Source: Bryobacterales bacterium (lineage in GTDB: Bacteria > Acidobacteriota > Terriglobia > Bryobacterales > UBA6623). From it: 64,000 nt of DNA. How positions within the stretch are numbered: position 1 is the stretch's first letter; every line of letters begins with the position of its first letter. The position numbers and the translations under genes were made by a program. The notes beneath the pieces are model-generated. The model worked only from the letters and a program-made list of their open reading frames with translations, was not told the origin of the DNA and did not search any database. Below are positions 1 to 64,000 of the stretch, one piece after another. Location of the stretch: NCBI GenBank assembly GCA_965205085.1, contig OZ242039.1, positions 4,191,845-4,255,844 on the forward strand, given 5' to 3'.

Positions 1-640
1 ACTCACATTCCGGTAGCCACCATAGCGTCCGAATACGGAGTTGGAAGGAAACTTGGTGAAGTCGAAGTAATCGTCTCTGGGAAGTTCGCGTGGAAGCGCG
101 CGCCGCTCAGCCTGACCGTGGAGTCGAACAGCCACTGGTCAAGCCCGAACTAGACGGCTACGGACCACACGAGGCTGAGACGAGGGTCGCCCCAGTAGTT
201 GGGCCGCCCGGAACAGGCAGAGAATCTGCCACCCCGGAGCCCGGAGAGGGATGGCGCACGAAATCCGTTCCCGGCATGAGCGCGAAGCTCGATTCCCGCC
301 GGGCGGAGAAGGAAGGCGGCCGCTAGGTCGCCTCTATGCGCACCAGGCAAGTCCCCTACGGGCGTTCCGCCATATGGACCAGATTCACCAGAATAGCTGG
401 CCGCCCCCATGAAGCATCACCGTGTCCTCCCTGACAGGGGGGCATTTGGTCCTCAAGGCGCCACAACTGATCCTGTGCGAATACCGCCTCACTTGCTTGG
501 CAATTTCAAACGCGCTGCTGGTCGGCGAAGGGCTCTCCTCCTTGTTGATGTATTGGCCTCTGGGCCCCTTGCCAGGCCCGCTGCACTGGCGGGCCTGCCG
601 TAGAACCCTGATCCTGCATCCCAACATGCCCAGTCTGCAG
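1..640 (-). pseudogene. TonB-dependent receptor-like outer-membrane barrel gene, decayed; runs off the window start
   Basis: Minus-strand translation of 4-410 reads ...IELRAHAGNGFRAPSLSG...NYWGDPRLSLVWSVAV*FGLDQWLFDSTVRLSGARFHANFPETI. GFRAPSL and the GxPxL...F..F...I strand pattern are typical of TonB-dependent receptors. There is an in-frame TAG (plus-strand CTA 150-152) and a premature stop at 3-5. Related-looking sequence (DYFDFTKFPSNSVFGRYGGYRN) continues in another frame, and the upstream pieces (ORFs 385-627, 489-734) are in other frames again. Confidence 0.4.
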
Positions 641-806
641 TATTGAATTCATTGCCGAATGGGCGAAAGAAGCTGCCATCTTGTGGTGCGAGAGATACCC
701 ATAATTCCCCTTGGAAAAGACGCGACAATTTCACTTCTTCATCTTAGCAAGATGCTGCCCATTTGGAGTAGGTTTGGTGGCTGATCTGAGCCACTGCTCG
801 ATGTAT

Positions 807-1892
807 CTATTCTTCCAGAATGGTGGAGGCCGAACGCAGAAATGAGTCCGTTTTCGTCTGCAGTGACTTGGCCTGTCCATCCACACCCTTTATCTGGCTG
901 ATCAGTCCTTTGATCTTGTCTCGATCCCTTTGGAGTGACCGAACTGTGCCTTGCAGTGAGAGAATCCGTGCCTGGGTTTGCGTCAGTTTATTCAACATCT
1001 GACTAGCGTCTTGTGTCAAGATTGTAGTAGCGCCACCTTTCTCATCTATGGGTGAGACCGCGTTTTCAGTGGTGGACTTAATCCAACTGGCGAAGCTTGA
1101 TACTCTTGCGAATACGACAGTTGCGGTTGATCCTGCAGTAGAACGTGTTTGCGCAAATAGCGACGTCACACCTATCTGCAGATACTTGAGATTCCCATCG
1201 CCAGTATACGAAACAATCAATGGCCCTCCGCTATCGCCTCGATTACTTCTTTTTGTTGACGTTCCTGCACATAAGGTGTCCTCATCCACGACTCGCGAAA
1301 AACCGCTCGATTGAGCTACACAATCCTCAGCATGATACAGGCGTATGTTGACAGACCGCATTCCGTCACTAGGCAAGTCGTTTTCCATTCGCCCATAGCC
1401 CAGCAACGTAGCGGATGTGCCAGAAACGGCCTGTCGCTGTTCGGCCGCTCGGGTCGGAATACCGAGAGGGGCTACATACGCCTCAGGAAATGCTTGTGAA
1501 ACCTCGACCAAAGCAACATCGTTATGGATGGCGAGTTTATCGATCGTGTACTGCGGGTGTAGAATGATCCGCTTGGAGGTTCGTTTTGTCCAGCCATAGC
1601 TTGATCCATACCCATGCTCAATCTCAGTCTTCGTGATGTTCATTTCTGCGTTTGAAAAACAATGAGCAGCAGTCAATACCCAATTGGGTGCGATAATACT
1701 ACCAGTGCAGCAACGATTGTTTCTTGACTGTACGCAGACCACGAAAGGGTAGTCTTCAACAGCAGCCGGTTGTCCACCAATGATTGCCCGAGGAATCGGA
1801 CCCTGTTCTTCAGCAGCAAGGCCAAGTGCTACGAGAAACATCAGGAGCGATGCTCTCAATGCTGACTTGTGGATTCGACGGGTAACGATCAT
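807..1892 (-). CDS. secreted trypsin-like (S1 family) serine protease with about 90-aa C-terminal coiled-coil tail
   Basis: ORF 807-1994. Start chosen at M (MIVTRRIHKSALRASLLMFLVALGLAA, signal-like) followed by the mature IIGG. Catalytic triad motifs are TAAHC (His), NDVALV (Asp) and GDSGGP (Ser). The C-terminus LNKLTQTQARILSLQGTVRSLQRDRDKIKGLISQIKG... is heptad-like. The DNA is visibly AT-richer than its neighbours. Confidence 0.85.
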   Translation of the reverse strand: MIVTRRIHKSALRASLLMFLVALGLAAEEQGPIPRAIIGGQPAAVEDYPFVVCVQSRNNRCCTGSIIAPNWVLTAAHCFSNAEMNITKTEIEHGYGSSYGWTKRTSKRIILHPQYTIDKLAIHNDVALVEVSQAFPEAYVAPLGIPTRAAEQRQAVSGTSATLLGYGRMENDLPSDGMRSVNIRLYHAEDCVAQSSGFSRVVDEDTLCAGTSTKRSNRGDSGGPLIVSYTGDGNLKYLQIGVTSLFAQTRSTAGSTATVVFARVSSFASWIKSTTENAVSPIDEKGGATTILTQDASQMLNKLTQTQARILSLQGTVRSLQRDRDKIKGLISQIKGVDGQAKSLQTKTDSFLRSASTILEE

Positions 1893-2682
1893 TCGATAGC
1901 AAGACGCGATGCCCAAGGTGCAGACATGTGGGATATATGTAGGAGTGTACTGTAGAGCTGTCAGGGCTGTCAAGGTCCAGAATCGGCGAATCATCGGAGG
2001 AAGGCGGCGGTTGGATGCGCGAGACTCAACAACAATGGCAGACTGACCAGGTGTTCATCGAGAAGGTTGAGTTCGAGTGCGATTGTCGCGACGATCCGAT
2101 GGCGGTCCTGCGCGGTTGGTAGCCCGTGTTTTGGGCACGGTCAGTCTACACGCAGGTGATGGGTCTGTTCAAGGAGGGCCTCAACCTGGATCTCGACCGG
2201 CTGAGGAGCGGTCTTGATGGCGTCGACTCTTGGCGCGAGCTGGGTTGGCAGATCCCACCCACGTGGGGATCGCGAATGGGATGGATATCGGCACCCTGCT
2301 GAAGCAGCAGAGCGGGCACTGGGTTGAACCGATGGGCTTGCTCTGGCGATCCGGCGGTGTCAGGTCAAGGTGCAAGATCCGAAAGTGGCGGAGGCGGTAG
2401 CCCGGCGCTGGCATGGCATCTTGCGCGGACAGAATTGCGGGTCGGGCTGGTGGACCAGCAACAGCTCGAAACTCCACCGGCGGGAGATGGACCCGCTGGC
2501 GGACGAGATGGTATCGGCACCCACGTCCTGCCGGCGAGCCACTCGCCGCTCAGCCGTTCGGTGCACACCCGCAGGGAGCCACCCCAACGCCGTGGTGGAA
2601 GCCGCGCCGCACTGACGGGCTTCGCTCGTCATGCCACTGGCACCTTCGGCTCGCGGTACCGCCAGTCGCTACGATCAAGGGA

Positions 2683-3657
2683 ATGTCGGCTTACTTGGCC
2701 AGCTTGGTGGAGCGAGCGCGTGCCAGGCGCTGTAGGATCGTATTCCCGGAGGGCGACGACTCGCGGGTCAGGGAAGCCTGTGCCCGGCTCGCTCGGGACC
2801 GGGTCGTGCAGCCTGTGCTCGTCAGCACGAATACCGATTGCGCTCCCGGCGTGGACTGCTCGCATCCCGGGACGTCCGGCAAGGCGGACCGGTATGCGCA
2901 GATCTATTACGAACGCAGACGCTCTCGCGGTGTGACCGGGGCGGAAGCGGAGCGCATAGCGAGAATGTCCCTCTACTATGCGGCGCTGATGCTGGAGAAC
3001 GGTGATGCCGACGGCATGGTGGGTGGCGCGAAGAACACGACGGCCGAAACCCTGCGGGCTCTGATCGAATGTGTTGGCGTGAGGCCGGGCTATAGGCTCG
3101 TGTCGAGCTTCATGGTGCAGATCCACCCAGATCCCCGGTTCGGTGCCGATGGGGTGATGGTGTTCTCGGACCCTGCGGTCGTGCCGAATCCGACATCCAG
3201 CCAACTCGCCGACATAGCGATCGCCGCGGCGATGAACAGTCGCAGGTTGCTCGGCGCGGAGCCGTGCGTGGCCCTGCTCTCCTTCTCGACCAAGGGCAGT
3301 GCCGGGCACCCGATGGTGGACAAGGTGGTCGAGGCGCTCCGCATCATTCGTCAGCGGGCGCCGAAACTCAGGGTGGACGGAGAACTGCAGGCCGATGCGG
3401 CCCTGCTGGAGAGTGTCGGATCGTCCAAGGCCCCTGGTTCCCCTGTCGCGGGGAACGCCAACGTCCTCGTGTTCCCGGACCTCAACGCTGCCAACATCGG
3501 TTACAAGCTTGCCGAGCGGCTGGGTGGGGCCCAGTCGCTCGGTCCGTTCCTGCAGGGCCTCAACAAGCCGGCGAACGACCTGTCCAGAGGGTGTTCCGTA
3601 GACGACATCTACTACGTTGCTGCGGTCACCGCCCTGCAGGCGTCCGGGGAGGCCTAG
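2683..3657 (+). CDS. pta: phosphate acetyltransferase (PTA_PTB domain only, short form)
   Basis: ORF 2413-3657. Homology starts at the internal ATG 2683 ([29 protein letters not shown]). Typical Pta strings are present: [75 protein letters not shown]. Confidence 0.85.
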
Positions 3658-3892
3658 CCGGGATGTCCCGGCCTGACCGCATTCGCACAGTCCACTCCAG
3701 ATAGGTCATCAGTCTCCGGCGCTCGCGCCAGAGATAGCCACAGAACCCGCGCACCCCGATCGACTCGGCCCCCAGCCCCGAGTCGGTCTCGATTCGCCAG
3801 CGCAGGTAGGGACTGCGCCAAGGTTGAAGCCAATGGCCTCGCGATACTTGCCAGAGAAAGCGCATGGCCTCGGGCCAGTCTCTGAAATCCAT
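3626..3892 (-). CDS. hypothetical Trp-rich small protein (88 aa), possibly third gene of the VWA operon
   Basis: ATG lies 14 nt downstream of the VWA gene stop on the same strand. Sequence [41 protein letters not shown]... has 9 Trp. No family recognised. The 3' end overlaps the pta stop region. Confidence 0.25.
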
Positions 3893-3906
3893 CTCGGACG
3901 CCGGCG

Positions 3907-4878
3907 CTACTCGACGTAGTATCCGGGCCGGTGCCGGACCTTGTTGCTCCGGTCCGTCCCTCTCAGCTCGATCTGGATTCGCCGGAACCCAGGCCCCTTG
4001 CCGCCGGGTCGGCTGTATTCCAGGATGTACTGGTTGCGGATGTCGGCGGCAATGCGCTTTACCAAAGCCTCGACCTCTTCGGTGGCGTCGGGGAAATAGG
4101 CGGGCCCCCCCGTCGGCCGAGTGAGGCTGAGGAGATGGCGTTCGGCCCGTCTCGCCGCCCTCCGCTCCTCCTCGGACAGGAGTCCGATGCCGTAGATCGT
4201 TGCGTCAGAACTCTGGATTTTGCGCACGAGGATCTCAAGGTCCATCCGGCTCGATGTATCCTCTCCGTCGGTAATGACGAGCAGGGCCCGCTTGTTATAC
4301 CGGGGGTCGCCTTCCTCCGCCAGATGATCCAAGGAGACTGAAATCGCGTCGTAGAGGGCCGTGCCGCCCCTGGTGTCGATCCTTTGCAGGGCGTCCTGCA
4401 GACGTTCGATCCTGCTGGTGAAATCCTGGTCGAGGTACGTCTCGTCATTGAAGTTGACGACGAACACCTCGTCCTCGCGGTTCGAGGCCCTGACGAATTC
4501 CAGAGCGGCCTGGTTGACCAGGAGCCGTTTCTCGCGCATGCTCCCGGAATTGTCGATAACGAGGCCGAGGGACACCGGGACGTCCTCCTGGGCAAAGTAG
4601 GTGAGTTCCTGGAGCCGACTGTCTTCGGTGACCACGAAGGCCTCCTTGGACAGGTCCGTCACGAAGCGGTCCTGACGGTCGACGACGGTCACGTGCAGAA
4701 CGACCTTCTCCGTCTCGACGCAGAACGTCACACCGGGTTCGCATCCTGACGGCATGGTGGCGTCCGGTTGCGGGAAGGCAGCGCCTGACAGCAGGAGGCC
4801 TGCAAGGGCTGCCTTCCTTGCTGCTGCGACCGGGAAACAGGGGAGAGTGCGCTCAGCGCGAGGGTGCATAGTATCCAT
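3907..4878 (-). CDS. VWA (von Willebrand factor A) domain protein, acidobacterial VWFA-related type
   Basis: ORF 3907-5007. An internal start (MDTMHPRA...) is chosen to limit overlap with the upstream paralogue. MIDAS-type motif LGLVIDNSGSM, plus GGTALYDAI and LLVITDGEDTSS. C-terminus ends in RPGYYVE. Confidence 0.8.
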   Translation of the reverse strand: MDTMHPRAERTLPCFPVAAARKAALAGLLLSGAAFPQPDATMPSGCEPGVTFCVETEKVVLHVTVVDRQDRFVTDLSKEAFVVTEDSRLQELTYFAQEDVPVSLGLVIDNSGSMREKRLLVNQAALEFVRASNREDEVFVVNFNDETYLDQDFTSRIERLQDALQRIDTRGGTALYDAISVSLDHLAEEGDPRYNKRALLVITDGEDTSSRMDLEILVRKIQSSDATIYGIGLLSEEERRAARRAERHLLSLTRPTGGPAYFPDATEEVEALVKRIAADIRNQYILEYSRPGGKGPGFRRIQIELRGTDRSNKVRHRPGYYVE

Positions 4879-6013
4879 GTCTGTAGTAGGCGCGCAGGGG
4901 AGGAAGGCCCGGAATTTTCTTGATCTCGACCCTGATGCGTCTCCACTTCCCGTCCTTGGTCGAGTTAGTGGGGACGTAGCCCAGGACGTAACGGTTGCGA
5001 AGTTCAATGCCTATCTTGGCTGCGATGTCCGGCAGTTCGCTCGCGTTTTGTACGGCGAACTGCCTACCTCCGGTTGCCTCGGCGATGTCGGTCAAGAGGC
5101 CCGGGCCCGCAGCTTCCTCCGGGGTTCGGCCCCGGGTCGAGTACGGCTCGTAGATGCCGATGGCGTAAATCTGGACATCCGACTCGCGGACCGTTCGCTT
5201 GACCTCTCGCGGGGTGTACCGGCTCGAGTTGTCCCCACCGTCGGAAATCACAAGCAACGCCTTCTGGCCGTTCTTGGCCGCCTTCATCTGGTCGAGCGCC
5301 AGGTAGATCGCGTCCAGCAATGCCGTTCGCCCCTTGGATCGAATGAAGGTGAGGCGGCTCTGGACATCCTCGAGGCTGCGGGTGAAGCCTGTCACCATCT
5401 CGGGCCGGTTGTTGAACTGGACCAGGAAGAACTCGTCGTCCGGGTTGGCCGTCTTGAAGAACTGGGCGACCGCCTCCCGGGCGTTGGACATCTTGTGGCC
5501 CATGCTGCCTGAGGCATCGAAGACAACGGCAAGGGACAGGGGGGCGTCCTCAGCCCCGAACTGCTGAATCTCCTGCCGGTTGCCGTCCTCCTTCAGAATG
5601 AAATGCTCTTGTTCCAGACCCGTCACCATGCGCCCCGTCGGATCCGTAACCGTCACGCTTACCAGTGCCAGATCGACGTCAACCTTGATGATCGCCCGGC
5701 GACCGAGCGTCAGATCGGGGTCCGTCTCGTCGGGGCTGACCTGATCCGGGCCCGAGCGCTCGACGGGAGGGCGAACGTCGTTGAGGGCAGATGGCGCTAC
5801 GATCGTTTGTGCGATCTGCAGGTTGTCATCCGCCGCCTCAAGGCCCGTGGCGAGGGTGAGCCCACTCAGACACGAGCAGACCACACCGAGCCTCAGCCCG
5901 AAGCGCCAGAGTCTTTCCTTGTCGGGCATTCCTGACCACTTGCCGACATCGGTCGGCAGAGCGAGATCCACCCCAAGCGATGTGAAGTTCCGGGCGAACG
6001 CACTCTTTGACAC
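4853..6013 (-). CDS. VWA domain protein, paralogue of the downstream gene
   Basis: Motifs LAVVFDASGSMGHKM, GRTALLDAIYLAL and LLVISDGGDNSS. C-terminus ends in RHGYYAPSR. An N-terminal hydrophobic segment is consistent with export. Confidence 0.8.
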   Translation of the reverse strand: MSKSAFARNFTSLGVDLALPTDVGKWSGMPDKERLWRFGLRLGVVCSCLSGLTLATGLEAADDNLQIAQTIVAPSALNDVRPPVERSGPDQVSPDETDPDLTLGRRAIIKVDVDLALVSVTVTDPTGRMVTGLEQEHFILKEDGNRQEIQQFGAEDAPLSLAVVFDASGSMGHKMSNAREAVAQFFKTANPDDEFFLVQFNNRPEMVTGFTRSLEDVQSRLTFIRSKGRTALLDAIYLALDQMKAAKNGQKALLVISDGGDNSSRYTPREVKRTVRESDVQIYAIGIYEPYSTRGRTPEEAAGPGLLTDIAEATGGRQFAVQNASELPDIAAKIGIELRNRYVLGYVPTNSTKDGKWRRIRVEIKKIPGLPPLRAYYRHGYYAPSR

Positions 6014-6497
6014 TTAGCATAACGTCGGCAAGGGCAACGTCTCGCTTGGGCCATGGCCGACAGGGGGACCACAACGAACAACGGAACGCAAGCTCATTGA
6101 CATCAGACCATCACGGCGGAACGCCAATCGGGGGGCATTCGGGCCGCCGGATCCTCCACCGGAGAGGCAAGGCCGGGAGTCACGAACGCCTAGACCGGCG
6201 GAGCCGCCATGATCGCTGCAGTCGCACCGCAAGACTAGCGTCGCCCGTATGCACGCGCTGCCGGGAGATGCCCGAAAGGAAGTGCGAAGAAACGGTTCAG
6301 TGAGTGACCGATGAGGCCCGTGGGGCAACCCCGGTTCGGTTCCGCCGCGTGCTACGCTGGAACGTGTCCACAGAGCGGGACTGGCCCGTGAGCGGGTCTG
6401 GAATCGTTGCGGACAGACGAGCCGGGAGCCAGCGGGCCGAGGAGCCCGTCAAACTTCCTCTGGCCTCATCTTTCCGCACAGGAGAGCCGACTGCGTA

Positions 6498-8186
6498 GTG
6501 TCCCGCCCGAAGTTCATTTTCGTTACGGGCGGCGTCGTCTCTTCCTTGGGCAAGGGCATCGCCTCTGCCTCCATTGCGAACTTGCTGGAGTGCCGCGGCC
6601 TCAGGGTAACGCTGCAGAAGCTGGATCCGTATCTCAACATCGATCCCGGCACGATGAGTCCGTTCCAGCACGGGGAGGTCTTCGTCACGGATGACGGAGC
6701 GGAAACGGATCTGGACCTCGGCCATTACGAACGGTTCACGCACGCGGTGCTGACGAGGGCGAACAACGTTACCAGCGGCGCCATCTACGAGAGGATCCTG
6801 GCCAGGGAGCGGCGCGGCGACTACCTCGGCAAGACGGTTCAAGTGATCCCCCACGTTACCGACGCAATCAAGGAGCAGATTGCCAAGGTCGCCACGTCCT
6901 GCGTCGATGTCGTGCTGACCGAGGTTGGCGGCACGGTGGGCGACATCGAGTCCCTGCCGTTCATCGAGGCGCTGCGCCAGGTCCGCCACGAGGTCGGGCG
7001 GGACGGGTGCCTCTTCGTGCATGTCACCCTGGTGCCCTACATCGCTGCGGCAGGCGAACTGAAGACGAAGCCCACGCAGCACAGCGTGAAGGAGTTGCGG
7101 GCTCTGGGTATTCAGCCCGACATCCTGATTTGTCGGACAGAGACCGGTTTCTCGCGCGAGATCCGGGAGAAGATCGCGTCGTTCTGCGATGTCGACAGCG
7201 ATGCGGTGATTGCCGCACGCGACGTCGACACGGTCTACCAGGTGCCGATCGAGCTTGCCGAGCAGAACGTCGACGAGATCGTGCTGGACCGCTTGCGGCT
7301 GGATGCGGGGCCGCGAAGCTTGGGGCCCTGGCAGGACATGCTCGGCCGCCTTCGGAATCCTCGCGACACCGTCCGGGTCGGCGTGGTCGGGAAGTACGTG
7401 GACTACGAGGATTCCTACAAGAGTCTCAAAGAGGCCCTGCTGCACGGAGGTCTCGCGCAGCGGCTTGCGGTCGAGATCGGCTGGATCGAGGCCGAGGGGA
7501 TCACGGCGGAGACGACCGCTGCCCAGTTGGATCGGTTTGACGGCATCCTGGTTCCCGGGGGATTCGGAACTCGCGGTATCGAGGGCATGATCGAGGCCAT
7601 CCGCTATGCCCGCCAGAATCTTGTTCCGTATTTCGGGATCTGCCTTGGCATGCAGACGATGGTGATCGAGTTTCTGCGGAACGTCTGCGGTGTCGAGGGT
7701 GCCCATTCGACGGAGTTCGACCCCGAGGCGACGGATCGGGTTTTCCTGAAACTGCGGGAACTCAAGGGAATCGAGGACTTGGGGGGCACCATGCGTGTCG
7801 GTGCTTGGCGATGCCGGCTTGCCCCGGGCAGCCTGGCTCAGCGCGCGTACGAAACGACCGAGGTCAGCGAGAGGCACAGGCACCGGTACGAGTTCAACCG
7901 TCCTGAGTACGAGCGGATCATGACCGACCGCGGGATGCGGATCAGCGGGGAGACACCTGATGTGAACTACGTCGAGATTTGTGAGCTGACCGGACATCCC
8001 TGGTATCTGGGATGCCAGTTCCATCCCGAATTCAAGTCCAAGCCGCTCGAGCCGCAGCCGCTGTTCCGAGCTTTCGTGCAGGCTTGCCAGGAGAGGCAAT
8101 TGCGAGTGGGAAGGGTGGAGGCGGATATCGAGGCACGGCAGTTCCTTCGCCGGCCGGGTTCGCGTTTGGCGCGTCCGGCCGGTTGA
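6498..8186 (+). CDS. pyrG: CTP synthase
   Basis: GTG start. KFIFVTGGVVSSLGKGI, the GDIES motif region, and the glutaminase domain GILVPGGFGTRG...GICLGMQ...HRHRYEF. Full-length 562 aa. Confidence 0.95.
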   Translation: MSRPKFIFVTGGVVSSLGKGIASASIANLLECRGLRVTLQKLDPYLNIDPGTMSPFQHGEVFVTDDGAETDLDLGHYERFTHAVLTRANNVTSGAIYERILARERRGDYLGKTVQVIPHVTDAIKEQIAKVATSCVDVVLTEVGGTVGDIESLPFIEALRQVRHEVGRDGCLFVHVTLVPYIAAAGELKTKPTQHSVKELRALGIQPDILICRTETGFSREIREKIASFCDVDSDAVIAARDVDTVYQVPIELAEQNVDEIVLDRLRLDAGPRSLGPWQDMLGRLRNPRDTVRVGVVGKYVDYEDSYKSLKEALLHGGLAQRLAVEIGWIEAEGITAETTAAQLDRFDGILVPGGFGTRGIEGMIEAIRYARQNLVPYFGICLGMQTMVIEFLRNVCGVEGAHSTEFDPEATDRVFLKLRELKGIEDLGGTMRVGAWRCRLAPGSLAQRAYETTEVSERHRHRYEFNRPEYERIMTDRGMRISGETPDVNYVEICELTGHPWYLGCQFHPEFKSKPLEPQPLFRAFVQACQERQLRVGRVEADIEARQFLRRPGSRLARPAG

Positions 8187-8221
8187 TCGGACCGCTGCGT
8201 TGAAGGGACAGGGCACCGAGA

Positions 8222-9226
8222 ATGCTCACCTTTGCCCAGTTCGGGGCCGGCCGCATCGGACGGATGCACGCAAGGAATCTGGCCGCCAATCCGCATGTTC
8301 GACTGGCGGGCATCCACGACCCGGATCCGGCAGCCCGTGCCGAGGTGGCCGCGGAATCGGGATGCTCGGCGGTGGCGTCGATCGATGGTCTCCTGAACGA
8401 CTCGGCAATCGACGCGGTGCTGATCGCCTCGTCGACTGATACGCACTGCGAACTGATCGAGAGGTCGGCGCGGGCCGGGAAGGCCATCCTGTGCGAGAAG
8501 CCGATTCACCTCGACCTCAACAGGCTCGGCCGGTGCTGGGACATAGTCGCGGCTGCCGGGGTTCCGGTCCAGATCGGGTTCAATCGGCGATTCGACCCAA
8601 GCCACCGGGCCCTTCGGCAGGCCGTCGTTGCCGGAGAGATCGGGCGGATCGAGCAGGTACTGATCACGAGCCGCGATCCGTATCCGCCGCCTCTCGACTA
8701 CCTGCGAGCCTCCGGCGGAATCTTTCGTGACATGACCATTCACGACTTTGATATGTGCCGGTTCCTGTTTAGCGAGGAGCCGGTCGAGGTCTCAGCCATG
8801 GGCACGGTGCTGGTTGACCCGCGAATCGGCGAGATGGGCGACAGTGACGGGGCAATGGTGGTCTTGCGCATGGAGTCGGGGGCCCTGTGCCACATCAACT
8901 GCTCCCGGAGATGCCCGTACGGCTATGACCAACGGATCGAGGTGTTCGGCACCGACGGCATGCTCATTTCGGACAACCCGGCCGTTAACAACATCACCCG
9001 GTTCAGCGCGACCGCCACGTCGGCCCGCGAGCGGCTGCATTCCTTTTTTGTCGAGCGCTATGCGGAATCCTACGTCCTGGAGGTCGCCGCGTTCGTCGAC
9101 GCCGTCGAGTCGGGCGTCGCCCCGTCGCCGGCCTTCCACGACGGCCGACAGGCGCTGGTCCTGGCGAATGCTGCGCTCGAATCGGCCTCGACGGGTCGGA
9201 CGGTGCGGGTCCGCGCACAGCTATAA
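8222..9226 (+). CDS. Gfo/Idh/MocA family NAD(P)-dependent oxidoreductase (inositol 2-dehydrogenase-like)
   Basis: N-terminal Rossmann motif FAQFGAGRIGRMHARNL, followed by EKP (CEKPIHLD) and GFNRRFDP strings typical of the family. Confidence 0.85.
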   Translation: MLTFAQFGAGRIGRMHARNLAANPHVRLAGIHDPDPAARAEVAAESGCSAVASIDGLLNDSAIDAVLIASSTDTHCELIERSARAGKAILCEKPIHLDLNRLGRCWDIVAAAGVPVQIGFNRRFDPSHRALRQAVVAGEIGRIEQVLITSRDPYPPPLDYLRASGGIFRDMTIHDFDMCRFLFSEEPVEVSAMGTVLVDPRIGEMGDSDGAMVVLRMESGALCHINCSRRCPYGYDQRIEVFGTDGMLISDNPAVNNITRFSATATSARERLHSFFVERYAESYVLEVAAFVDAVESGVAPSPAFHDGRQALVLANAALESASTGRTVRVRAQL

Positions 9227-9236
9227 TTTGGGCGCA

Positions 9237-10577
9237 ATGACTGTCGTACGGGTCATCCTGCTGTGGCTCCCTGCGCTTGCACTGGGCCAGCCGGCGGATT
9301 GGCGGGTCGGCCTCGCAACGGTCGACATCACCCCGACCGAGCCGGTCCCGATGGCTGGATACGCCTCCCGCCGGGTGCCGTTCGAGTCGGTAGCCCAGCC
9401 GCTCTACGCGAAGGTGATGGCGGTCCAGGACAGAGACGGGAATCGCGCGCTTCTGGTAACCGCCGACATCCTGGGGTTCACGGCCGAGCGGTCAGAATCG
9501 ATCTGGCGCCGCCTGGAAGCGAGCGACGGCCTGTCCCGAGATCAGATCCTGCTGAACGCTTCCCACACCCATGCTGGGCCGCTGGTGGCGGGCTCGCTGT
9601 TGACGTCGATATCCGCAGCAGGGCAGGAGTCAGTCCGCAGATACGTAGCCGCCATGGAGGACCGGATTGTCTCGGCGTGTCGGAAGGCCCTGCACGACCT
9701 GCGGCCGGCACACCTTGCGTGGGGTCAGGGAGTGGCTTCGTTCGTCATGAACCGGCGGGAATTCACCGGTCGCGGCATCGTTCTCGGTACGAACGCATCC
9801 GGGCCGGCGGACCGCACCGTTCCGGTGCTCCGCATTACGGGCGAGGACGGGAATCTGAGGGCAGTCGTATTCGGCGCAGCTGCACACTGCACGACGCTCA
9901 CGGGCAGCAACATGCTCATCGCGGGGGACTACGCCGGCTACGCCCAGGAGTTCCTGGAGGCCCGCGAGCCCTCCATCCAGGCCATGTTCATGACCGGATG
10001 CGCGGGCGATGCTAATCCCTATCCTCGGGGCACGGTCGATCTGGCCAGGCGCCATGGCAGCGAACTGGCGTCAACGGTCCGGCAAGTGCTCGGGGGAACA
10101 CTGTGGCCGCTCCGGGGTCCCCTCACCACCCGTCTCGAGATGGTGCACCTGCCGCTCAAGGAGCCTACCCGCGAGCAGATCGTAGCGATGCAGGCCGGAG
10201 CGCCCTCGTACCGACGGTTTTTTACCCAGGGCGCACTGGGCAGGCTGGACCAAGGCAAGGCGTTGCTGACCTCCTACAGTGCACCGTTCGCCCTCTGGCA
10301 GTTCGGCGCGGATCTGACCATGGTTGCCTTCAGTGGTGAAACCGTTGTGGATTACGTGGGCCTGACCCAGGATGCGCTGGGCCCGCTGAAGCTCTGGATC
10401 AGCGGATATAACAACGACGTGTTCGGATATCTCCCGACGTCCAGGCTTCTTGAGGAAGGGGGGTACGAGACGCGTGGCCTGTACGTTGAGTACGGTCTGT
10501 TTCAGCCCGGCGTGGAAGATGTCGTCATGGCAGCCATCCAGTCCATGGCGCGCAGCGTCGGTCGTTTGCGGGAGTGA
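9237..10577 (+). CDS. exported neutral/alkaline ceramidase-like hydrolase
   Basis: ORF 8748-10577, but the first 163 codons overlap the previous gene. ATG 9237 gives the signal-like MTVVRVILLWLPALALG, then GLATVDITPTEPVPMAGYASR...PLYAKVMAVQD...LLVTADILGF, the pattern of the ceramidase N-terminal domain family. Confidence 0.7.
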   Translation: MTVVRVILLWLPALALGQPADWRVGLATVDITPTEPVPMAGYASRRVPFESVAQPLYAKVMAVQDRDGNRALLVTADILGFTAERSESIWRRLEASDGLSRDQILLNASHTHAGPLVAGSLLTSISAAGQESVRRYVAAMEDRIVSACRKALHDLRPAHLAWGQGVASFVMNRREFTGRGIVLGTNASGPADRTVPVLRITGEDGNLRAVVFGAAAHCTTLTGSNMLIAGDYAGYAQEFLEAREPSIQAMFMTGCAGDANPYPRGTVDLARRHGSELASTVRQVLGGTLWPLRGPLTTRLEMVHLPLKEPTREQIVAMQAGAPSYRRFFTQGALGRLDQGKALLTSYSAPFALWQFGADLTMVAFSGETVVDYVGLTQDALGPLKLWISGYNNDVFGYLPTSRLLEEGGYETRGLYVEYGLFQPGVEDVVMAAIQSMARSVGRLRE

Positions 10578-10703
10578 AGCCGGCTGGACGAACTCTCAGT
10601 TGTTCCGGCTCGCGGGTGGACGTGCGCTTCTGGTCCAACGCCGATGTCACCGGGCCGGCAACACGCGAGAGGCCAGCCGGAATCTCGCGGACGTCCCCTT
10701 GCT

Positions 10704-11660
10704 CTAGCGTATGGATGCGACCGCCGCTTGCACCTCTGGCGGATCGAGGAAGCCGAGCCGGTCCATCCACTCCCGCATCCGGTCGGGCCACCGGGTAACC
10801 GGCAGCTCGGTCGCCCGCAGGCCGTACCCGTGTCCACCACTCTCGTAGATGTGGAGTTCCGCCCCGACGCCAGCCTTCTTGAGCGCGACATACAACTCAC
10901 TTACGGCAATGGATCGGTCCCGGTCGTCGTGAGCGATCACCATGAAGAATGGCGGACAGCCCGAATGGATCACCGCCCCTTCTGGAATGCCACCGGAATA
11001 GATCGGAGCCGCGAAGTCCGGGCGGAACGGTACCTTGTCGTAGTGGTCCACGGGATCGTAGAGCCGATCTTGCCGCAGCGCCGAATAACGCACCGGGGAG
11101 CCGCCGGCCGAGAATCCGATCATGCCGATCCTGTCCGGATTGACGCCGATCTCCCCGGCCCGGCCCCGGACGAGACTCACTGCTCGTTGGCCGTCCTGGA
11201 CCGAAACAAGCCAGGGCCGGTCCTGATGCCGGGCGGGAACCCGGTACTTGAGGACGATGCCGGTTACGCCGATGGAGTTCAGCCACGCGGCTATCTCCGT
11301 CCCCTCCAGGTCGTATGCGAGAATCCTGTGCCCGCCGCCCGGAGCGATGATCGCCGCAGTGCCCGTATCGGTCCCGGACGGGGGCTTGAAGATGGACAGC
11401 ACTGGTCTCGAGACGTTGGTCAAGCGAGTAACCCTTCGGCCTGCGACCGTTCTGCTCTCTGCGCCTGTGGTGTCACGCTCCGGCGGAAGTTCGGTTGTCT
11501 CTCCAGGCGGCGTTCCCGGCCACAATTCCCACACGAGCGGCTCTGAAGCCCGGGCATGGCCTGCGACACCACTCGCCACGATGAGTGCCGCTGCGAGTCG
11601 CAGCCGCAACCGGTCTCTCCACCGAATCGCCGACATTACCCGGCCATCATAGCCGTTCAC
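10704..11660 (-). CDS. exported alpha/beta hydrolase (esterase/lipase type)
   Basis: Signal-like N-terminus (LRLAAALIVASGVAGHARA), nucleophile elbow GFSAGG, and a C-terminal HIYESGGHGYG histidine region. The start could also be M at 11636. Confidence 0.75.
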   Translation of the reverse strand: MNGYDGRVMSAIRWRDRLRLRLAAALIVASGVAGHARASEPLVWELWPGTPPGETTELPPERDTTGAESRTVAGRRVTRLTNVSRPVLSIFKPPSGTDTGTAAIIAPGGGHRILAYDLEGTEIAAWLNSIGVTGIVLKYRVPARHQDRPWLVSVQDGQRAVSLVRGRAGEIGVNPDRIGMIGFSAGGSPVRYSALRQDRLYDPVDHYDKVPFRPDFAAPIYSGGIPEGAVIHSGCPPFFMVIAHDDRDRSIAVSELYVALKKAGVGAELHIYESGGHGYGLRATELPVTRWPDRMREWMDRLGFLDPPEVQAAVASIR

Positions 11661-11781
11661 CGAGTTCCGCTGCCAATGCGCGCCTCCACTGGCGGTTTCG
11701 ATGACGCTGCCGGCTGTTCCCTGCCGTATGATGGGTGGGCGCGGTCATCCGGTGCCTTTGGACAGGCTGGCCGGGAAAGGC

Positions 11782-13503
11782 ATGCAGACCTCACCAACTC
11801 TGGCGGGCATCATCGTGGGTGTGCATCTTGTGGCACCCTCGGCAAGGGCCGCCGAGGCGGGGGCCGATGTCCTCGGTGTGCTTGCGGCGGAGGTTGAGCG
11901 GTCGGTCGAGGTTCTGTCCCAACAGCCTGAACCGCTGCACTTCCTGAGTTACGAAATCACCGAACAGGATCAGGTGGCGGTCGTGGCCTCCTTCGGTTCG
12001 GTCACGGCACAGTCGAGCAGCCGGGGCCGCATCCTCGACATCGACCTGCGTGTCGGCACCAAGTCCCTGGACAATACCCACCCCGTTCGCAACGCAAGGG
12101 GCTTTGGCTTGATGAGGCCGTTGCGGACTCCTGTTCCGGTTGCCGACCCGATCGCCCTTCGGAACGTCCTCTGGCTGGAGACCGACAGGAGGTACAAGCA
12201 GGCCGCCGAGCAGCTCGCCAGAATCCGGACGACCGTCCAGATCAACGTGGACGACGAGAGCCGGCCGCCTGATTTCTCGACAGAGCCAGCCGTGCTCCAC
12301 ATCGAGGAACGGCAGGCCCTCAGCGTCGACACGGACGCATGGGCGGACCGACTGCAGCGCTACTCCGCGCCGTTCGCCCGGTCCCGGCACATCCTCTCGT
12401 CCACCGTGGTGCTTGCGGCAACGGCGGTTTCGCGCTGGTACGTCAACAGTTCAGGGACCCGGATCCGCACTTCCGGCACGGAGTTTCGTCTGACTGTGAC
12501 TGGCTCGGCGAAGGCGGACGACGGGATGGAGTTGCCCCGTTTCGAGTCATTCTTTGCCTTCGCGGAAGCAGACCTGCCGGACGACGAAACCGTCCTCGCC
12601 ACGGTCCAGCGGGTGATCGAGGACCTGGAAGCGCTGAGGGTCGCACCCGTTGCCGAACCCTACAGCGGACCTGCGATTCTTTCAGGGCGGGCCAGCGGCG
12701 TATTCTTCCACGAAATCCTGGGCCACCGAATTGAGGGTCACCGCCAGCGGGCGGCGGACGACGGCCAAACGCTTCGAGACATGATCGGGGAACCCCTGTT
12801 GCCCGACACCTTCTCGGTGGTATTCGATCCGAGCGTCCGCCAGGCCTCCCGAATCCCGCTGTCCGGCACGTACCGATTCGACAATGAAGGCGTGAGAGGC
12901 CAGCGGGTTGAGGTGATCGAAGCCGGCATTCTGAAGCGGTTCCTGATGTCCCGCAAGCCGATCGACGGCTTCGCCGGCTCCAACGGGCACGGGCGGAAGC
13001 AGCCCGGGTTCAGCGCGGTGGCACGGCAGTCGAACCTTTTCGTGGACGTGAGCGAGCCGCACTCGTCGAGTGACCTGAAGGCCATGCTGATCGCCCAGCT
13101 CCGACAGGAAGGCAAGGAGTACGGGCTCCTGTTCGACGACATCCAGGGCGGCTTCACCTTGACCGGACGCACGACACCGAACGCGTTCAACGTGCTGCCC
13201 ACGATGGTGTACCGCATCTACGCGGACGGACGCGAGGAACTCGTCCGGGGTGTCGACCTGATCGGTACACCGCTCACGACGTTCAGCAAGGTTCTTGCCG
13301 GAGGAGACGAACCAGCCGTCTTCAATGGAGTTTGCGGCGCGGAGTCCGGGGGCGTGCCTGTCAGTGCAGTGTCGCCGCCGATTCTGGTGTCCCAGGTTGA
13401 GGTGCAGAGGAAGGAGAAGTCCCAGGACCGGCTGCCGATTCTTCCTCTCCCGCCCGCATCGGCGCGGGTACTGCCATGGAACGGGCAAGGAGTCCTTCCA
13501 TGA
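11782..13503 (+). CDS. TldD-type metallopeptidase, signal-peptide bearing
   Basis: ORF 11701-13503. The start at MQTSPTLAGIIVGVHLVAPSARA looks like a signal peptide. HEILGHRIEGH zinc motif characteristic of TldD, and the C-terminal GVCGAESGGVPVS region of the TldD/PmbA fold. Confidence 0.8.
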   Translation: MQTSPTLAGIIVGVHLVAPSARAAEAGADVLGVLAAEVERSVEVLSQQPEPLHFLSYEITEQDQVAVVASFGSVTAQSSSRGRILDIDLRVGTKSLDNTHPVRNARGFGLMRPLRTPVPVADPIALRNVLWLETDRRYKQAAEQLARIRTTVQINVDDESRPPDFSTEPAVLHIEERQALSVDTDAWADRLQRYSAPFARSRHILSSTVVLAATAVSRWYVNSSGTRIRTSGTEFRLTVTGSAKADDGMELPRFESFFAFAEADLPDDETVLATVQRVIEDLEALRVAPVAEPYSGPAILSGRASGVFFHEILGHRIEGHRQRAADDGQTLRDMIGEPLLPDTFSVVFDPSVRQASRIPLSGTYRFDNEGVRGQRVEVIEAGILKRFLMSRKPIDGFAGSNGHGRKQPGFSAVARQSNLFVDVSEPHSSSDLKAMLIAQLRQEGKEYGLLFDDIQGGFTLTGRTTPNAFNVLPTMVYRIYADGREELVRGVDLIGTPLTTFSKVLAGGDEPAVFNGVCGAESGGVPVSAVSPPILVSQVEVQRKEKSQDRLPILPLPPASARVLPWNGQGVLP

Positions 13504-15260
13504 ATCGCACCTGGATCGTCGTGATCGGTCTGGCGCTGGTCGCCGGCTCTCTGCCGGGCCTGACGCCGGACAGTGTGTTGATGCGGGCGATGGGGGATGA
13601 ACTGGACCGTAGCATGGGCGAACTCCAGATCGAGCAGATGGAAAAGCCCTACTTCATCGCCTACACGGTTCATGACGTTGCAGAAGTTCGGGCTGTGGCC
13701 GTTCTTGGCGCGGTCACGAGCAGTTCCAAGCATGAGAGCCGCACTCTCGGCGTCGAGGTGAGAGTAGGGGCAGCGAATCTCGACAACACCAACTTTCTGG
13801 AGAGACCGGACGCCAGGTCATTCTCTAGACTGTCTGCCGGGATGGCACCCCTTCCGCTCGGGGACGATTACCAGGGAATACGCAGAGCGATCTGGCTCGC
13901 GACGGACGGGGCGTACAAGCGGGCCCTCGATCGAATCTCGAAGAAGCGTGCCGCGCTGCAGAATCAGACCGTTGTTGAGGAGACGCCGGACTTCAGCGAG
14001 GAGGAGCCCTACCAGTACAGGGACGAACCGGCTCCCCCGGCTGTGGGCGGGGACCGGATGAGGAGTCTTGCCGCAGACGTCTCGAGTGTCTTCCGCGGCC
14101 ACGCCGGTGCTGATGATTCCAGGGTCGAGGTCCGGGCCGTCCGGCGGATGACTTTCTACGTCAACAGCGAGGGTTCTTCTTTCGTCCGGGCGGATCCGTC
14201 GGTTGCGCTGACTGTCCGGGCGACAGCCCGATCAGCCGACGGAACGGAGGTCGCGGACTCCTTCACCGTCTATGGCCGAGCGCTTCGTGACCTGCCCGGC
14301 ACTAGCGAACTGGCGGAGCGCAGCCGCGCAATGGCCGAGCGGCTGGAGGGTCTGCGGCAGGCGGTGGACGTCAACCGGTATGCGGGACCAGTCCTGTTCG
14401 AGGGTCAAGCCGCTGCCGAACTGGTCCGTCAGGTCCTGCTGCCCCGGCTGCTGACCCGCAAGGTCCCCCTGGCCGACGATCCCCGCCTGCGGCAATCCAT
14501 CGTCCAGTTGGGCAATCCGTTCCAGGACAAGTTGGGAAGCCGCGTCCTGCCCCGCTTTCTGGCCGTCGAGGACCAGCCCACGCTGCATAGAAATGAGCAG
14601 GGACCACTGTGGGGAGGATATGCGGTCGACGACGAAGCGGTCCGGGCCCGGCCGACCGTGCTGGTCCAGCGCGGATTGCTCAAGACACTGCTGGCAACCC
14701 GCAATCCCGTCGAGGGGGTGCCGCGGAGCAACGGACACAGTCGCGGTGGGGGAGCGGCGCCTTCGAACCTGCTGGTTACTGCCGACGACGGGCTCTCGGA
14801 GGAAGAAATGTCGGAGGAGTTGGTGGCACTGGTCCAGGAGCGGGATCTGGAATACGGAATCGTCATCCGCCGCCTGCGGCCGGGCAGCAACGTCGGCTCC
14901 GGCGGACGTGGCGGTGGTTCGCCGGGAGCCGCCAGGATGATCCGTGTGGCCGTTGCGGCCAAGGTTTATCCTGACGGCCGCGAAGAGCCGATCAGGCAGG
15001 CGGTCGTAACCGGAATCAGCGAGAGCAGTTTCCGGGATATCGTCGCTGCGTCCGGCAGATCGACGAACCATACGTTTCTGCATCGAGCTGCGGCAGTCCC
15101 CGGGCCGTTCGGCATCGTGAACCCAGCGTGGAGGTTCGGTGCGCTGACGACCGTGGTTTCCCCGTCTCTGCTGTTCGAGGATATCTCGGTGCGACGGCCT
15201 CCGGGCAACATTCCGCGCCCTCCGGTCGTTCCCCGGCCGACATCGTCGGCTGGGGATTAG
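13500..15260 (+). CDS. TldD/PmbA-family partner protein (PmbA/TldE-like), signal-peptide bearing
   Basis: ATG 13500 overlaps the upstream TGA (ATGA). MNRTWIVVIGLALVAGSL is signal-like. Same-fold repeats are present (DNTNF..., NGHSRGGGAAPSNLLV) but no HExxxH, as expected for the non-catalytic partner. Confidence 0.7.
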   Translation: MNRTWIVVIGLALVAGSLPGLTPDSVLMRAMGDELDRSMGELQIEQMEKPYFIAYTVHDVAEVRAVAVLGAVTSSSKHESRTLGVEVRVGAANLDNTNFLERPDARSFSRLSAGMAPLPLGDDYQGIRRAIWLATDGAYKRALDRISKKRAALQNQTVVEETPDFSEEEPYQYRDEPAPPAVGGDRMRSLAADVSSVFRGHAGADDSRVEVRAVRRMTFYVNSEGSSFVRADPSVALTVRATARSADGTEVADSFTVYGRALRDLPGTSELAERSRAMAERLEGLRQAVDVNRYAGPVLFEGQAAAELVRQVLLPRLLTRKVPLADDPRLRQSIVQLGNPFQDKLGSRVLPRFLAVEDQPTLHRNEQGPLWGGYAVDDEAVRARPTVLVQRGLLKTLLATRNPVEGVPRSNGHSRGGGAAPSNLLVTADDGLSEEEMSEELVALVQERDLEYGIVIRRLRPGSNVGSGGRGGGSPGAARMIRVAVAAKVYPDGREEPIRQAVVTGISESSFRDIVAASGRSTNHTFLHRAAAVPGPFGIVNPAWRFGALTTVVSPSLLFEDISVRRPPGNIPRPPVVPRPTSSAGD

Positions 15261-15368
15261 CGTTCAGCCGGTCGAGCGACTGGTACGGTTCGGAGCGGGC
15301 CACGGTTCCGGATTCGCCTCTGCGGAGATGCCATCGCGGCTGGCTTCTGGGCTGACGACGACCTATAG

Positions 15369-16652
15369 TTGGATTGGTTCCCGCAGGATGGTACGGCGAA
15401 TGGCGGAGCAAGCCTTTTGACACGACGATTCTTCCTCTCCGCCACGGCCACGGCGCTCGGAGCAGCGAGAGCCGCGCGACGCGCCACAATCACAGGCATC
15501 TCCCTTGCGAGGATCCGAGGCGACTTTCACAAGTTCGTTGCGATGAACTCATACGACAACGAACCGAAGGGAACCGGCTATACGAATACGCTGATCCGAA
15601 TTTCGACGGATGCAGGTGTCGAGGGAGTCGGTGTCATGGGCTACACGCCCCCGGATCAGGAGTTCCTCGCTGCCCTGCGGCTTCTCGTTGGTGCGGACCC
15701 GGAGGCCGCTTACAAGTTCAGGGACGGCGTCATCGCCGGTCGGTCGTCACTCTTCAATGACCTGCTGGTCCGGTACAAGCATCTCGACGGGCCGTTGTGC
15801 GACCTGATCGGCAAGCTGCGAGGGGTTCCTTGCTGGCAGCTGTTCGGCGAGTCGGTGCGAGACCGGGTCGAAGTCTACGACGGAACCCTGTACTTCAGCG
15901 ACCTTTGGTACAGCGACCGCGGGGTGCAGGCAGTGGTCGACGAGGCGACCGAGGCCGTTGCCAGCGGCTACGGCGGGGTCAAGCTCAAGATCGGGCGTGG
16001 CAGCAAGTGGATGCGGCGCGATGACGGACTGCGAAGGGACATCGAAGTAATCCGGGCCGTTCGCAGTGCGATCGGGGGTGCCCCGAAGCTGCTTGTGGAT
16101 GCGAACAACGGCTTCCGCGGCGACTACAGCCGGGCCTGGACCCTGCTCGAAGCGACGAGGGATGAGCGGCTGGACTGGCTGGAGGAAGCGTTCCCGGAAG
16201 ACCGCGACCTCTATCGCCGCCTGCGCACCCAGATGCGCGAGGCGGGCATCGAGACCCTGATCGCGGACGGCGAAAACATGCGCAGTGCGGATGAGTTCCG
16301 GGAATATCTCGAACCGGAACTGCTTCTCGACGTGATGCAGCTCGACATTCGCACCGGGGGGATTCTTGACTGCCGCAAGATGGCCGCGATGGGAGAGCCG
16401 AAGGGAGTGGTAGCCGTACCGCACAATTGGGGCTCCCAGGTGGGGCTGCTGATGAGTTTGCACCTCGCCAAGACGCAGCAGAATATCACTGCGGCGGAGG
16501 ATGATCGATCAAGGTGCCCCGCACTCGTAGCGCGAGGGTACGAGTTCCGGGACGGGCACTACACAGTCTCCGACGAGCCGGGACTCGGTCTGGAGGTCAA
16601 CGACAGGTACTACGAAGCTCCCGACTTTCCGGACCGGACCGTGATCGAATAG
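15369..16652 (+). CDS. enolase-superfamily enzyme (mandelate racemase/muconate lactonising family) with Tat-like signal
   Basis: N-terminus LLTRRFFLSATATALGAARAA (twin-arginine pattern), then ITGISLARI..., KLKIGRG, LLVDANNGF, LDWLEEAFP and ADGEN metal-ligand regions of the enolase superfamily. Confidence 0.8.
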   Translation: MDWFPQDGTANGGASLLTRRFFLSATATALGAARAARRATITGISLARIRGDFHKFVAMNSYDNEPKGTGYTNTLIRISTDAGVEGVGVMGYTPPDQEFLAALRLLVGADPEAAYKFRDGVIAGRSSLFNDLLVRYKHLDGPLCDLIGKLRGVPCWQLFGESVRDRVEVYDGTLYFSDLWYSDRGVQAVVDEATEAVASGYGGVKLKIGRGSKWMRRDDGLRRDIEVIRAVRSAIGGAPKLLVDANNGFRGDYSRAWTLLEATRDERLDWLEEAFPEDRDLYRRLRTQMREAGIETLIADGENMRSADEFREYLEPELLLDVMQLDIRTGGILDCRKMAAMGEPKGVVAVPHNWGSQVGLLMSLHLAKTQQNITAAEDDRSRCPALVARGYEFRDGHYTVSDEPGLGLEVNDRYYEAPDFPDRTVIE

Positions 16653-16805
16653 GCGGGGCCAGGTGCCGGGCCAGTCTCCGTTGGGACGCCGGTGCCCGCT
16701 ATCCGGCTTTCGCCCGCGACCGCAGGAGGGAAGCAGATCTGGTCGTCCTCGTCAAAGGTGGCCGGATCCACCAGTTGGTTCACGGGAACTACGCCGCGCT
16801 CCTAC

Positions 16806-16968
16806 CGCTAGCCGGAGCGCTCTGTTTCGGTGGTCTTCCCCTGCAAGTGCCGTTGTACCCTCTGGTCCCGACCTGGCGCACGAGTAAGGAAGCTGGACCC
16901 TGGAGGCCACGAATCCCAGCGCACAGCGAGCTGCACGAGACTTGATGCCCTTGTGCGGGAAGACCCGG
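16806..16968 (-). repeat. copy A of an unclassified repeat (homologous to 43407-43620, opposite orientation)
   Basis: The reverse complement of 16881-16968 aligns ungapped with 43407-43494 at 70 of 88 positions (hand count), with the core TGGGATTCGYGGCCTCCAGRGTCCWGCTTCCTTACTCG. A second shared block is CGCTCCGGCTAGCG (16806-16819 rc / 43607-43620). Confidence 0.6.
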
Positions 16969-17014
16969 AACATCGGTCTGATGTTGATCTGAACCCAGCA
17001 CCGCTGCGGGGGGC

Positions 17015-17450
17015 TATTATATTGCCGGTTGCACTAGGAAGCGCAACAGCGGGCGGAGGGGCCTAAGGTGCTGATTAGCCTATCCTAGTGGACAAATCGC
17101 CATGCCTCAGCAGTTCCGCCACCTGCAATACGACGAGCGCTGCCAGATCCAGGCATTGCTGCCGGTCGAAGCGTATTGGGAGGCATTGCCCGCTTTCTTT
17201 GCTTAGCTTGAGGGCGATGCGGTCCCCGAGGCCCTCGCTGCCTTTGCCGGACCGGGGGGCGAAGAACTATCAGGGCTCGACCCGGCAAATCGAGCGGTAT
17301 ACGATGTGCCGCACCCTCGACGGCAACATCAACCTGCATGCGCGCAATGTCGAGACCGGGATCAGCCCGAACTACCGCGTGGGTCGCATCGAGGGCACCT
17401 GCGTGACCGGACGTATTCTCTCGCCGCGTTTTGCGGGGTCGAACTGACCC
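17015..17450 (+). mobile_element. IS30-family element, 5' fragment (left-end region plus degenerate N-terminal transposase coding)
   Basis: 17015-17165 is clearly homologous to 43781-43935 (GCACTAGGAA..GCAACAGCGGGCGGAG...GCCATGCCTC). The ATG at 17102 encodes MPQQFRHLQYDERCQIQAL, matching MPRTFRHLQYDERCQIHAL of the other copy, then hits a stop. Downstream resemblance to 17450 is weak (GAKNYQGSTRQIERY). Confidence 0.55.
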
Positions 17451-17676
17451 CAAAGGTCCGGTCGCGATTGCGACAACCACGACGGGAGAATTACGCTCGT
17501 CCGGTTTCGGCGGCATGACCGCGCCGGCCTGCCGTCAGCGCCGCTAGGCGGCTTGTCCGCCCCTGCCCTAGGTGGACGGGGCCGAGCGAGGCAGCCCGCT
17601 TCGTACCGCCGATGGCGCTACGTCCAAGGCATCGCCGTTTCTCCCGTAGGTTGCCCTTCATCGTGCGACCGGCGCT

Positions 17677-19164
17677 TCAAAAGAAAAGCTGCACCATCTG
17701 TCCATGGAGTTCGTGGAGCGTCGATCGATTGCTCGGCCACAGCGGTTCGGCAAGGTGGGTGTTCCAAGACTCCAACTCCGACTCGAGGCGCTTTACGATC
17801 TCCGGATGATCCTCCGCTACGTTCTCGAGCTCACCCTTGTCCTCCGAAAGGTTGTACAGCACCGTCAATTGGCCGGTCGGTGAATCGTCGGAATAGTCGA
17901 CCTGCGGCAGCCGACGGCCACCGAGCGTGAGGTCGTCGAGCGTCTTGTCGGTCCTGTTAACCTTCCAGAGCTTCCAGTCGCCCCACCGCACCGCCATGTT
18001 GGGCTTGGCGCGCCAGAACAGAAACTCGTGAGGAGCACCGTTCTTCTCGCCACGCAGGTACGGCAAGAGGTTCACGCTGTCTGGACTCGTCTCGCCCGAA
18101 CCCGCTGCAGCTGCAAACGTCGCGAACAGATCGAGGGAAATCACCGGCTGGCTGTAAGTGGTTCCTGCAGGCAAGGCTGCCGGCCAGCTGACGATGAAAG
18201 GCACTCTGATTCCGCCCTCCAGGTGAAATCGCTTGGAACCGCTCAGCGGGTCGTTCGAGCAGATGTCCTGCGACAGGTACTTGACGCAGCCGTTGTCGGA
18301 GGAGAACACGATCAATGTGTTCTGCTCGAGACCGTGCGCGCGCAGTTCGGCAACGACATCGCCAACGTAGTCGTCGATCGAAGAGACCATGGCAGCGAAG
18401 ATGCGCCGCCCCGCCGGTTGGATGTGACTGTATCGCTCAACGTACTCCGCCGTGGCTTGCAGCGGGGTGTGAGGGGCGTTGGGGGTCAGCATCAGAAAGA
18501 ACCGCTCCTCCCGGTGCCGGCGGATGAAATCCACCGCCCTTTCGGCGAACACGTCCGTCAGGTAATCTTCGACAGTCACCTCCTCGAACCCGTCAAAGAT
18601 GGCACTGGCGGCAGGACGCTCGGTCGGGGACCCTCGTGCGGGCCATGACTCGACCCCCTCCTTGCGCGAGTCGATGTAGGTCGAGCCACCGGAGAGATGA
18701 CCGAAATACTCGTCGAAACCCCGGTTGAGGGGATGGTGCCGCTCGGATTTCCCGAGATGCCACTTTCCGATCAGCCCGGTGGCGTAGCCGGCGCTGCGAA
18801 GCATGTCCGCCAATGTCCTCTGATCCGTTGGCAGCCCCACCTCGGTGTCCCTCCCGGAGGTGTTGAACTCGTAACCGAAACGCGATTGGTAGGTGCCCGT
18901 ATAGAGCCCGGCTCGCGACGGGCTGCACACCGCAGCTGACATATAGCCGTCGGAAAGCCTGACGCCGTGTGCGGCGAGCGCGTCAATGTGTGGCGTCCGA
19001 ATAATCTCCGATCCGAACGAGCCGAGGTCGTTGTAGCCGAGGTCGTCGGCGAGGATCATGACGATATTGGGCGGATCGAGAGACTCGTCCGGCTCCGCTG
19101 GCCCACAGGTAACCGCGAGCGAGGCGACTGCAATTGCGAACGGAATGCGCATGAGTGAAGCCAT
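17677..19164 (-). CDS. exported arylsulfatase-family sulfatase
   Basis: ORF 17677-19323. The start at MASLMRIPFAIAVASLAVTCG is lipoprotein/signal-like. PNIVMILADDLGYNDLG and the formylglycine motif CSPSRAGLYTG are present, with GKWHLG downstream. Confidence 0.9.
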   Translation of the reverse strand: MASLMRIPFAIAVASLAVTCGPAEPDESLDPPNIVMILADDLGYNDLGSFGSEIIRTPHIDALAAHGVRLSDGYMSAAVCSPSRAGLYTGTYQSRFGYEFNTSGRDTEVGLPTDQRTLADMLRSAGYATGLIGKWHLGKSERHHPLNRGFDEYFGHLSGGSTYIDSRKEGVESWPARGSPTERPAASAIFDGFEEVTVEDYLTDVFAERAVDFIRRHREERFFLMLTPNAPHTPLQATAEYVERYSHIQPAGRRIFAAMVSSIDDYVGDVVAELRAHGLEQNTLIVFSSDNGCVKYLSQDICSNDPLSGSKRFHLEGGIRVPFIVSWPAALPAGTTYSQPVISLDLFATFAAAAGSGETSPDSVNLLPYLRGEKNGAPHEFLFWRAKPNMAVRWGDWKLWKVNRTDKTLDDLTLGGRRLPQVDYSDDSPTGQLTVLYNLSEDKGELENVAEDHPEIVKRLESELESWNTHLAEPLWPSNRSTLHELHGQMVQLFF

Positions 19165-19237
19165 TGTATCGGCTGGCATCCTGTCCGGTCGCACCGAACG
19201 GGATCGCATCGACTTTCCCCTGCACGGACGGTGACCG

Positions 19238-20407
19238 TTACGGAACGGCCGCGGGTCCTGTCCCCTCTCTGGTTTCGGCAACCGCCAGGTCCACCACTGA
19301 ACGAAGGGCCTCGTTCTCGTCATCCCCTTCCATCCGGCGCAGGCGAAAGTGATCGAACTGCCGGTCCGCCGAGGTGCCGTTACGGACTATCGCGATCGCA
19401 TTCTGCAACTCCCGCTCGCAGCCCAAGGCGGATGCATCATCGGCGAGAGTATCGACAATCTCCAGCACATAGTCATCGATATCGACCCGGCCACCCCGAT
19501 CATGATCCCCGAGAAACGCCATCACTCCGTACCGCTGCGCGATCCAGCGGTTCTCGGCGACGATTTCAACCGGTGGTCCCGGTGCCAGGGAGCCCTCCAG
19601 GTCCTGCCGGATCAGGTAGCGCACCAGACACGCGAAGAGCGCCACGACGCTGATCGCGTCCTCCAGCCGGGTACAGACGTCGCAAATCCGCATCTCGACA
19701 GTCGGATAGGCACGGGACGGCCGAATGTCCCACCAGATCTCGCTCGCTTCCTGAATGAAATTCATTCGCCGGTAGTTCTCCACCAAGTCCTCGTATTCGG
19801 ACCAGGACGACAGGGCGTTCGGGATGCCCGAACGAGGCAGGCTGCCGACCAGGTTCAGCCTGTACGACTTGAACCCGGTGGGCCGACCTTCGTTGAAGGG
19901 GGACGAACCCGAGAGGGCATGGAGCAGCGGGAGGTACTGCCGGAGCGCAGTCATCACCCGAACCCGAGAGTCCCTGTCTCCGAAGCCGGCGTGCACGTGC
20001 ATCCCGCCGACGAGAAAGCGGCGGAGTGTTTCCTGGTAGACTACCGCGAAGTCGCGGTAGCGCTGACCCGGTGTGATCACCTGCGCATCCCAGCGGGCGA
20101 ACGGATGGGTAGATGTCGCCAGGACCGACGCACCGTGTTCCTCGGCGGCCCGGACGACCAAGGAACGCGTCTCGATCAGAGCGGAGCGGGCGTCCGCGAC
20201 TGAAGTGCATACGCGGGTATTGGTCTCGATCTGCGAGCGCAAGAACTCACGGACGACCTTGTGACCGTTGCTCCTGTTCACGCACTTCGCAAAGATTGCC
20301 TCGTCGGGGTCGGACACGATATCCCGGGATGCTGCGTCGACGAGGAAGAACTCCTCCTCAACGCCAAGAGTGATCGCAAGATCGTTGCCGTTCCGGTATC
20401 TGTTCAC
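19238..20407 (-). CDS. carboxylate-amine ligase, YbdK/GCS2 family
   Basis: ITLGVEEEFFLVD N-terminal signature, then GMHVHAG and WWDIRPS...PTVEMRICD motifs of glutamate-cysteine ligase family 2. The GTG start at 20407 is preceded by AAGGA. The long upstream extension to 20698 overlaps the neighbouring gene. Confidence 0.8.
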   Translation of the reverse strand: MNRYRNGNDLAITLGVEEEFFLVDAASRDIVSDPDEAIFAKCVNRSNGHKVVREFLRSQIETNTRVCTSVADARSALIETRSLVVRAAEEHGASVLATSTHPFARWDAQVITPGQRYRDFAVVYQETLRRFLVGGMHVHAGFGDRDSRVRVMTALRQYLPLLHALSGSSPFNEGRPTGFKSYRLNLVGSLPRSGIPNALSSWSEYEDLVENYRRMNFIQEASEIWWDIRPSRAYPTVEMRICDVCTRLEDAISVVALFACLVRYLIRQDLEGSLAPGPPVEIVAENRWIAQRYGVMAFLGDHDRGGRVDIDDYVLEIVDTLADDASALGCERELQNAIAIVRNGTSADRQFDHFRLRRMEGDDENEALRSVVDLAVAETREGTGPAAVP

Positions 20408-20535
20408 AGTTTGTCCTTGCTCTTTCCACCCGGCGGCCGACTCGGTCCCGCGACAGGATGCCTGGAGCGGCCCCGACCGTACCACACGGAGACTTCTCCG
20501 CCGGTGGCTTCTAACACTTCCGAGGGACTCTCCGC

Positions 20536-23190
20536 CTATCGAACTCCGAACGATTCCGACTGCGTCACGGCAACGACGAGATCCTGAAACCCGTTTCCGG
20601 CGGCATGCGACGAGGCAACAATTTCCTCCACTGCACGCCGGTCCCGATATCCCAGCGGCCTGCCGGTCGCGTAGACGAGCAGTTTCTCGGCCATACACCG
20701 TGAGAAGAGGTCCAGCCGGTCGAGGACATACTGCTTCAGTCCCACCGCTCCCTCTATGCGAGTTCCGTCTCTCAGCATCCCAACCGCGTTCACTCGGGGG
20801 CCCGGCTCGCTGCCCTTGCCAACCGTCGAGTAGAACTCTTCCTCCAGCGCCTCCGCACCGTCCAATGGCCTAGTGTAAACCGGATAGTGGTCGCGCCATC
20901 GTCCGACGGGGTCGAAGTTCTCGAGTGTCATGCCCAGCGGGTCAATCCGGTCGTGGCACCTTGCGCAGCCGGGGTCGGCGCGATGAACGGCAAGCTGGTC
21001 ACGCATGGTTGTGGTGCCGCTGGTATCTGGAGCGATGGCCGGCACATCTGGTGGCGGGTCGGGTGTGGGTGTACCGAAGACGTTCTGGAGAAGCCAGACG
21101 CCCCGCAGCACAGGATGAGTGTCGACGCCGTTGGCCGTTGCCATCATCACGGAGGCAAGTCCGAGAATGCCTCCATGGGGCCCGCCGGGCGCGAATGTTA
21201 CCCGACGCATCTCGCGACCCGTGAGATGGCCCCCGTAGATCTTGTTGAGGTTTGCGTTGCGGTAGCTGAATCCCGGATCAATGAATGTCTTGAGTGGCAG
21301 GTTCCTGTCCAGTATCTCGGCGAAGAGGAGTTCGGTTTCCGCGATCATTGCCTCGCGGTCCTGATCCCCGAAGTGGAGCAGTCGCGGATCCGGCATGATG
21401 TTGTGGAGCAACCGCGTAGACAGCCACTGACCTGTGAAACTGCGTACGAAGGCATCGCCGCTCTCGCTCAGCAGCAGACGTCGGGCCTCCGCCGCCAGAA
21501 CATTGGCATCAACCAGTCTGCCCGCCCAGGCGAGATCCCGGAGTCGCCTGTCGGGAGGGGACGAAGTGAGGAAATAGCTGAGCCGGCTCGCCAGATCGAA
21601 GTCATCCAGCGGTCCGCGACGAAGCCCGCGATAAAGGAAGTGCGGGGATACGAGCGCCCTGCGAACCGCCTGGTGCAACGCTCCCTCGATTCCCGCCTCC
21701 GGGTCCGCTGCCAGGCGCTCGGCTGCGAGCTCGACGTAGCCATCCAGCACTTCGGCGCTTACGGGTCGGCGAAAGGCCAGGGGGAGGAATCGGCGCAAGA
21801 CCGCATTGAGGTGCTCACGTTCGCTTCTCGTTCCGCCAGCCGTCTCGAGAAAGCGTTGGGTTCGCTCCCTACGCCTGCGAGTGGCATCGTCCTCGATCAG
21901 CCTCAGCGGGCCCTCCACCTCGACGCTCGCGATGTCGATAGCCGGACCGAACCGGGAGAGTTCCTCGTACACGAAGTGCTTGATCCAGTTGTGCGGAGCG
22001 TTGGAGAGCCCGCCGCCCCAGACTTCGGGCAACTTCTCCAGTCGTGGGTCGTTCAGGTCGAGTTCCCCACTATCCATCAACGCCCGCATCGCTTCGTAGG
22101 CCTGCACCTGCGTGGTGCCCCGGGGACCGCCGCCGAATGCGAGCATCGCCGCGTAGAAGAGCCGGTCCCGCTGCAATCGATCGCTGAGGAACGACAGAGA
22201 GAAATCCCGCTTGGGCGGATCCGACGACGCCGGACCGTTTTCCCATCGGATACCGAACACTTCGCCCCGGCCGAGGGCGACCTCCGCAGAGAACGCCTGC
22301 GCTCCGTGGGCGCCGGGTCCAACCTCGAACGCAGAGAGCTTGCGGACCTCCCCGAAGGGGGCGTAGACCTGATCGGTCTTTGGCCGTGCGTAGATTCCGA
22401 CCTCGAACGGCTCGGTCCGGGGATCGTAGAACATCTCCCCCGTCTCGAACGGAGCAACTCGAACCGTGATACGGTAAACGCCGCTTTGTACCGCCTCGAA
22501 TCGGGTTGGCCATGCTGCGGCGCTGGCCATATTTCGTGACGACACGATTCTGAACCTGCCGTTGCCTGCCGGGCCGCCACCCGATGTGCTGAGTTCGTCC
22601 GGACCGATCACATGGAGGCGTGGCTCCGCTACGGCTGGAGCGCGTTGCGGGGGGAGCAGTTGATCCGCCACTTCGTTGGCGATGGCCACGTATTGCGCCA
22701 TTAAGGGCGGAGACAGGACGAGACCGTCCCCCACGTTGTCGAAGCCGTGCGAGGTGCCGTCGGCAGGAAACGCATCCGGCAGGGTGAAATCGGGCATATC
22801 GAACAGATCGCGGATCGTGTTCCGGAATTCCTGGCCGTTCAGGCGCCGCGGCACGGACGATCCGGTCGGAGCATGCCGGTCTAACCGGGCAGCCAGCCAT
22901 GCGAGTGTGCCGGCCCTCTCCCTGGCGGTCGGACCGGCAATGCCGGCAGGAGGCATGCGAGCCTCGGCGAGAGTCTCGTAGACCCGTTCCCACTGCGCGG
23001 CGGCCAGTCTGGATTCCCAGTGGATCGAGCCGGTGTCCAGCCTGATGTCTGCGGGCGCGTCGGTGCCGGCATGGCAGGAGATGCAGTAGCGGGAGAGAAA
23101 TTGCCGCGAACTGGCCGGAATAGGCTCGTCAGCGGGGGCAACGGGAGCGCCCAGCATGCCGGCGATGGCTAGACTGGCGGTTCGAACCAT
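20536..23190 (-). CDS. DUF1592/DUF1588/DUF1595-type haem-binding protein (PSCyt-like), exported
   Basis: CISCH cytochrome c motif near the N-terminus and a second CARCHDRIDPLG motif. The size and neighbour (DUF1552) match the common two-gene module. Start taken at MVRTASLAIAGML. Confidence 0.8.
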   Translation of the reverse strand: MVRTASLAIAGMLGAPVAPADEPIPASSRQFLSRYCISCHAGTDAPADIRLDTGSIHWESRLAAAQWERVYETLAEARMPPAGIAGPTARERAGTLAWLAARLDRHAPTGSSVPRRLNGQEFRNTIRDLFDMPDFTLPDAFPADGTSHGFDNVGDGLVLSPPLMAQYVAIANEVADQLLPPQRAPAVAEPRLHVIGPDELSTSGGGPAGNGRFRIVSSRNMASAAAWPTRFEAVQSGVYRITVRVAPFETGEMFYDPRTEPFEVGIYARPKTDQVYAPFGEVRKLSAFEVGPGAHGAQAFSAEVALGRGEVFGIRWENGPASSDPPKRDFSLSFLSDRLQRDRLFYAAMLAFGGGPRGTTQVQAYEAMRALMDSGELDLNDPRLEKLPEVWGGGLSNAPHNWIKHFVYEELSRFGPAIDIASVEVEGPLRLIEDDATRRRRERTQRFLETAGGTRSEREHLNAVLRRFLPLAFRRPVSAEVLDGYVELAAERLAADPEAGIEGALHQAVRRALVSPHFLYRGLRRGPLDDFDLASRLSYFLTSSPPDRRLRDLAWAGRLVDANVLAAEARRLLLSESGDAFVRSFTGQWLSTRLLHNIMPDPRLLHFGDQDREAMIAETELLFAEILDRNLPLKTFIDPGFSYRNANLNKIYGGHLTGREMRRVTFAPGGPHGGILGLASVMMATANGVDTHPVLRGVWLLQNVFGTPTPDPPPDVPAIAPDTSGTTTMRDQLAVHRADPGCARCHDRIDPLGMTLENFDPVGRWRDHYPVYTRPLDGAEALEEEFYSTVGKGSEPGPRVNAVGMLRDGTRIEGAVGLKQYVLDRLDLFSRCMAEKLLVYATGRPLGYRDRRAVEEIVASSHAAGNGFQDLVVAVTQSESFGVR

Positions 23191-23197
23191 GGGCACT

Positions 23198-24454
23198 TCA
23201 GACCAGTAGTTCGTTGAGGTTGTTCCGCGCCCCGGCGAACTCGCCTGTTTCGATTCCAAGGCCCTGAAGGACAGTCAGGAACATGTCGCCCAGCAACCGC
23301 GGTCTCGGTCCATCGCGCGCGATCCGGTGGTGGGCGCCGTGTCGGAACCCACCGCCGGCGAGCAGGGTCGGCAGACTGCTGTTGTCGTGGGTGTTGGCAT
23401 TCCCCATTCCGCTGCCGAAGATCACGGCTGTGCTGTCGAGCAGAGAGCGGCCCCGGGCGTCAGTCGCCGCCTCCAGCTTGCGCAGGAACCTCCCGAATCG
23501 CGTTACGTGTTCCATGCCGACCAGGTTGTAGTCTGCGATCCGTGCCGGATCGTTGCCGTGATGAGAGAGTCCGTGATAGCCGGCGCACAGTTTGCGACCT
23601 CCGATGGTGAACACCTGGCTCCAACCGGGAACCAGGAATGTCGCGACGCGGGTGGAGTCGGTGGTCAGGGCCAGTGCCAGGAGATCGTACATGATGGATT
23701 CGCACTCCAGAGCCAAGTCTGGTGCGACGGGATCGAATTCCGGCAGCGGATAGCTGACCTGGGGGAGAGGCCGGTCGAGCCAAGCGATCCGCTTGCCCAA
23801 GTCCTTCTCGACGGCGCGAACGGAGGCAAAGTACTCGCCCAGCTTAGCCCGGTCGCTGGGCGTTGCCGCTCGTTCGAGCGCCTTGGCTTCCTCGGTGACG
23901 TCATCCAGTACGCTCCTGTTGCTTGTCAGCAGGTAGTGTGTGCGGGCTTGGTCGGCATCGGAGCGAAAGAGCATGCTGTATAGAACGCTCGGGCGTCCGA
24001 CCATGGGGAGGGCGATACCGTCCCTGGTGAAGCTCATCCGAGCCTCTTCCGGCGGGGTTCCACAGGTTAGCTGCAGGGAGTCGAATCGTGTTGCGGTACC
24101 GATTCGAGAAGCGACCAACTGGTCCAGCGAGATGCTTCCGGATGCAGAGCCGCTCATCCATGCTTGCCAGCCTTGGTGTCCATTCCGGCCGCGATGGTCA
24201 AGCCCCGAGAAGACCGTGAACTGGTCACGGAACGACTCGATCGGCTTGAGAACGGCGGGGCACTCGTATTCTGTCCCGGATTCGGATGGGAAGAAATCGG
24301 GCTGGTGAAAGCCCAGGTACGTGCCGGTGCACACGATTCGACACAAGCCGGCGTCCCGGTGTCGCGCTCCGAGGGGGCTCGGGGCGAGCGATTCCAGCAT
24401 CGGCAGCGCGATAGTCGCGACGGATCCGCGCAGGAACTTTCTCCGCCCGATCAT
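23198..24454 (-). CDS. DUF1552 domain protein with Tat signal
   Basis: Start at MIGRRKFLRGSVATIALPMLESL (twin-arginine signal typical of DUF1552). The stop lies 7 nt before the DUF1592 start. Confidence 0.8.
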   Translation of the reverse strand: MIGRRKFLRGSVATIALPMLESLAPSPLGARHRDAGLCRIVCTGTYLGFHQPDFFPSESGTEYECPAVLKPIESFRDQFTVFSGLDHRGRNGHQGWQAWMSGSASGSISLDQLVASRIGTATRFDSLQLTCGTPPEEARMSFTRDGIALPMVGRPSVLYSMLFRSDADQARTHYLLTSNRSVLDDVTEEAKALERAATPSDRAKLGEYFASVRAVEKDLGKRIAWLDRPLPQVSYPLPEFDPVAPDLALECESIMYDLLALALTTDSTRVATFLVPGWSQVFTIGGRKLCAGYHGLSHHGNDPARIADYNLVGMEHVTRFGRFLRKLEAATDARGRSLLDSTAVIFGSGMGNANTHDNSSLPTLLAGGGFRHGAHHRIARDGPRPRLLGDMFLTVLQGLGIETGEFAGARNNLNELLV

Positions 24455-24909
24455 CTCCACGAAGAAAGATGATAGAGCAGGACCCGGTTCTGTGCAACGG
24501 GGGGCCCCAACACTTGGGTCGGAATCCGTGGTTGGCCGGAAACTTCCCGCTCCGATCTCGTGCCTGCGCAGGGATGCAAGGAGATGCCGTTCCCTGTGGG
24601 CGGCCCGTACCTCCCTTGCCCGGTGGTCCGTCCTTGTCGGGACAGTGAGAGCAGACATCTCGTGCTGGGCCGGCCGGCGAGTCTCTGTGTGGCACACCTG
24701 CAGCCGAGCGGGGTGATCGTCCACGTTGTGGGTCGCGGAGCCTGCTCCGAGAACCGGTTACGCGCACGCGGCCATGGGCCACTCGCCCCGCACTGTCGCG
24801 TTGGCGTCGAAGGATCGGGAGTGGGTGCAGATCAGGAGTCCGGCAGTGAAGCCCTGTCCATTCGCAGAACCTGTTGAGACTGGTGTCTTGACGAGTAACG
24901 CAAGTATGG

Positions 24910-24999
24910 TGGCGGAGAGGGAGGGATTCGAACCCTCGTCAGAGTTTCCCCTAAACACGCTTTCCAAGCGTGCGCCTTAAGCCGCTCGGCCACCTCTCC
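24910..24999 (-). tRNA. tRNA-Ser (anticodon GGA), CCA encoded
   Basis: The reverse complement folds as acceptor GGAGAGG/CCTCTCC, D arm GCC-GAGCGGCTTAA-GGC, anticodon stem CACGC/GCGTG with loop TTGGAAA (GGA), a long variable arm, and T arm GAGGG-TTCGAAT-CCCTC, followed by GCCA. Confidence 0.9.
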
Positions 25000-25029
25000 G
25001 CGACCATGCCTGCCTCAGAACACCTAGTC

Positions 25030-25625
25030 TAGTGGACAACTCCATTGTAGGCCAACGTGCCCGAATGCGAGCCTCCGTGGACGTGCGAATCGGATTCTGG
25101 TCCCTCCTCCAGCCTCATGGCCCGCCAGCTCGAGAGGGGGAAGGTGCGTTGCGTGGGTGGTGGTTGAGCCGGCTGCTCGCTCCCTGCAATCGTTGCGGGT
25201 CGAGTGTGCGCAGGTTCCCGGTCTTGGGTACGAACTGGCGCAGCAGGCTGTCGGAGGGTTCGTTGGGGGTCGCTCAGAAGATGCCCGCGTCGAGCACCCA
25301 GGTGACCTGACAGTGGCCGGCGAATTCCTTTCCGGGGTTGCAGATACGGGTCGGGAAGGGCCATCGCAGGTCCTCCACAGCGTCGTCCAAAAGGGCACCG
25401 GTCTCCCGTCTAACGGCCGGAGAAAGCAGGTACTTTGACTTCCGTTCGACGAGGGCTACAGGGGCTCCCTGATGAGCCGTGCCAACGATCGTTTCGCCTT
25501 CTCATTTCCCGCAGTCGCACTTGCTGGTGCCACCGTCTGGACAATGTACCGGGCCGGGCGAGAGCGGCGCGGTACCCGCTGTCTCCACCGCAGTCTGCCC
25601 AGTGCGGGCCGACAAGGGAGGGCCC
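25030..25625 (-). pseudogene. IS30-family transposase gene, 3' portion (GHWEGD-like region to C-terminus), frameshifted
   Basis: Minus-strand pieces lie in three frames. VGPHWADCGGDSGYRAALA matches GHWEGD. TRICNPGKEFAGHCQVTWVLDAGIF matches DNGxEF...yF. NEPSDSLLRQFVPKTGNLRTLDPQRLQGASSRLNHHPRN matches NENtNGLLRQYFPKg...LN.RPRK. The last block is clearly homologous at DNA level to 44275-44360. Confidence 0.6.
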
Positions 25626-25632
25626 CCGTTCC

Positions 25633-27861
25633 TCAGTCTGCGAAGATCTGTTGCTGCAAGTGGATGAGCGGAGAGCTCGGCTGTGTCGCCACGTAGGCGT
25701 CAAAGGCCCTTCGTACCAGCACCTTCGCGTCGGGACCGTAAGGCTTCAGGGTTTCCGGTACCCAGGCAGCAACCGCTTCTGCCTCGGCCTTGCCCGCAAG
25801 GACCGAACCGGCCCTGCTTTCGAACTCGGGCAGGAACCGCTGGCAGAAATCGACCTTGTTCGGCAGCGAAACCAGGTCCGAAATCTCAAATGCGTACTCC
25901 GGCACGCTGATCTCGATCAGTGAGAGCATCTGGGAGAGCAATCGGTTCGAGAAGTTCTTGACCTGCGTGTCGACCTCGCGCCGGTGCTCCTCGAACTGGC
26001 TGCGCGTGGTGCCGATGCCCAGGGGTGGCGCGGCGAGCTCCACGTAGACCTTGTTCTTCGGCTCCGTGCCCGATGGCCGGATCGTCACCTTGATTCCACC
26101 CTCGACGGAGTAGCTGATCAGGTCTCTCGAACTGCGGTCGGTGTCCGAGAGGAAAGGGCCGTGGCTGCTCTCATCCCAGTAGTCATTGGTGTTCAGCACC
26201 TTCCGGCCCCCTAACTCCAACGGCGGTTGGTTGCGCAGCAACTGCTGGATTCTCCGAATCTTGGCCGATCCTTCGGCTCCCTGCATCACTGTCGACCGCA
26301 CCGTGTTGCTGTAGTATCCGTGTCGCTTGTATGTATCCAGCAGGTAGTCGTAGACTGATTCGCCCCGAGTGCGCAGTTCCGATGTCAGTTCCGCCAATAC
26401 GACCGCTGCCCCGGCTGCGTCCTTGTCCCGGACCTCGGGCGTCAGCATGAATCCATGGCTCTCCTCGGCCGCCAGGACAAAGTCATCCAGACTCGCCGTC
26501 ACGTTGCGGAAACGCCCGCCCCGCTCCAGCAGGGCCAGCACGGCTGCGATGTACTTGAAGCCCACCAGCAGGTCACCGATTACCACCCCCCCCTTTTCCT
26601 CGACCAGTTTCCGGAGCAGGTTCGTCGTTACCTCGGTCTTGATGACGAGCGGGCGGGCGGGCAACCGGCCGGCCGCTTCCAGCGATTCGAGTCGATAGCG
26701 CGTCAGGATGGTCGCAAACTCATTTCCTGTCAGGAACCGGTAACGGTCACCGTCGCGTACCGCACCCCCCAGCCGGTCCGCGTCAGGGTCGGTGGCCAGC
26801 AACAGGTCTCCGTCGACCTCTCGTGCCCGCTGAATGCCCATCTCCAGGGTCTCGGGCACCTCCGGGTTCGGGCTTCGAAACGTGACATGCCGAAAGTCGC
26901 TCCGGTATTCGCACTGCTTCTCGACATAGAACAGCTGGATGTTCTTGGCGTAACCCATCCGTTCGAGGCAAGTGCCCACGGTCTTGATGCCCGTTCCGTG
27001 CAGGCTGGTAAAGACGAATCTTGCTGGGCCCACACCGTGCTGCAAGGGCAGCCGTAGGTTCATTGCAAGGTACTCCTCGCGAGCCTCGTCCGGGATATTC
27101 CTGACGAGGCCAGACGCGGCCACCTCGCGGGCGCTGGCGACTCGAATCTCTCCGACCCGCGCAACAATGGCGGCGAGGGCCTGATCATTGGGCGGAATCT
27201 CCTGACCGCCCTCACTGTTGTAGAACTTGCTTCCGTTGTCGTCGGGGTGGTTGTGGGAGGCACTCACGTTCACGCCACCATGTGCGCCCAGGTGCCGAAT
27301 CAGGAAAGAGAGTTCCGGGGTGGAGACGAAGTCGTCTGCCGATAGGGGAAGGGAATGAACCGTGACGCCCGCCGCAACGTAGACGGATGTGGCCGTCCGG
27401 GCAAGTGCTGCCGAACTCAGGCCCATGATCGGGCCGACCAGTTCATCCGGGTAGGTGCCACGCAGGTTATGGAAGCGCCGAACATCGTAGGCGACGATGA
27501 CCCTGAGCTCGGTGTCGATCCCGAACCGCTCCTGCAGGTACTCGACATGGCCCTGGACCGACGAGGCAATGGTGTACGGATTGATTCGATTCGGGCCGAT
27601 GCCGACCGGCCCCCGCCTTCCACCGGTCCCGAAGGGGATCATCTGATAGAAGCTGTCGACGAGCAGGTCGAATCTCTCCTTCTCGATCATCCAGTTCAGG
27701 ATCGCCGTGTAGTCGCTCGGTTCGACAAGGTCTGCGAACCTGTTGGTGCCAAGCCATTCCTCGAGATTGGTCATGGCTGACGACTTGATTTCGGAAGGCA
27801 GATCGATGGAGCGGATGCCCCGACGGGCAGCCGCGAGCATTGGGCCAGGGTCGGTCTTCAT
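25633..27861 (-). CDS. phosphoglucomutase/phosphomannomutase-family phospho-sugar mutase (long form)
   Basis: Active-site loop VSASHNHPDDNGSKFY (phosphoserine), with the four alpha/beta/alpha domain pattern. 742 aa ORF. The start is uncertain; an alternative M is at MTNLEEWLG. Confidence 0.85.
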   Translation of the reverse strand: MKTDPGPMLAAARRGIRSIDLPSEIKSSAMTNLEEWLGTNRFADLVEPSDYTAILNWMIEKERFDLLVDSFYQMIPFGTGGRRGPVGIGPNRINPYTIASSVQGHVEYLQERFGIDTELRVIVAYDVRRFHNLRGTYPDELVGPIMGLSSAALARTATSVYVAAGVTVHSLPLSADDFVSTPELSFLIRHLGAHGGVNVSASHNHPDDNGSKFYNSEGGQEIPPNDQALAAIVARVGEIRVASAREVAASGLVRNIPDEAREEYLAMNLRLPLQHGVGPARFVFTSLHGTGIKTVGTCLERMGYAKNIQLFYVEKQCEYRSDFRHVTFRSPNPEVPETLEMGIQRAREVDGDLLLATDPDADRLGGAVRDGDRYRFLTGNEFATILTRYRLESLEAAGRLPARPLVIKTEVTTNLLRKLVEEKGGVVIGDLLVGFKYIAAVLALLERGGRFRNVTASLDDFVLAAEESHGFMLTPEVRDKDAAGAAVVLAELTSELRTRGESVYDYLLDTYKRHGYYSNTVRSTVMQGAEGSAKIRRIQQLLRNQPPLELGGRKVLNTNDYWDESSHGPFLSDTDRSSRDLISYSVEGGIKVTIRPSGTEPKNKVYVELAAPPLGIGTTRSQFEEHRREVDTQVKNFSNRLLSQMLSLIEISVPEYAFEISDLVSLPNKVDFCQRFLPEFESRAGSVLAGKAEAEAVAAWVPETLKPYGPDAKVLVRRAFDAYVATQPSSPLIHLQQQIFAD

Positions 27862-28619
27862 GATTGGCGTACGAACTCGCTTGCGGAGATCAGGTCCTCT
27901 GGCCGCCCAATGTCGCGCCAGAAGCCCGGAACCTCGAAACAGCGTACCGGCTTTCCGCTTCGCACCGTGGACTGGACCGCATCGGTAAGGTCGTATTCAC
28001 CCCGGACGGACGGGGTTATGTTCGCCAGGGCATCGAAAATCTGGTGACGGAACAGGTAGATCCCCGCGCTGATGAAATTCGTCGTGGAGGTTCCCTTCGG
28101 CGGTTTCTCGATGATTTTCGCCACGAGCCCGTCCTCAACATAGACGGCTCCGCCCCGGTAAGGGTCGTCGACCCGAGCAAGCGCCAGCACGATCTCGGAC
28201 CGCGCAGCCAGATCGTAGAGTCTTTGATAGACCTGCGGATCAACGAGAATGTCGCCGAGAGTCAGCACAAAATCGCTGTCCGCCACGAAGTCACGGGCTA
28301 GGCGTGCCGCGCTGCCGGTTCCGTCCGGGATGGCTTGGGTAACGTATTCGACTTCAAGACCAATTGGGGGATGCTGCCGGAAGTACTCGCGGATCTTTTC
28401 GCCCTGATAGCCGATCACGATACAGACACGGGTGATCCCTGCCGCCCGGAAGCGTTCCATCTGGTGCGCAAGCATCGGGCGCCCGTTCAGCGGGAGCATG
28501 GGTTTGGGGCAATCGGCCGTCAATGACTTCATGCGGGTGCCGCGACCGGCTGCCAGGACCACTGCCTTCCTTGTGAGTCGACTTGAATGGGCCACCTGTG
28601 GCTCCCCAGCGAATTCCAT
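27858..28619 (-). CDS. sugar-1-phosphate nucleotidyltransferase
   Basis: ORF 27858-28889. Start taken at MEFAGEPQ. KAVVLAAGRGTRMKSLT..PKPMLPLNGRPML is the NTP-transferase G-loop. The stop overlaps the mutase ATG by 4 nt. Confidence 0.8.
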   Translation of the reverse strand: MEFAGEPQVAHSSRLTRKAVVLAAGRGTRMKSLTADCPKPMLPLNGRPMLAHQMERFRAAGITRVCIVIGYQGEKIREYFRQHPPIGLEVEYVTQAIPDGTGSAARLARDFVADSDFVLTLGDILVDPQVYQRLYDLAARSEIVLALARVDDPYRGGAVYVEDGLVAKIIEKPPKGTSTTNFISAGIYLFRHQIFDALANITPSVRGEYDLTDAVQSTVRSGKPVRCFEVPGFWRDIGRPEDLISASEFVRQS

Positions 28620-29038
28620 CGTATCGAATCGAGTCCGGGGTCTGGCCGGCAGCACTCCGCTGTGTTTCAGCCGTTCCAGCGGATTACTGTTCGGCTTCCA
28701 TTCCACAGCCCGGATGCGCAACCAGCAAGCGATTTGGTTGGTGGGACACGCTGCCGCCGGACCGCCGGGCGACCCGGGAGGAGCCGCGGATGGCGGTCGC
28801 TCTCTTGGTACCAAGGGCCTGATGTACGGTGCCGCGCGTGCCCTCGAGGAACGGGCCCCACGACCGTTCTCGAGAGACTGACCGTTCAAGCGGTGGGAGG
28901 TGTCAGTCGTCCCTGCCCGATCAGGCCTCCATGCCTCGAGGAACGAATTGGCAATTCATGGCAACAGGCGGTCAGCACCGCAGTGCGAGAGTTCATGCAT
29001 CTCCCGCAACTGCTTCGCGCTACAGTGAGAGCTTGGGC

Positions 29039-29596
29039 ATGTCCAAGCTTCAGAAGCCTAGCAGCAAGCGGACGCTTTACCCGCTGGACACTGTCTACAT
29101 CCGGGCCGGAGTCGAGTTGCCCCAGGTAACCGTGCTAGCTCCAGAGCGGATACCGCAGCCGTATCGATCCTTGCTCGTTCACGAAATCGATATGACCCTG
29201 ACGCTTGAGCGCCATTGCGGCGGACGGGTAACCTTGCGGCCACTCTCGACGTTCCGTCGTGGACCCTCATACTTTCGGCGGGTGCTCCTGGTTCATGAGG
29301 AGTCGGGACGACCGGTGGAAATGGGAGCCATTCGGATGCGGCTGGATGCGTTCGGCGATGATCTCCGCAATCAGATCCTGAGGAACGAGATTCCTTTGGG
29401 AAGATTGCTGCGAGACACGCAGTTCGACTACAAGAGTCGAGTGCTTTCGTTCCTTGCAGTCACGCCCAATCCAGAAATGATGGGAGTGTTCTGGATGCCG
29501 AGGTCGGACGTCCTGTACGGGCGCCGGACCGAGGTTCTCCGCCATGGATCGAAGATCGGTGACATCGTCGAGGTCTTGCCGCCGCTGCCGAAGTAG
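29039..29596 (+). CDS. chorismate-lyase-fold (DUF98/UbiC-like) protein
   Basis: ATG 29039 within ORF 28829-29596. SLLVHEIDMTLTLERHCGGRVTLRPL, RRVLLVHEESGRPVEMGAIRM and IPLGRLL resemble the UbiC/DUF98 pattern. Assignment is by pattern only. Confidence 0.45.
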   Translation: MSKLQKPSSKRTLYPLDTVYIRAGVELPQVTVLAPERIPQPYRSLLVHEIDMTLTLERHCGGRVTLRPLSTFRRGPSYFRRVLLVHEESGRPVEMGAIRMRLDAFGDDLRNQILRNEIPLGRLLRDTQFDYKSRVLSFLAVTPNPEMMGVFWMPRSDVLYGRRTEVLRHGSKIGDIVEVLPPLPK

Positions 29597-30812
29597 TGCT
29601 CCGCTATCGAGAGTAGAGTCTCTGGCAAACAGACTTGTGTTTCCAGCGGCCACCGCAAGTGGGTATCTGCCGGCTCGCGCTCCGCTGGTGTACGTTGACA
29701 GTTGCCAACCGGCATGCGACCTCGGTGCCCGATCTGTAGATGGCTTGGCCCCAGCGCGACCTGGATCTTGGAATTGGGCATGGGTGAGGACCGGGCCTGG
29801 ACAACTGCGCACTGCAGGCTGTCCGGCAAGCCACGCGAGTGCCGCAGCGTGCAGCGGGCGAGGACGGCCCCTCCACGAACTGGTGTAGGCGTCGGCCTTG
29901 TCGAAGCGGAGATCGGACACGACCAGCTTGTCCGGACAACCTGGGGTGCCTGTGAACCTGGATTGCGCAGTGGCCCGGAATCTTGGGGCGCGACTGAGCA
30001 GGTCTAATGTGCCGTTCTGCAAGGGGATATGGCAGAAGAATCAACGGATGAATGTTAGGAGTGCGAGAGACCTGCTGTGGAGCCGGAGGGAGTGCAGGGC
30101 ATTCTTGCAGACAAAGGCGTCCTGCCGAGGGCTCGGGTCTGGGCGGTCACCCCTTCGGCGTCATTCCCGCTTTGCTTTCGGAGCATCGAGGAATTTTCCT
30201 GGCTGCTCAAGTCCGGCACGTGCATCCAAGAGCGCCGACTCCAGTCGGCCCAGCCCGGATATCTCACCAAGCTCGGCGGGCGGCTACCTCGACACCCCCT
30301 TCACTAGCCGGGCCACAGCACGGATCGAGCGCACCAGTCGGGATTCCACTTGGCTCAATTGTGCCGTCTGCTAGCGGGCTTGGCCACGCGCGGACAGACC
30401 CTGCCTCGGGAGCACCGAGGGAAGCGAAATCCGAATCCGCCGCACACTTACCTGCACCACCGCTGCCGCCTTCAGCAGCTGGGTGCGGACCGTGCAGTAC
30501 CCGCCAAACTCGAACGCCGCAACTGCACCAACCAGTCGGGCACCGACTCGTCGCCGACCGTGATTGTGAGGTGGAATGGCGGGACACTGTGGCGACATCG
30601 ACCAAGGCCCTTACAGTCCATTCAACCTTATGATAATAAGCCGTTTACAATATCTCCACACGCGCTCACTCCCTCTGGTGAAGATGGCCGGACTAGCTGT
30701 TCGTCCACGGACCCGACGGCCTTTGGGCTGTCGCCTGACCGCTCAGGGTACACCTGAACCCACATCGACGACGAGGAGGGCAATCACCCTCCCAGCGTAG
30801 CCGCATCCTTGC

Positions 30813-32105
30813 CTACACGGCTCTGGGAACGCCCCGATAGGCGATCCCGAGAAGCCCAAGGTACGCCCCAAGGATCTCGCTGTCGCCCAACGACACGTCG
30901 AAGCAACTCAGGATGGCGACCGCCAGCGTTCCGCACACCCCGGCGTGCAACAGGAACCGCCGGTCGTCGGGCCTGTCGGGCAGTTCCCGCAACCCCCTTC
31001 TCATGTCGATCAGCACTTGGGCGAAGAGCCATAGGACGATCAGGGTGGCCGGAATGCCGCGTTCGGCGGCGTAATGTATGTAGACATTGTGAAGATGCCC
31101 ATAGACCCCTGGCGGCAGTTCCCTCACGTCTTCAGGTTGGTAGGCGGAAAACAGCGGGCCGGCTCGCTCCGGCCCCACTCCGAGCAGGGGCCGGTCGGCA
31201 ATCATGTTCAATCCGGTTCGCCACATCACGATTCGAGCCTGGTTCGCTTCTGGCCGGATCGAGCGGACCCGCTGCTGAAGCGCCTCTGGGGCCGCCGCAT
31301 ATCCGACTGCCAGCAGTAGCGGGCCCGCCAAGAGCAGACGCAGCCGACCCGTAGCAACAATCAGGTAGACGGCTCCGGCCAGGAGCGCCAGCCAGGCGCT
31401 TCTGGTGAAGCTAAGCAGCGTTGCTACCGCAAGCACCGCACCGACTCCGCTCCAGACCCTCGATCCATGACGCCGTTGCCCGAACACCAGATAACACGCG
31501 AGTGTGAGCAGGATGAGCACGGAAACCTGGCTGAATGTCATCCAGTGGCTGTAGAAACCCGTGACCCGGTCATCGACGTACGAACGATAGAACGTCCCGT
31601 CGAGCGCGCCGGTATTCATGGTGGCTTGGGCGAACTGGACCATGGCCGCCAGCGATGCTCCGAACACGACCACGAACCATGCCTCGGCCGTGCGGCGGCA
31701 GGCATCGACCGACGACAGGGCGGTGTAGACCAGCGGCAGCATCGCGTAGACGAAGAATTTCTTGATTTGCGGAAGAGCCGCGGACGGGTCGTCGGAGGCT
31801 AGTGCGGAAACCAGTGTCCACAACATCAGGGCCGCTAGCGGCCACGCTGCCTTAGGCACACCGATCCGCGCAGGCTTCAGCACCAGTCCGGCCAGCCCGA
31901 GAGCTGCCACTGAGTGGGCGACTGCGATGGAAGCCAGATTGGCGACCGACGCGCCGAATGCCGTCCACACCAGCCAGCGTTCCCTCCTGGTCGAGCCGGG
32001 TGTCTCTGTCACGGTGTGATCCTGCCTCGCCACGAGCGATGCAGTGCCCTCACTGCAGGGCGTTCCAGGCGGTCTCGATTGGGGCGAGGTCCGGCCAGGA
32101 GCCAT
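30813..32105 (-). CDS. O-antigen ligase (Wzy_C) family polytopic membrane protein
   Basis: Multiple hydrophobic spans. A SFTRSAWLALLAG...HLHNVYIHYAAERG type loop is typical of the O-antigen ligase/polymerase family. ATG 32105 overlaps the upstream gene by 56 nt; GTG 32033 is an alternative start. Confidence 0.7.
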   Translation of the reverse strand: MAPGRTSPQSRPPGTPCSEGTASLVARQDHTVTETPGSTRRERWLVWTAFGASVANLASIAVAHSVAALGLAGLVLKPARIGVPKAAWPLAALMLWTLVSALASDDPSAALPQIKKFFVYAMLPLVYTALSSVDACRRTAEAWFVVVFGASLAAMVQFAQATMNTGALDGTFYRSYVDDRVTGFYSHWMTFSQVSVLILLTLACYLVFGQRRHGSRVWSGVGAVLAVATLLSFTRSAWLALLAGAVYLIVATGRLRLLLAGPLLLAVGYAAAPEALQQRVRSIRPEANQARIVMWRTGLNMIADRPLLGVGPERAGPLFSAYQPEDVRELPPGVYGHLHNVYIHYAAERGIPATLIVLWLFAQVLIDMRRGLRELPDRPDDRRFLLHAGVCGTLAVAILSCFDVSLGDSEILGAYLGLLGIAYRGVPRAV

Positions 32106-33009
32106 TGAGCGTGTTAAGAAAGGCCTTGATGTCGGCGTGGTCCCGTTCGCTCAGTTGGAGGGGATCCAGTTCTGTTTGGCCGATTGTGTCTGGCTTGGGC
32201 TCGTTGTAGAAGTTGAGGACCTCGTCGAGTGTTTCGAACCGGCCGTCGTGCATGAAAGGCTCCCGGCCCTTCCAGTTGCGCAGGGACGGCGTCTTGAATG
32301 CACCAAGGTCATACGTGTCTGAGGAAATCGCGTAGCGGCCGGTGTCGTCCGTGGTGCCCGTACCGATGTTGTGGAACAGCCCGTCGGTGAAGTTGGGGCC
32401 GAGATGGCACGTTGCGCACTGCCCGCGGGTGAAGAAGATCATGCGCCCGCGCTCCTGCTGCTCGTTGAACACCGAGCGGTTGCCTTTCATCCATTCGTCG
32501 TAAAGGGTGGGACCGGTGCGGAGCGCCCGCTCAAAGGCTGCCAGGGCTCGGGTGATCTCCTCGATCGTGATCTCCGTGACTCCCGCCTTGGCGAAGGCTC
32601 GGACGTAGGCGGATTCGGACGTCACCCTGCGGACAGCTTCGTTGGCCGACAGGTCCATTTCGATGGGATTCTCGATGGGCCCTCGGGCTTGCTCCTCCAG
32701 TGAGCCGGCCCGACCGTCCCAGAAGAAAAAATCGAGATCCTGCAGATTGACGACCGTGGGCGTGTTGCGCGGAAGTGTGTCGCCGTATGCGCCTTCGCCA
32801 AGGGCAACCCCGGACTCGAAGCCCTTCTGCGGATCGTGGCACGTCGCGCATGAAGTATTGAGGGGTTTGGACAGGATCGGATCGAAGAACAGCTTCCAGC
32901 CGATGGGAACCAGCGAGTCCGCGGCAGTCCCCGTGATCGGAGCCGATTGCACCGGGGTGTGCAGCCCGAGTCCGAGGGCCAGGAACAGGCGGCCGAACCG
33001 CTCAGTCAT
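32050..33009 (-). CDS. di-haem cytochrome c peroxidase (CCP/MauG family)
   Basis: Two CxxCH motifs (CATCHDP, CATCHLGP), a signal-like N-terminus, and FKTPSLRN and MHDGRF strings typical of CCP/MauG. Confidence 0.85.
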   Translation of the reverse strand: MTERFGRLFLALGLGLHTPVQSAPITGTAADSLVPIGWKLFFDPILSKPLNTSCATCHDPQKGFESGVALGEGAYGDTLPRNTPTVVNLQDLDFFFWDGRAGSLEEQARGPIENPIEMDLSANEAVRRVTSESAYVRAFAKAGVTEITIEEITRALAAFERALRTGPTLYDEWMKGNRSVFNEQQERGRMIFFTRGQCATCHLGPNFTDGLFHNIGTGTTDDTGRYAISSDTYDLGAFKTPSLRNWKGREPFMHDGRFETLDEVLNFYNEPKPDTIGQTELDPLQLSERDHADIKAFLNTLNGSWPDLAPIETAWNALQ

Positions 33010-33961
33010 CCAACACTACCCCCCACGGCATCGCCCCGGTCGGGATCGTCCCGATCTCCTCCATGGCCTGGGTATCCACGACCGAGAGCGTAGCGTCCGG
33101 ACCGTTGGCCGCCCATAGCCGCGTCCCGTCACGGGACAGCGCCATGCCCCAGGTCCGCACACCGGTGGACACGCTGTCCCGCAGTTCCAGAGTGTCGGGA
33201 TCGAGCACGGCAATCGCGTTCCCGCGGCCCAGTGAGACGTACAGCCTCCCCCCGTCCGGGCTCAAGAGAATCCCCTTCGGCTTGACGCGCGGATTCAGCT
33301 CGCGCCGAAGGGTCCGATTGATTCCCACGACACGGTTCGTCCGGCGCTCGACCTTCGAGACGTGTCCGGCGACTTCGGAAGTAACCCAGAAGTACTGCCC
33401 GTCGACACTGAAGGCCACCTCCCGTGGCCGGGCTCCGACAAGGATGTTGGCGACCAGCTTCTTGTCCACCGCCGAGATGACGTGCACCATATTGGAGGAT
33501 TCGCTGGTTACCAGAACCTGCTGGCCGTCCGGGCTGATGCCGACTCCTTCGGGCTCGATTCCGACCTCGATTTCCGCCAGCACTTCGCCCGAATCGGGAT
33601 CGAGTGCAGTGGCGAGTCCCTGGTCCTCGTTGGAGAGATAGATCGTGCCGTCCGGATGAACCGCGAACGCTTCCGGATCGGAGCCGGCCGGGACCGTGCG
33701 TTCCAGCTTCAGCGACGCTGTGTCGAGCACGCCGATCGCGTTCTCGGTCCCCAGTGCGACGTAGACGCGCTTGCGGTCGGGGCTGAAGCCGATTCCCCGG
33801 GGCCGTCCGCCGACCTCTACGGTCGCTTCGACCACTCCGGTGCGGCTGTCGATCACGGTCACGGAATCGTCGGCCTCGTTGGTTACGAAGAGCCGGTAGG
33901 TCGGCTCGGCCGACAGTTGTGGCGAACCAATCAGCAGCAGGGCGAAGAGCAGTCTCGTCAT
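33002..33961 (-). CDS. YVTN-type beta-propeller repeat protein, exported
   Basis: Signal-like MTRLLFALLLIGSP, then repeated units (LFVTNEADDSVTVID, VYVALGTENAIGVLD, IYLSNEDQGLATALD, VLVTSESSNMVHVIS, FWVTSEVAGHVSKVE, LYVSLGRGNAIAVLD, LWAANGPDATLSVVD). Confidence 0.8.
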   Translation of the reverse strand: MTRLLFALLLIGSPQLSAEPTYRLFVTNEADDSVTVIDSRTGVVEATVEVGGRPRGIGFSPDRKRVYVALGTENAIGVLDTASLKLERTVPAGSDPEAFAVHPDGTIYLSNEDQGLATALDPDSGEVLAEIEVGIEPEGVGISPDGQQVLVTSESSNMVHVISAVDKKLVANILVGARPREVAFSVDGQYFWVTSEVAGHVSKVERRTNRVVGINRTLRRELNPRVKPKGILLSPDGGRLYVSLGRGNAIAVLDPDTLELRDSVSTGVRTWGMALSRDGTRLWAANGPDATLSVVDTQAMEEIGTIPTGAMPWGVVLDD

Positions 33962-33964
33962 GAT

Positions 33965-34738
33965 TCACTCACAGGGGGAAGCTCCAAGGCTGTCGAGGCC
34001 GTCCGCCGCGCCGCGGACCGGGGCCTCGCCAACCAATTCTTCGGTCTCGTTCACCAGGACCAGCGGTTGGCGAAGCTGGCCGCTGTTACGAAAGCTGAGG
34101 GGGTCGCCCTTCTGGCCGTCAAGGCCGTCCGCCTCTCTCAGGGACCGCAGCAAGGAGGCGGCATCCGCGTCAGGATCCCTGATGAGCGTTTCGCTGACTG
34201 CCCGCACGGCGAACCAGCCGGCCCAGGCCTGCGCGTCCATGGCCATGCCGAACCGCTGCCGGAAGCGCTTGTTGAGATCCCGCGCCGCGAACTTCACGGC
34301 GCTCCCGTGCCAGCCGGAGGCGCTCACGCTGTCGCCCGGGTTCCGGGCCGTCCACTGGGTAACCGCATCGGCTTTCATGCGGGCGCTCGGTATGATGTGA
34401 AGCACGTTCTCCAGGCACGCCGAGCGCAGGGCGTCCGTTTCGTCGGTGAGATTCAAGACGGCCCTGCCGCCAGCGGCACCGGCTACATCGACGATCCCGC
34501 CCCTGCGGTCGGCAAGGATTGCGATTGCGTTGCCGGGGACGGGACCGTCGCTCCAGACCGCAAGCGACAGGCGCACATCCAGAAACGCGCCCTGCCGATT
34601 GGACTCGTCGATCCCCAGTTGCGATCCCCGCAGGGCGCTGCCAGACTCGGGACCCACGTAGACCAGATGGAACTCCGCCGCCGGAAGTGCCACAACCGGC
34701 AGCAGCCCGCAGGCCAAAGCGATGACCGATGCCCGCAT
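33965..34738 (-). CDS. periplasmic solute-binding-protein-like protein (Leu/Ile/Val-binding fold)
   Basis: ORF 33965-35032. Start at MRASVIALACGLLPVVALPAA. GSQLGIDESNRQGAFL resembles the N-terminal motif of type-1 PBPs found with beta-propeller partners. Weak, pattern-based call. Confidence 0.45.
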   Translation of the reverse strand: MRASVIALACGLLPVVALPAAEFHLVYVGPESGSALRGSQLGIDESNRQGAFLDVRLSLAVWSDGPVPGNAIAILADRRGGIVDVAGAAGGRAVLNLTDETDALRSACLENVLHIIPSARMKADAVTQWTARNPGDSVSASGWHGSAVKFAARDLNKRFRQRFGMAMDAQAWAGWFAVRAVSETLIRDPDADAASLLRSLREADGLDGQKGDPLSFRNSGQLRQPLVLVNETEELVGEAPVRGAADGLDSLGASPCE

Positions 34739-34842
34739 TCGTTCCCCCGGTCTTGTGTGCAGGGCACCCCGGCGTCGCATGAAGTCTAGCAGCATCGTTG
34801 AGGTCGAAGCTGCGGAGGGGGCGTCCGGACCCACGCGATCCC

Positions 34843-35673
34843 TCATCCCGATCCGAACTCCGGGTCCGCCGCGGCCAGCCAGTTTCCCAACTCCGAGGCC
34901 TGCAACCGGAGGCCAACATAGAACGGCCCAAAGAGGGCGTATACAGCACTCGCCTCGTCGAAGCGCATTTCGTAGATCAACTGCTTGAACACGAGCGGGT
35001 CGTCGGCAAACAAGTCCACTCCCCACTCCCAATCGTCAAAGCCGATCGACCCCGAAATGATCTGCTTGACCCGGCCCGCGTAGCGCCGGCCGATCATTCC
35101 GTGCTCGCGCATCATGTCCCGGCGCTTCTCGATCGGAACGGAGTACCAGTTCTGCTGTTCGCCGCGCTTCTTGTCCATCGGGTAGAAGCAGATGAACTTC
35201 TGGGGGGGCATCGGCGGGTCCAGGCGAGGTGCCATGGCGGCAGCCTGCTCGTTGCTCCGGCCCCGCACCCGGTCGATCCAGTCCGGGCTGTCGGGAGCGA
35301 CGCCTTCGGCGAGCAGTTCCTGGTAGAGCTTGACGGTCGAGTCGTAAAGGCCCAGTTCGACCACGGAGAGGTAGGATGTGGCGGGTTCCAGGTACTCGGC
35401 CAGACCGAGCGAGGCAACGGCCAGTTCTGCCCTGTTCAACGCCTCGAAGTCCTTGCGAAAGTGCAGAAGCAGCAGGTCAGCCTTGTGGCCCACCAGCGAG
35501 AAAAGGGCGGACCTGCCGGTGTCCCTCCGCTCCATGGCTCCCAGTGCCGAAACGGCCTCGCGAACGATCTCGTCCTGCTGCTCGGAAGGCAGCCGGCGCC
35601 ATGCGACCCGCCGTACGCGAAACATCTGATGCAGCATCGCTGCTCCGTCCAGCGTCAGCGGATGGGGCGGCAT
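34843..35673 (-). CDS. chlorite-dismutase-family haem enzyme (coproheme decarboxylase HemQ/ChdC-like)
   Basis: FYPMDKKRGEQQNWYSVPIEKRRDMMREHG...GSIGFDDWEWGVDLFADDPLVFKQLIYEMRFDEASA is the conserved C-terminal half of the HemQ/Cld family. Start placed at MPPHPLTLDG. Confidence 0.75.
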   Translation of the reverse strand: MPPHPLTLDGAAMLHQMFRVRRVAWRRLPSEQQDEIVREAVSALGAMERRDTGRSALFSLVGHKADLLLLHFRKDFEALNRAELAVASLGLAEYLEPATSYLSVVELGLYDSTVKLYQELLAEGVAPDSPDWIDRVRGRSNEQAAAMAPRLDPPMPPQKFICFYPMDKKRGEQQNWYSVPIEKRRDMMREHGMIGRRYAGRVKQIISGSIGFDDWEWGVDLFADDPLVFKQLIYEMRFDEASAVYALFGPFYVGLRLQASELGNWLAAADPEFGSG

Positions 35674-35791
35674 GGCGGGGTCCGGGTTGAGTGGCCCGGT
35701 GCCTCGACCGCCTAACGGACTCGTCTGGCCTCTAGGCATGAAACCCAATCTACCAAAGCCCCCGTTCGCCCCGGCTGGAGCGCGACCGTCG

Positions 35792-37846
35792 CTAGACGGC
35801 GATCAGCGGAGCGATCACCAGCGCGACGATCGACATCAGCTTGATCAGGATGTTCATCGACGGGCCGGACGTGTCCTTGAACGGGTCACCGACCGTGTCT
35901 CCGACGACGGAGGCCTTGTGGCCTTCCGTACCCTTGCCCTCGCCCGCGACAGCGCCCTGCTCGATCGATTTCTTGGCGTTGTCCCAAGCGCCTCCGGAAT
36001 TCGCCATGAACAGGGCGAGCAGCACGCCCGTTACCGTCGCTCCGGCCAGTGTGCCGCCGAGCGCCTCGGGGCCGAGGGCGGTGCCCACGAGGACAGGGGT
36101 GCAAACGGCGATCAGACCGGGGAGCACCATTTCGCGCAGTGCCGACGCGGTGGCTATGTCGACACACCGGGCCGCATCCGGATTGACGCCCTCGCGCCCT
36201 TCCAGCAGCCCCGCAATTTCGCGGAACTGCCTCCGGATTTCGTCGATGATGCGGCCGGCAGCCTTGCCGACGGCCCGCATCGTCAGCGCGGCAACCAGGA
36301 ACGGCAGGATACCGCCCAGCAGCAAGCCGATGACGACCTCGGCGGAGTTCAGGGCGATCGTGACGGGACCCATGCCTGCCGCCGCCCGAGCCGCGTCCAA
36401 AGCCTGGGTGTAGGCCGAGAACAGGGCCAGGGCCGCAAGCGCTGCGGAGCCGATCGCGAAGCCCTTTCCCATTGCAGCCGTTGTGTTGCCCAGGGAGTCG
36501 AGTTGGTCCGTGATCATGCGGACCTCGGACGGCAGGCCGCACATTTCGGAAATCCCCCCGGCATTGTCGGCAATGGGTCCGTAGGCATCCACGCTCATGG
36601 TTATGCCTACCGTCGCAAGCATGCCCACGGCGGCAATGCCGATGCCGTAGAGGCCAGCCTCGCCGTGGGCGGCGAAGATCGCGGCGCAGATCACCAGCAC
36701 CGGCGCCGCGCAACTCCGGAATCCGGTTGCGAGCCCCTCGATGATGTTGGTGGCCGTACCCATCCGCGACGCCTCGGCGATCTGTAGAACCGGCTTCATC
36801 GACGTGTAGTATTCCGTGATGTAGCCGATCGCCACGCCTCCCAGGCATCCGGCCGCGATGGCCTTGAAGACGCCCGATCCCACGCCCATCGCCTCGCCGG
36901 CAAAGTAGCTCCCGGCCAGGAAGAGCAATGCACTCAGCCATGCGGAGTACCGCAGGGCCCCAGCGGGTCCCAGGCCCTTCAGGACGCGCACGGCAAGGAT
37001 GCCGACCAGCGAGGCGACCAGCCCGACTGAGGACACGATCAGCGGCAAGGCCATCAGGGCCGATCGCAGGGTCTCGCCGCCGACCGTACCGGCCAGCTGT
37101 TCCAGCGCGTGACCGGGCAGGGTCGCTGCGATCGCAAGGCTGGCAATCATAGCCCCTGCGAACGACTCAAAGATGTCGGCCCCCATGCCGGCCACGTCGC
37201 CGACGTTATCGCCCACGTTGTCGGCGATAACGCCCGGATTGCGCGGGTCGTCCTCCGGTATGCCCGCCTCGACCTTTCCGACCAAGTCGGCCCCGACGTC
37301 GGCCGCCTTGGTATAGATTCCTCCCCCAACCCGGGCGAACAGGGCGATCGAACTCGCCCCCATCGCAAAGCCGTTCAGATACACAGCGCTGGCGGGGTCC
37401 GAGAATTGCATGGCGAGCAGACCCACGCCCAGCAGTCCCAACCCCGCCACAGCCAGGCCCATCACGGACCCTCCGGTGAACGCTACGGTCAGGGCAGCTC
37501 CCAGTCCTCGTGTCCGGGCCGCTTCACTGGTGCGGGAGTTCGCCAGCGTCGCGGCCTGCATGCCGACCAGTCCGGCCATGATCGAGCAAGCCGCCCCCAC
37601 GCCGAAGCTCATCGCCATCGACATGCCCAACGTCCACGCGATCACCCCCCCGACCACCACGACGAAGATGGCCAGAATGCGGTACTCGCGCCCCAGGAAC
37701 GCCATGGCGCCAACCCGGATCAGGCCTGCGACGCTTCGCATCTTCTCGGTGCCGGGCGGATGGCGGCGAACGGCCAGCAGCGCGAGAAACGAGGCCAGCA
37801 ACCCGACGGCCCCAAGCATCGGTGCAATCGAAAAGTAGTTGTCCAT
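35792..37846 (-). CDS. hppA: membrane-bound pyrophosphate-energised ion pump
   Basis: 684 aa polytopic protein with [39 protein letters not shown] and [23 protein letters not shown] signatures. Confidence 0.95.
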
Positions 37847-38273
37847 GAGGTAATTCGTTTCCGGTTTCAGTCAGTGCAGTGGTGTGCGGATTGGACGTGG
37901 AGCATCCCGCAAACCAGAGGTACACCCGCGCTGGTCCGGACTAACTGGTCCGGACGCTCCCTGGCGTCCATCAGCAACGCCGGCACGGCCGCGGACGTCG
38001 ATTCGCGGGATCGCGACGCCATCGTGCGGATGCCGAAACCGCCGTGCCTTCCGATCGACCGACACTCCATTGAACGGTGCAGATGCGAGAGCCAGTCGAG
38101 CCTTGCCATTCTTCGGCAAGCTGGACGCCGGCCGCTCCAGCATATGGGAGCCTCCAGCCTTCCAATCCCTCTTAGGCTATCAGAACGCAACCGCTACGTC
38201 TCGACCGGCTGGACTTGTCTGAACGGTCCCCGCCGGCCTGTCCCACTGCTCTACGATAGGGAGCGGTTGTCCC

Positions 38274-39275
38274 ATGATCATCGGATTGACGGGTACCAAC
38301 GGTTCGGGCAAGACGGTCGCGGCTGATCGCTTGCGCCGCAAGGGCTTCGAGGTCCATTCCCTGTCGGACGTGATCCGAGACGAGCTTGCCGCCCGCAGTC
38401 TGGCGCCGACCCGGGAAAATCTGATCGCCGAGGGCAACCGGCTCCGGGCCGACTTCGGCCCGGCCGTTCTCGCCCAGCGGATCAGCCGCAGATTCCGACC
38501 GGACCAGAACTACGTGGTGGACTCGATACGGACACCCCAGGAAGTTCACGCGCTCCGGGAGTGGGGCGGATTCCGCCTGTTGCACCTGGATGCTCCGATC
38601 CGGGTGCGCTATCAGCGTGTCTGCGACCGGGGCGGGGAGCGAGTGCCCGCCTCGTTCGAGGAATTCGTCGAGCAGGAGCGGCAGGAACTGGCCAGTACCG
38701 ACCGTTCGAGACAACAGTTGTGTGCAACCTCGGAACTGGCCGACGAGACGATCTGCAACGACGGCACACCCGAGGCGTTCGCCGATGCTGTGACGAACCT
38801 GGCACGCCGCTGGATGATGAATTCGGAGCGGCCCGGCTGGGACGATTACTTCATGGAAATCGCCCGCATGGTGGCCCTGCGGTCCAACTGCATGAAACGC
38901 AAGGTCGCCGCAATCATCGTCAAGGACCGACGGATCATCTCGACCGGCTACAACGGTACGCCACGGGGCGTCAGGAATTGCAACGAGGGCGGCTGTCCGC
39001 GGTGCAACTCCCTCGCGGACAGCGGCACGCGGCTGGAGGAGTGCCTGTGCAGCCACGCGGAAGAGAACTCCATCGTCCAGGCGGCCTACCACGGCATCAG
39101 CCTGAAGGGCGCGACGCTCTACTCCACGTTCGCGCCATGTCTGATCTGCACCAAGATGATCATCAATGCGGGGATCGAACGGGTTGTCTACGACCGCGCC
39201 TACCCTCTCGCGGACACCGCCATGGACCTATTGGACGAAGCGGGAGTGCTCCTCGATCTCCGGGATCCGGGCTGA
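38274..39275 (+). CDS. fusion protein: P-loop nucleotide kinase-like domain plus dCMP deaminase (ComEB-type) domain
   Basis: N-terminus MIIGLTGTNGSGKT (Walker A). The C-terminal half carries WDDYFMEIARMVALRSNC, HAEENSI, and PCLICTKMIINAGIERVVY (zinc ligands H/C..C) of deoxycytidylate deaminase. Confidence 0.8.
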   Translation: MIIGLTGTNGSGKTVAADRLRRKGFEVHSLSDVIRDELAARSLAPTRENLIAEGNRLRADFGPAVLAQRISRRFRPDQNYVVDSIRTPQEVHALREWGGFRLLHLDAPIRVRYQRVCDRGGERVPASFEEFVEQERQELASTDRSRQQLCATSELADETICNDGTPEAFADAVTNLARRWMMNSERPGWDDYFMEIARMVALRSNCMKRKVAAIIVKDRRIISTGYNGTPRGVRNCNEGGCPRCNSLADSGTRLEECLCSHAEENSIVQAAYHGISLKGATLYSTFAPCLICTKMIINAGIERVVYDRAYPLADTAMDLLDEAGVLLDLRDPG

Positions 39276-39309
39276 CGACGTCTCGGCCACGGACGTATCA
39301 TCGAAGCTC

Positions 39310-39927
39310 ATGCAGGAAACGAACTTTTCGGAACCGCAGATTGCTCTGGACCGCATCTACACTCGCGGTGGTGACGCTGGCACCACGTTGCTGGTGAACG
39401 GACGCCGGGTGCGAAAAGACGACCTCCGGGTGGAGGTCTACGGCACTGTGGACGAACTGAACTGCTTCGTCGGGCGGGCCCGGGAGAGGCTGCTTGCAGC
39501 CCAAGCGCACTGTCCGGCCCTGGCCCCTCTTGGTGCGATCCTCCTTCGGATCCAGCACGAACTGTTCAATCTAGGGTCGCAGGTCGCGACCGATCCCGAC
39601 ACGCTCGGGCGACGCCAGCCCCGTGTGCTGGGCTCGCATATCGAGCGTCTCGAAGCGGAGATCGACTCCATGAACGGGGAAGTTCCGCCGCTGGGGTCGT
39701 TCGTGCTCCCCGGCGGATCCGCGCTGAATGCGGAACTGCACGTGTGTCGTGCGGTCTGCCGCCGGGCGGAGCGCAGGCTGGTCTCACTCGCGGCCGGCCA
39801 GCCCGGACTGGAGATTCCCGGAAAGTACCTCAACCGCTTGTCAGACGCTTTCTTCGTCTGGAGCCGGTGGGCGTGCCTGCAGGCTGGAGGCGGGGAGATC
39901 CTCTGGCAGCCGAACCTTGCGCGTTGA
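39310..39927 (+). CDS. ATP:cob(I)alamin adenosyltransferase, PduO type
   Basis: ATG 39310. IYTRGGDAGTT...DDLRVEVYGTVDELNCFVG...ELFNLGSQVA...FVLPGGS pattern of the PduO-type ATR. Confidence 0.85.
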   Translation: MQETNFSEPQIALDRIYTRGGDAGTTLLVNGRRVRKDDLRVEVYGTVDELNCFVGRARERLLAAQAHCPALAPLGAILLRIQHELFNLGSQVATDPDTLGRRQPRVLGSHIERLEAEIDSMNGEVPPLGSFVLPGGSALNAELHVCRAVCRRAERRLVSLAAGQPGLEIPGKYLNRLSDAFFVWSRWACLQAGGGEILWQPNLAR

Positions 39928-39974
39928 GCCGCCGTCGGTATGCCGGGCGCAGGACCTTGAGCCATAATGTCCCC

Positions 39975-40961
39975 ATGCTTCCACGGAGGGGTTTTCTGGC
40001 ACTGGCGGCTGGCGGCCTCGCCGGTTGTTCCGGCGGCAAAGGCATGCCGGTCGTCGGCGTCGTGCCCAAGGGGACCAACCATACCTTCTGGCAGTCGGTC
40101 CATGCGGGCGCAATCAAGGCGGGCATCGAGTTCGACCTGGAGATCCTCTGGAACGCGCCACAGCTCGAAATCGATGCGGCGCGGCAGATATCGATCGTAG
40201 AGAACCTGATTACCCGCCAGGTCGCCGGAATCGTGTTGGCCCCGGTCGATGCCGACGCGCTGGTCTCTGTCGTGCATCGGGCAGCCGACAGCGGTATTCC
40301 CGTCGCGGTCTTCGACTCCGGGATCCATACCGACCGCATCATCTCTTTCGTAGCGACCGACAACCACCTTGGTGGAGTGATGGCAGCCAGACGGATGGGC
40401 GAGATTCTGGACGGTAAGGGCAAGGTCGGGGTAATCGGGTTCATGCCGGGCAGCGCCTCGACGATGAAGAGGGAGGCCGGATTCCAGGAGACCATCGCAA
40501 GGGAGTTTCCGGACATTGAGTTCCTCGGCACCCGGTTCAACATGGCGGACCGCGCCAAGGCCCTTGAGGAAGCCGAGAACCTGCTGACGGCGCATCCGGA
40601 CCTCGCCGGGCTGTTCGCCGACAACGAGTCCAGCCTGGACGGAACGGTCCAGGCCGTCAAGCAGCGCGGGTTGGCCGGCCGGGTCCAGATCGTCGGGTTT
40701 GACGCCTCAGCAACCCTTGTCCAGGACATGCGCGACGGGACGATCGACTCCATCGTTGTCCAGGACCCGTTCAAGATGGGGTACGAAAGCACCCGCCAGA
40801 TGGCCCGGCATCTGAGGGGCGAGCAGGTGGCCCCCCATATCAACTCGGGTGCCTACCTGCTCCGCCCCGACAACGTGGATACGCTGGCCATGCAGGCTGT
40901 GGTGTTTCCGGATCTCGAACGTTGGATCGGGCGTGCCGCGAATGGACCCGGTATCGATTGA
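39975..40961 (+). CDS. lipoprotein sugar-binding protein (RbsB/LacI-type periplasmic binding fold)
   Basis: ATG 39975. Lipobox LAGC. VVGVVPKGTNHTFWQSVHAGA..., GIVLAPVDADAL and FVATDNHLGG are typical of ribose-type SBPs. No adjacent permease or ATPase genes. Confidence 0.75.
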   Translation: MLPRRGFLALAAGGLAGCSGGKGMPVVGVVPKGTNHTFWQSVHAGAIKAGIEFDLEILWNAPQLEIDAARQISIVENLITRQVAGIVLAPVDADALVSVVHRAADSGIPVAVFDSGIHTDRIISFVATDNHLGGVMAARRMGEILDGKGKVGVIGFMPGSASTMKREAGFQETIAREFPDIEFLGTRFNMADRAKALEEAENLLTAHPDLAGLFADNESSLDGTVQAVKQRGLAGRVQIVGFDASATLVQDMRDGTIDSIVVQDPFKMGYESTRQMARHLRGEQVAPHINSGAYLLRPDNVDTLAMQAVVFPDLERWIGRAANGPGID

Positions 40962-41433
40962 CGAGCGCATCATGCGCGAGGCGCTGGGGCTGGCTGCCGG
41001 GGCCGGGCGGGCCGGTGAGGTGCCCGTCGGAGCCGTGGTCGTGCTGGGCGGCAGGATCGTCGGGCGTGGGGCGAATCGTCAGATTCGAGACTCCGACCCG
41101 ACAGCACATGCCGAGATCGTTGCACTCCGCCAGGCCGCCAGGGCGCTCGGTGAGCGCTACCTGCGGGATGCGACCGTCTATTCCACATTGGAGCCGTGTA
41201 CCATGTGCGCGGGAGCCTTGGTAGTCGCGCGCGTTCGTCGACTGGTGTTCGGCTCCAGGGATCTGCGGTTCGGTGCCGTCCGGAGCAAGTTCCGCCTCGC
41301 CGACTCCGACATCCTCAACCACCGGCTCGAGATTTCGGAGGGTGTGCTGGCCAGCGAGTGCCTGGCCCCACTGCGGTCCTTCTTTGCGGACCGCCGGGAT
41401 TCCGGCTGTGCCGGATCGCCAACCGGCGACTGA
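40942..41433 (+). CDS. tadA: tRNA adenosine(34) deaminase
   Basis: ATG 40942 (overlaps the upstream gene end). EVPVGAVVV...PTAHAEIVALRQA...TLEPCTMCAGAL...VFG signatures. Confidence 0.9.
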   Translation: MDPVSIDERIMREALGLAAGAGRAGEVPVGAVVVLGGRIVGRGANRQIRDSDPTAHAEIVALRQAARALGERYLRDATVYSTLEPCTMCAGALVVARVRRLVFGSRDLRFGAVRSKFRLADSDILNHRLEISEGVLASECLAPLRSFFADRRDSGCAGSPTGD

Positions 41434-41597
41434 AGGGCTTGGGCAATCCGCATGATCCTGGTGTCTGGAGCCAGCCGCCAAGCCCCCGTCTTCGGCTGTT
41501 GCGGTACCTATCCTCGTTCCGCGGCCCGGACCATGAGAACCCGGCTGGCACCGATAGTCGATCACAGTTGGATCGGGCGCGAAACTGATCGGGGTGC

Positions 41598-41731
41598 CTA
41601 GTGTTCCGTCACAGGTTGATCTTGGGGTCAACGGCAGCGGACGTACAACTGTTATTGGCAGCAGGTATTTCGCCGTTCACGCTACACCGACCCAAGCCCT
41701 ACCCGCAAATTCGACAGTGACAGAACACTAG
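41598..41731. repeat. 134-nt imperfect long hairpin (MITE- or attC-like element)
   Basis: The outer arms CTAGTGTTCCGTCAC (41598-41612) and GTGACAGAACACTAG (41717-41731) are complementary at 14 of 15 positions. Inner pairings are CTTGGGGTC/GACCCAAG and AACGGC/GCCGTT. Confidence 0.6.
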
Positions 41732-42135
41732 CCCATGTTGAACATTCTCGCTCTGCATGGCAGTTTCAAATTGTTGATCTACGATGTCTTAGCCATGTCA
41801 TGACAACCGTCGCCGTGTGAACTGCGATCTGAGGGGCATAGGTGCCCGCATCCGTGACCGGCGCACCTGCGGCCGATGGGTTCCGGTGAGCATGTCGTCT
41901 GTCTCCAGAACCGGTTCGATATGTCTCGCGAGGGCTGGCCAGCAAGGCTCTCCAGCCCGGTGGCGCTTCAGATTCTTGCAGCCGTCACGGCTCGCGCCGC
42001 TCCACAAGAGACGGTGCGCGGGATACCGCCTCGGTCAGGACCACTGGACAACCCGGCGTCCGCCACCGGACCCCACGATACGCCCCGATCCGCTGCTATA
42101 CTGCCACCTGCGGGTACGGCTCCCGTCGATTCGAC

Positions 42136-42960
42136 ATGGCGCATGACCGCATTATCAGGCAGAGCCCGTTCCCGGCCGTGCTCGAGCCGCCTGCCCCAGT
42201 CTTAGCCGAGGTCATTCACTATCCTGATTCGGACGGTCGCTTCTTGCCGGAAAACCCCCTACAGGCCAGTGCCATCGTCAACTTGCGCGCCGCTCTCACC
42301 CACCACTTCAACGAAGTTCCGAGGGTGGTGCTGCGGGGCGGCATGTTCATGTATTACGAGGAGGGGAATCCGAAGAAGAACATCGCGCCGGACATCTTCG
42401 TGGTGCTGGACCACGATCTGGGGAAGCGGAGGGTGTACAAGATCTGGGAGGAGGGCAAGCCGCCGGACTTCGCGCTGGAGGTGCTCTCGCCGTCGACCCA
42501 TACCCACAACGAAGAGGAGAAGGTGGTGTTGTACGCGCAGCTGGGGATTGGGGAGTACTTCCGGTTCCAGCCGGACCCGGAGAAGCAGGAGCCACGGCTG
42601 GTGGGCCACCGGCTGCACCGGGGGGAGTACCGGGACGTGGAGGCGGAGCCGGGAGGCGGACTGTTGAGTGTGAGTCTGGGGGTGGAGATGCGGGTGGAGG
42701 GGGAGAACGTGCGGGTCCGGGACCCGGTGACCGGGATGGAGTATCCGTGGATGGATGAGATTCCCCGGAACACCAAGGCTGCGGCGCTCCGATTGAAGGC
42801 CGAAGTGGAGGCACGACGTCTCGCAGAGGCCCGGGCGGAGGCCGAAGCAGCCCGGGCGGAGGCTGAAGCGGAGGCGCGACGTCGATCAGAGGCCAGAGCG
42901 GTAACTGCCGAGGCACGGGTAGCGGAACTGGAGGCTCAACTCCGCCAGGCGGGATACTAG
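42136..42960 (+). CDS. Uma2-family (DUF820) endonuclease with Glu/Ala/Arg-rich coiled-coil tail
   Basis: YPDSDGRFLPENPLQA...PDIFVV...KPPDFALEVLSPST...YAQLGIGEYFRFQP is the Uma2/PD-(D/E)xK pattern. The C-terminus is AEARAEAEAARAEAEAEARRRSEARA. Confidence 0.8.
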   Translation: MAHDRIIRQSPFPAVLEPPAPVLAEVIHYPDSDGRFLPENPLQASAIVNLRAALTHHFNEVPRVVLRGGMFMYYEEGNPKKNIAPDIFVVLDHDLGKRRVYKIWEEGKPPDFALEVLSPSTHTHNEEEKVVLYAQLGIGEYFRFQPDPEKQEPRLVGHRLHRGEYRDVEAEPGGGLLSVSLGVEMRVEGENVRVRDPVTGMEYPWMDEIPRNTKAAALRLKAEVEARRLAEARAEAEAARAEAEAEARRRSEARAVTAEARVAELEAQLRQAGY

Positions 42961-42993
42961 TGTTCCGCTACTGAGAGATGCCCGGGTCAACGG
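42957..42993 (+). repeat. second copy of the hairpin left arm, starting at the Uma2 stop codon
   Basis: CTAGTGTTCCGCTACTGAGAGATGCCCGGGTCAACGG versus 41598-41634 CTAGTGTTCCGTCACAGGTTGATCTTGGGGTCAACGG. 27 of 37 positions are identical, with perfect 11-nt and 10-nt end blocks (hand count). Confidence 0.5.
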
Positions 42994-43031
42994 GTTAGCG
43001 TTGGACGTTGGTAAGGGCCAGCCCCTAAATC

Positions 43032-43241
43032 TCACGCTGTCAACGACCAGCCCATCCATTCATCCCGCGTCTCGATCGCCAAGGCCGTTGCGGCGAGGCC
43101 GAACGCACCTGGTACGCCGTGGTCGGATTCGATCAGATCGCGCACGCGCCCCCCGCCATGGAGCACGGTCCCACAAGGATGCTCGTGAAGCATCAGTTCG
43201 TTCCAGGCCAGGCGCTGCTCCGCCGTCGCAATCAAGCTCAA
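43032..43241 (-). pseudogene. DUF4338-domain gene fragment
   Basis: 69-aa ORF with AEQRLAWNELMLHEHPCGTVLHGGGRVRDLIESDHGVPGAFGLAATALAIETRDEWMGWS. It follows the DUF4338 core pattern (W.eLm..HH.lG...G.qlRYli....g.lga.gfsaAa..l..RD.wIGWS). It is bounded by stops on both sides, with no N- or C-terminal remainder. Confidence 0.55.
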
Positions 43242-43406
43242 CTACAACCCCGCCACGGCGGCGATGTTGGCCGTCTCCCCGGAGTCATGGCCCCATCAAG
43301 CCTGTTGCGGGTTTCCACATGCTTGCTGATTCCCAAACATTCTGCCGTCAGCACCATGCGGAAGAAAGCCTCTCCTTGCCGCCAGAAAAAGGTGACATTG
43401 AACAAT

Positions 43407-43620
43407 CCGGGTCTGTTCGCACCGGCGCGTCAAGTCAGGCGCAGATCGCCATGCAGTGGGATTCGCGGCCTCCAGAGTCCTGCTTCCTTACTCGTTTCAG
43501 TTGGACCGTGACCATCTGCCAAGAGGTCACTTACAGAGCAACTGAGCCCGCATGGGAAGCGTTGGCCCTGCTCCCTTTCGACGCCTTCACCGGATGTTCC
43601 CCACCACGCTCCGGCTAGCG
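43407..43620 (+). repeat. copy B of the unclassified repeat (see 16806-16968)
   Basis: The 88-nt core matches 70/88 to the reverse complement of 16881-16968, plus the shared CGCTCCGGCTAGCG block. On the opposite strand both copies end an ORF with TSKEAG(P/L)WRPRIP(A/L)H..L..T followed by TGA at the same aligned position. Confidence 0.6.
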
Positions 43621-43780
43621 ATTGCGAGCCCTCAACCCGCATCCGTTGCTGCCGTCAGAGGGGGCATCCTGCCGGGTTGCTCACCGTCCGCCACTGGTCC
43701 CAAGATCACTGCAAGAGACTCCTCATCACGACCTCCGGCTTAGGGCGTAGATCGACAGATGAGCGCTGAATGATCTGGTT

Positions 43781-44400
43781 ATAATTGGGAGATGCCGGTA
43801 GCACTAGGAAATGCAACAGCGGGCGGAGAGATCTAAGGTCCCGATTGGCCTATCATATGGGAGAAACCGCCATGCCTCGGACTTTCCGCCATCTGCAATA
43901 CGACGAGCGCTGCCAGATCCACGCCTTGCACCAATGGGGAGCCTCGGTCAGCGCCATAGCCGCTCAGTTAAAGCGCCACAAATCCACAGTCTCTCGCGAA
44001 CTCCGGCGCAATACCGGCCCCTCCGGCTATCACCATCAGCAGGCCCAGCAACTAGCCCAAGAGCGTCGGGTCCAGGCCGGCTCCGGCTCCACTGGAGCCC
44101 CGAGCGGGTTGCCGGTCGACTGAAGCGGGGCGGCGGAGGATCTCGGGCACCTTCTCGTGGCCCGACCAGCGGGTTCGCCAGGACTGCGCCCAGGGAGGTT
44201 CGCTGTGCACCTGTCTGCGTCAGCGCGCAGGCCTCAAGGAACATGCCCATGCCCTGCTGCGCCGGCTTGTGACCAGGACCGAGAACCTGTGCACGCTTGA
44301 CCCGCAGCGGCTGCAGGTAGCGACCGACCGGCTCAACCGGCTCCGGCGCAAGGTGCTTGGCTGCCGTACGCTCGGGACCGGCATCGACCCGCCACCCGAC
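43781..44400 (+). mobile_element. IS30-family element remnant: transposase pseudogene with frameshifts and the catalytic core deleted
   Basis: The ATG at 43872 gives MPRTFRHLQYDERCQIHALHQWGASVSAIAAQLKRHKSTVSRELRRNTGPSGYHHQQAQQLAQERR (IS30 HTH). WSPERVAGRLK lies in a second frame and TENLCTLDPQRLQVATDRLNRLRRKVLGCRTLG (IS30 C-terminus) in a third. The GHWEGD/DDE region is absent. Confidence 0.75.
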
Positions 44401-44582
44401 GCCCCCCTTCTCTGCTTGGCGGACCTTGCCCGCCAGCGCCCTGTGGTCCGGGAGCCTTCTCGGGCCCGCTCCGGCTCTTGCATGGCTTCCACACTCGGAT
44501 CTTTGTTTCGACAGCCCCACCTAGTCCGCCGTGCCCTGCTGGCAACTCAACTGCCAACTCGAGCGGCCCTTTTCCCCGCTGC

Positions 44583-44708
44583 CGCATTTCGATGTGCGAT
44601 GGGTATCTCTGCTACACGCCCAAGTACGGCAGTTGGTGGAACGTCGCCGAGTGCGAACTGCGTCATCTGACGCCATCGGTCGCGCTGGGCAGCTGGGTCC
44701 ATCCCTAG
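44583..44708 (+). pseudogene. IS630-family transposase C-terminal fragment
   Basis: YLCYTPKYGSWWNVAECELRHLT resembles the conserved IS630 end (hYTPkHgSWLNmaEiEls.L). Only about 40 codons are present. Confidence 0.4.
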
Positions 44709-44903
44709 ATGACGGCTTGGTCGATGAACGCCAATGCCGGTCAGTGTCGAGTGAATTGACTGACCACGGTTGCCGACGGCCCACGAAACCTTATCGCCGA
44801 TTGCTCCAGAAATTCACAGTAACGGAATACCAAGGTCTTGTAGCTGTGCGATTAGGCTGGCTAGCACAGAGTCATCGTGGATTCGAAAGTCTTGATAGGA
44901 CAC

Positions 44904-47900
44904 TCACTGTGAGCCGGGCTCCCCTTCCGGCTCATCGGCGTACTGGCCGTAACTACGTCCGCAGACACGGGGCTCCCGATGCAGTAGGAGCCGCAGGCGT
45001 TCCAGTTCGGCGGAATCCCAGTCCATTGCAAAGGCCACAGCCTCATCCCACAGCTGGCGAACTTCGCACTCATCATCCCGGAATTGCGGTACTTTCATGT
45101 CTCTCGTCCGCTCCCAGCAGTTGGCTAGCGTCTCGCGGATGCGGTCGCGCTTTACGTCTGGGATGTGGATTTTCTCGGCCTCTGCGGTGCTGTAAGTGGG
45201 GAACTCGAGCTTTCTGCCCGGAGTTCGCATGAGTTGTAGGCGACCCGGTGTCGAGTTAATGAATACTGCAACGGCCTTAGCCTCCAGTGGAGAGAGTCCA
45301 GTTACCGGCATCCAACCGTTACCGACGTATTTCTTGTCGCTGGCGGTGGCAGTGACTCGGGCGGTGTTAGTTGCCTGTCCGGCAGTGATCAGCAAGTATC
45401 CGGCCTTGTCGAGAATCGCGTCGGCCTTGCCTGGCTTCTGCAGACACCAATGCTCATCCGGGACGCTCAGTATTCTCGTTTGTCCGTCAGCACTCTTGGA
45501 CTTCAGTATCGGGAAACTGTCCGGTCCACCGCCTGCTGCGGGCTTGCAAGAGCCCCGTAGCAGTTGGCCTGTCGCGTGCGCCGACAGGCCAACTGCCGAG
45601 ATAGTATGCAAGTCTTCATGGTTTGCGAACTGGCATGCGGCATGGGCAAGATCGGGCGAACGCCAAACAGCAGCTGTCCAGTCACCAGCCTTGATACGTT
45701 CCGCCGGCCAATGAAAAACCTCGCCCCACCCTTCACCGATCGGGCCTTCATTGCAGCCAACAAGGCATTCATGGAAATTCTGGACCTCCGAATCGTCAAT
45801 TGGCAACTTGTCCAGACAGATAATGCGGGTTGGCTGCGTGGGACCGTTGCAATGACGGCGCAGGACTACGATGCTCTCATTGATGTTTGTATGCTGGCTC
45901 AGATTGATCTGGGTCGGATCGTGGCTGGTCAGCACGCTGTGCACATGGTATCTCTGTGCCAGGATTTGACGTTCTGTCAGTCCCGATGACCCCGACAGAG
46001 CGATGGTAGGCTCAATCATGGCGATAACACCGTCGTCCTGCCTTACGCAGTGGTCCGCCAGAGCAACGAATAGTGGCCGGATGGAGTTCTTGTCTACAAA
46101 TTCCATCAGGCTGGGATTGGCATGGACTAGAACGGACTCCATAGTGTCCACGCGTGCTCTCAAGCTCTTCTGGTCCTCTTTGGGAAACTTTTTTCCCATA
46201 TTGGTCCGGTTCGTAAACGGCGGATTCATGATCACTATCCGGGCATCTTTGACTGCCTCTACTGCATCTTCCAGCTCTGCATCATCATCGTAGGTCCAGA
46301 CGGATCGGGAGCCGATTCTGTCGTCGTCTAGGGGAAGACTGCCAGGCCTTGAGACAATAGCTTTCTGGGCCAAGAGCTCCAAGCTCCCAACCGCCTCACC
46401 ATCTCGGTTGTATATCGACCGCCCTGTCGGCAGTGGACCGTAGGGCATGAGGTGAAGCCCCATCCGACGATAGCGAATATGATGGTTGCCTGCTGTTAGT
46501 TGAGATGCAGCCAGTTGCAGCGAAACGGGATTGATGTCCAGCCCGTGGATCGTCCCCTGCACTGCCAGTTTTTGCAACTGGTTGATCTCAATCTCATTGG
46601 CACCGTGTGCAGCAGCTCGGCGCTTCATTTCAGTGAGCATAGCGGTTAGTAACGTTCCACTACCACAGGCCAGATCCACAGTCTGGTGCGCCTCCCAAGT
46701 GCTGGGATCGTTCCAGTCCGCCTCGCCGCAGGCATCCAGAGCGAGGCGAGCAGCGATTGACGCGGCGGTCGGCCTTGTGAAGAACGCGCCGTCGGAGGCT
46801 TGGTTGCCCATGACCCGATTGAACAGCTCCCCCGCATGGTCTGCACCCATGTCAGCGTAGGCCTCGGCGATGCGCTCGGCTTCAGCAAGCACGTGACGCA
46901 GGGCGCGCTCCAAGCCAGCCTTCTTGCCGGTGTTGTCGACAGCCACAATGACATCGACGGCCGGTTTCAGCACGGGGTGGAAGTCGTGATTCATGATGTT
47001 TTGCCATTCCCGTTCCGTGTGACGCAACACATTCGGATCGTTCTTGACTTTCGCAAGATCGCTCACACCTGTGAGCCAGTGGCCCGCAGCGATGCGTTGG
47101 TGCAGCATGGCAGCGTTCATCAATAGCAGAGCAGCGATGGTGCAGCCGTCAGCCTGTTTCTGACGACTCTCGTCTTTCAGTCGGTGCAACTCGAAGTGCT
47201 TATCAAGGTGAGTGGACAGACCATCTTCACTCAAGTGCCGCGCCGCCTCACCGACACTCTCTCTGAGGATGTTCAAGTCTCGCCTGACTCGATTTCCACT
47301 GAGGCCGGACTTAGTTAGCAGGTTTGCGGTGATGCCGCGGCCATTATCTTCCAGTCCGGTGAGTGTTAGCTGGAGCAGCCGCACCGTCCTGCCCTCACTG
47401 CCAGCCTGCCGGGTTTGTCTAGGCCCACGCTGGTAGCTGCGGGGAAGGCGGACGCCCGTCCCCTTGTTAATCATGTCCCTGCCTTTAGCCTTGGTCTTGC
47501 GCATATCTACCTGACCAGGCTTGACATGTACGACAGAGTCCACCCGCATCTCGAAACTGCCATCGTCGTGCTCCTTAGCGGCTATGATCCCTGCCAGTTC
47601 CGGTGGCAACTCGCCGGCATCATTCGACGGACCTTTGGGTGCCTCGTCTACACCAACACTCTCGAGATTGCTCAAGGGGAGGAAGACTTCGGATGCTCGC
47701 CTGCGCCCCTTCAGCACGTCCTCGGCGGCTCTTTGCGCTGCTCCCGGTGCACCGACATGTCCGTAGTACTGGATCCTCCGGCTCTCCTTACTTGCCACTG
47801 CAACGATGTTGGACTCCCTTTCGGGCACCTCAGGTACATACAGTTGCAGGAGCTCGGAGAGCTTGTCCTCGATGCGGCTGTCATGGGCGCGCAGGGCTAC

Positions 47901-49358
47901 CAGGATCTGGCCCAGTTCCGACCAGCCGTCCTCCTTGCTGCTGTGCATCAGCCACCTCTCAGCGTCCACATGAGGCGGGATTATGATCGGACAGATGACA
48001 TAGCCAATCACCTTGTCCTGGGCCGTGCGCATAGCTCGGCCAACAGCCTGAATAACATCAATCGGACTCTTGCGGGGTTCTAGAAACGCAACTGCGCTCA
48101 GGGATGGTGCGTCGGTGCCTTCGCCGAAAATGCCAACATTGACAATGCCAAACGGCTTCGACCCGGTTGCCAAGCCCAACCGATCCTTGGCATTCTCGCG
48201 GCTAGCAACGTTGCTGCTGGCATCCAGATGCATGAGCTTGTACTTGGAGGCTTTCTGTTTAGGGCGGTTGGCATTCAGCCAGCCCTGTACCCACTGCCGC
48301 ACGGTCTCAGACTGCAGGTGTTCAGCCATGGCCTTGGACTTGGCAACCGTGTTCATGAATGCGATACACGACTTCACCAGGACGTCCTCCCCTTCTGGCA
48401 CATTGGTCGTGCCGCCTCCCATCACGAGAGCCAGAGTTAAGCCCTTGAGGAAATCCGAAGTGGTCAGAGGGTTGCGTTTGTTCCCACTCTGTGTCCTGGC
48501 TAGGCGATTGGCCGCTGCGTAGGCATCTGGATCGTTGATACCCAAGGCAATGATGCGGTAATCGGCCAGCCAGCCGTTGTCTACAGCATCCGTGTAGCTC
48601 CGGCGATACAACTCCACTCCGAAGATTGTTTCGTCGTCCATGTTCCGCACAACCCATTTCGGATTGCTGGTCTGCGAGCTGCCGCTCGTGTCATATACCC
48701 GGGGGGTGGCGGTCTGATAGATCCGATACTTCGCTGGGAAACGGCTGTTGTCGTGGCAGACCGTGAAGTCGCGGATGCGTTCCTCTAGCTTGCGGATGCG
48801 CCGTATCCCAGCCGTACGGTGGGCTTCGTCGGCGACCATCACAGTGGCCGTGGTCTTGCTCTTGATCAGTGCTTCGGCTATGCGGTGGCTGCTCTGGTAG
48901 GTGCCTATGATGATGTTGACTTGGTCGTTGCCTGTACCATCGCGAATCCAGGTAGCAATCACAGTGGCCTCGGTTGTAACCGCGCCCTTGATTTCGTTCG
49001 CGCTGACGTTGCTGTTGTCGAGTGTAGGATCCTCATACCGCTTGGCGACGCCTTCCTTTGCGGGGGCGTAGCCGGCGGTATCGTCAGAGCAGACGGCGAG
49101 CACCCGTATCGCTTTTTTGCTCTGCTGGAGGTACTCGCGCCTGATCTGCGCGACTAGCGCGATAGAAGGACACAAGACGACCGACAGTTGGCCCGCCGGT
49201 GTCAGCTTCTCAATGATGCACAGCGAAATTCGAGTCTTGCCGGTGCCGCAAGGCAGGATGATCTTGCCCCGCGCTTGTCCTACTGGCAAACCGCCACTGT
49301 CGGACTTTTCGTGTTGCTGAAGAATGCGGATGCTCTCGTCGATAGCTTCGCGCTGCAT
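44904..49358 (-). CDS. Type ISP-like restriction-modification enzyme, helicase-methyltransferase-TRD portion (1484 aa from the internal ATG; the frame is open upstream through the C-tract)
   Basis: SF2/ResIII helicase motifs: ILPCGTGKT (I), VADEAHRTAG (II, DEAH), RIYQTATPRVY, FGEGTDAPS and QAVGRAMR (VI). The string DEAHRT...FTVCHDNSRFPAKYRIYQTATPR is characteristic of COG4889/Type ISP helicases. N6-adenine MTase motifs: VDLACGSGTLL (I) and IVIMNPPFT (IV). About 440 aa follow, with no recognised motif (TRD-like position). Confidence 0.85.
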   Translation of the reverse strand: MQREAIDESIRILQQHEKSDSGGLPVGQARGKIILPCGTGKTRISLCIIEKLTPAGQLSVVLCPSIALVAQIRREYLQQSKKAIRVLAVCSDDTAGYAPAKEGVAKRYEDPTLDNSNVSANEIKGAVTTEATVIATWIRDGTGNDQVNIIIGTYQSSHRIAEALIKSKTTATVMVADEAHRTAGIRRIRKLEERIRDFTVCHDNSRFPAKYRIYQTATPRVYDTSGSSQTSNPKWVVRNMDDETIFGVELYRRSYTDAVDNGWLADYRIIALGINDPDAYAAANRLARTQSGNKRNPLTTSDFLKGLTLALVMGGGTTNVPEGEDVLVKSCIAFMNTVAKSKAMAEHLQSETVRQWVQGWLNANRPKQKASKYKLMHLDASSNVASRENAKDRLGLATGSKPFGIVNVGIFGEGTDAPSLSAVAFLEPRKSPIDVIQAVGRAMRTAQDKVIGYVICPIIIPPHVDAERWLMHSSKEDGWSELGQILVALRAHDSRIEDKLSELLQLYVPEVPERESNIVAVASKESRRIQYYGHVGAPGAAQRAAEDVLKGRRRASEVFLPLSNLESVGVDEAPKGPSNDAGELPPELAGIIAAKEHDDGSFEMRVDSVVHVKPGQVDMRKTKAKGRDMINKGTGVRLPRSYQRGPRQTRQAGSEGRTVRLLQLTLTGLEDNGRGITANLLTKSGLSGNRVRRDLNILRESVGEAARHLSEDGLSTHLDKHFELHRLKDESRQKQADGCTIAALLLMNAAMLHQRIAAGHWLTGVSDLAKVKNDPNVLRHTEREWQNIMNHDFHPVLKPAVDVIVAVDNTGKKAGLERALRHVLAEAERIAEAYADMGADHAGELFNRVMGNQASDGAFFTRPTAASIAARLALDACGEADWNDPSTWEAHQTVDLACGSGTLLTAMLTEMKRRAAAHGANEIEINQLQKLAVQGTIHGLDINPVSLQLAASQLTAGNHHIRYRRMGLHLMPYGPLPTGRSIYNRDGEAVGSLELLAQKAIVSRPGSLPLDDDRIGSRSVWTYDDDAELEDAVEAVKDARIVIMNPPFTNRTNMGKKFPKEDQKSLRARVDTMESVLVHANPSLMEFVDKNSIRPLFVALADHCVRQDDGVIAMIEPTIALSGSSGLTERQILAQRYHVHSVLTSHDPTQINLSQHTNINESIVVLRRHCNGPTQPTRIICLDKLPIDDSEVQNFHECLVGCNEGPIGEGWGEVFHWPAERIKAGDWTAAVWRSPDLAHAACQFANHEDLHTISAVGLSAHATGQLLRGSCKPAAGGGPDSFPILKSKSADGQTRILSVPDEHWCLQKPGKADAILDKAGYLLITAGQATNTARVTATASDKKYVGNGWMPVTGLSPLEAKAVAVFINSTPGRLQLMRTPGRKLEFPTYSTAEAEKIHIPDVKRDRIRETLANCWERTRDMKVPQFRDDECEVRQLWDEAVAFAMDWDSAELERLRLLLHREPRVCGRSYGQYADEPEGEPGSQ

Positions 49359-49923
49359 CGACGACCGTGATTGTGTTGTTTCTCCACCATGCGGCGCGTC
49401 GTCTGAGCTCTGAAATTCTTGGGGGGGGGGGGGGTAGAGATGCTTCCAGCTGCTGTCGCAGGTCGCTGGCGAAATTGATGAGCTTGACAGGCTTGCCGGT
49501 CATTGACATGGCTTCCTGGGCATTGCCGCTGATCGGGACGGCACCGTTGGTCACCAACCAGCGTTCCGCCCAGAATTCGCTGGCGGACGTGCTGGCGAAG
49601 CTGTCGATTTCGCTCTTGCTGATGGAGTTGCCCTGACCGCTGGCATCTAACCGCCGGGATTTGCATTGGATTGCGATATGCAGGCCGTCGCTTCGACGCA
49701 CCGCGACACAGTCGATTCCCAAATCCTTGCGGGTGGCTTGCGAGAAGTGCTCCTCCCGCTCGGGCCACAAGGCCCAGGAATAGCACTGGGTGATGTCCCA
49801 TTCCCTGATTCGAGGGCCGACGCTCACAGTCAACTTTTCAAGCCACCTGCCATCAGTGGGTTGGGTCGATTGCTTGTCGACCTCAGCTATGGCTTCAGCG
49901 ATAGGGTCTTTTGCCGTGCCCAT
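49210..49923 (-). CDS. Mrr-type (PD-(D/E)xK) nuclease module of the Type ISP-like enzyme, separated from the rest by a frameshift in a C14 tract
   Basis: ATG 49923 is preceded by AGGAG (49936-49932) with an 8-nt spacer. KDLGIDCVAVRRSDGLHIAIQCKSRRL...ISKSEIDSFAS matches the D..(E/Q)xK core GIDlva...G...AIQCK of Type ISP and Mrr-like nucleases. After LEASLPPPPP the frame becomes nonsense (RISELRRRAAWW...) and overlaps the helicase ORF. Confidence 0.75.
   Translation of the reverse strand: MGTAKDPIAEAIAEVDKQSTQPTDGRWLEKLTVSVGPRIREWDITQCYSWALWPEREEHFSQATRKDLGIDCVAVRRSDGLHIAIQCKSRRLDASGQGNSISKSEIDSFASTSASEFWAERWLVTNGAVPISGNAQEAMSMTGKPVKLINFASDLRQQLEASLPPPPPRISELRRRAAWWRNNTITVVDAARSYRREHPHSSATRKVRQWRFASRTSAGQDHPALRHRQDSNFAVHH
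49421..49434. repeat. homopolymer G14 (C14 on the coding strand)
   Basis: Directly counted: ...gaaattctt gggggggggg gggg tagaga. It is the only such long homopolymer noticed in the window. Confidence 0.95.
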
Positions 49924-50574
49924 TCTAATGACTCCTTCGAGATCGGCGGCCCGCTTCAGAACGCGTTCTTGCAGTTCGGACCAACCAGGTTGATGAAGTG
50001 GGGGGCCTTCGCCCCCTCTAAGCGGTTCCCACGATACCAAGCGCCGAACACGCCTCGCAATTGGCTCCGGGGATCGACGAGAGCGTTCGACTACATCGGG
50101 CCATTGCCGGTACCATCGGGGATGCGGCGCGGCAAAGCGTCGGCTGCATGGCGGTGTGTGCCACTGCCTTGTGCGGCAGTACGAGCTGCCGCCGGTCGCC
50201 TCACGGCGACGCTCCCAGTCCGGTTCCTGCCCCGCTTGCCGTGACTGTGGCCAGCTGCGTTCTGCCAGTGGCGGTGGATCGGGCCTCGGGGATCTCAATG
50301 TGCAGATTTCTTCGTACGGACCTTCGCCGGAGTTCGCTGTCTCCGCCGGCGGTGCGAGACTCGACCATGGTGCCCGCGTGCCTCGCCGGCACAGCCTTAT
50401 TCCAGCCATCGCCGCCGGCGACGTTGACATTCTGCGCCTTTTGCCCCAAGAATGATGAATTGGGCCTCTGTCCGATCCGCGCACGACGCGACAGCCGGAC
50501 GCAAGAAGCCCGGAGCCGTCCATCCGCGATCGGATCGCAAGAAGCGTGGCGGCTCCCTTGATCGGAGAAACGAC

Positions 50575-51738
50575 TTGTATCGCGCTGGTACGCAACTCTT
50601 TACGTCCGAGTCTGTAACGGAAGGCCATCCCGACAAGGTCTGCGACAAGATTTCCGATGCGGTGCTGGACGCCGTCCTGGCCGGGGATCCGATGGGTCGT
50701 GTAGCGTGTGAAACGCTGGTCACGACGAACCTCTGCGTCCTTGCCGGGGAAATCCGTACGAATGACATGCCCGACTTCGAATCGATCGCGCGACAGACGA
50801 TCCGCGAGATCGGCTACGGAGACAAGGACTACCTGTTCGATGCCGATTCGTGCCGGGTAAAGACCCATGTTCATACCCAGTCTCGGGACATCGCGATGGG
50901 TGTGGACAACGGTGGTGCGGGCGATCAGGGGCTGATGTTCGGCTTCGCATGCCGCGAGACGGAGGAGCTGATGCCCTTGCCGATCATGCTGGCTCACAAG
51001 CTGGTTCGTCGCCTGACCGAGGTGCGCCGGTCGGGCGAACTGGCCTTCCTGCGGCCCGATGGGAAGTCGCAGGTCACCGTGGAATACGAGGACGGCTCGC
51101 CCACCCGCGTGGATGCAGTCGTGGTCTCGACCCAGCATGACCCGGTTGGAGGGCCGACCCTGTCCGATCAGGCCGAGCTGCGCCAGAAGGTGCGTGAAGT
51201 TGTCATCGACGGCGTCGTACCGAAGGATATGACCGACAGTCGGACGACGTACCACATCAACCCGACCGGCCAGTTCGAGATCGGCGGTCCGCACGGGGAT
51301 GCCGGATTGACCGGACGCAAGATTATCGTCGATACGTACGGCGGGATGGGACGGCACGGCGGTGGCGCGTTCTCCGGCAAGGACCCCACCAAGGTCGATC
51401 GGTCGGCGTGCTACATGGCCCGTCATATCGCCAAGAATCTCGTCGCAGCGGGCCTGGCTTCGCGGTGCGAGGTCCAGCTCGCCTATGCAATCGGCGTTGC
51501 GGAGCCGGTATCGGTCCGGGTCGACACCTATGGTACGGGCGGGCACGTGGACGATTCCCGCCTGGCGGACATCGTGAAGGAGATCTTTCCGCTGACTCCT
51601 TCGCAACTGATCGAGTACCTTGACCTGCGAAGGCCGATCTATCGGGCCACCGCTGCGTACGGGCATTTCGGTCGCACGGAAGGCACCTTCACCTGGGAAC
51701 GGGTCAATCAGGTGCGGGAACTGCAGCGGAAGGCCTGA
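50575..51738 (+). CDS. metK: S-adenosylmethionine synthase
   Basis: The TTG start at 50575 is preceded by GGAG (50564-50567). (M)[39 protein letters not shown] and [16 protein letters not shown] signatures. The ATG at 50452 would add about 40 non-homologous residues. Confidence 0.95.
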
Positions 51739-51780
51739 CCGGGTTCTTCCCTCCAACTCGAAGACGGGAGGTAGTGCGGA

Positions 51781-53265
51781 ATGTCCGCAGTCGAAACGAT
51801 GCCGGAGATGTCGCTTGAGGAAACATCGGGCGACACTCGATTCAGGGTCAAGGACATCGGCCTGGCCACATTCGGACGAGACGAGATTCGGCTGGCCGAG
51901 CATGAGATGCCCGGATTGATGGCGCTGCGCGCCGAGTACGAGGGCGAGCGCCCGCTGACGGGTGCCCGTATCGCCGGTTCGCTGCATATGACCGTCCAGA
52001 CAGCCGTGTTGATCGAGACATTGGTGCAGCTCGGGGCGGAGGTCCGCTGGGCGTCTTGCAACATTTTCTCGACCCAGGACCACGCCGCCGCAGCCGTGGC
52101 CGTCGGACCTGAGGGCACGCCGGACCGACCCTGCGGAGTGCCTGTGTTCGCGTGGAAAGGCGAAACGCTCGAAGAGTACTGGTGGGCCACGTCACAGATC
52201 CTGCTCTGGCCGGGAGGCACGGGCCCAAACCTGATCCTCGATGACGGGGGCGATGCCACGTTGATGGTCCATCTGGGCCTCAAGTTCGAGCAGCTCGGAG
52301 GCGTCCCCGATCCGTTGGCCGCCAGCTCGGAAGAGGAAGCCGTGATCTTCCGGACGCTCGCGGCCCTGCAAAGGGAGCGGGGCCACGTTTGGGGGGATGT
52401 TGCTCCCGGCATTCGCGGAGTCTCGGAAGAGACCACCACCGGAGTTCACAGGCTGTACCAGCGCCAGCGCGACGGCTCGCTGCTGTTCCCGGCTATCAAC
52501 GTCAACGACTCGGTTACGAAGTCCAAGTTTGACAACCTCTACGGCTGCCGCCATTCGCTGGTCGATGGGATTAACCGGGGAACAGACATCATGATCGGTG
52601 GCAAGGTAGTCGTGGTCTGCGGTTACGGCGACGTGGGCAAGGGGTGCGCACAGTCGGTTCGTGGCCAAGGGGCCAGGGTGATCGTCGCCGAAATCGATCC
52701 GATCTGCGCCCTCCAGGCCGTGATGGAGGGATTCGAGGTGCGGCGGGTGGACGACGTCGTGGATCAGGGGGACATCTTCGTCACCGCAACCGGGAACAGA
52801 CATGTGATCACAGCGACTCACATGTCCCGAATGAAGCATCAGGCCGTCGTCGGGAACATCGGCCATTTCGACAACGAGATCGACATGGCCGGTCTGGCGG
52901 AATTCCCCGGAGTGAGCCGCACGACCATCAAGCCGCAGGTGGACGAGTACCGCTTTCCGGACGGACATTCCGTAATCGTGCTGTCGGAAGGACGTCTCCT
53001 GAACCTCGGCAACGCGACTGGGCACCCGAGCTTCGTGATGTCCTGCAGTTTTACCAATCAGGTCTTGGCCCAGATCGAGTTGCATCGAAACGCGGAGGCC
53101 TACGGCCGTTCGGTTGCGACGCTGCCGAAGACGCTCGACGAGAGAGTCGCAAGGCTCCATTTGGCTGCCCTCGGCGGCGACCTTACGGAACTCAGTCGTG
53201 AGCAGTCCGAGTATCTTGGCATTCCGGTTGAGGGCCCTTTCAAGCCGGAGCACTACCGTTACTGA
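51781..53265 (+). CDS. ahcY: adenosylhomocysteinase
   Basis: [25 protein letters not shown], the NAD-binding [43 protein letters not shown], and the C-terminal PFKPEHYRY. Confidence 0.95.
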
Positions 53266-53284
53266 GTATCGTGGAGTCTGTCGG

Positions 53285-54106
53285 ATGAAGGCCAGTCAGA
53301 TACCGCGCGCCTCGCGCGTGGCTTGGCGCTTGGTGCTGGCGGCAACCCTGGTGTCCGCTGGCTGGACATGGGCGCAGTTGCTGCATCAGGATCGCTCCGT
53401 CATCGTCGAACCGCCCCTGCCGGAGGCGCCTGCTCACGCTGAACCCACCGAGTTCGTGCTCGCTCGGATGGCCTACTCGGACCTGTACGCCGGCCACTTC
53501 CTTGAGGTTCGGCCCTGGCAGATCGATTCGCCGGCAGCCGAGCGGCATTTCCTGCAGGGACTTCGGCGCCTTTCGGCGGTTGACGCCCGCCCGACCGAAC
53601 TATACGTCCATCCCAACGAGCCGGAGTTCTTCGATCTTCCGCTCCTGTACGTGGTGGAGGCCGGCCATTGGGACCTGACCGAGGTTGAGGTCGCCCGGAT
53701 CCGCGAGTACCTGCTGCGGGGAGGTTTCATGATCTTTGACGACTTCCATGGAACCGAGGAGTGGGAGAATTTCATGCGCGGCATGCGGCAGATATTTCCG
53801 TACCGGCCGGTCGAGGACATCGATGACACCAGCGAGGTGTTCCACGTGCTGTTCGACATGGGGCACCGGGAGCAGGTTCCGGGCTTGCAGATGCTGTACA
53901 GCGGACGCTCGTACGAGAAGGACGGGCAGGTACCGCACTGGCGTGGCATCCGCGACGACGAGGGACGCTGGATGGTCCTCATCAATCACAACATGGACCT
54001 GGGCGATGCCTGGGAGCACGCCGATGTGCCGCAATACCCGGAACGGTTCACGGCCATGTCCTACCGGCTGGCGATCAACTACGTCATCTATGCGATGACC
54101 CATTGA
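53285..54106 (+). CDS. DUF4159-like exported/membrane-anchored protein
   Basis: ATG 53285 with a signal/anchor (RLVLAATLVSAGWTWA). EFVLARMAYSD...IDSPAAERHFLQGLRRLSAVDA...LPLLYVVEAGHWDLTEVEVARIREYLLRGGFMIFDDF follows the DUF4159 pattern. Confidence 0.55.
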   Translation: MKASQIPRASRVAWRLVLAATLVSAGWTWAQLLHQDRSVIVEPPLPEAPAHAEPTEFVLARMAYSDLYAGHFLEVRPWQIDSPAAERHFLQGLRRLSAVDARPTELYVHPNEPEFFDLPLLYVVEAGHWDLTEVEVARIREYLLRGGFMIFDDFHGTEEWENFMRGMRQIFPYRPVEDIDDTSEVFHVLFDMGHREQVPGLQMLYSGRSYEKDGQVPHWRGIRDDEGRWMVLINHNMDLGDAWEHADVPQYPERFTAMSYRLAINYVIYAMTH

Positions 54107-54416
54107 CGTGGGCCCTCGTGCGACGTGTCCGGACCATGGCCATCGCGACGTCGAAGCCCATCCAGAGGTTGACCAAGCCGACACCGGACACGGCGCCACG
54201 CAACTGGTTGCTAAGAAGGAACTCGCTGAGCTGGGGTTGCAGACTGAAGAAGTAGTTGTTGTCCCACAGGAGGGTCCAGGGCAGGAGCAGCAGGACCAGG
54301 CCGACCTCGACACAAAACAGCAGGAACACGACCTGGCTGAGCAGGAGGGGTGACCCGGCCGCTGCGCGATGCCTGCCGGAAGCTTCCGCCGGGACTTTCG
54401 GACGAATGCTCACCAT
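54084..54416 (-). CDS. hypothetical small membrane protein
   Basis: ATG 54416 overlaps the rnhB stop. Two hydrophobic spans are present (LLLSQVVFLLFCVEVGLVLLLLPW; AVSGVGLVNLWMGFDVAMAMV). No family recognised. Confidence 0.4.
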   Translation of the reverse strand: MVSIRPKVPAEASGRHRAAAGSPLLLSQVVFLLFCVEVGLVLLLLPWTLLWDNNYFFSLQPQLSEFLLSNQLRGAVSGVGLVNLWMGFDVAMAMVRTRRTRAHVNGSSHR

Positions 54417-55069
54417 GGAGCGATTCCGGGAGGCACCGGGACGCGCGGCAGCGCCGTCAGCCGTTGAACGGGTCCGAAACTCTGCCGGTGCTGAGGGGTG
54501 CAGCCATGGACCCGCAAGGCCCTCAGATGGGCGGGCGAGGGATATCCCTTGTGTGCCGCCAACCCGTATTCGGGATAGATGGCGTCCCATGCCAGCATGC
54601 AGTTGTCCCGTGCGACCTTGGCCAGAATCGAGGCCGCAGCGATCGAGCAACTCCTGCGGTCCCCCTTGATGACGGCGCGCTGGGGGATGCCGGAATCGAT
54701 CTCGACCGCGTCCACAAGCAGAATGTCAGGAGCGGGGACCAAACCCTCGACGGCGTTGCGCATGGCCAGCCGGGAAGCCTGCAGGATGTTGAGCAGGTCG
54801 ATGCTCGCGGCATCCACGGCCTCGATACGGTATCCGATCGCAGTCGCCCGGATTCTTGCGGCAAGCTCCCTGCGGAGGGCCGGTCGGAGCCGCTTGCTGT
54901 CGTCCAGACCCTCGATCCGAACCTTCCTGTCAAGAACGACGGCAGCCGCGAAAACGGGGCCGAACAGACACCCCCGACCGGCCTCGTCGATTCCCGCAGG
55001 CCGCCGGAACCCGCCCCGTCGGGCTTCGGTCTCCAACGACCAGTCCGGCTTGCCGTCGTGGCGCTCCAC
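54410..55069 (-). CDS. rnhB: ribonuclease HII
   Basis: GIDEAGRGCLFGPVFAAAVVL, DSKRL, ASILAKVARD and GYPS strings. GTG 55069 immediately follows the tex stop (55072-55074). The longer ATG ORF would overlap tex. Confidence 0.85.
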   Translation of the reverse strand: MERHDGKPDWSLETEARRGGFRRPAGIDEAGRGCLFGPVFAAAVVLDRKVRIEGLDDSKRLRPALRRELAARIRATAIGYRIEAVDAASIDLLNILQASRLAMRNAVEGLVPAPDILLVDAVEIDSGIPQRAVIKGDRRSCSIAAASILAKVARDNCMLAWDAIYPEYGLAAHKGYPSPAHLRALRVHGCTPQHRQSFGPVQRLTALPRVPVPPGIAPW

Positions 55070-55071
55070 GC

Positions 55072-57690
55072 CTAGACCTTCGTGCGGTACTTGTCCTGAA
55101 GCATGGAGAGCTTCTGTTCCTTGCTCAGCTTGGAGCGGCTGCGCTGCGCCTGCTTGTCCCGCTCGGGTCCGAAGGTACGGTGGACCGGGGCCCGGCTGTC
55201 GCTGCGCCCGCCTTCCCGGTTCCGTCGGCCTTCGATCTTGGGTGGCCGTGAACTGGGTGCCCACATGGAAAGCCCGATGCGACCGCTGGCCTGGTCGAAG
55301 GACTTGACGTGCAGCTCGATCAAGTCGCCGACTTGCAAGTCCGGCCTCGAGTCCTTCACTTGCTCCCGCCGAATCTGGGAAACGTGCAGCAACGCGTCCT
55401 GATCACCACCGACGTCCACGAACGCCCCGAACTCGGCAATGCTCGTGACAGCTCCGGTGACCTTCGACCCGGGTCGCAGACCCTCTTCCGGGCGCAGGGG
55501 GACTGCCGGTTTCGGAACCTCGAACCTTGCTCGGGGTTGCCGTCGCGAGGGATGCAGCTCGTCCAGGGCGGACTGAACCTGCACGACCGGACGCTCCGAT
55601 GTTGCGAACTGCTCGGGGTCGAGTCCCTTCAGTCGTTCGGGCTCGGCAATGAGCGTCTGGAAATCACATCCGGCGGCCTTGGCGAAATCCTCGTAGAGCT
55701 CGCGGTATTCGGGATGTGCTCCCGTCCCGTCCAGGATGTCGCCGCCGTAAACACGCAGGAATCCAACCGCCTGCGCGTAGATGCTGGGGCTGAGGCCCCC
55801 GACGCGCAGAAGATCCTTGCGGGTGCGAAACGGACCGTTCTCCTTGCGGTGGGCGACGATACGCCGGGCCAGGCGGTCCGTAAGGCCGGGAACCCGCGCC
55901 AGCAACGCGTCCGACGCACGGTTCACGTCAACTCCCACGTCGTGCACGGCCCGGTCGACCGTGACCCGCAGCGCTCTCCGCAAGCGGTCTGGGTCGACCT
56001 CGTGGTAGTGGGCACCGATTCCGATCGACCGCGAATCCGTCTTGACCAGTTCGGCCATCGGATCCTGCACACGCCGGGCCAAGCTGACCGCGCTCCGAAC
56101 GGCGGGCTCCAGATGCGGAAACTCACGCTTGGCGGCCTTCGAAGTGGCGTAGATCCAGGTACCGCTATCCCGGGTCGCCATCCACCCGATATCGGTCTTC
56201 CCGGACCGCCGTATCTGGGTCCGCAGGAACTTCTCAGTGAGCCGCTGCCTGGGCCCGGTGGGAAATACGATCAGGTCGACGTCGTTTGCCGTCAGAATCT
56301 CGCTGAGCTCGGCGTACCTGGCTTCCCGCGTTGCAAGGGCAGCCTCTTTCGGGCCGCCGGACTTGTTGTCTTGGGGCTCGCGGGCTTCGGCTGCTGCCGG
56401 GGCGGTCACATCAGGCCCAGAGCCCGCTTGGCTGCTCGCGGATTCGGTCGAGTCACGGCTGCCATCCACGTCCGTAGGGGATGCATCGGAAGGGCTGTGG
56501 CCCGGCAGCGGCGGGGAACTCGTCAGTGCGCCGGTCGCGGGGCTGGCGGCCACCGCATCGATTTCGCCCGGGACCACCGTCACCGGCCGTCGGCCGTCCC
56601 TCCTCCGGCGCCCATCCGCCTCATCCTGTCGCACGATCGCATAGTCGATCAACTCCCCGTTGGTGTCGATCAGCACGGCACGCCACCCGCCTGGGCGTCC
56701 GGTCTCCAGTGCCACGATATTGAGTTCGTGGGCTACCGGAGCCAGCAGCGCCGCGCGCAGTGCCTTGCGGTAGGCGGTGATCGCCTCGTCGTCCGTTTGC
56801 TCCTCCAGCCGGCGCATGACGTCCTGTCGAATGCGGTCAATGAGGCCGTTCGAGAGGGTCTTCTCGACCACACGCTGCAAGTGGGGTGCATAGGGGGAGT
56901 CCGCATCCTTGATCAGGCAGCGCGCCAGATACTCGGACGCAGGGGCCGATGGGAACTCCGTGGTGGTCTCGAGCAGGCCTGCCCTTACTCCTCGGCGAAT
57001 GCCCAGCCTCTTCTGCCAGGGGATTTCCCTCGTCTTGGCGTGCAGGCCGTCGAGGTCCCGGTAACGCGGTTCCTTGACAGCGGCGGGATCAGCACGCACG
57101 ACGGTCTCGCAATTCCGGCGGTAGAGCTCGCGCAATTCCCGCAGCACCTCGGGCTTCTCGCTCAGCCAGCGCGAGGCAATGGCGTACGCTCCTTCCAGCG
57201 ATTCCTCGGCACTGCCGACCCCCTTCGCAGGATCCACGTACTTCGCTGCTTCCACCTGAATGTCAGCTCCGTCCTGCTGGAACCAAAGGAAGCGGGCCAG
57301 CGGGTCCAGGCCCTTCTCGATCGCCTCGTCGGCAGACTCCTTCTTGCGAGCTCGATAGGGCGCGAATATGTCGTTGAGCTCCTGGCGGTCACCCGCCTCT
57401 TCGAGTTGCCGCTTGAGCTCTGGCGTCAGCACTCCACGCTGCCCGAGCGTCGTCAGCATCGAAATGCGGTGGTCGATCAGTACGTGCTGATCCTCCAGCT
57501 TGCGGATATATTCGTGGACGCTCTCCTCGTCCAGACCTCCGCAGAGGTCAGCCCGGTAGCGGGCCAAAAACGCTACGGATGCACCGTTCTCGACCTGTTG
57601 CACCAACTCCAGCAGGCCCTTCAACCGAATTCCGGATTCCTTCGAGACGCGAACAAACGAGTCCAGAGGAAGCCCTGTAAGGGGTTTCAT
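55072..57690 (-). CDS. tex: Tex-like RNA-binding transcription accessory protein (YqgF/HhH/S1) with internal low-complexity insertion
   Basis: N-terminal ASVAFLARYRADLCGGLDEE...LNDIFAPYRARKKESA (Tex N domain), HhH region (LLRVGGLSPSIYAQAVGFLRV), and S1 domain GSKVTGAVTSIAEFGAFVDVGGDQDALLHVSQI. Confidence 0.85.
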   Translation of the reverse strand: MKPLTGLPLDSFVRVSKESGIRLKGLLELVQQVENGASVAFLARYRADLCGGLDEESVHEYIRKLEDQHVLIDHRISMLTTLGQRGVLTPELKRQLEEAGDRQELNDIFAPYRARKKESADEAIEKGLDPLARFLWFQQDGADIQVEAAKYVDPAKGVGSAEESLEGAYAIASRWLSEKPEVLRELRELYRRNCETVVRADPAAVKEPRYRDLDGLHAKTREIPWQKRLGIRRGVRAGLLETTTEFPSAPASEYLARCLIKDADSPYAPHLQRVVEKTLSNGLIDRIRQDVMRRLEEQTDDEAITAYRKALRAALLAPVAHELNIVALETGRPGGWRAVLIDTNGELIDYAIVRQDEADGRRRRDGRRPVTVVPGEIDAVAASPATGALTSSPPLPGHSPSDASPTDVDGSRDSTESASSQAGSGPDVTAPAAAEAREPQDNKSGGPKEAALATREARYAELSEILTANDVDLIVFPTGPRQRLTEKFLRTQIRRSGKTDIGWMATRDSGTWIYATSKAAKREFPHLEPAVRSAVSLARRVQDPMAELVKTDSRSIGIGAHYHEVDPDRLRRALRVTVDRAVHDVGVDVNRASDALLARVPGLTDRLARRIVAHRKENGPFRTRKDLLRVGGLSPSIYAQAVGFLRVYGGDILDGTGAHPEYRELYEDFAKAAGCDFQTLIAEPERLKGLDPEQFATSERPVVQVQSALDELHPSRRQPRARFEVPKPAVPLRPEEGLRPGSKVTGAVTSIAEFGAFVDVGGDQDALLHVSQIRREQVKDSRPDLQVGDLIELHVKSFDQASGRIGLSMWAPSSRPPKIEGRRNREGGRSDSRAPVHRTFGPERDKQAQRSRSKLSKEQKLSMLQDKYRTKV

Positions 57691-57709
57691 TACTCAACCA
57701 ACAACCACT

Positions 57710-58351
57710 GTGCTTTCTCGTATCATAGGTCAAACGATGTTGCGGTTGCAGGAAACACGGTTGGCCTGCCTGCTGTTCGCGTTCCTGGCAGCCGCTCCCC
57801 CGGCTGTTTCCCAGATCATCCGGTTCGAGTCGAACGGGATGAAATACCAAGTACTAACGCGGCAGGGTCTGACCCTGATGTGTGCCGCAATGCCCTTTCG
57901 GACCAGCCGTTTCGCGGTCATGCACGTCGCAGCCAGCAACGGCAGCAGCGAGACATGGCGGATCGACACAGCAAACTTCGCGTTCGAGTACCAAGGGGGC
58001 CCGTTGGTCGCCGCGATTCCCGAGCAACGCGTGGTCGAGGAGTTCTTCCGCAAGGCGGGGCGGTCCGAATTGCTGAAACTCCAGACGGCCTACGAGAAGG
58101 CCCTCTACAACAACCAGTATGTTCGTCCGAATAACACGTACGAGAAGCGGAGGCTGTCCGCGCTGGCCTTTGGACCGAAGGGCCTGAAGGCTTCCGCCGC
58201 CGCTGCCGCCATCACCTTTGTCAGCGGGAACCTCGAACCCAGCGACTCAACGGACGGTGCCTTGTTCTTCCCGACTGCAGGGCGCCCGCTGGAGAACGGG
58301 AGGATCGTCGCCTTGATCGAGTCGTCCCGGTTCGAATTTGCGTTCGAGTAG
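57710..58351 (+). CDS. hypothetical exported protein
   Basis: Signal-like LACLLFAFLAAAPPAVSQ. No recognisable family. The start may be M at 57737. Confidence 0.5.
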   Translation: MLSRIIGQTMLRLQETRLACLLFAFLAAAPPAVSQIIRFESNGMKYQVLTRQGLTLMCAAMPFRTSRFAVMHVAASNGSSETWRIDTANFAFEYQGGPLVAAIPEQRVVEEFFRKAGRSELLKLQTAYEKALYNNQYVRPNNTYEKRRLSALAFGPKGLKASAAAAAITFVSGNLEPSDSTDGALFFPTAGRPLENGRIVALIESSRFEFAFE

Positions 58352-58863
58352 TCCTCGTCCCATCAGCCCCCCACCAGCAGGCCCATCTCTAGTCGGAAGA
58401 GACGCAATCCGCAGGTGTGCGCCTGGACCGGGCATGGCGAACCTGACCTGGATGCCGTGGCGGTGCCGATCGAAACGGCGCAGCCCTCCGGCTCTGTGGG
58501 AATCGAGCTGGACGATGCTCGAACCATTCAATGCCTGGGCCGGCCACCCGGAAACTGCCGCGGCGGACGATCGACTGCAGCCGGACGGCCCGCCTTACTG
58601 AGGGAAACCGAATTTGAGCTGCTCCGCGGCCCGCACGGGGCCGGTTGGATGGGGCGAGTCGAAGGCAGCGATGTTGCCATCGTTCCTGTATGTCGACAAA
58701 CGCATCCCGATGGCATCCGCCCCTGGCGATTGGCGCCGATGCCCACTCGCTGCTCGAATCGGCCTGCGAGGGGATAATATGGGATCGGTCGCGAGCCGAG
58801 AGGAGCGCTTCCGTCGAGCCGCCGGCGCGAGACAGCCATTGGGGGAATGCAAGAATCGGAACT

Positions 58864-59877
58864 ATGCGAATCGGAGTGATCGGACTCGGCTTCATGGGGA
58901 GCGCACACCTTGAGGCCTATGCGCAGGTGAAGGGCTTCGAGTTGGCCGCCGTCGCCAGTTCGAGCGAAAAGAAGCGTGCCGGCGATCTGGGCGATGTCGG
59001 TGGGAATCTTGGCCGTGGTGCCGGAGTCGTCGACTTCGGGCCGGCTCAACGGTACGCCACGGCGGAGGAGCTCATAGCCGACCCCGGCGTACAGGCTGTC
59101 GACATCTGCACGCCGACCCACCTCCACAAGCCCCTTGCGCTCAGCGCGCTTGCGGCCGGCAAGCATGTTCTCGTCGAGAAGCCGATGGCCCTGAGCGCTG
59201 CGGATTGCGACGCTATGATCCAGGCCGCCCGGGAAGCCGGTCGGGTGTTGATGGTGGCTCAGGTCTTGCGGTTCTTTCCGGAATACGCGGCCGCCCGGGC
59301 CAGACTCCTGTCGGGGGCTCTGGGTCCCGTGCGAGCGGCATCGTTCCGTCGTCGCTGTGCCGCCCCCGCCTGGGGAGGGTGGCTCAAGGATCCCGAGCGG
59401 AGCGGGGGCGGCATTCTGGACCTGCTGATCCACGATCTTGATTTCTGCCAGCATGTCTTCGGCAACCCCGGCTCCATTCGGGCCGTCGGCTACGAGGACC
59501 TCGAAACGGGCATCGACTTCGTGGAGGCGCAGCTCGACTACGGGGACGGCGTTCCGGTCATCGTTTCGGGCGGTTGGCATCATCCCGTGAGCTTCCCGTT
59601 CTCGATGGAATTCACGATCCTCTGCGAGGGGGGGACTCTCGACTTCCGCTCGGACACGCCCGGATTGCGGCTGCATACCGCTTCGGGAGACGCCGTGGAC
59701 GTGGACTTGCCGCAGCAAGACGGCTTCGTGGGTGAGCTGCAGGCATTCGTCGACGCATGCAAGGCCGGCACCGCCCCATCCATCTGCCCCCCCGAGGACT
59801 CGGCTCAGTCCGTGCGGATGGCGCTCGCGATGAAGCGGTCCCGTCTCGCGGGTGGCGCGGCCGTGAGCATCGATTGA
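58864..59877 (+). CDS. Gfo/Idh/MocA family oxidoreductase
   Basis: ATG 58864. MRIGVIGLGFMGSAHLEAY Rossmann motif, then VEKPMAL and VAQVLRFFPEY family strings. Confidence 0.85.
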   Translation: MRIGVIGLGFMGSAHLEAYAQVKGFELAAVASSSEKKRAGDLGDVGGNLGRGAGVVDFGPAQRYATAEELIADPGVQAVDICTPTHLHKPLALSALAAGKHVLVEKPMALSAADCDAMIQAAREAGRVLMVAQVLRFFPEYAAARARLLSGALGPVRAASFRRRCAAPAWGGWLKDPERSGGGILDLLIHDLDFCQHVFGNPGSIRAVGYEDLETGIDFVEAQLDYGDGVPVIVSGGWHHPVSFPFSMEFTILCEGGTLDFRSDTPGLRLHTASGDAVDVDLPQQDGFVGELQAFVDACKAGTAPSICPPEDSAQSVRMALAMKRSRLAGGAAVSID

Positions 59878-59891
59878 GCCGGACGGGTGAC

Positions 59892-61517
59892 CTATCTTTC
59901 CCGCTCCCAGCGGGCCCGTTCCGTTGCGACCAGCAGGCCCACTGCGCCGCCACGGGCGTCGGTCCCGAGGATCGCCTCGCGATCGAAGTAGGCGCGTAGG
60001 GATGCTTGCCGGCCTGTGCTTCTGCAGACGTCGACGAGGGTTGCGTCGTTCTTGATTCGCATCTGGACCGCCCGCCACGCCCTGTCGGCCGTTGCCTCGA
60101 ACTCGTTGCGGTCGAGCCAACCTCGTCGCAGACCCCGGGTTAACGCAAATCCGATCATCGCCGTCGAGGTGAACTCGCGGTAGCTCTCGGGTCGGTCGAC
60201 AACCTGGTGCCACATACCGGTCGGATCCTGGTGCCGCTTGACCGCTCGCAGGTGGCTCCGGAACGCCTCCAGCACCTCGCTGTAGCCGGAATCGTCCGGT
60301 GGCCAGTCCGACAGGGACAGCGCCAGTCCCAGGGCGGGGAATCCGTTGCCCCGCCCCCAGGCCGCTTGGTCCAGGGGCGAATGCCTGTAGAGTCCGTCCC
60401 GACGGAGATCAAGCGACTGCATGAACCGCAGATGTCGCAGCGCCATGCGGTAGTACCGCCTGTCGCCGGTCAGGCTTCCGATCTGAGTCAGGATGGGGCA
60501 GCCCATGAAGACCGAGTCGCTCATCCCGTTGTGGAACGGCATGGATGCCTTCATCGAGCCGTCGGGCTGGAATCCGAGACCGGCAGCGGTCCGAGCCGCT
60601 TGCAAGTAGGCGGGCCTCTCGGTTCTCCTGAACAGTTCCCCGAACACCAGACGGCCGGCTAGCGAACTCCCGTTCGCGGGCCCGTCCGAGAGAGAATGCC
60701 CCTCGACATGCGGGCGAACAATGGCCGCCACGTCGGCGAGACGGCTGGTACCGTCCAGATCCCCAAGATGAAGGCGCCCGACGAGTGCGAGCGCAGGAAT
60801 GTAGGTCACTGCATCGAGGGCCTGACCGTAGGCCTGTTCCAGGACCGCTGCCGTCTGGACGGGAGTCCGCGCGAGGCGCGACCGCAATTCGCGGCGTGCC
60901 GGCGATGCGGTCAGGTCGCGGGCAAGGGTGTCCAGGTGGTCCAGGGCGTCGTCACGGAGATCATTCAGGTGTCGGCTCTCCCCGGAAAGCCGCAAGACAG
61001 CGGCAGGGATCCGCCCGACGCCAGCCGGAATCGCACCCCGCTTGAGCGCTGTTGCAAGATTGCTGGAACTCTGGTCGGTCCGCAGGTCCACCACGAGGTC
61101 GGGACCCAGCATGCCAATCATGCGCCACACGTACTGGGATTCCACGAACGGCCCCCGATAGGCTGGACCCGCCGGAGGAAAATCCTCGTTTGGCTCGCGG
61201 TCCGGGAACACATTCAACACGCACGACAACGAGTAGTCGGAGGAGCCGGCACCGCGCACCAGCGCTGCTGCCAGATCGGTCGACTCGGCACGACCATCCA
61301 GGCCCGCCACGATCAGGATGCTTGGGGTCGAACGGTTCGGGTCCAGCACCGCGTCGGTTACCAGAGCGTGGATCGGGCTGCCGGCGGCGGTGACCCCGAC
61401 AGGCATCTCGACCGGCTCCGCACCGGCCAGCAATCCCCAGGCCAACAGCACGCCTGCGGATCTGCGCCCCGCCCTTGCCGAGGCTCCTCGGCGACCCTGG
61501 TCCACAGCCGCGAGCAT
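59892..61517 (-). CDS. GH105/GH88-type unsaturated glycuronyl hydrolase domain with about 230-aa N-terminal extra domain
   Basis: The C-terminal about 300 aa carry MSDSVFMGCPIL, WGRGNGFPALGL, DPTGMWHQVVD and REFTSTAMIGFAL, typical of YteR/UGL-like (alpha/alpha)6 hydrolases. The N-terminal part (ILIVAGLDGRAESTD...) is a separate domain. Confidence 0.7.
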   Translation of the reverse strand: MLAAVDQGRRGASARAGRRSAGVLLAWGLLAGAEPVEMPVGVTAAGSPIHALVTDAVLDPNRSTPSILIVAGLDGRAESTDLAAALVRGAGSSDYSLSCVLNVFPDREPNEDFPPAGPAYRGPFVESQYVWRMIGMLGPDLVVDLRTDQSSSNLATALKRGAIPAGVGRIPAAVLRLSGESRHLNDLRDDALDHLDTLARDLTASPARRELRSRLARTPVQTAAVLEQAYGQALDAVTYIPALALVGRLHLGDLDGTSRLADVAAIVRPHVEGHSLSDGPANGSSLAGRLVFGELFRRTERPAYLQAARTAAGLGFQPDGSMKASMPFHNGMSDSVFMGCPILTQIGSLTGDRRYYRMALRHLRFMQSLDLRRDGLYRHSPLDQAAWGRGNGFPALGLALSLSDWPPDDSGYSEVLEAFRSHLRAVKRHQDPTGMWHQVVDRPESYREFTSTAMIGFALTRGLRRGWLDRNEFEATADRAWRAVQMRIKNDATLVDVCRSTGRQASLRAYFDREAILGTDARGGAVGLLVATERARWERER

Positions 61518-63176
61518 CTATCGGGGCTCGATAGGGACGGATTGTCCGTAGAGACGGACCCTGGGGTGCTCGACGAAGGCCCGGAACTCCCAGCTGCGGT
61601 CCGCGTCGACTCGCTTCAGGACCGTCGAGAATCTTCCCGGCCCCGACTTGGACTGCATCTTCCGACCGACCGGCTTCCAGCGGTCGTCGGGTTCATACAT
61701 CTCCGCCGTGCTCTTCCGCAGGCGGTACTCGAATCCCACCTGGACGGACTGGGCGTCCCCGAGGCCCCGCAGGTCCGCATCCAGGACGGCCCCGTCCGGA
61801 CCCCATGCCGCTCCTGACAGCGTTTCGACTACCGGCGGCTGCAACCCGGGCACGGCGTTCTCGATCTTCAGCACGACCGGATTGGGCCAACGCCGGTCAT
61901 TGTAGAGTCGCTGGGCCCGGTACGCCCGAATTCGCAATCCTCCGGAGGTTTGCTCCCATTCCGTGCGGGGAACGACATCTGCCTCGTACTCCAACACCTC
62001 GTCGTTCTGGCCCAATACCCGCACACGCGTATTCTCGCGGGCCTGCACAGACTGGAGCACCACGGTCTTCTGTGCGCCCAGCCTCCAGTCCACGCCAGGC
62101 ACGAACGCGTAGACGGTGTTCCGGTCTCTTGCTTTCGTAAACCAGATATCGCCCTCGTTCGTAATGACCCACGGCCGGACCGCACCGACAGCCTCGGCGT
62201 TGACCATGTTCCAGAGGGCCATCTCCCGCATTCTGGCCTCCTGCTCAATGGGGATATCCCCGTTGGGCTTCGGCCCGATGTTCAGAAGAAAGTTGCCTCC
62301 CTTGGCCCGCGTCTCGATCCAGGCCGTGATCAGCTCGGTTCCCGACTTGTAGTGCTCGTTGGTGCCGCGGTACTGCCACTGCGTGCCCATCGTCATGTTG
62401 CCTTCCCATGCGCCCTCAAGGGGTACACCGGGCGTGTACTGTTCAGGAGTCTCGATCTCGCCCCTGGTCACGACCGTGTCGGGCGAGAGCTCCCAAATGA
62501 GCTGCTTCATCTCAGCTACGATCTCGTCTTGGGCCAGCGCGGCGGTTGCCGGTGGGTCGAAGAACACCACGTCGATCGGGCAGTATTTCGTCATCAGCTC
62601 CCGCTGTTGGGCGAGATTGAGCTCCAGAAGGCCCGGATTGTTCGGGGGAAGCGCCGCTGCACGCAGTCGGCTGATCGGTGTTCCCTGGCGGTAGAGGAAG
62701 TAGAAGTCGTCGGGCGAGAAATACCACCCGACTGCAATCCCTTCGGTCCGGAACGCAGCCGCGATTTCCTTGGCAACGTCCCTGCCAAAAGGCGTGTTCC
62801 CGATGTGGAAGTCCGTTGTGGAGGTCTTGAACATGCAGAAACCGGAGTGATGTTTCGCCGTGAACACGACATAGCGGAAACCCGCCAGCCTGGCAAGGCG
62901 GGCCCACTCGCGCGGGTCGAACCGCGTCGGGTTGAAGCTGCGCGGCAACTCCTCGATGTAGCGTTGGAGATAGGCTTCGTCGGCCCCCACCATCGAGTGG
63001 CTGATGACGGCGCTGATCTGGCTGTCCAGGCTCCAGTGGATGAAGAGGCCAAGGCCGAGATCCCGGAACTGCTCGACTCGTTCGGGTTTGTTCGCAGCAG
63101 CCAGCGTTGCGACAACCACGAAGGCGAAGCAGACGGTTGTGAGACGTTTCATCGGAGTCGAGGTATTGTGGCACAC
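61518..63176 (-). CDS. alpha-L-fucosidase (GH29) with C-terminal beta-sandwich extension, exported
   Basis: Signal-like MKRLTTVCFAFVVVATLAAA. GLGLFIHWSLDS and ARLAGFRYVVFTAKHHSGFCMFKT are GH29 signatures. Confidence 0.85.
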   Translation of the reverse strand: MCHNTSTPMKRLTTVCFAFVVVATLAAANKPERVEQFRDLGLGLFIHWSLDSQISAVISHSMVGADEAYLQRYIEELPRSFNPTRFDPREWARLARLAGFRYVVFTAKHHSGFCMFKTSTTDFHIGNTPFGRDVAKEIAAAFRTEGIAVGWYFSPDDFYFLYRQGTPISRLRAAALPPNNPGLLELNLAQQRELMTKYCPIDVVFFDPPATAALAQDEIVAEMKQLIWELSPDTVVTRGEIETPEQYTPGVPLEGAWEGNMTMGTQWQYRGTNEHYKSGTELITAWIETRAKGGNFLLNIGPKPNGDIPIEQEARMREMALWNMVNAEAVGAVRPWVITNEGDIWFTKARDRNTVYAFVPGVDWRLGAQKTVVLQSVQARENTRVRVLGQNDEVLEYEADVVPRTEWEQTSGGLRIRAYRAQRLYNDRRWPNPVVLKIENAVPGLQPPVVETLSGAAWGPDGAVLDADLRGLGDAQSVQVGFEYRLRKSTAEMYEPDDRWKPVGRKMQSKSGPGRFSTVLKRVDADRSWEFRAFVEHPRVRLYGQSVPIEPR

Positions 63177-63210
63177 CCCGAATGCGGCTGCGGAGGCTCG
63201 CCGAAGCCAG

Positions 63211-64000
63211 TCAGTCGAGCAGCGCCATGACCAGTCCGCTCCGAACCTTGGGCGAGAACCACGTCGATTTGGGTGGCATCATCCGCCGTTGCCGGCAGAC
63301 GTTGACGAACTGCTCCATCGTAACGGGCGGGAGGGTGACTGCAAGATCGAACTCCCCTGCGTCGACCCGGTCTCGCAGATACCTCGCATCCCGGTTGCCG
63401 CCGACAAACACGAGGCGCTCGTCGCGCGGATCCTCGATCCCGGCAATCGGGCCGAAAATCTGTCGCTGCACGATACTCGCGTCAATCGACTGCGATGCGT
63501 CGGACCCGTCGAACGAGCCAGCCTTGGGCTTGAGCCGAAGCCAAGTCCCTCCAGCGTACAAGCCGATCTCGTGGGTGCCGCCCGGCTGGTAGTCGCGACC
63601 CGGCGGAGCCGGGCTCACCTCGAATGCTGCTTCCAGCGCTGTCTTCCATGACGCCAGCGGGCGGAAAACGTCCCGAACGAGGCGATTGTACGGAGCGAGG
63701 CCTAGCTGCGAAGCGGGAAAGACAGTCGCCAGAAAGCCTTCGAGTCCCAGCATGGCGGCAGCCGCACTGCGGTGGTTCCCGTCCGCCACGTAGGCGAACG
63801 GATCAGCCCGAAGCACTTCCACGAGTCCGCTCCGCTCGGGTGATCCTCCGAGCAGCCAAATCCGGTGGGTGAACCCGTCGCCGGGCGTGACGTGATAGTC
63901 GGGCGAGTTCTGGTCCGCGCAGGACTGCAATGCCTCCGCCAACGCGCCGGCGGTATCCTCGACCACCAGATTGACCATGCCGATGATCGCGTTCGTCGAT
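63211..64000 (-). CDS. DUF1015 domain protein, 5' end beyond the window
   Basis: FAYVADGNHRSAAA (cf. the ADGHHR motif of DUF1015) and the C-terminal region are conserved. The reading frame stays open from 63978 to the window edge. Confidence 0.7.
   Translation of the reverse strand, partial: STNAIIGMVNLVVEDTAGALAEALQSCADQNSPDYHVTPGDGFTHRIWLLGGSPERSGLVEVLRADPFAYVADGNHRSAAAAMLGLEGFLATVFPASQLGLAPYNRLVRDVFRPLASWKTALEAAFEVSPAPPGRDYQPGGTHEIGLYAGGTWLRLKPKAGSFDGSDASQSIDASIVQRQIFGPIAGIEDPRDERLVFVGGNRDARYLRDRVDAGEFDLAVTLPPVTMEQFVNVCRQRRMMPPKSTWFSPKVRSGLVMALLD

What the first reader, a model, noticed from the sequence alone, without database searches (positions are those of the whole stretch)
49210..49923. 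A C14 homopolymer breaks a Type ISP-like R-M polypeptide exactly at the nuclease-helicase linker
A minus-strand ORF with a strong SD (AGGAG, 8-nt spacer) starts at 49923 and encodes an Mrr-type nuclease core (GIDCVAVRRSDGLHIAIQCKSR). It enters a run of 14 C (plus-strand G14, 49421-49434; read as LPPPPP). It then runs out of frame to a stop at 49210.

The +1 frame is open across the tract (..HLYPPPPQEFQSSDDAPHGGETTQSRSS-MQREAIDES..) and continues as the 1484-aa helicase-MTase ORF. Thirteen or sixteen Cs would give one uninterrupted 44904-49923 gene of 1672 codons plus stop. The sole lesion of a 5-kb gene therefore sits in an interdomain Pro linker.

Three readings are possible:
- (a) Homopolymer assembly error.
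- (b) Slipped-strand phase variation. This could uncouple the nuclease from a helicase-MTase still translatable from ATG 49358, giving restriction OFF with modification possibly ON.
- (c) +1 ribosomal slippage on CCC-C proline codons, a context known to be frameshift-prone and sensitive to EF-P and tRNA-Pro modification.

Readings (b) and (c) would be an unusual way to regulate a single-chain R-M enzyme.
Basis: partly seen in the sequence, partly recalled or inferred. Interest (0 to 1): 0.8.

Follow-up and report, generated by a model that had tools for sequence, protein, structure and literature searches.

The report
Poly-C frameshift in a restriction-modification gene
A 5-kb gene for a one-protein restriction-modification enzyme is put out of frame by one base in a run of 14 C. 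This is a well-known kind of unstable on/off switch, or a sequencing length miscall, and the sequence alone cannot say which.

Summary
A C14 run (G14 on the + strand, 49421-49434) is the only homopolymer longer than 8 in the window. It is the only lesion in a 44904-49923 minus-strand gene. C13 gives a 1672-aa protein and C16 a 1673-aa protein.

The repaired protein has Type ISP architecture:
- An Mrr nuclease with all catalytic residues.
- An SF2 motor that aligns continuously with LlaBIII across the junction.
- A C-terminal half whose predicted fold matches gamma-class N6-adenine methyltransferases with their recognition domains.

All relatives are at most 66% identical. All listed full-length relatives have nuclease and motor fused in one chain. 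None of 80 fetched relatives has a homopolymer in this variable linker.

The same gene was not found in any other data set searched, so tract-length variation could not be tested.

My best reading (0.4): the tract is real and hypermutable, and the gene sits in an OFF state that a one-base slip can reverse. Main rivals are a consensus length miscall (0.28) and a recent pseudogene (0.2).

A "restriction OFF, modification ON" state is poorly supported. ATG 49358 has no ribosome-binding site, and its Met is a conserved internal residue. I found no stimulator for programmed +1 frameshifting.

Poly-C tracts encoding PPPP already switch single-chain Type IIG enzymes in Helicobacter pylori. This is therefore a new member of a known kind.

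The parts
49421..49434 (-). C14 homopolymer (G14 on the + strand). It encodes the Pro run of the nuclease-motor linker and is the site of the one-base frame error.
   Evidence: Read directly. It is the longest run in the window, and no shuffle matched it. C13 or C16 restores one ORF.
49932..49936 (-). Shine-Dalgarno-like AGGAG, 8 nt upstream of ATG 49923.
   Evidence: Sequence read.
49435..49923 (-). 5' segment, codons 1-163: Mrr-family nuclease domain. Catalytic residues are E29 (49837-49839), D67 and D71 (49711-49725), and Q86 and K88 (49660-49668).
   Evidence: Pfam Mrr_cat_2 covers residues 44-152, E 2.3e-13. The segment aligns with the LlaBIII nuclease. The LlaGI catalytic residues E38, D74, D78, Q92 and K94 (PMC2790908) all have counterparts here.
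49210..49420 (-). Out-of-frame tail of the 5' ORF in the C14 state: about 70 junk codons ending at TGA 49210-49212.
   Evidence: Translations. The tail has no similarity to the family, whereas the +1 frame of the same DNA does.
49356..49420 (-). Rest of the linker in the downstream frame (QEFQSSDDAPHGGETTQSRSS-M189). ATG 49358 is the first start codon of that frame.
   Evidence: 'APHGGETTQSRSSMQ' aligns with the family's 'PDGEERRQTKTCMQ'. There is no SD within 20 nt upstream.
47826..49355 (-). SF2 helicase-like ATPase (motor). Motifs: GTGKT 49233-49247, DEAH 48819-48830, QAVGRAMR 48027-48050.
   Evidence: Pfam ResIII, DEAD and Helicase_C. LlaBIII 4xqk matches at E 2.7e-48 over residues 23-691, and LlaGI 5ffj also matches. 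Motif coordinates were verified.
44904..47825 (-). C-terminal half (residues 700-1672): connecting region, N6-adenine methyltransferase (DLACGSG 46656-46676, NPPF 46215-46226) and target-recognition region. Stop is TGA 44904-44906.
   Evidence: Pfam N6_Mtase is a weak match only, E 0.0056 and below its cut-off. The AlphaFold2 model has mean pLDDT 64. Foldseek matches are BpuSI (4e-13), CamA, BrxX/PglX, M.BseCI, LlaBIII (6e-7) and M.TaqI.

Best explanation
The locus is a horizontally acquired gene of Type ISP architecture. One polypeptide carries an Mrr nuclease, an SF2 translocase, an N6-adenine methyltransferase and a recognition domain.

Its flexible nuclease-motor linker has become a run of CCC proline codons, forming a C14 homopolymer. 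A G/C run of this length is intrinsically hypermutable by slipped-strand mispairing (established knowledge of contingency loci).

In the assembled sequence the run is one base too long relative to C13, or two bases too short relative to C16. Ribosomes starting at ATG 49923 would therefore make only a 237-aa product: the nuclease domain plus a junk tail. The motor-methyltransferase part is essentially not made. The whole enzyme is OFF, both restriction and modification. A one-base loss to C13, or a gain of two to C16, would turn the whole enzyme back ON.

What is shown:
- The tract and the frame arithmetic.
- The domain architecture.
- The integrity of everything else in the gene.
- The absence of an expression signal for a separate motor-methyltransferase product.

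What is inferred:
- That C14 is the true majority length.
- That the length actually varies in the population.
- That switching matters to the cell.
For: - The tract is real and exceptional for this DNA: 14 against a maximum of 8 elsewhere in the window.
- It is not a by-product of codon usage. CCC makes up only 31% of Pro codons in 27 window genes, and the only other PPP found in those genes or in the 1484-aa ORF is CCGCCACCA.
- The frame error maps to the tract. Family homology runs in the upstream frame to '...QQLEAS' and resumes in the +1 frame at 'APHGGE...'.
- Everything else is intact. All Mrr, helicase and methyltransferase motifs are present, there is no other stop or frameshift, and the C-terminus matches the short-form half of the family.
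- The linker is the most variable and dispensable stretch of the family, so a Pro run is tolerated there. A subset of relatives has lost the Cys motif there, and L046 and L065 have PPP.
- The other window genes checked show no frameshift-like splits. This argues against a generally indel-ridden assembly.
- There are direct precedents. A poly-C/PPPP tract acts as an ON/OFF switch in the H. pylori Type IIG enzymes (PMC3936762). The C. jejuni gene cj0031 is phase-variable, and its tract occurs in only a few strains of a widely present gene (PMC8355987).
Against: - No tract-length variation could be observed. The gene is a singleton: the best relative is 66% identical, and two exact-pattern scans of JGI metagenomes, one spanning the tract and one of adjacent sequence, found nothing.
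- None of 80 relatives has a homopolymer of 8 or more at the linker, so the tract is not a conserved, evidently selected feature.
- Only one long tract occurs in 64 kb, so there is no sign that this organism uses tracts systematically.
- The source is a 5.67-Mb single contig, which probably means a long-read assembly (my inference). Homopolymers of 10 or more are the length class in which long-read consensus is least reliable (PMC9262707).
- Single-lesion inactivation is common in this family even without repeats. Five of 80 relatives carry an in-frame nonsense codon inside the gene.
Confidence: 0.4

Rival explanations
1. Consensus length miscall. The real tract is C13 (or C16), the gene is an ordinary intact Type ISP gene, and the frameshift exists only in the assembly.
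For: - The break is a single-base length difference in a 14-nt homopolymer and nothing else is wrong with a 5-kb gene.
- The source contig is 5.67 Mb, which suggests long-read assembly (my inference).
- Many relatives come from long-read MAG projects.
- Homopolymers of 10 or more remain problematic at consensus level for nanopore data and are rare in bacteria (PMC9262707).
Against: - The other genes examined in the window show no frameshift-like splits. A C8 run inside the gene at 25633-27861 is in frame.
- If the tract is unconstrained, two of every three lengths are out of frame, so a true OFF state is not improbable a priori (my inference).
- The sequencing technology is unknown to me.
Confidence: 0.28
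2. Recent pseudogene. The tract slipped once and the gene is simply dead or dying. The tract is an accident of a proline linker, with no selected switching role.
For: - The family is often inactivated by one lesion. Five of 80 relatives have an in-frame nonsense codon inside the gene.
- Many truncated N-terminal fragments sit on megabase-size contigs.
- The tract is unique to this gene.
- The window protein departs from the consensus at 22 of 543 highly conserved columns, against 0-17 (median 4) for other members.
Against: - That excess is expected for the longest branch in the set: its maximum identity to any other member is 66%, against a median of 81%.
- Most of the substitutions are conservative, and four lie in the dispensable Cys linker.
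- No second lesion occurs in 1672 codons.
- A C14 tract reverts readily, so 'dead' and 'OFF' differ only in whether selection acts (my inference).
Confidence: 0.2
3. Restriction OFF, modification ON. In the C14 state a nuclease-less motor-methyltransferase is still made from ATG 49358 (or by low-level slippage) and keeps the genome methylated.
For: - A 1484-aa ORF is open from ATG 49358.
- It starts almost exactly where the crystallised nuclease-deleted LlaGI construct starts: 5ffj chain residue 30 aligns with query residue 214.
- That deletion mutant is an active translocase (PMC4872093).
- In H. pylori, the C-terminal piece of a broken Type ISP gene (HP0669) is an active methyltransferase when overexpressed (PMC3936762).
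Against: - There is no SD-like sequence within 20 nt of ATG 49358; the nearest GGAG is 23 nt upstream.
- M189 is an invariant internal residue of the family, not an evolved start.
- The upstream ORF terminates 146 nt downstream of this ATG, so termination-reinitiation at it is not expected.
- No internal promoter-like site lies near it. The nearest minus-strand hit is at 48007-47980, inside the motor domain.
Confidence: 0.07
4. Recoding at the RNA or ribosome level. Programmed +1 ribosomal frameshifting on CCC-C codons, or RNA-polymerase slippage on the run, yields full-length enzyme from the C14 allele at a regulated level.
For: - In the 0 frame, four consecutive CCC codons are each followed by C. 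tRNA-Pro can re-pair in the +1 frame without penalty at such sites.
- CC[C/U]-[C/U] sites give up to about 1% +1 errors in E. coli, and about 8-fold more without m1G37 (PMC4519876).
- A run of five prolines is a stalling context (established knowledge of EF-P).
Against: - Programmed sites work at 30-100% and carry stimulators (PMC4519876). Here no SD-like element lies within a few nt upstream.
- While a CCC codon occupies the P site, the A-site codon is CCC or CCA. The rare AGA codon (5% of Arg codons) enters the A site only when CCA is in the P site, where +1 re-pairing is poor.
- The downstream RNA is not unusually structured (z = -0.65).
- The site is absent from all 80 relatives.
- A leak of about 1% is an error rate, not a mechanism.
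Confidence: 0.05

Closest known systems
[quoted passage not shown]
   Same: - One polypeptide with an N-terminal Mrr nuclease carrying the same catalytic residues.
- An SF2 helicase-like ATPase that aligns continuously over residues 23-691 (E 2.7e-48).
- A C-terminal adenine methyltransferase plus recognition domain with NPPF.
- LlaBIII is recovered by fold search with the C-terminal half.
   Different: - The C-terminal 975 residues have no detectable sequence similarity to LlaGI or LlaBIII. By fold they are closer to BpuSI, CamA and BrxX.
- The gene as assembled is frameshifted.
- Enzyme activity, recognition site and collision-dependent cleavage are untested.
Phase-variable Type IIG enzymes of Helicobacter pylori (JHP1272 / HP1353-HP1354)
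   Same: This is a single-chain R-M enzyme with an N-terminal nuclease, whose reading frame is switched ON/OFF by a poly-C repeat that encodes PPPP (PMC3936762).
   Different: - Those enzymes lack a helicase motor.
- Their tract variation was observed experimentally, and a second tract changes specificity.
- Here there is one tract, no observed variation, and a motor-containing enzyme in a high-GC genome.
Campylobacter jejuni cj0031 (phase-variable Type IIG R-M; phasevarion)
   Same: A G/C homopolymer inside a single-chain R-M gene. The tract is present in only a few strains of a widely present gene family, which indicates high turnover of such tracts (PMC8355987).
   Different: For cj0031, switching, phage resistance and regulatory effects have been demonstrated. 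Nothing has been demonstrated here.
Broken Type ISP genes of H. pylori (HP0667-HP0669, JHP0612-0613)
   Same: A Type ISP gene split by frameshift. The C-terminal piece alone can still methylate when overexpressed (PMC3936762).
   Different: Those frameshifts are explicitly not in sequence repeats. Here the frameshift lies in a 14-nt repeat and is therefore readily reversible.

Membership tests
Type ISP restriction-modification enzyme | All functions are carried on one polypeptide (one uninterrupted ORF). | tested here: inconclusive
   This is not met in the sequence as assembled: C14 gives 237-aa and 1484-aa ORFs. It is met with C13 or C16. All listed full-length relatives of 1659-1843 aa carry nuclease and motor in one chain.
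Type ISP restriction-modification enzyme | N-terminal Mrr-family nuclease with motifs I-III (LlaGI E38, D74, D78, Q92, K94). | tested here: met
   Pfam Mrr_cat_2 matches at E 2.3e-13, above its cut-off. E29, D67, D71, Q86 and K88 align to the LlaBIII residues and are invariant in the family. The motif definition comes from PMC2790908.
Type ISP restriction-modification enzyme | SF2 helicase-like ATPase homologous to the LlaGI/LlaBIII motor. | tested here: met
   ResIII, DEAD and Helicase_C match above their cut-offs. 4xqk matches at E 2.7e-48, or 9.6e-68 with the family profile, and 5ffj at E 8.2e-44. GTGKT, DEAH and QAVGRAMR are present.
Type ISP restriction-modification enzyme | Gamma-class N6-adenine methyltransferase followed by a target-recognition domain. 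| tested here: met
   Motif I (DLACGSG) lies before motif IV (NPPF). Pfam N6_Mtase scores only 16.5 bits, below its cut-off. The predicted fold matches BpuSI, CamA, BrxX, M.BseCI, LlaBIII and M.TaqI with probability 1.00. The model is of moderate quality, pLDDT 64, so this rests on prediction.
Type ISP restriction-modification enzyme | Coupler domain linking the ATPase to the methyltransferase. | tested here: inconclusive
   About 340 residues lie between the helicase C-core and methyltransferase motif I. They show no sequence match to LlaBIII and are partly low-confidence in the model.
Type ISP restriction-modification enzyme | ATP-driven translocation with cleavage on collision of two enzymes; one-strand m6A at an asymmetric site. 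| not testable with these tools
   This needs biochemistry or methylome data.
Simple-sequence-repeat phase-variable (contingency) gene | A repeat tract within the reading frame whose length changes shift the frame. | tested here: met
   The C14 tract begins at codon 164. C13 and C16 are in frame; C12, C14, C15 and C17 are out of frame.
Simple-sequence-repeat phase-variable (contingency) gene | Tract length is polymorphic within or between populations. | not testable with these tools
   No reads are available. No other copy of the gene was found: the protein searches gave 66% identity at best, and two exact-pattern scans of JGI metagenomes, one spanning the tract and one of adjacent sequence, gave 0 hits.
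Simple-sequence-repeat phase-variable (contingency) gene | The tract is maintained in related genes or strains (evidence of selection for mutability). | tested here: not met
   None of 80 relatives has a run of 8 or more at the linker. These relatives are distant (55-63% identity), and tracts in known systems can be strain-specific (PMC8355987), so this is weak evidence against.
Programmed +1 ribosomal frameshift site | A slippery P-site codon that allows +1 re-pairing. | tested here: met
   Four CCC codons are each followed by C. The slipperiness of CCC-C is described in PMC4519876.
Programmed +1 ribosomal frameshift site | A stimulatory element (closely spaced upstream SD-like sequence, stop or hungry codon in the A site, or RNA structure) and conservation of the site. 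| tested here: not met
   No such element is present in the sequence. The downstream fold has z = -0.65. The site is absent from relatives.
Decayed pseudogene | Further disabling lesions or loss of catalytic residues. | tested here: not met
   There is no other stop or frameshift, all motifs are intact, and the C-terminus is complete. The excess of substitutions at conserved columns is explained by the long branch.

The most novel reading that the evidence does not exclude
The C14 run is a genuine, selected contingency switch in a motor-driven Type ISP enzyme of an uncultured environmental bacterium. My literature search found no report of a repeat-driven phase-variable Type ISP enzyme. Because the switch sits exactly at the nuclease-motor boundary, the OFF state would still yield some nuclease-less translocase-methyltransferase, by weak internal initiation or by about 1% CCC-C slippage. 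That would give a reversible restriction-minus, modification-plus state in a single-chain enzyme.
Probability: 0.08. Interest if true: 0.65.

Novelty: new member of a known kind. Interest (0 to 1): 0.3.

Why it matters
If the tract really varies, it would extend repeat-driven ON/OFF switching of restriction-modification in two directions. It would move from host-adapted pathogens (Helicobacter, Campylobacter, Neisseria, Haemophilus) to an environmental high-GC bacterium, and from Type I, III and IIG enzymes to the motor-containing single-chain Type ISP class. It would also give a natural handle on the modularity of these enzymes.

If it is a length miscall, the practical lesson is narrower. 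A homopolymer of 10 or more in a long-read assembly should not be annotated as a frameshift or pseudogene without read-level support.

In either case the mechanism class is already well described.

Tried and rejected
1. Orthologues with other tract lengths. The full-length search found only the window's own 1484-aa ORF at 100% identity and then at most 66%. A search with the N-terminal 333 aa across the junction gave nothing above 64%. Exact look-ups of the window proteins found no contig on record. Two DNA-pattern scans of JGI metagenomes, one spanning the tract with variable length and one of adjacent sequence, gave 0 hits.

2. Scrambled linker. I tested whether the divergent linker (loss of the family's CPHC...C motif) results from an older pair of compensating frameshifts. 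None of the three frames of the linker DNA encodes the motif. About 13 relatives lack the Cys residues as well, so this is ordinary linker variability.

3. Second lesion at the C-terminus. Half the family has about 100 extra residues. tblastn found no trace of that extension downstream in the window, and the other half of the family ends where this protein ends.

4. Other frameshifted genes in the window, as a sign of a homopolymer-error-prone assembly. None was found among adjacent same-strand ORF pairs.

5. Insertion-scar repeats flanking the gene. Only short, low-identity matches typical of chance turned up.

6. RNA elements. Rfam found only one tRNA in the window and nothing near the locus. 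The RNA downstream of the tract folds no better than shuffles.

7. Natural two-gene arrangement (separate nuclease and motor-methyltransferase genes). Rejected, because all relatives are fused and family homology crosses the junction by a frame change inside the tract.


Full report
**1. The observation**

The minus strand carries exactly 14 C at 49434-49421. It is the longest homopolymer in the window. The next longest is 8, and only six other runs reach 7. No dinucleotide-preserving shuffle reproduced it.

A minus-strand ORF starts at ATG 49923, preceded by AGGAG with an 8-nt spacer. It enters the run as ...EASLPPPPP and ends out of frame at TGA 49210-49212, giving 237 aa. The +1 frame is open through the run and continues to TGA 44904-44906. 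Its first start codon is ATG 49358, which gives the 1484-aa mechanical ORF.

Editing the run in silico gives one ORF of 1672 codons with C13 and 1673 with C16. C12, C15 and C17 remain broken.

The nuclease frame has no stop upstream as far as 52083. That stretch is antisense to metK/ahcY and to non-coding DNA and is not protein-like. Homologues begin at the same Met.

**2. What the gene is**

The repaired protein matches these Pfam families:
- Mrr_cat_2, residues 44-152.
- ResIII and DEAD, residues 188-408.
- Helicase_C, residues 556-633.
- N6_Mtase, residues 1041-1142, weakly and below its cut-off.

PADLOC's single-chain 'REase_MTase' models align continuously over residues 45-690, across the junction.

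The best solved relatives are the Type ISP enzymes LlaBIII (4xqk, E 2.7e-48, residues 23-691 in one stretch) and LlaGI (5ffj). The family profile raises the LlaBIII match to 9.6e-68.

The LlaGI catalytic residues E38, D74, D78, Q92 and K94 (PMC2790908) correspond to E29, D67, D71, Q86 and K88 here. All are present and invariant in the family. Helicase motifs GTGKT, DEAH and QAVGRAMR, and methyltransferase motifs DLACGSG and NPPF, are intact.

The C-terminal 975 residues have no detectable sequence similarity to LlaGI or LlaBIII. I therefore predicted their structure from a 31-sequence alignment (mean pLDDT 64) and searched the PDB by fold. The hits were BpuSI (Type IIG), CamA, BrxX/PglX, M.BseCI, LlaBIII and M.TaqI, all at probability 1.00. 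This is a gamma-class adenine methyltransferase with its recognition domain.

The architecture is that of a Type ISP enzyme. The methyltransferase half is a divergent module.

**3. Relatives**

A search of 5.8 billion proteins found the window's own 1484-aa ORF (one member, on a 5.67-Mb contig). The next hits were no more than 66% identical. All listed full-length relatives have nuclease and motor fused in one chain, at 1659-1843 aa.

A scan of one genome per species returned 410 loci, of which 80 were fetched. Nearly all are metagenome-assembled genomes from many phyla: Dehalococcoidia, Caldilineaceae, Poribacteria, Entotheonella, Arenicellales, Gemmatimonadota and Cyanobacteria. Many bin names suggest marine-sponge microbiome projects (the sponge origin is my inference from the names).

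The source genome itself was not among them. Its other genes suggest a PVC-group bacterium, which is an inference: a protein with the planctomycete PSD/PSCyt domains, a sulfatase, GH88 and a fucosidase.

The R-M gene has 58% G+C against 63-65% around it. This is consistent with horizontal acquisition.

**4. The linker**

In most relatives the nuclease-motor linker reads ...FTHEECPHCEPNPDGEERRQTKTCMQ..., with four nearly invariant Cys/His positions. About 13 of 80 relatives have lost all of these together and carry acidic or Pro-rich linkers of varying length. Examples are L038 '...QQLEASTVSGEDINSRLDPEYGELLQTKSSMQ', L046 '...GEPPPQTKTSMQ' and L065 '...NLPPPHSD...'. The window protein belongs to this Cys-less subset.

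Family homology runs in the upstream frame to '...QQLEAS' and resumes in the +1 frame at 'APHGGETTQSRSSMQ'. The frame change must therefore occur within about 15 codons that contain the run.

No relative has a homopolymer of 8 or more at this position.

The run is not a by-product of codon usage. CCC makes up 31% of Pro codons in 27 window genes. The only other PPP found in those genes or in the 1484-aa ORF is CCGCCACCA, and L046 spells its PPP as CCGCCACCG.

**5. Is it the only lesion, and is the gene decaying?**

There is no other stop or frameshift. Half of the family has an extra C-terminal domain of about 100 aa. The other half ends where this protein ends, and no trace of the extension lies downstream.

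The window protein departs from the consensus at 22 of 543 highly conserved columns, against 0-17 (median 4) for other members. It is also the longest branch: its best identity to any other member is 66%, against a median of 81%. Four of the 22 changes lie in the dispensable Cys motif, and most of the rest are conservative. This test does not discriminate.

The base rate of single-lesion inactivation in the family is appreciable. Five of 80 relatives have an in-frame nonsense codon inside the gene. The junction-spanning search returned many truncated N-terminal fragments on megabase-size contigs.

**6. The three readings of the first stage**

*(a) Assembly error.* This cannot be excluded. A 5.67-Mb single contig suggests a long-read assembly (my inference). 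Homopolymers of 10 or more are the length class in which consensus is least reliable, and they are rare in bacteria (PMC9262707). Against it, the other genes I examined in the window show no frameshift-like splits, and a C8 run lies in frame in an intact gene.

*(b) Slipped-strand phase variation.* The frame arithmetic fits, and a G/C run of 14 is intrinsically hypermutable (established knowledge). Variation could not be observed, because no other copy of the gene was found in the protein collection or in JGI metagenomes.

The proposed uncoupling into 'restriction OFF, modification ON' is weakly supported:
- ATG 49358 has no SD; the nearest GGAG is 23 nt upstream.
- Its Met is invariant and internal in the family.
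- The upstream ORF ends 146 nt beyond it.
- No promoter-like site lies nearby.

It remains conceivable. The ORF begins almost exactly where the crystallised nuclease-deleted LlaGI begins, and that construct is an active translocase (PMC4872093). In addition, the C-terminal piece of a broken H. pylori Type ISP gene methylates DNA when overexpressed (PMC3936762).

*(c) +1 ribosomal slippage.* Four CCC-C sites are slippery. Unprogrammed CCC-C slippage is about 1% even at its most shift-prone position, whereas programmed sites reach 30-100% and carry stimulators (PMC4519876). I found:
- No closely spaced SD-like element.
- No stop or rare codon in the A site while a CCC codon is in the P site.
- No unusual downstream RNA structure (z = -0.65).
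- No conservation of the site.

It is untestable here.

**7. Comparison with what is known**

Repeat-driven switching of R-M genes is well established for Type I and III systems (PMC12707154). It is also established for single-chain Type IIG enzymes.
- H. pylori JHP1272 / HP1353-1354 are turned ON/OFF by a poly-C repeat that encodes PPPP (PMC3936762).
- C. jejuni cj0031 is phase-variable, and its tract is present in only a few strains of a widespread gene (PMC8355987).

The broken H. pylori Type ISP genes are explicitly not broken at repeats (PMC3936762). My full-text search for 'Type ISP' together with 'phase-variable' returned eight papers. None has both terms in its title or abstract. The one I read in detail (PMC3936762) describes Type ISP frameshifts that are not in repeats, and the passages I checked in a 2025 review do not link Type ISP to phase variation.

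The class of mechanism is therefore known. Its occurrence in a motor-containing Type ISP gene of an environmental high-GC bacterium would be a new instance.

**8. Verdict**

- Observation: confirmed.
- Interpretation: partly supported.
- Most likely (0.4): a real, hypermutable tract with the whole enzyme in a reversible OFF state.
- Consensus miscall: 0.28.
- Recent pseudogene: 0.2.
- Restriction-minus, modification-plus uncoupling: 0.07.
- Programmed recoding: 0.05.
- Interest is modest, at 0.3. The phenomenon is of a familiar kind, and the decisive datum, tract length in the reads, is out of reach here.

Noticed in passing
L001-L080 (relatives of window 44904-49923): This R-M family, at 55-66% identity, occurs in metagenome-assembled genomes of many phyla: Dehalococcoidia, Caldilineaceae, Poribacteria, Entotheonella, Arenicellales, Gemmatimonadota, Cyanobacteria and Acidimicrobiia. 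Many bin names suggest marine-sponge microbiome projects. Some genomes carry two copies (OY763410.1 gives L031 and L076; one isolate gives L023 and L071). This looks like wide horizontal spread within one habitat.
   Followed up: partly
Family alignment A1, columns matching window residues 168-188 (window 49356-49420): Most family members have a nearly invariant Cys-Pro-His-Cys ... Cys motif in the nuclease-motor linker. About 13 of 80 relatives, and the window protein, have lost all of these residues together. The co-loss suggests a small metal-binding or disulfide knuckle that is dispensable. The linker stretch of LlaBIII that aligns here shows no such motif.
   Followed up: partly
L015, L042, L043, L045, L052: Five of 80 relatives carry an in-frame nonsense codon inside an otherwise intact 5-kb gene: TAG in four and TAA in one. 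At least three fall where the family has Gln or Glu. L043 has a second TAG three codons from its end. Many truncated N-terminal fragments also appear on megabase-size contigs.
   Followed up: partly
Family alignment A1, C-terminus (beyond window 44904): Half of the family (25 of 50) has an extra C-terminal domain of about 100 aa, with a conserved '...GGHWFHAL...' segment. It is absent from the window protein and from the other half of the family. Its function is unknown.
   Followed up: no
window 49924-53265: The R-M gene is divergently adjacent to metK (SAM synthetase; true start probably near 50576) and ahcY (SAH hydrolase), the cycle that supplies and recycles its cofactor. The roughly 650-bp spacer has no convincing ORF and no Rfam riboswitch hit. 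The adjacency may be coincidental.
   Followed up: partly
window 41200-44900: The stretch downstream of the R-M gene has few recognisable genes. It holds a Uma2-family putative endonuclease (42136-42960) and several ORFs with no Pfam match. A 37-nt imperfect direct repeat (41598-41634 and 42957-42993, 73% identity) brackets the Uma2 gene and a 109-aa ORF.
   Followed up: no
window 46001-50000: G+C drops to 58% over the R-M gene, against 63-66% in most of the window. AT skew is strongly negative there. This is consistent with foreign origin.
   Followed up: no
L005 9073-9276: One relative has a second, partial copy of the last 68 residues of the gene (71% identity to the query) about 1 kb downstream of the intact gene.
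   Followed up: no
window 4421-4501: ARAGORN calls an 81-nt tRNA-Phe(GAA) here, but Rfam's tRNA model does not reach its threshold. The call overlaps a minus-strand ORF at 4059-4595. The tRNA-Ser(GGA) at 24910-24999 is confirmed by both tools.
   Followed up: no
window 17677-23259 and 59892-63176: Several genes are typical of the Planctomycetota/PVC group and of polysaccharide degraders: a 907-aa protein with PSD2-5/PSCyt3 domains, a sulfatase, GH88 and alpha-L-fucosidase. This hints at the source organism, which I could not identify directly.
   Followed up: partly
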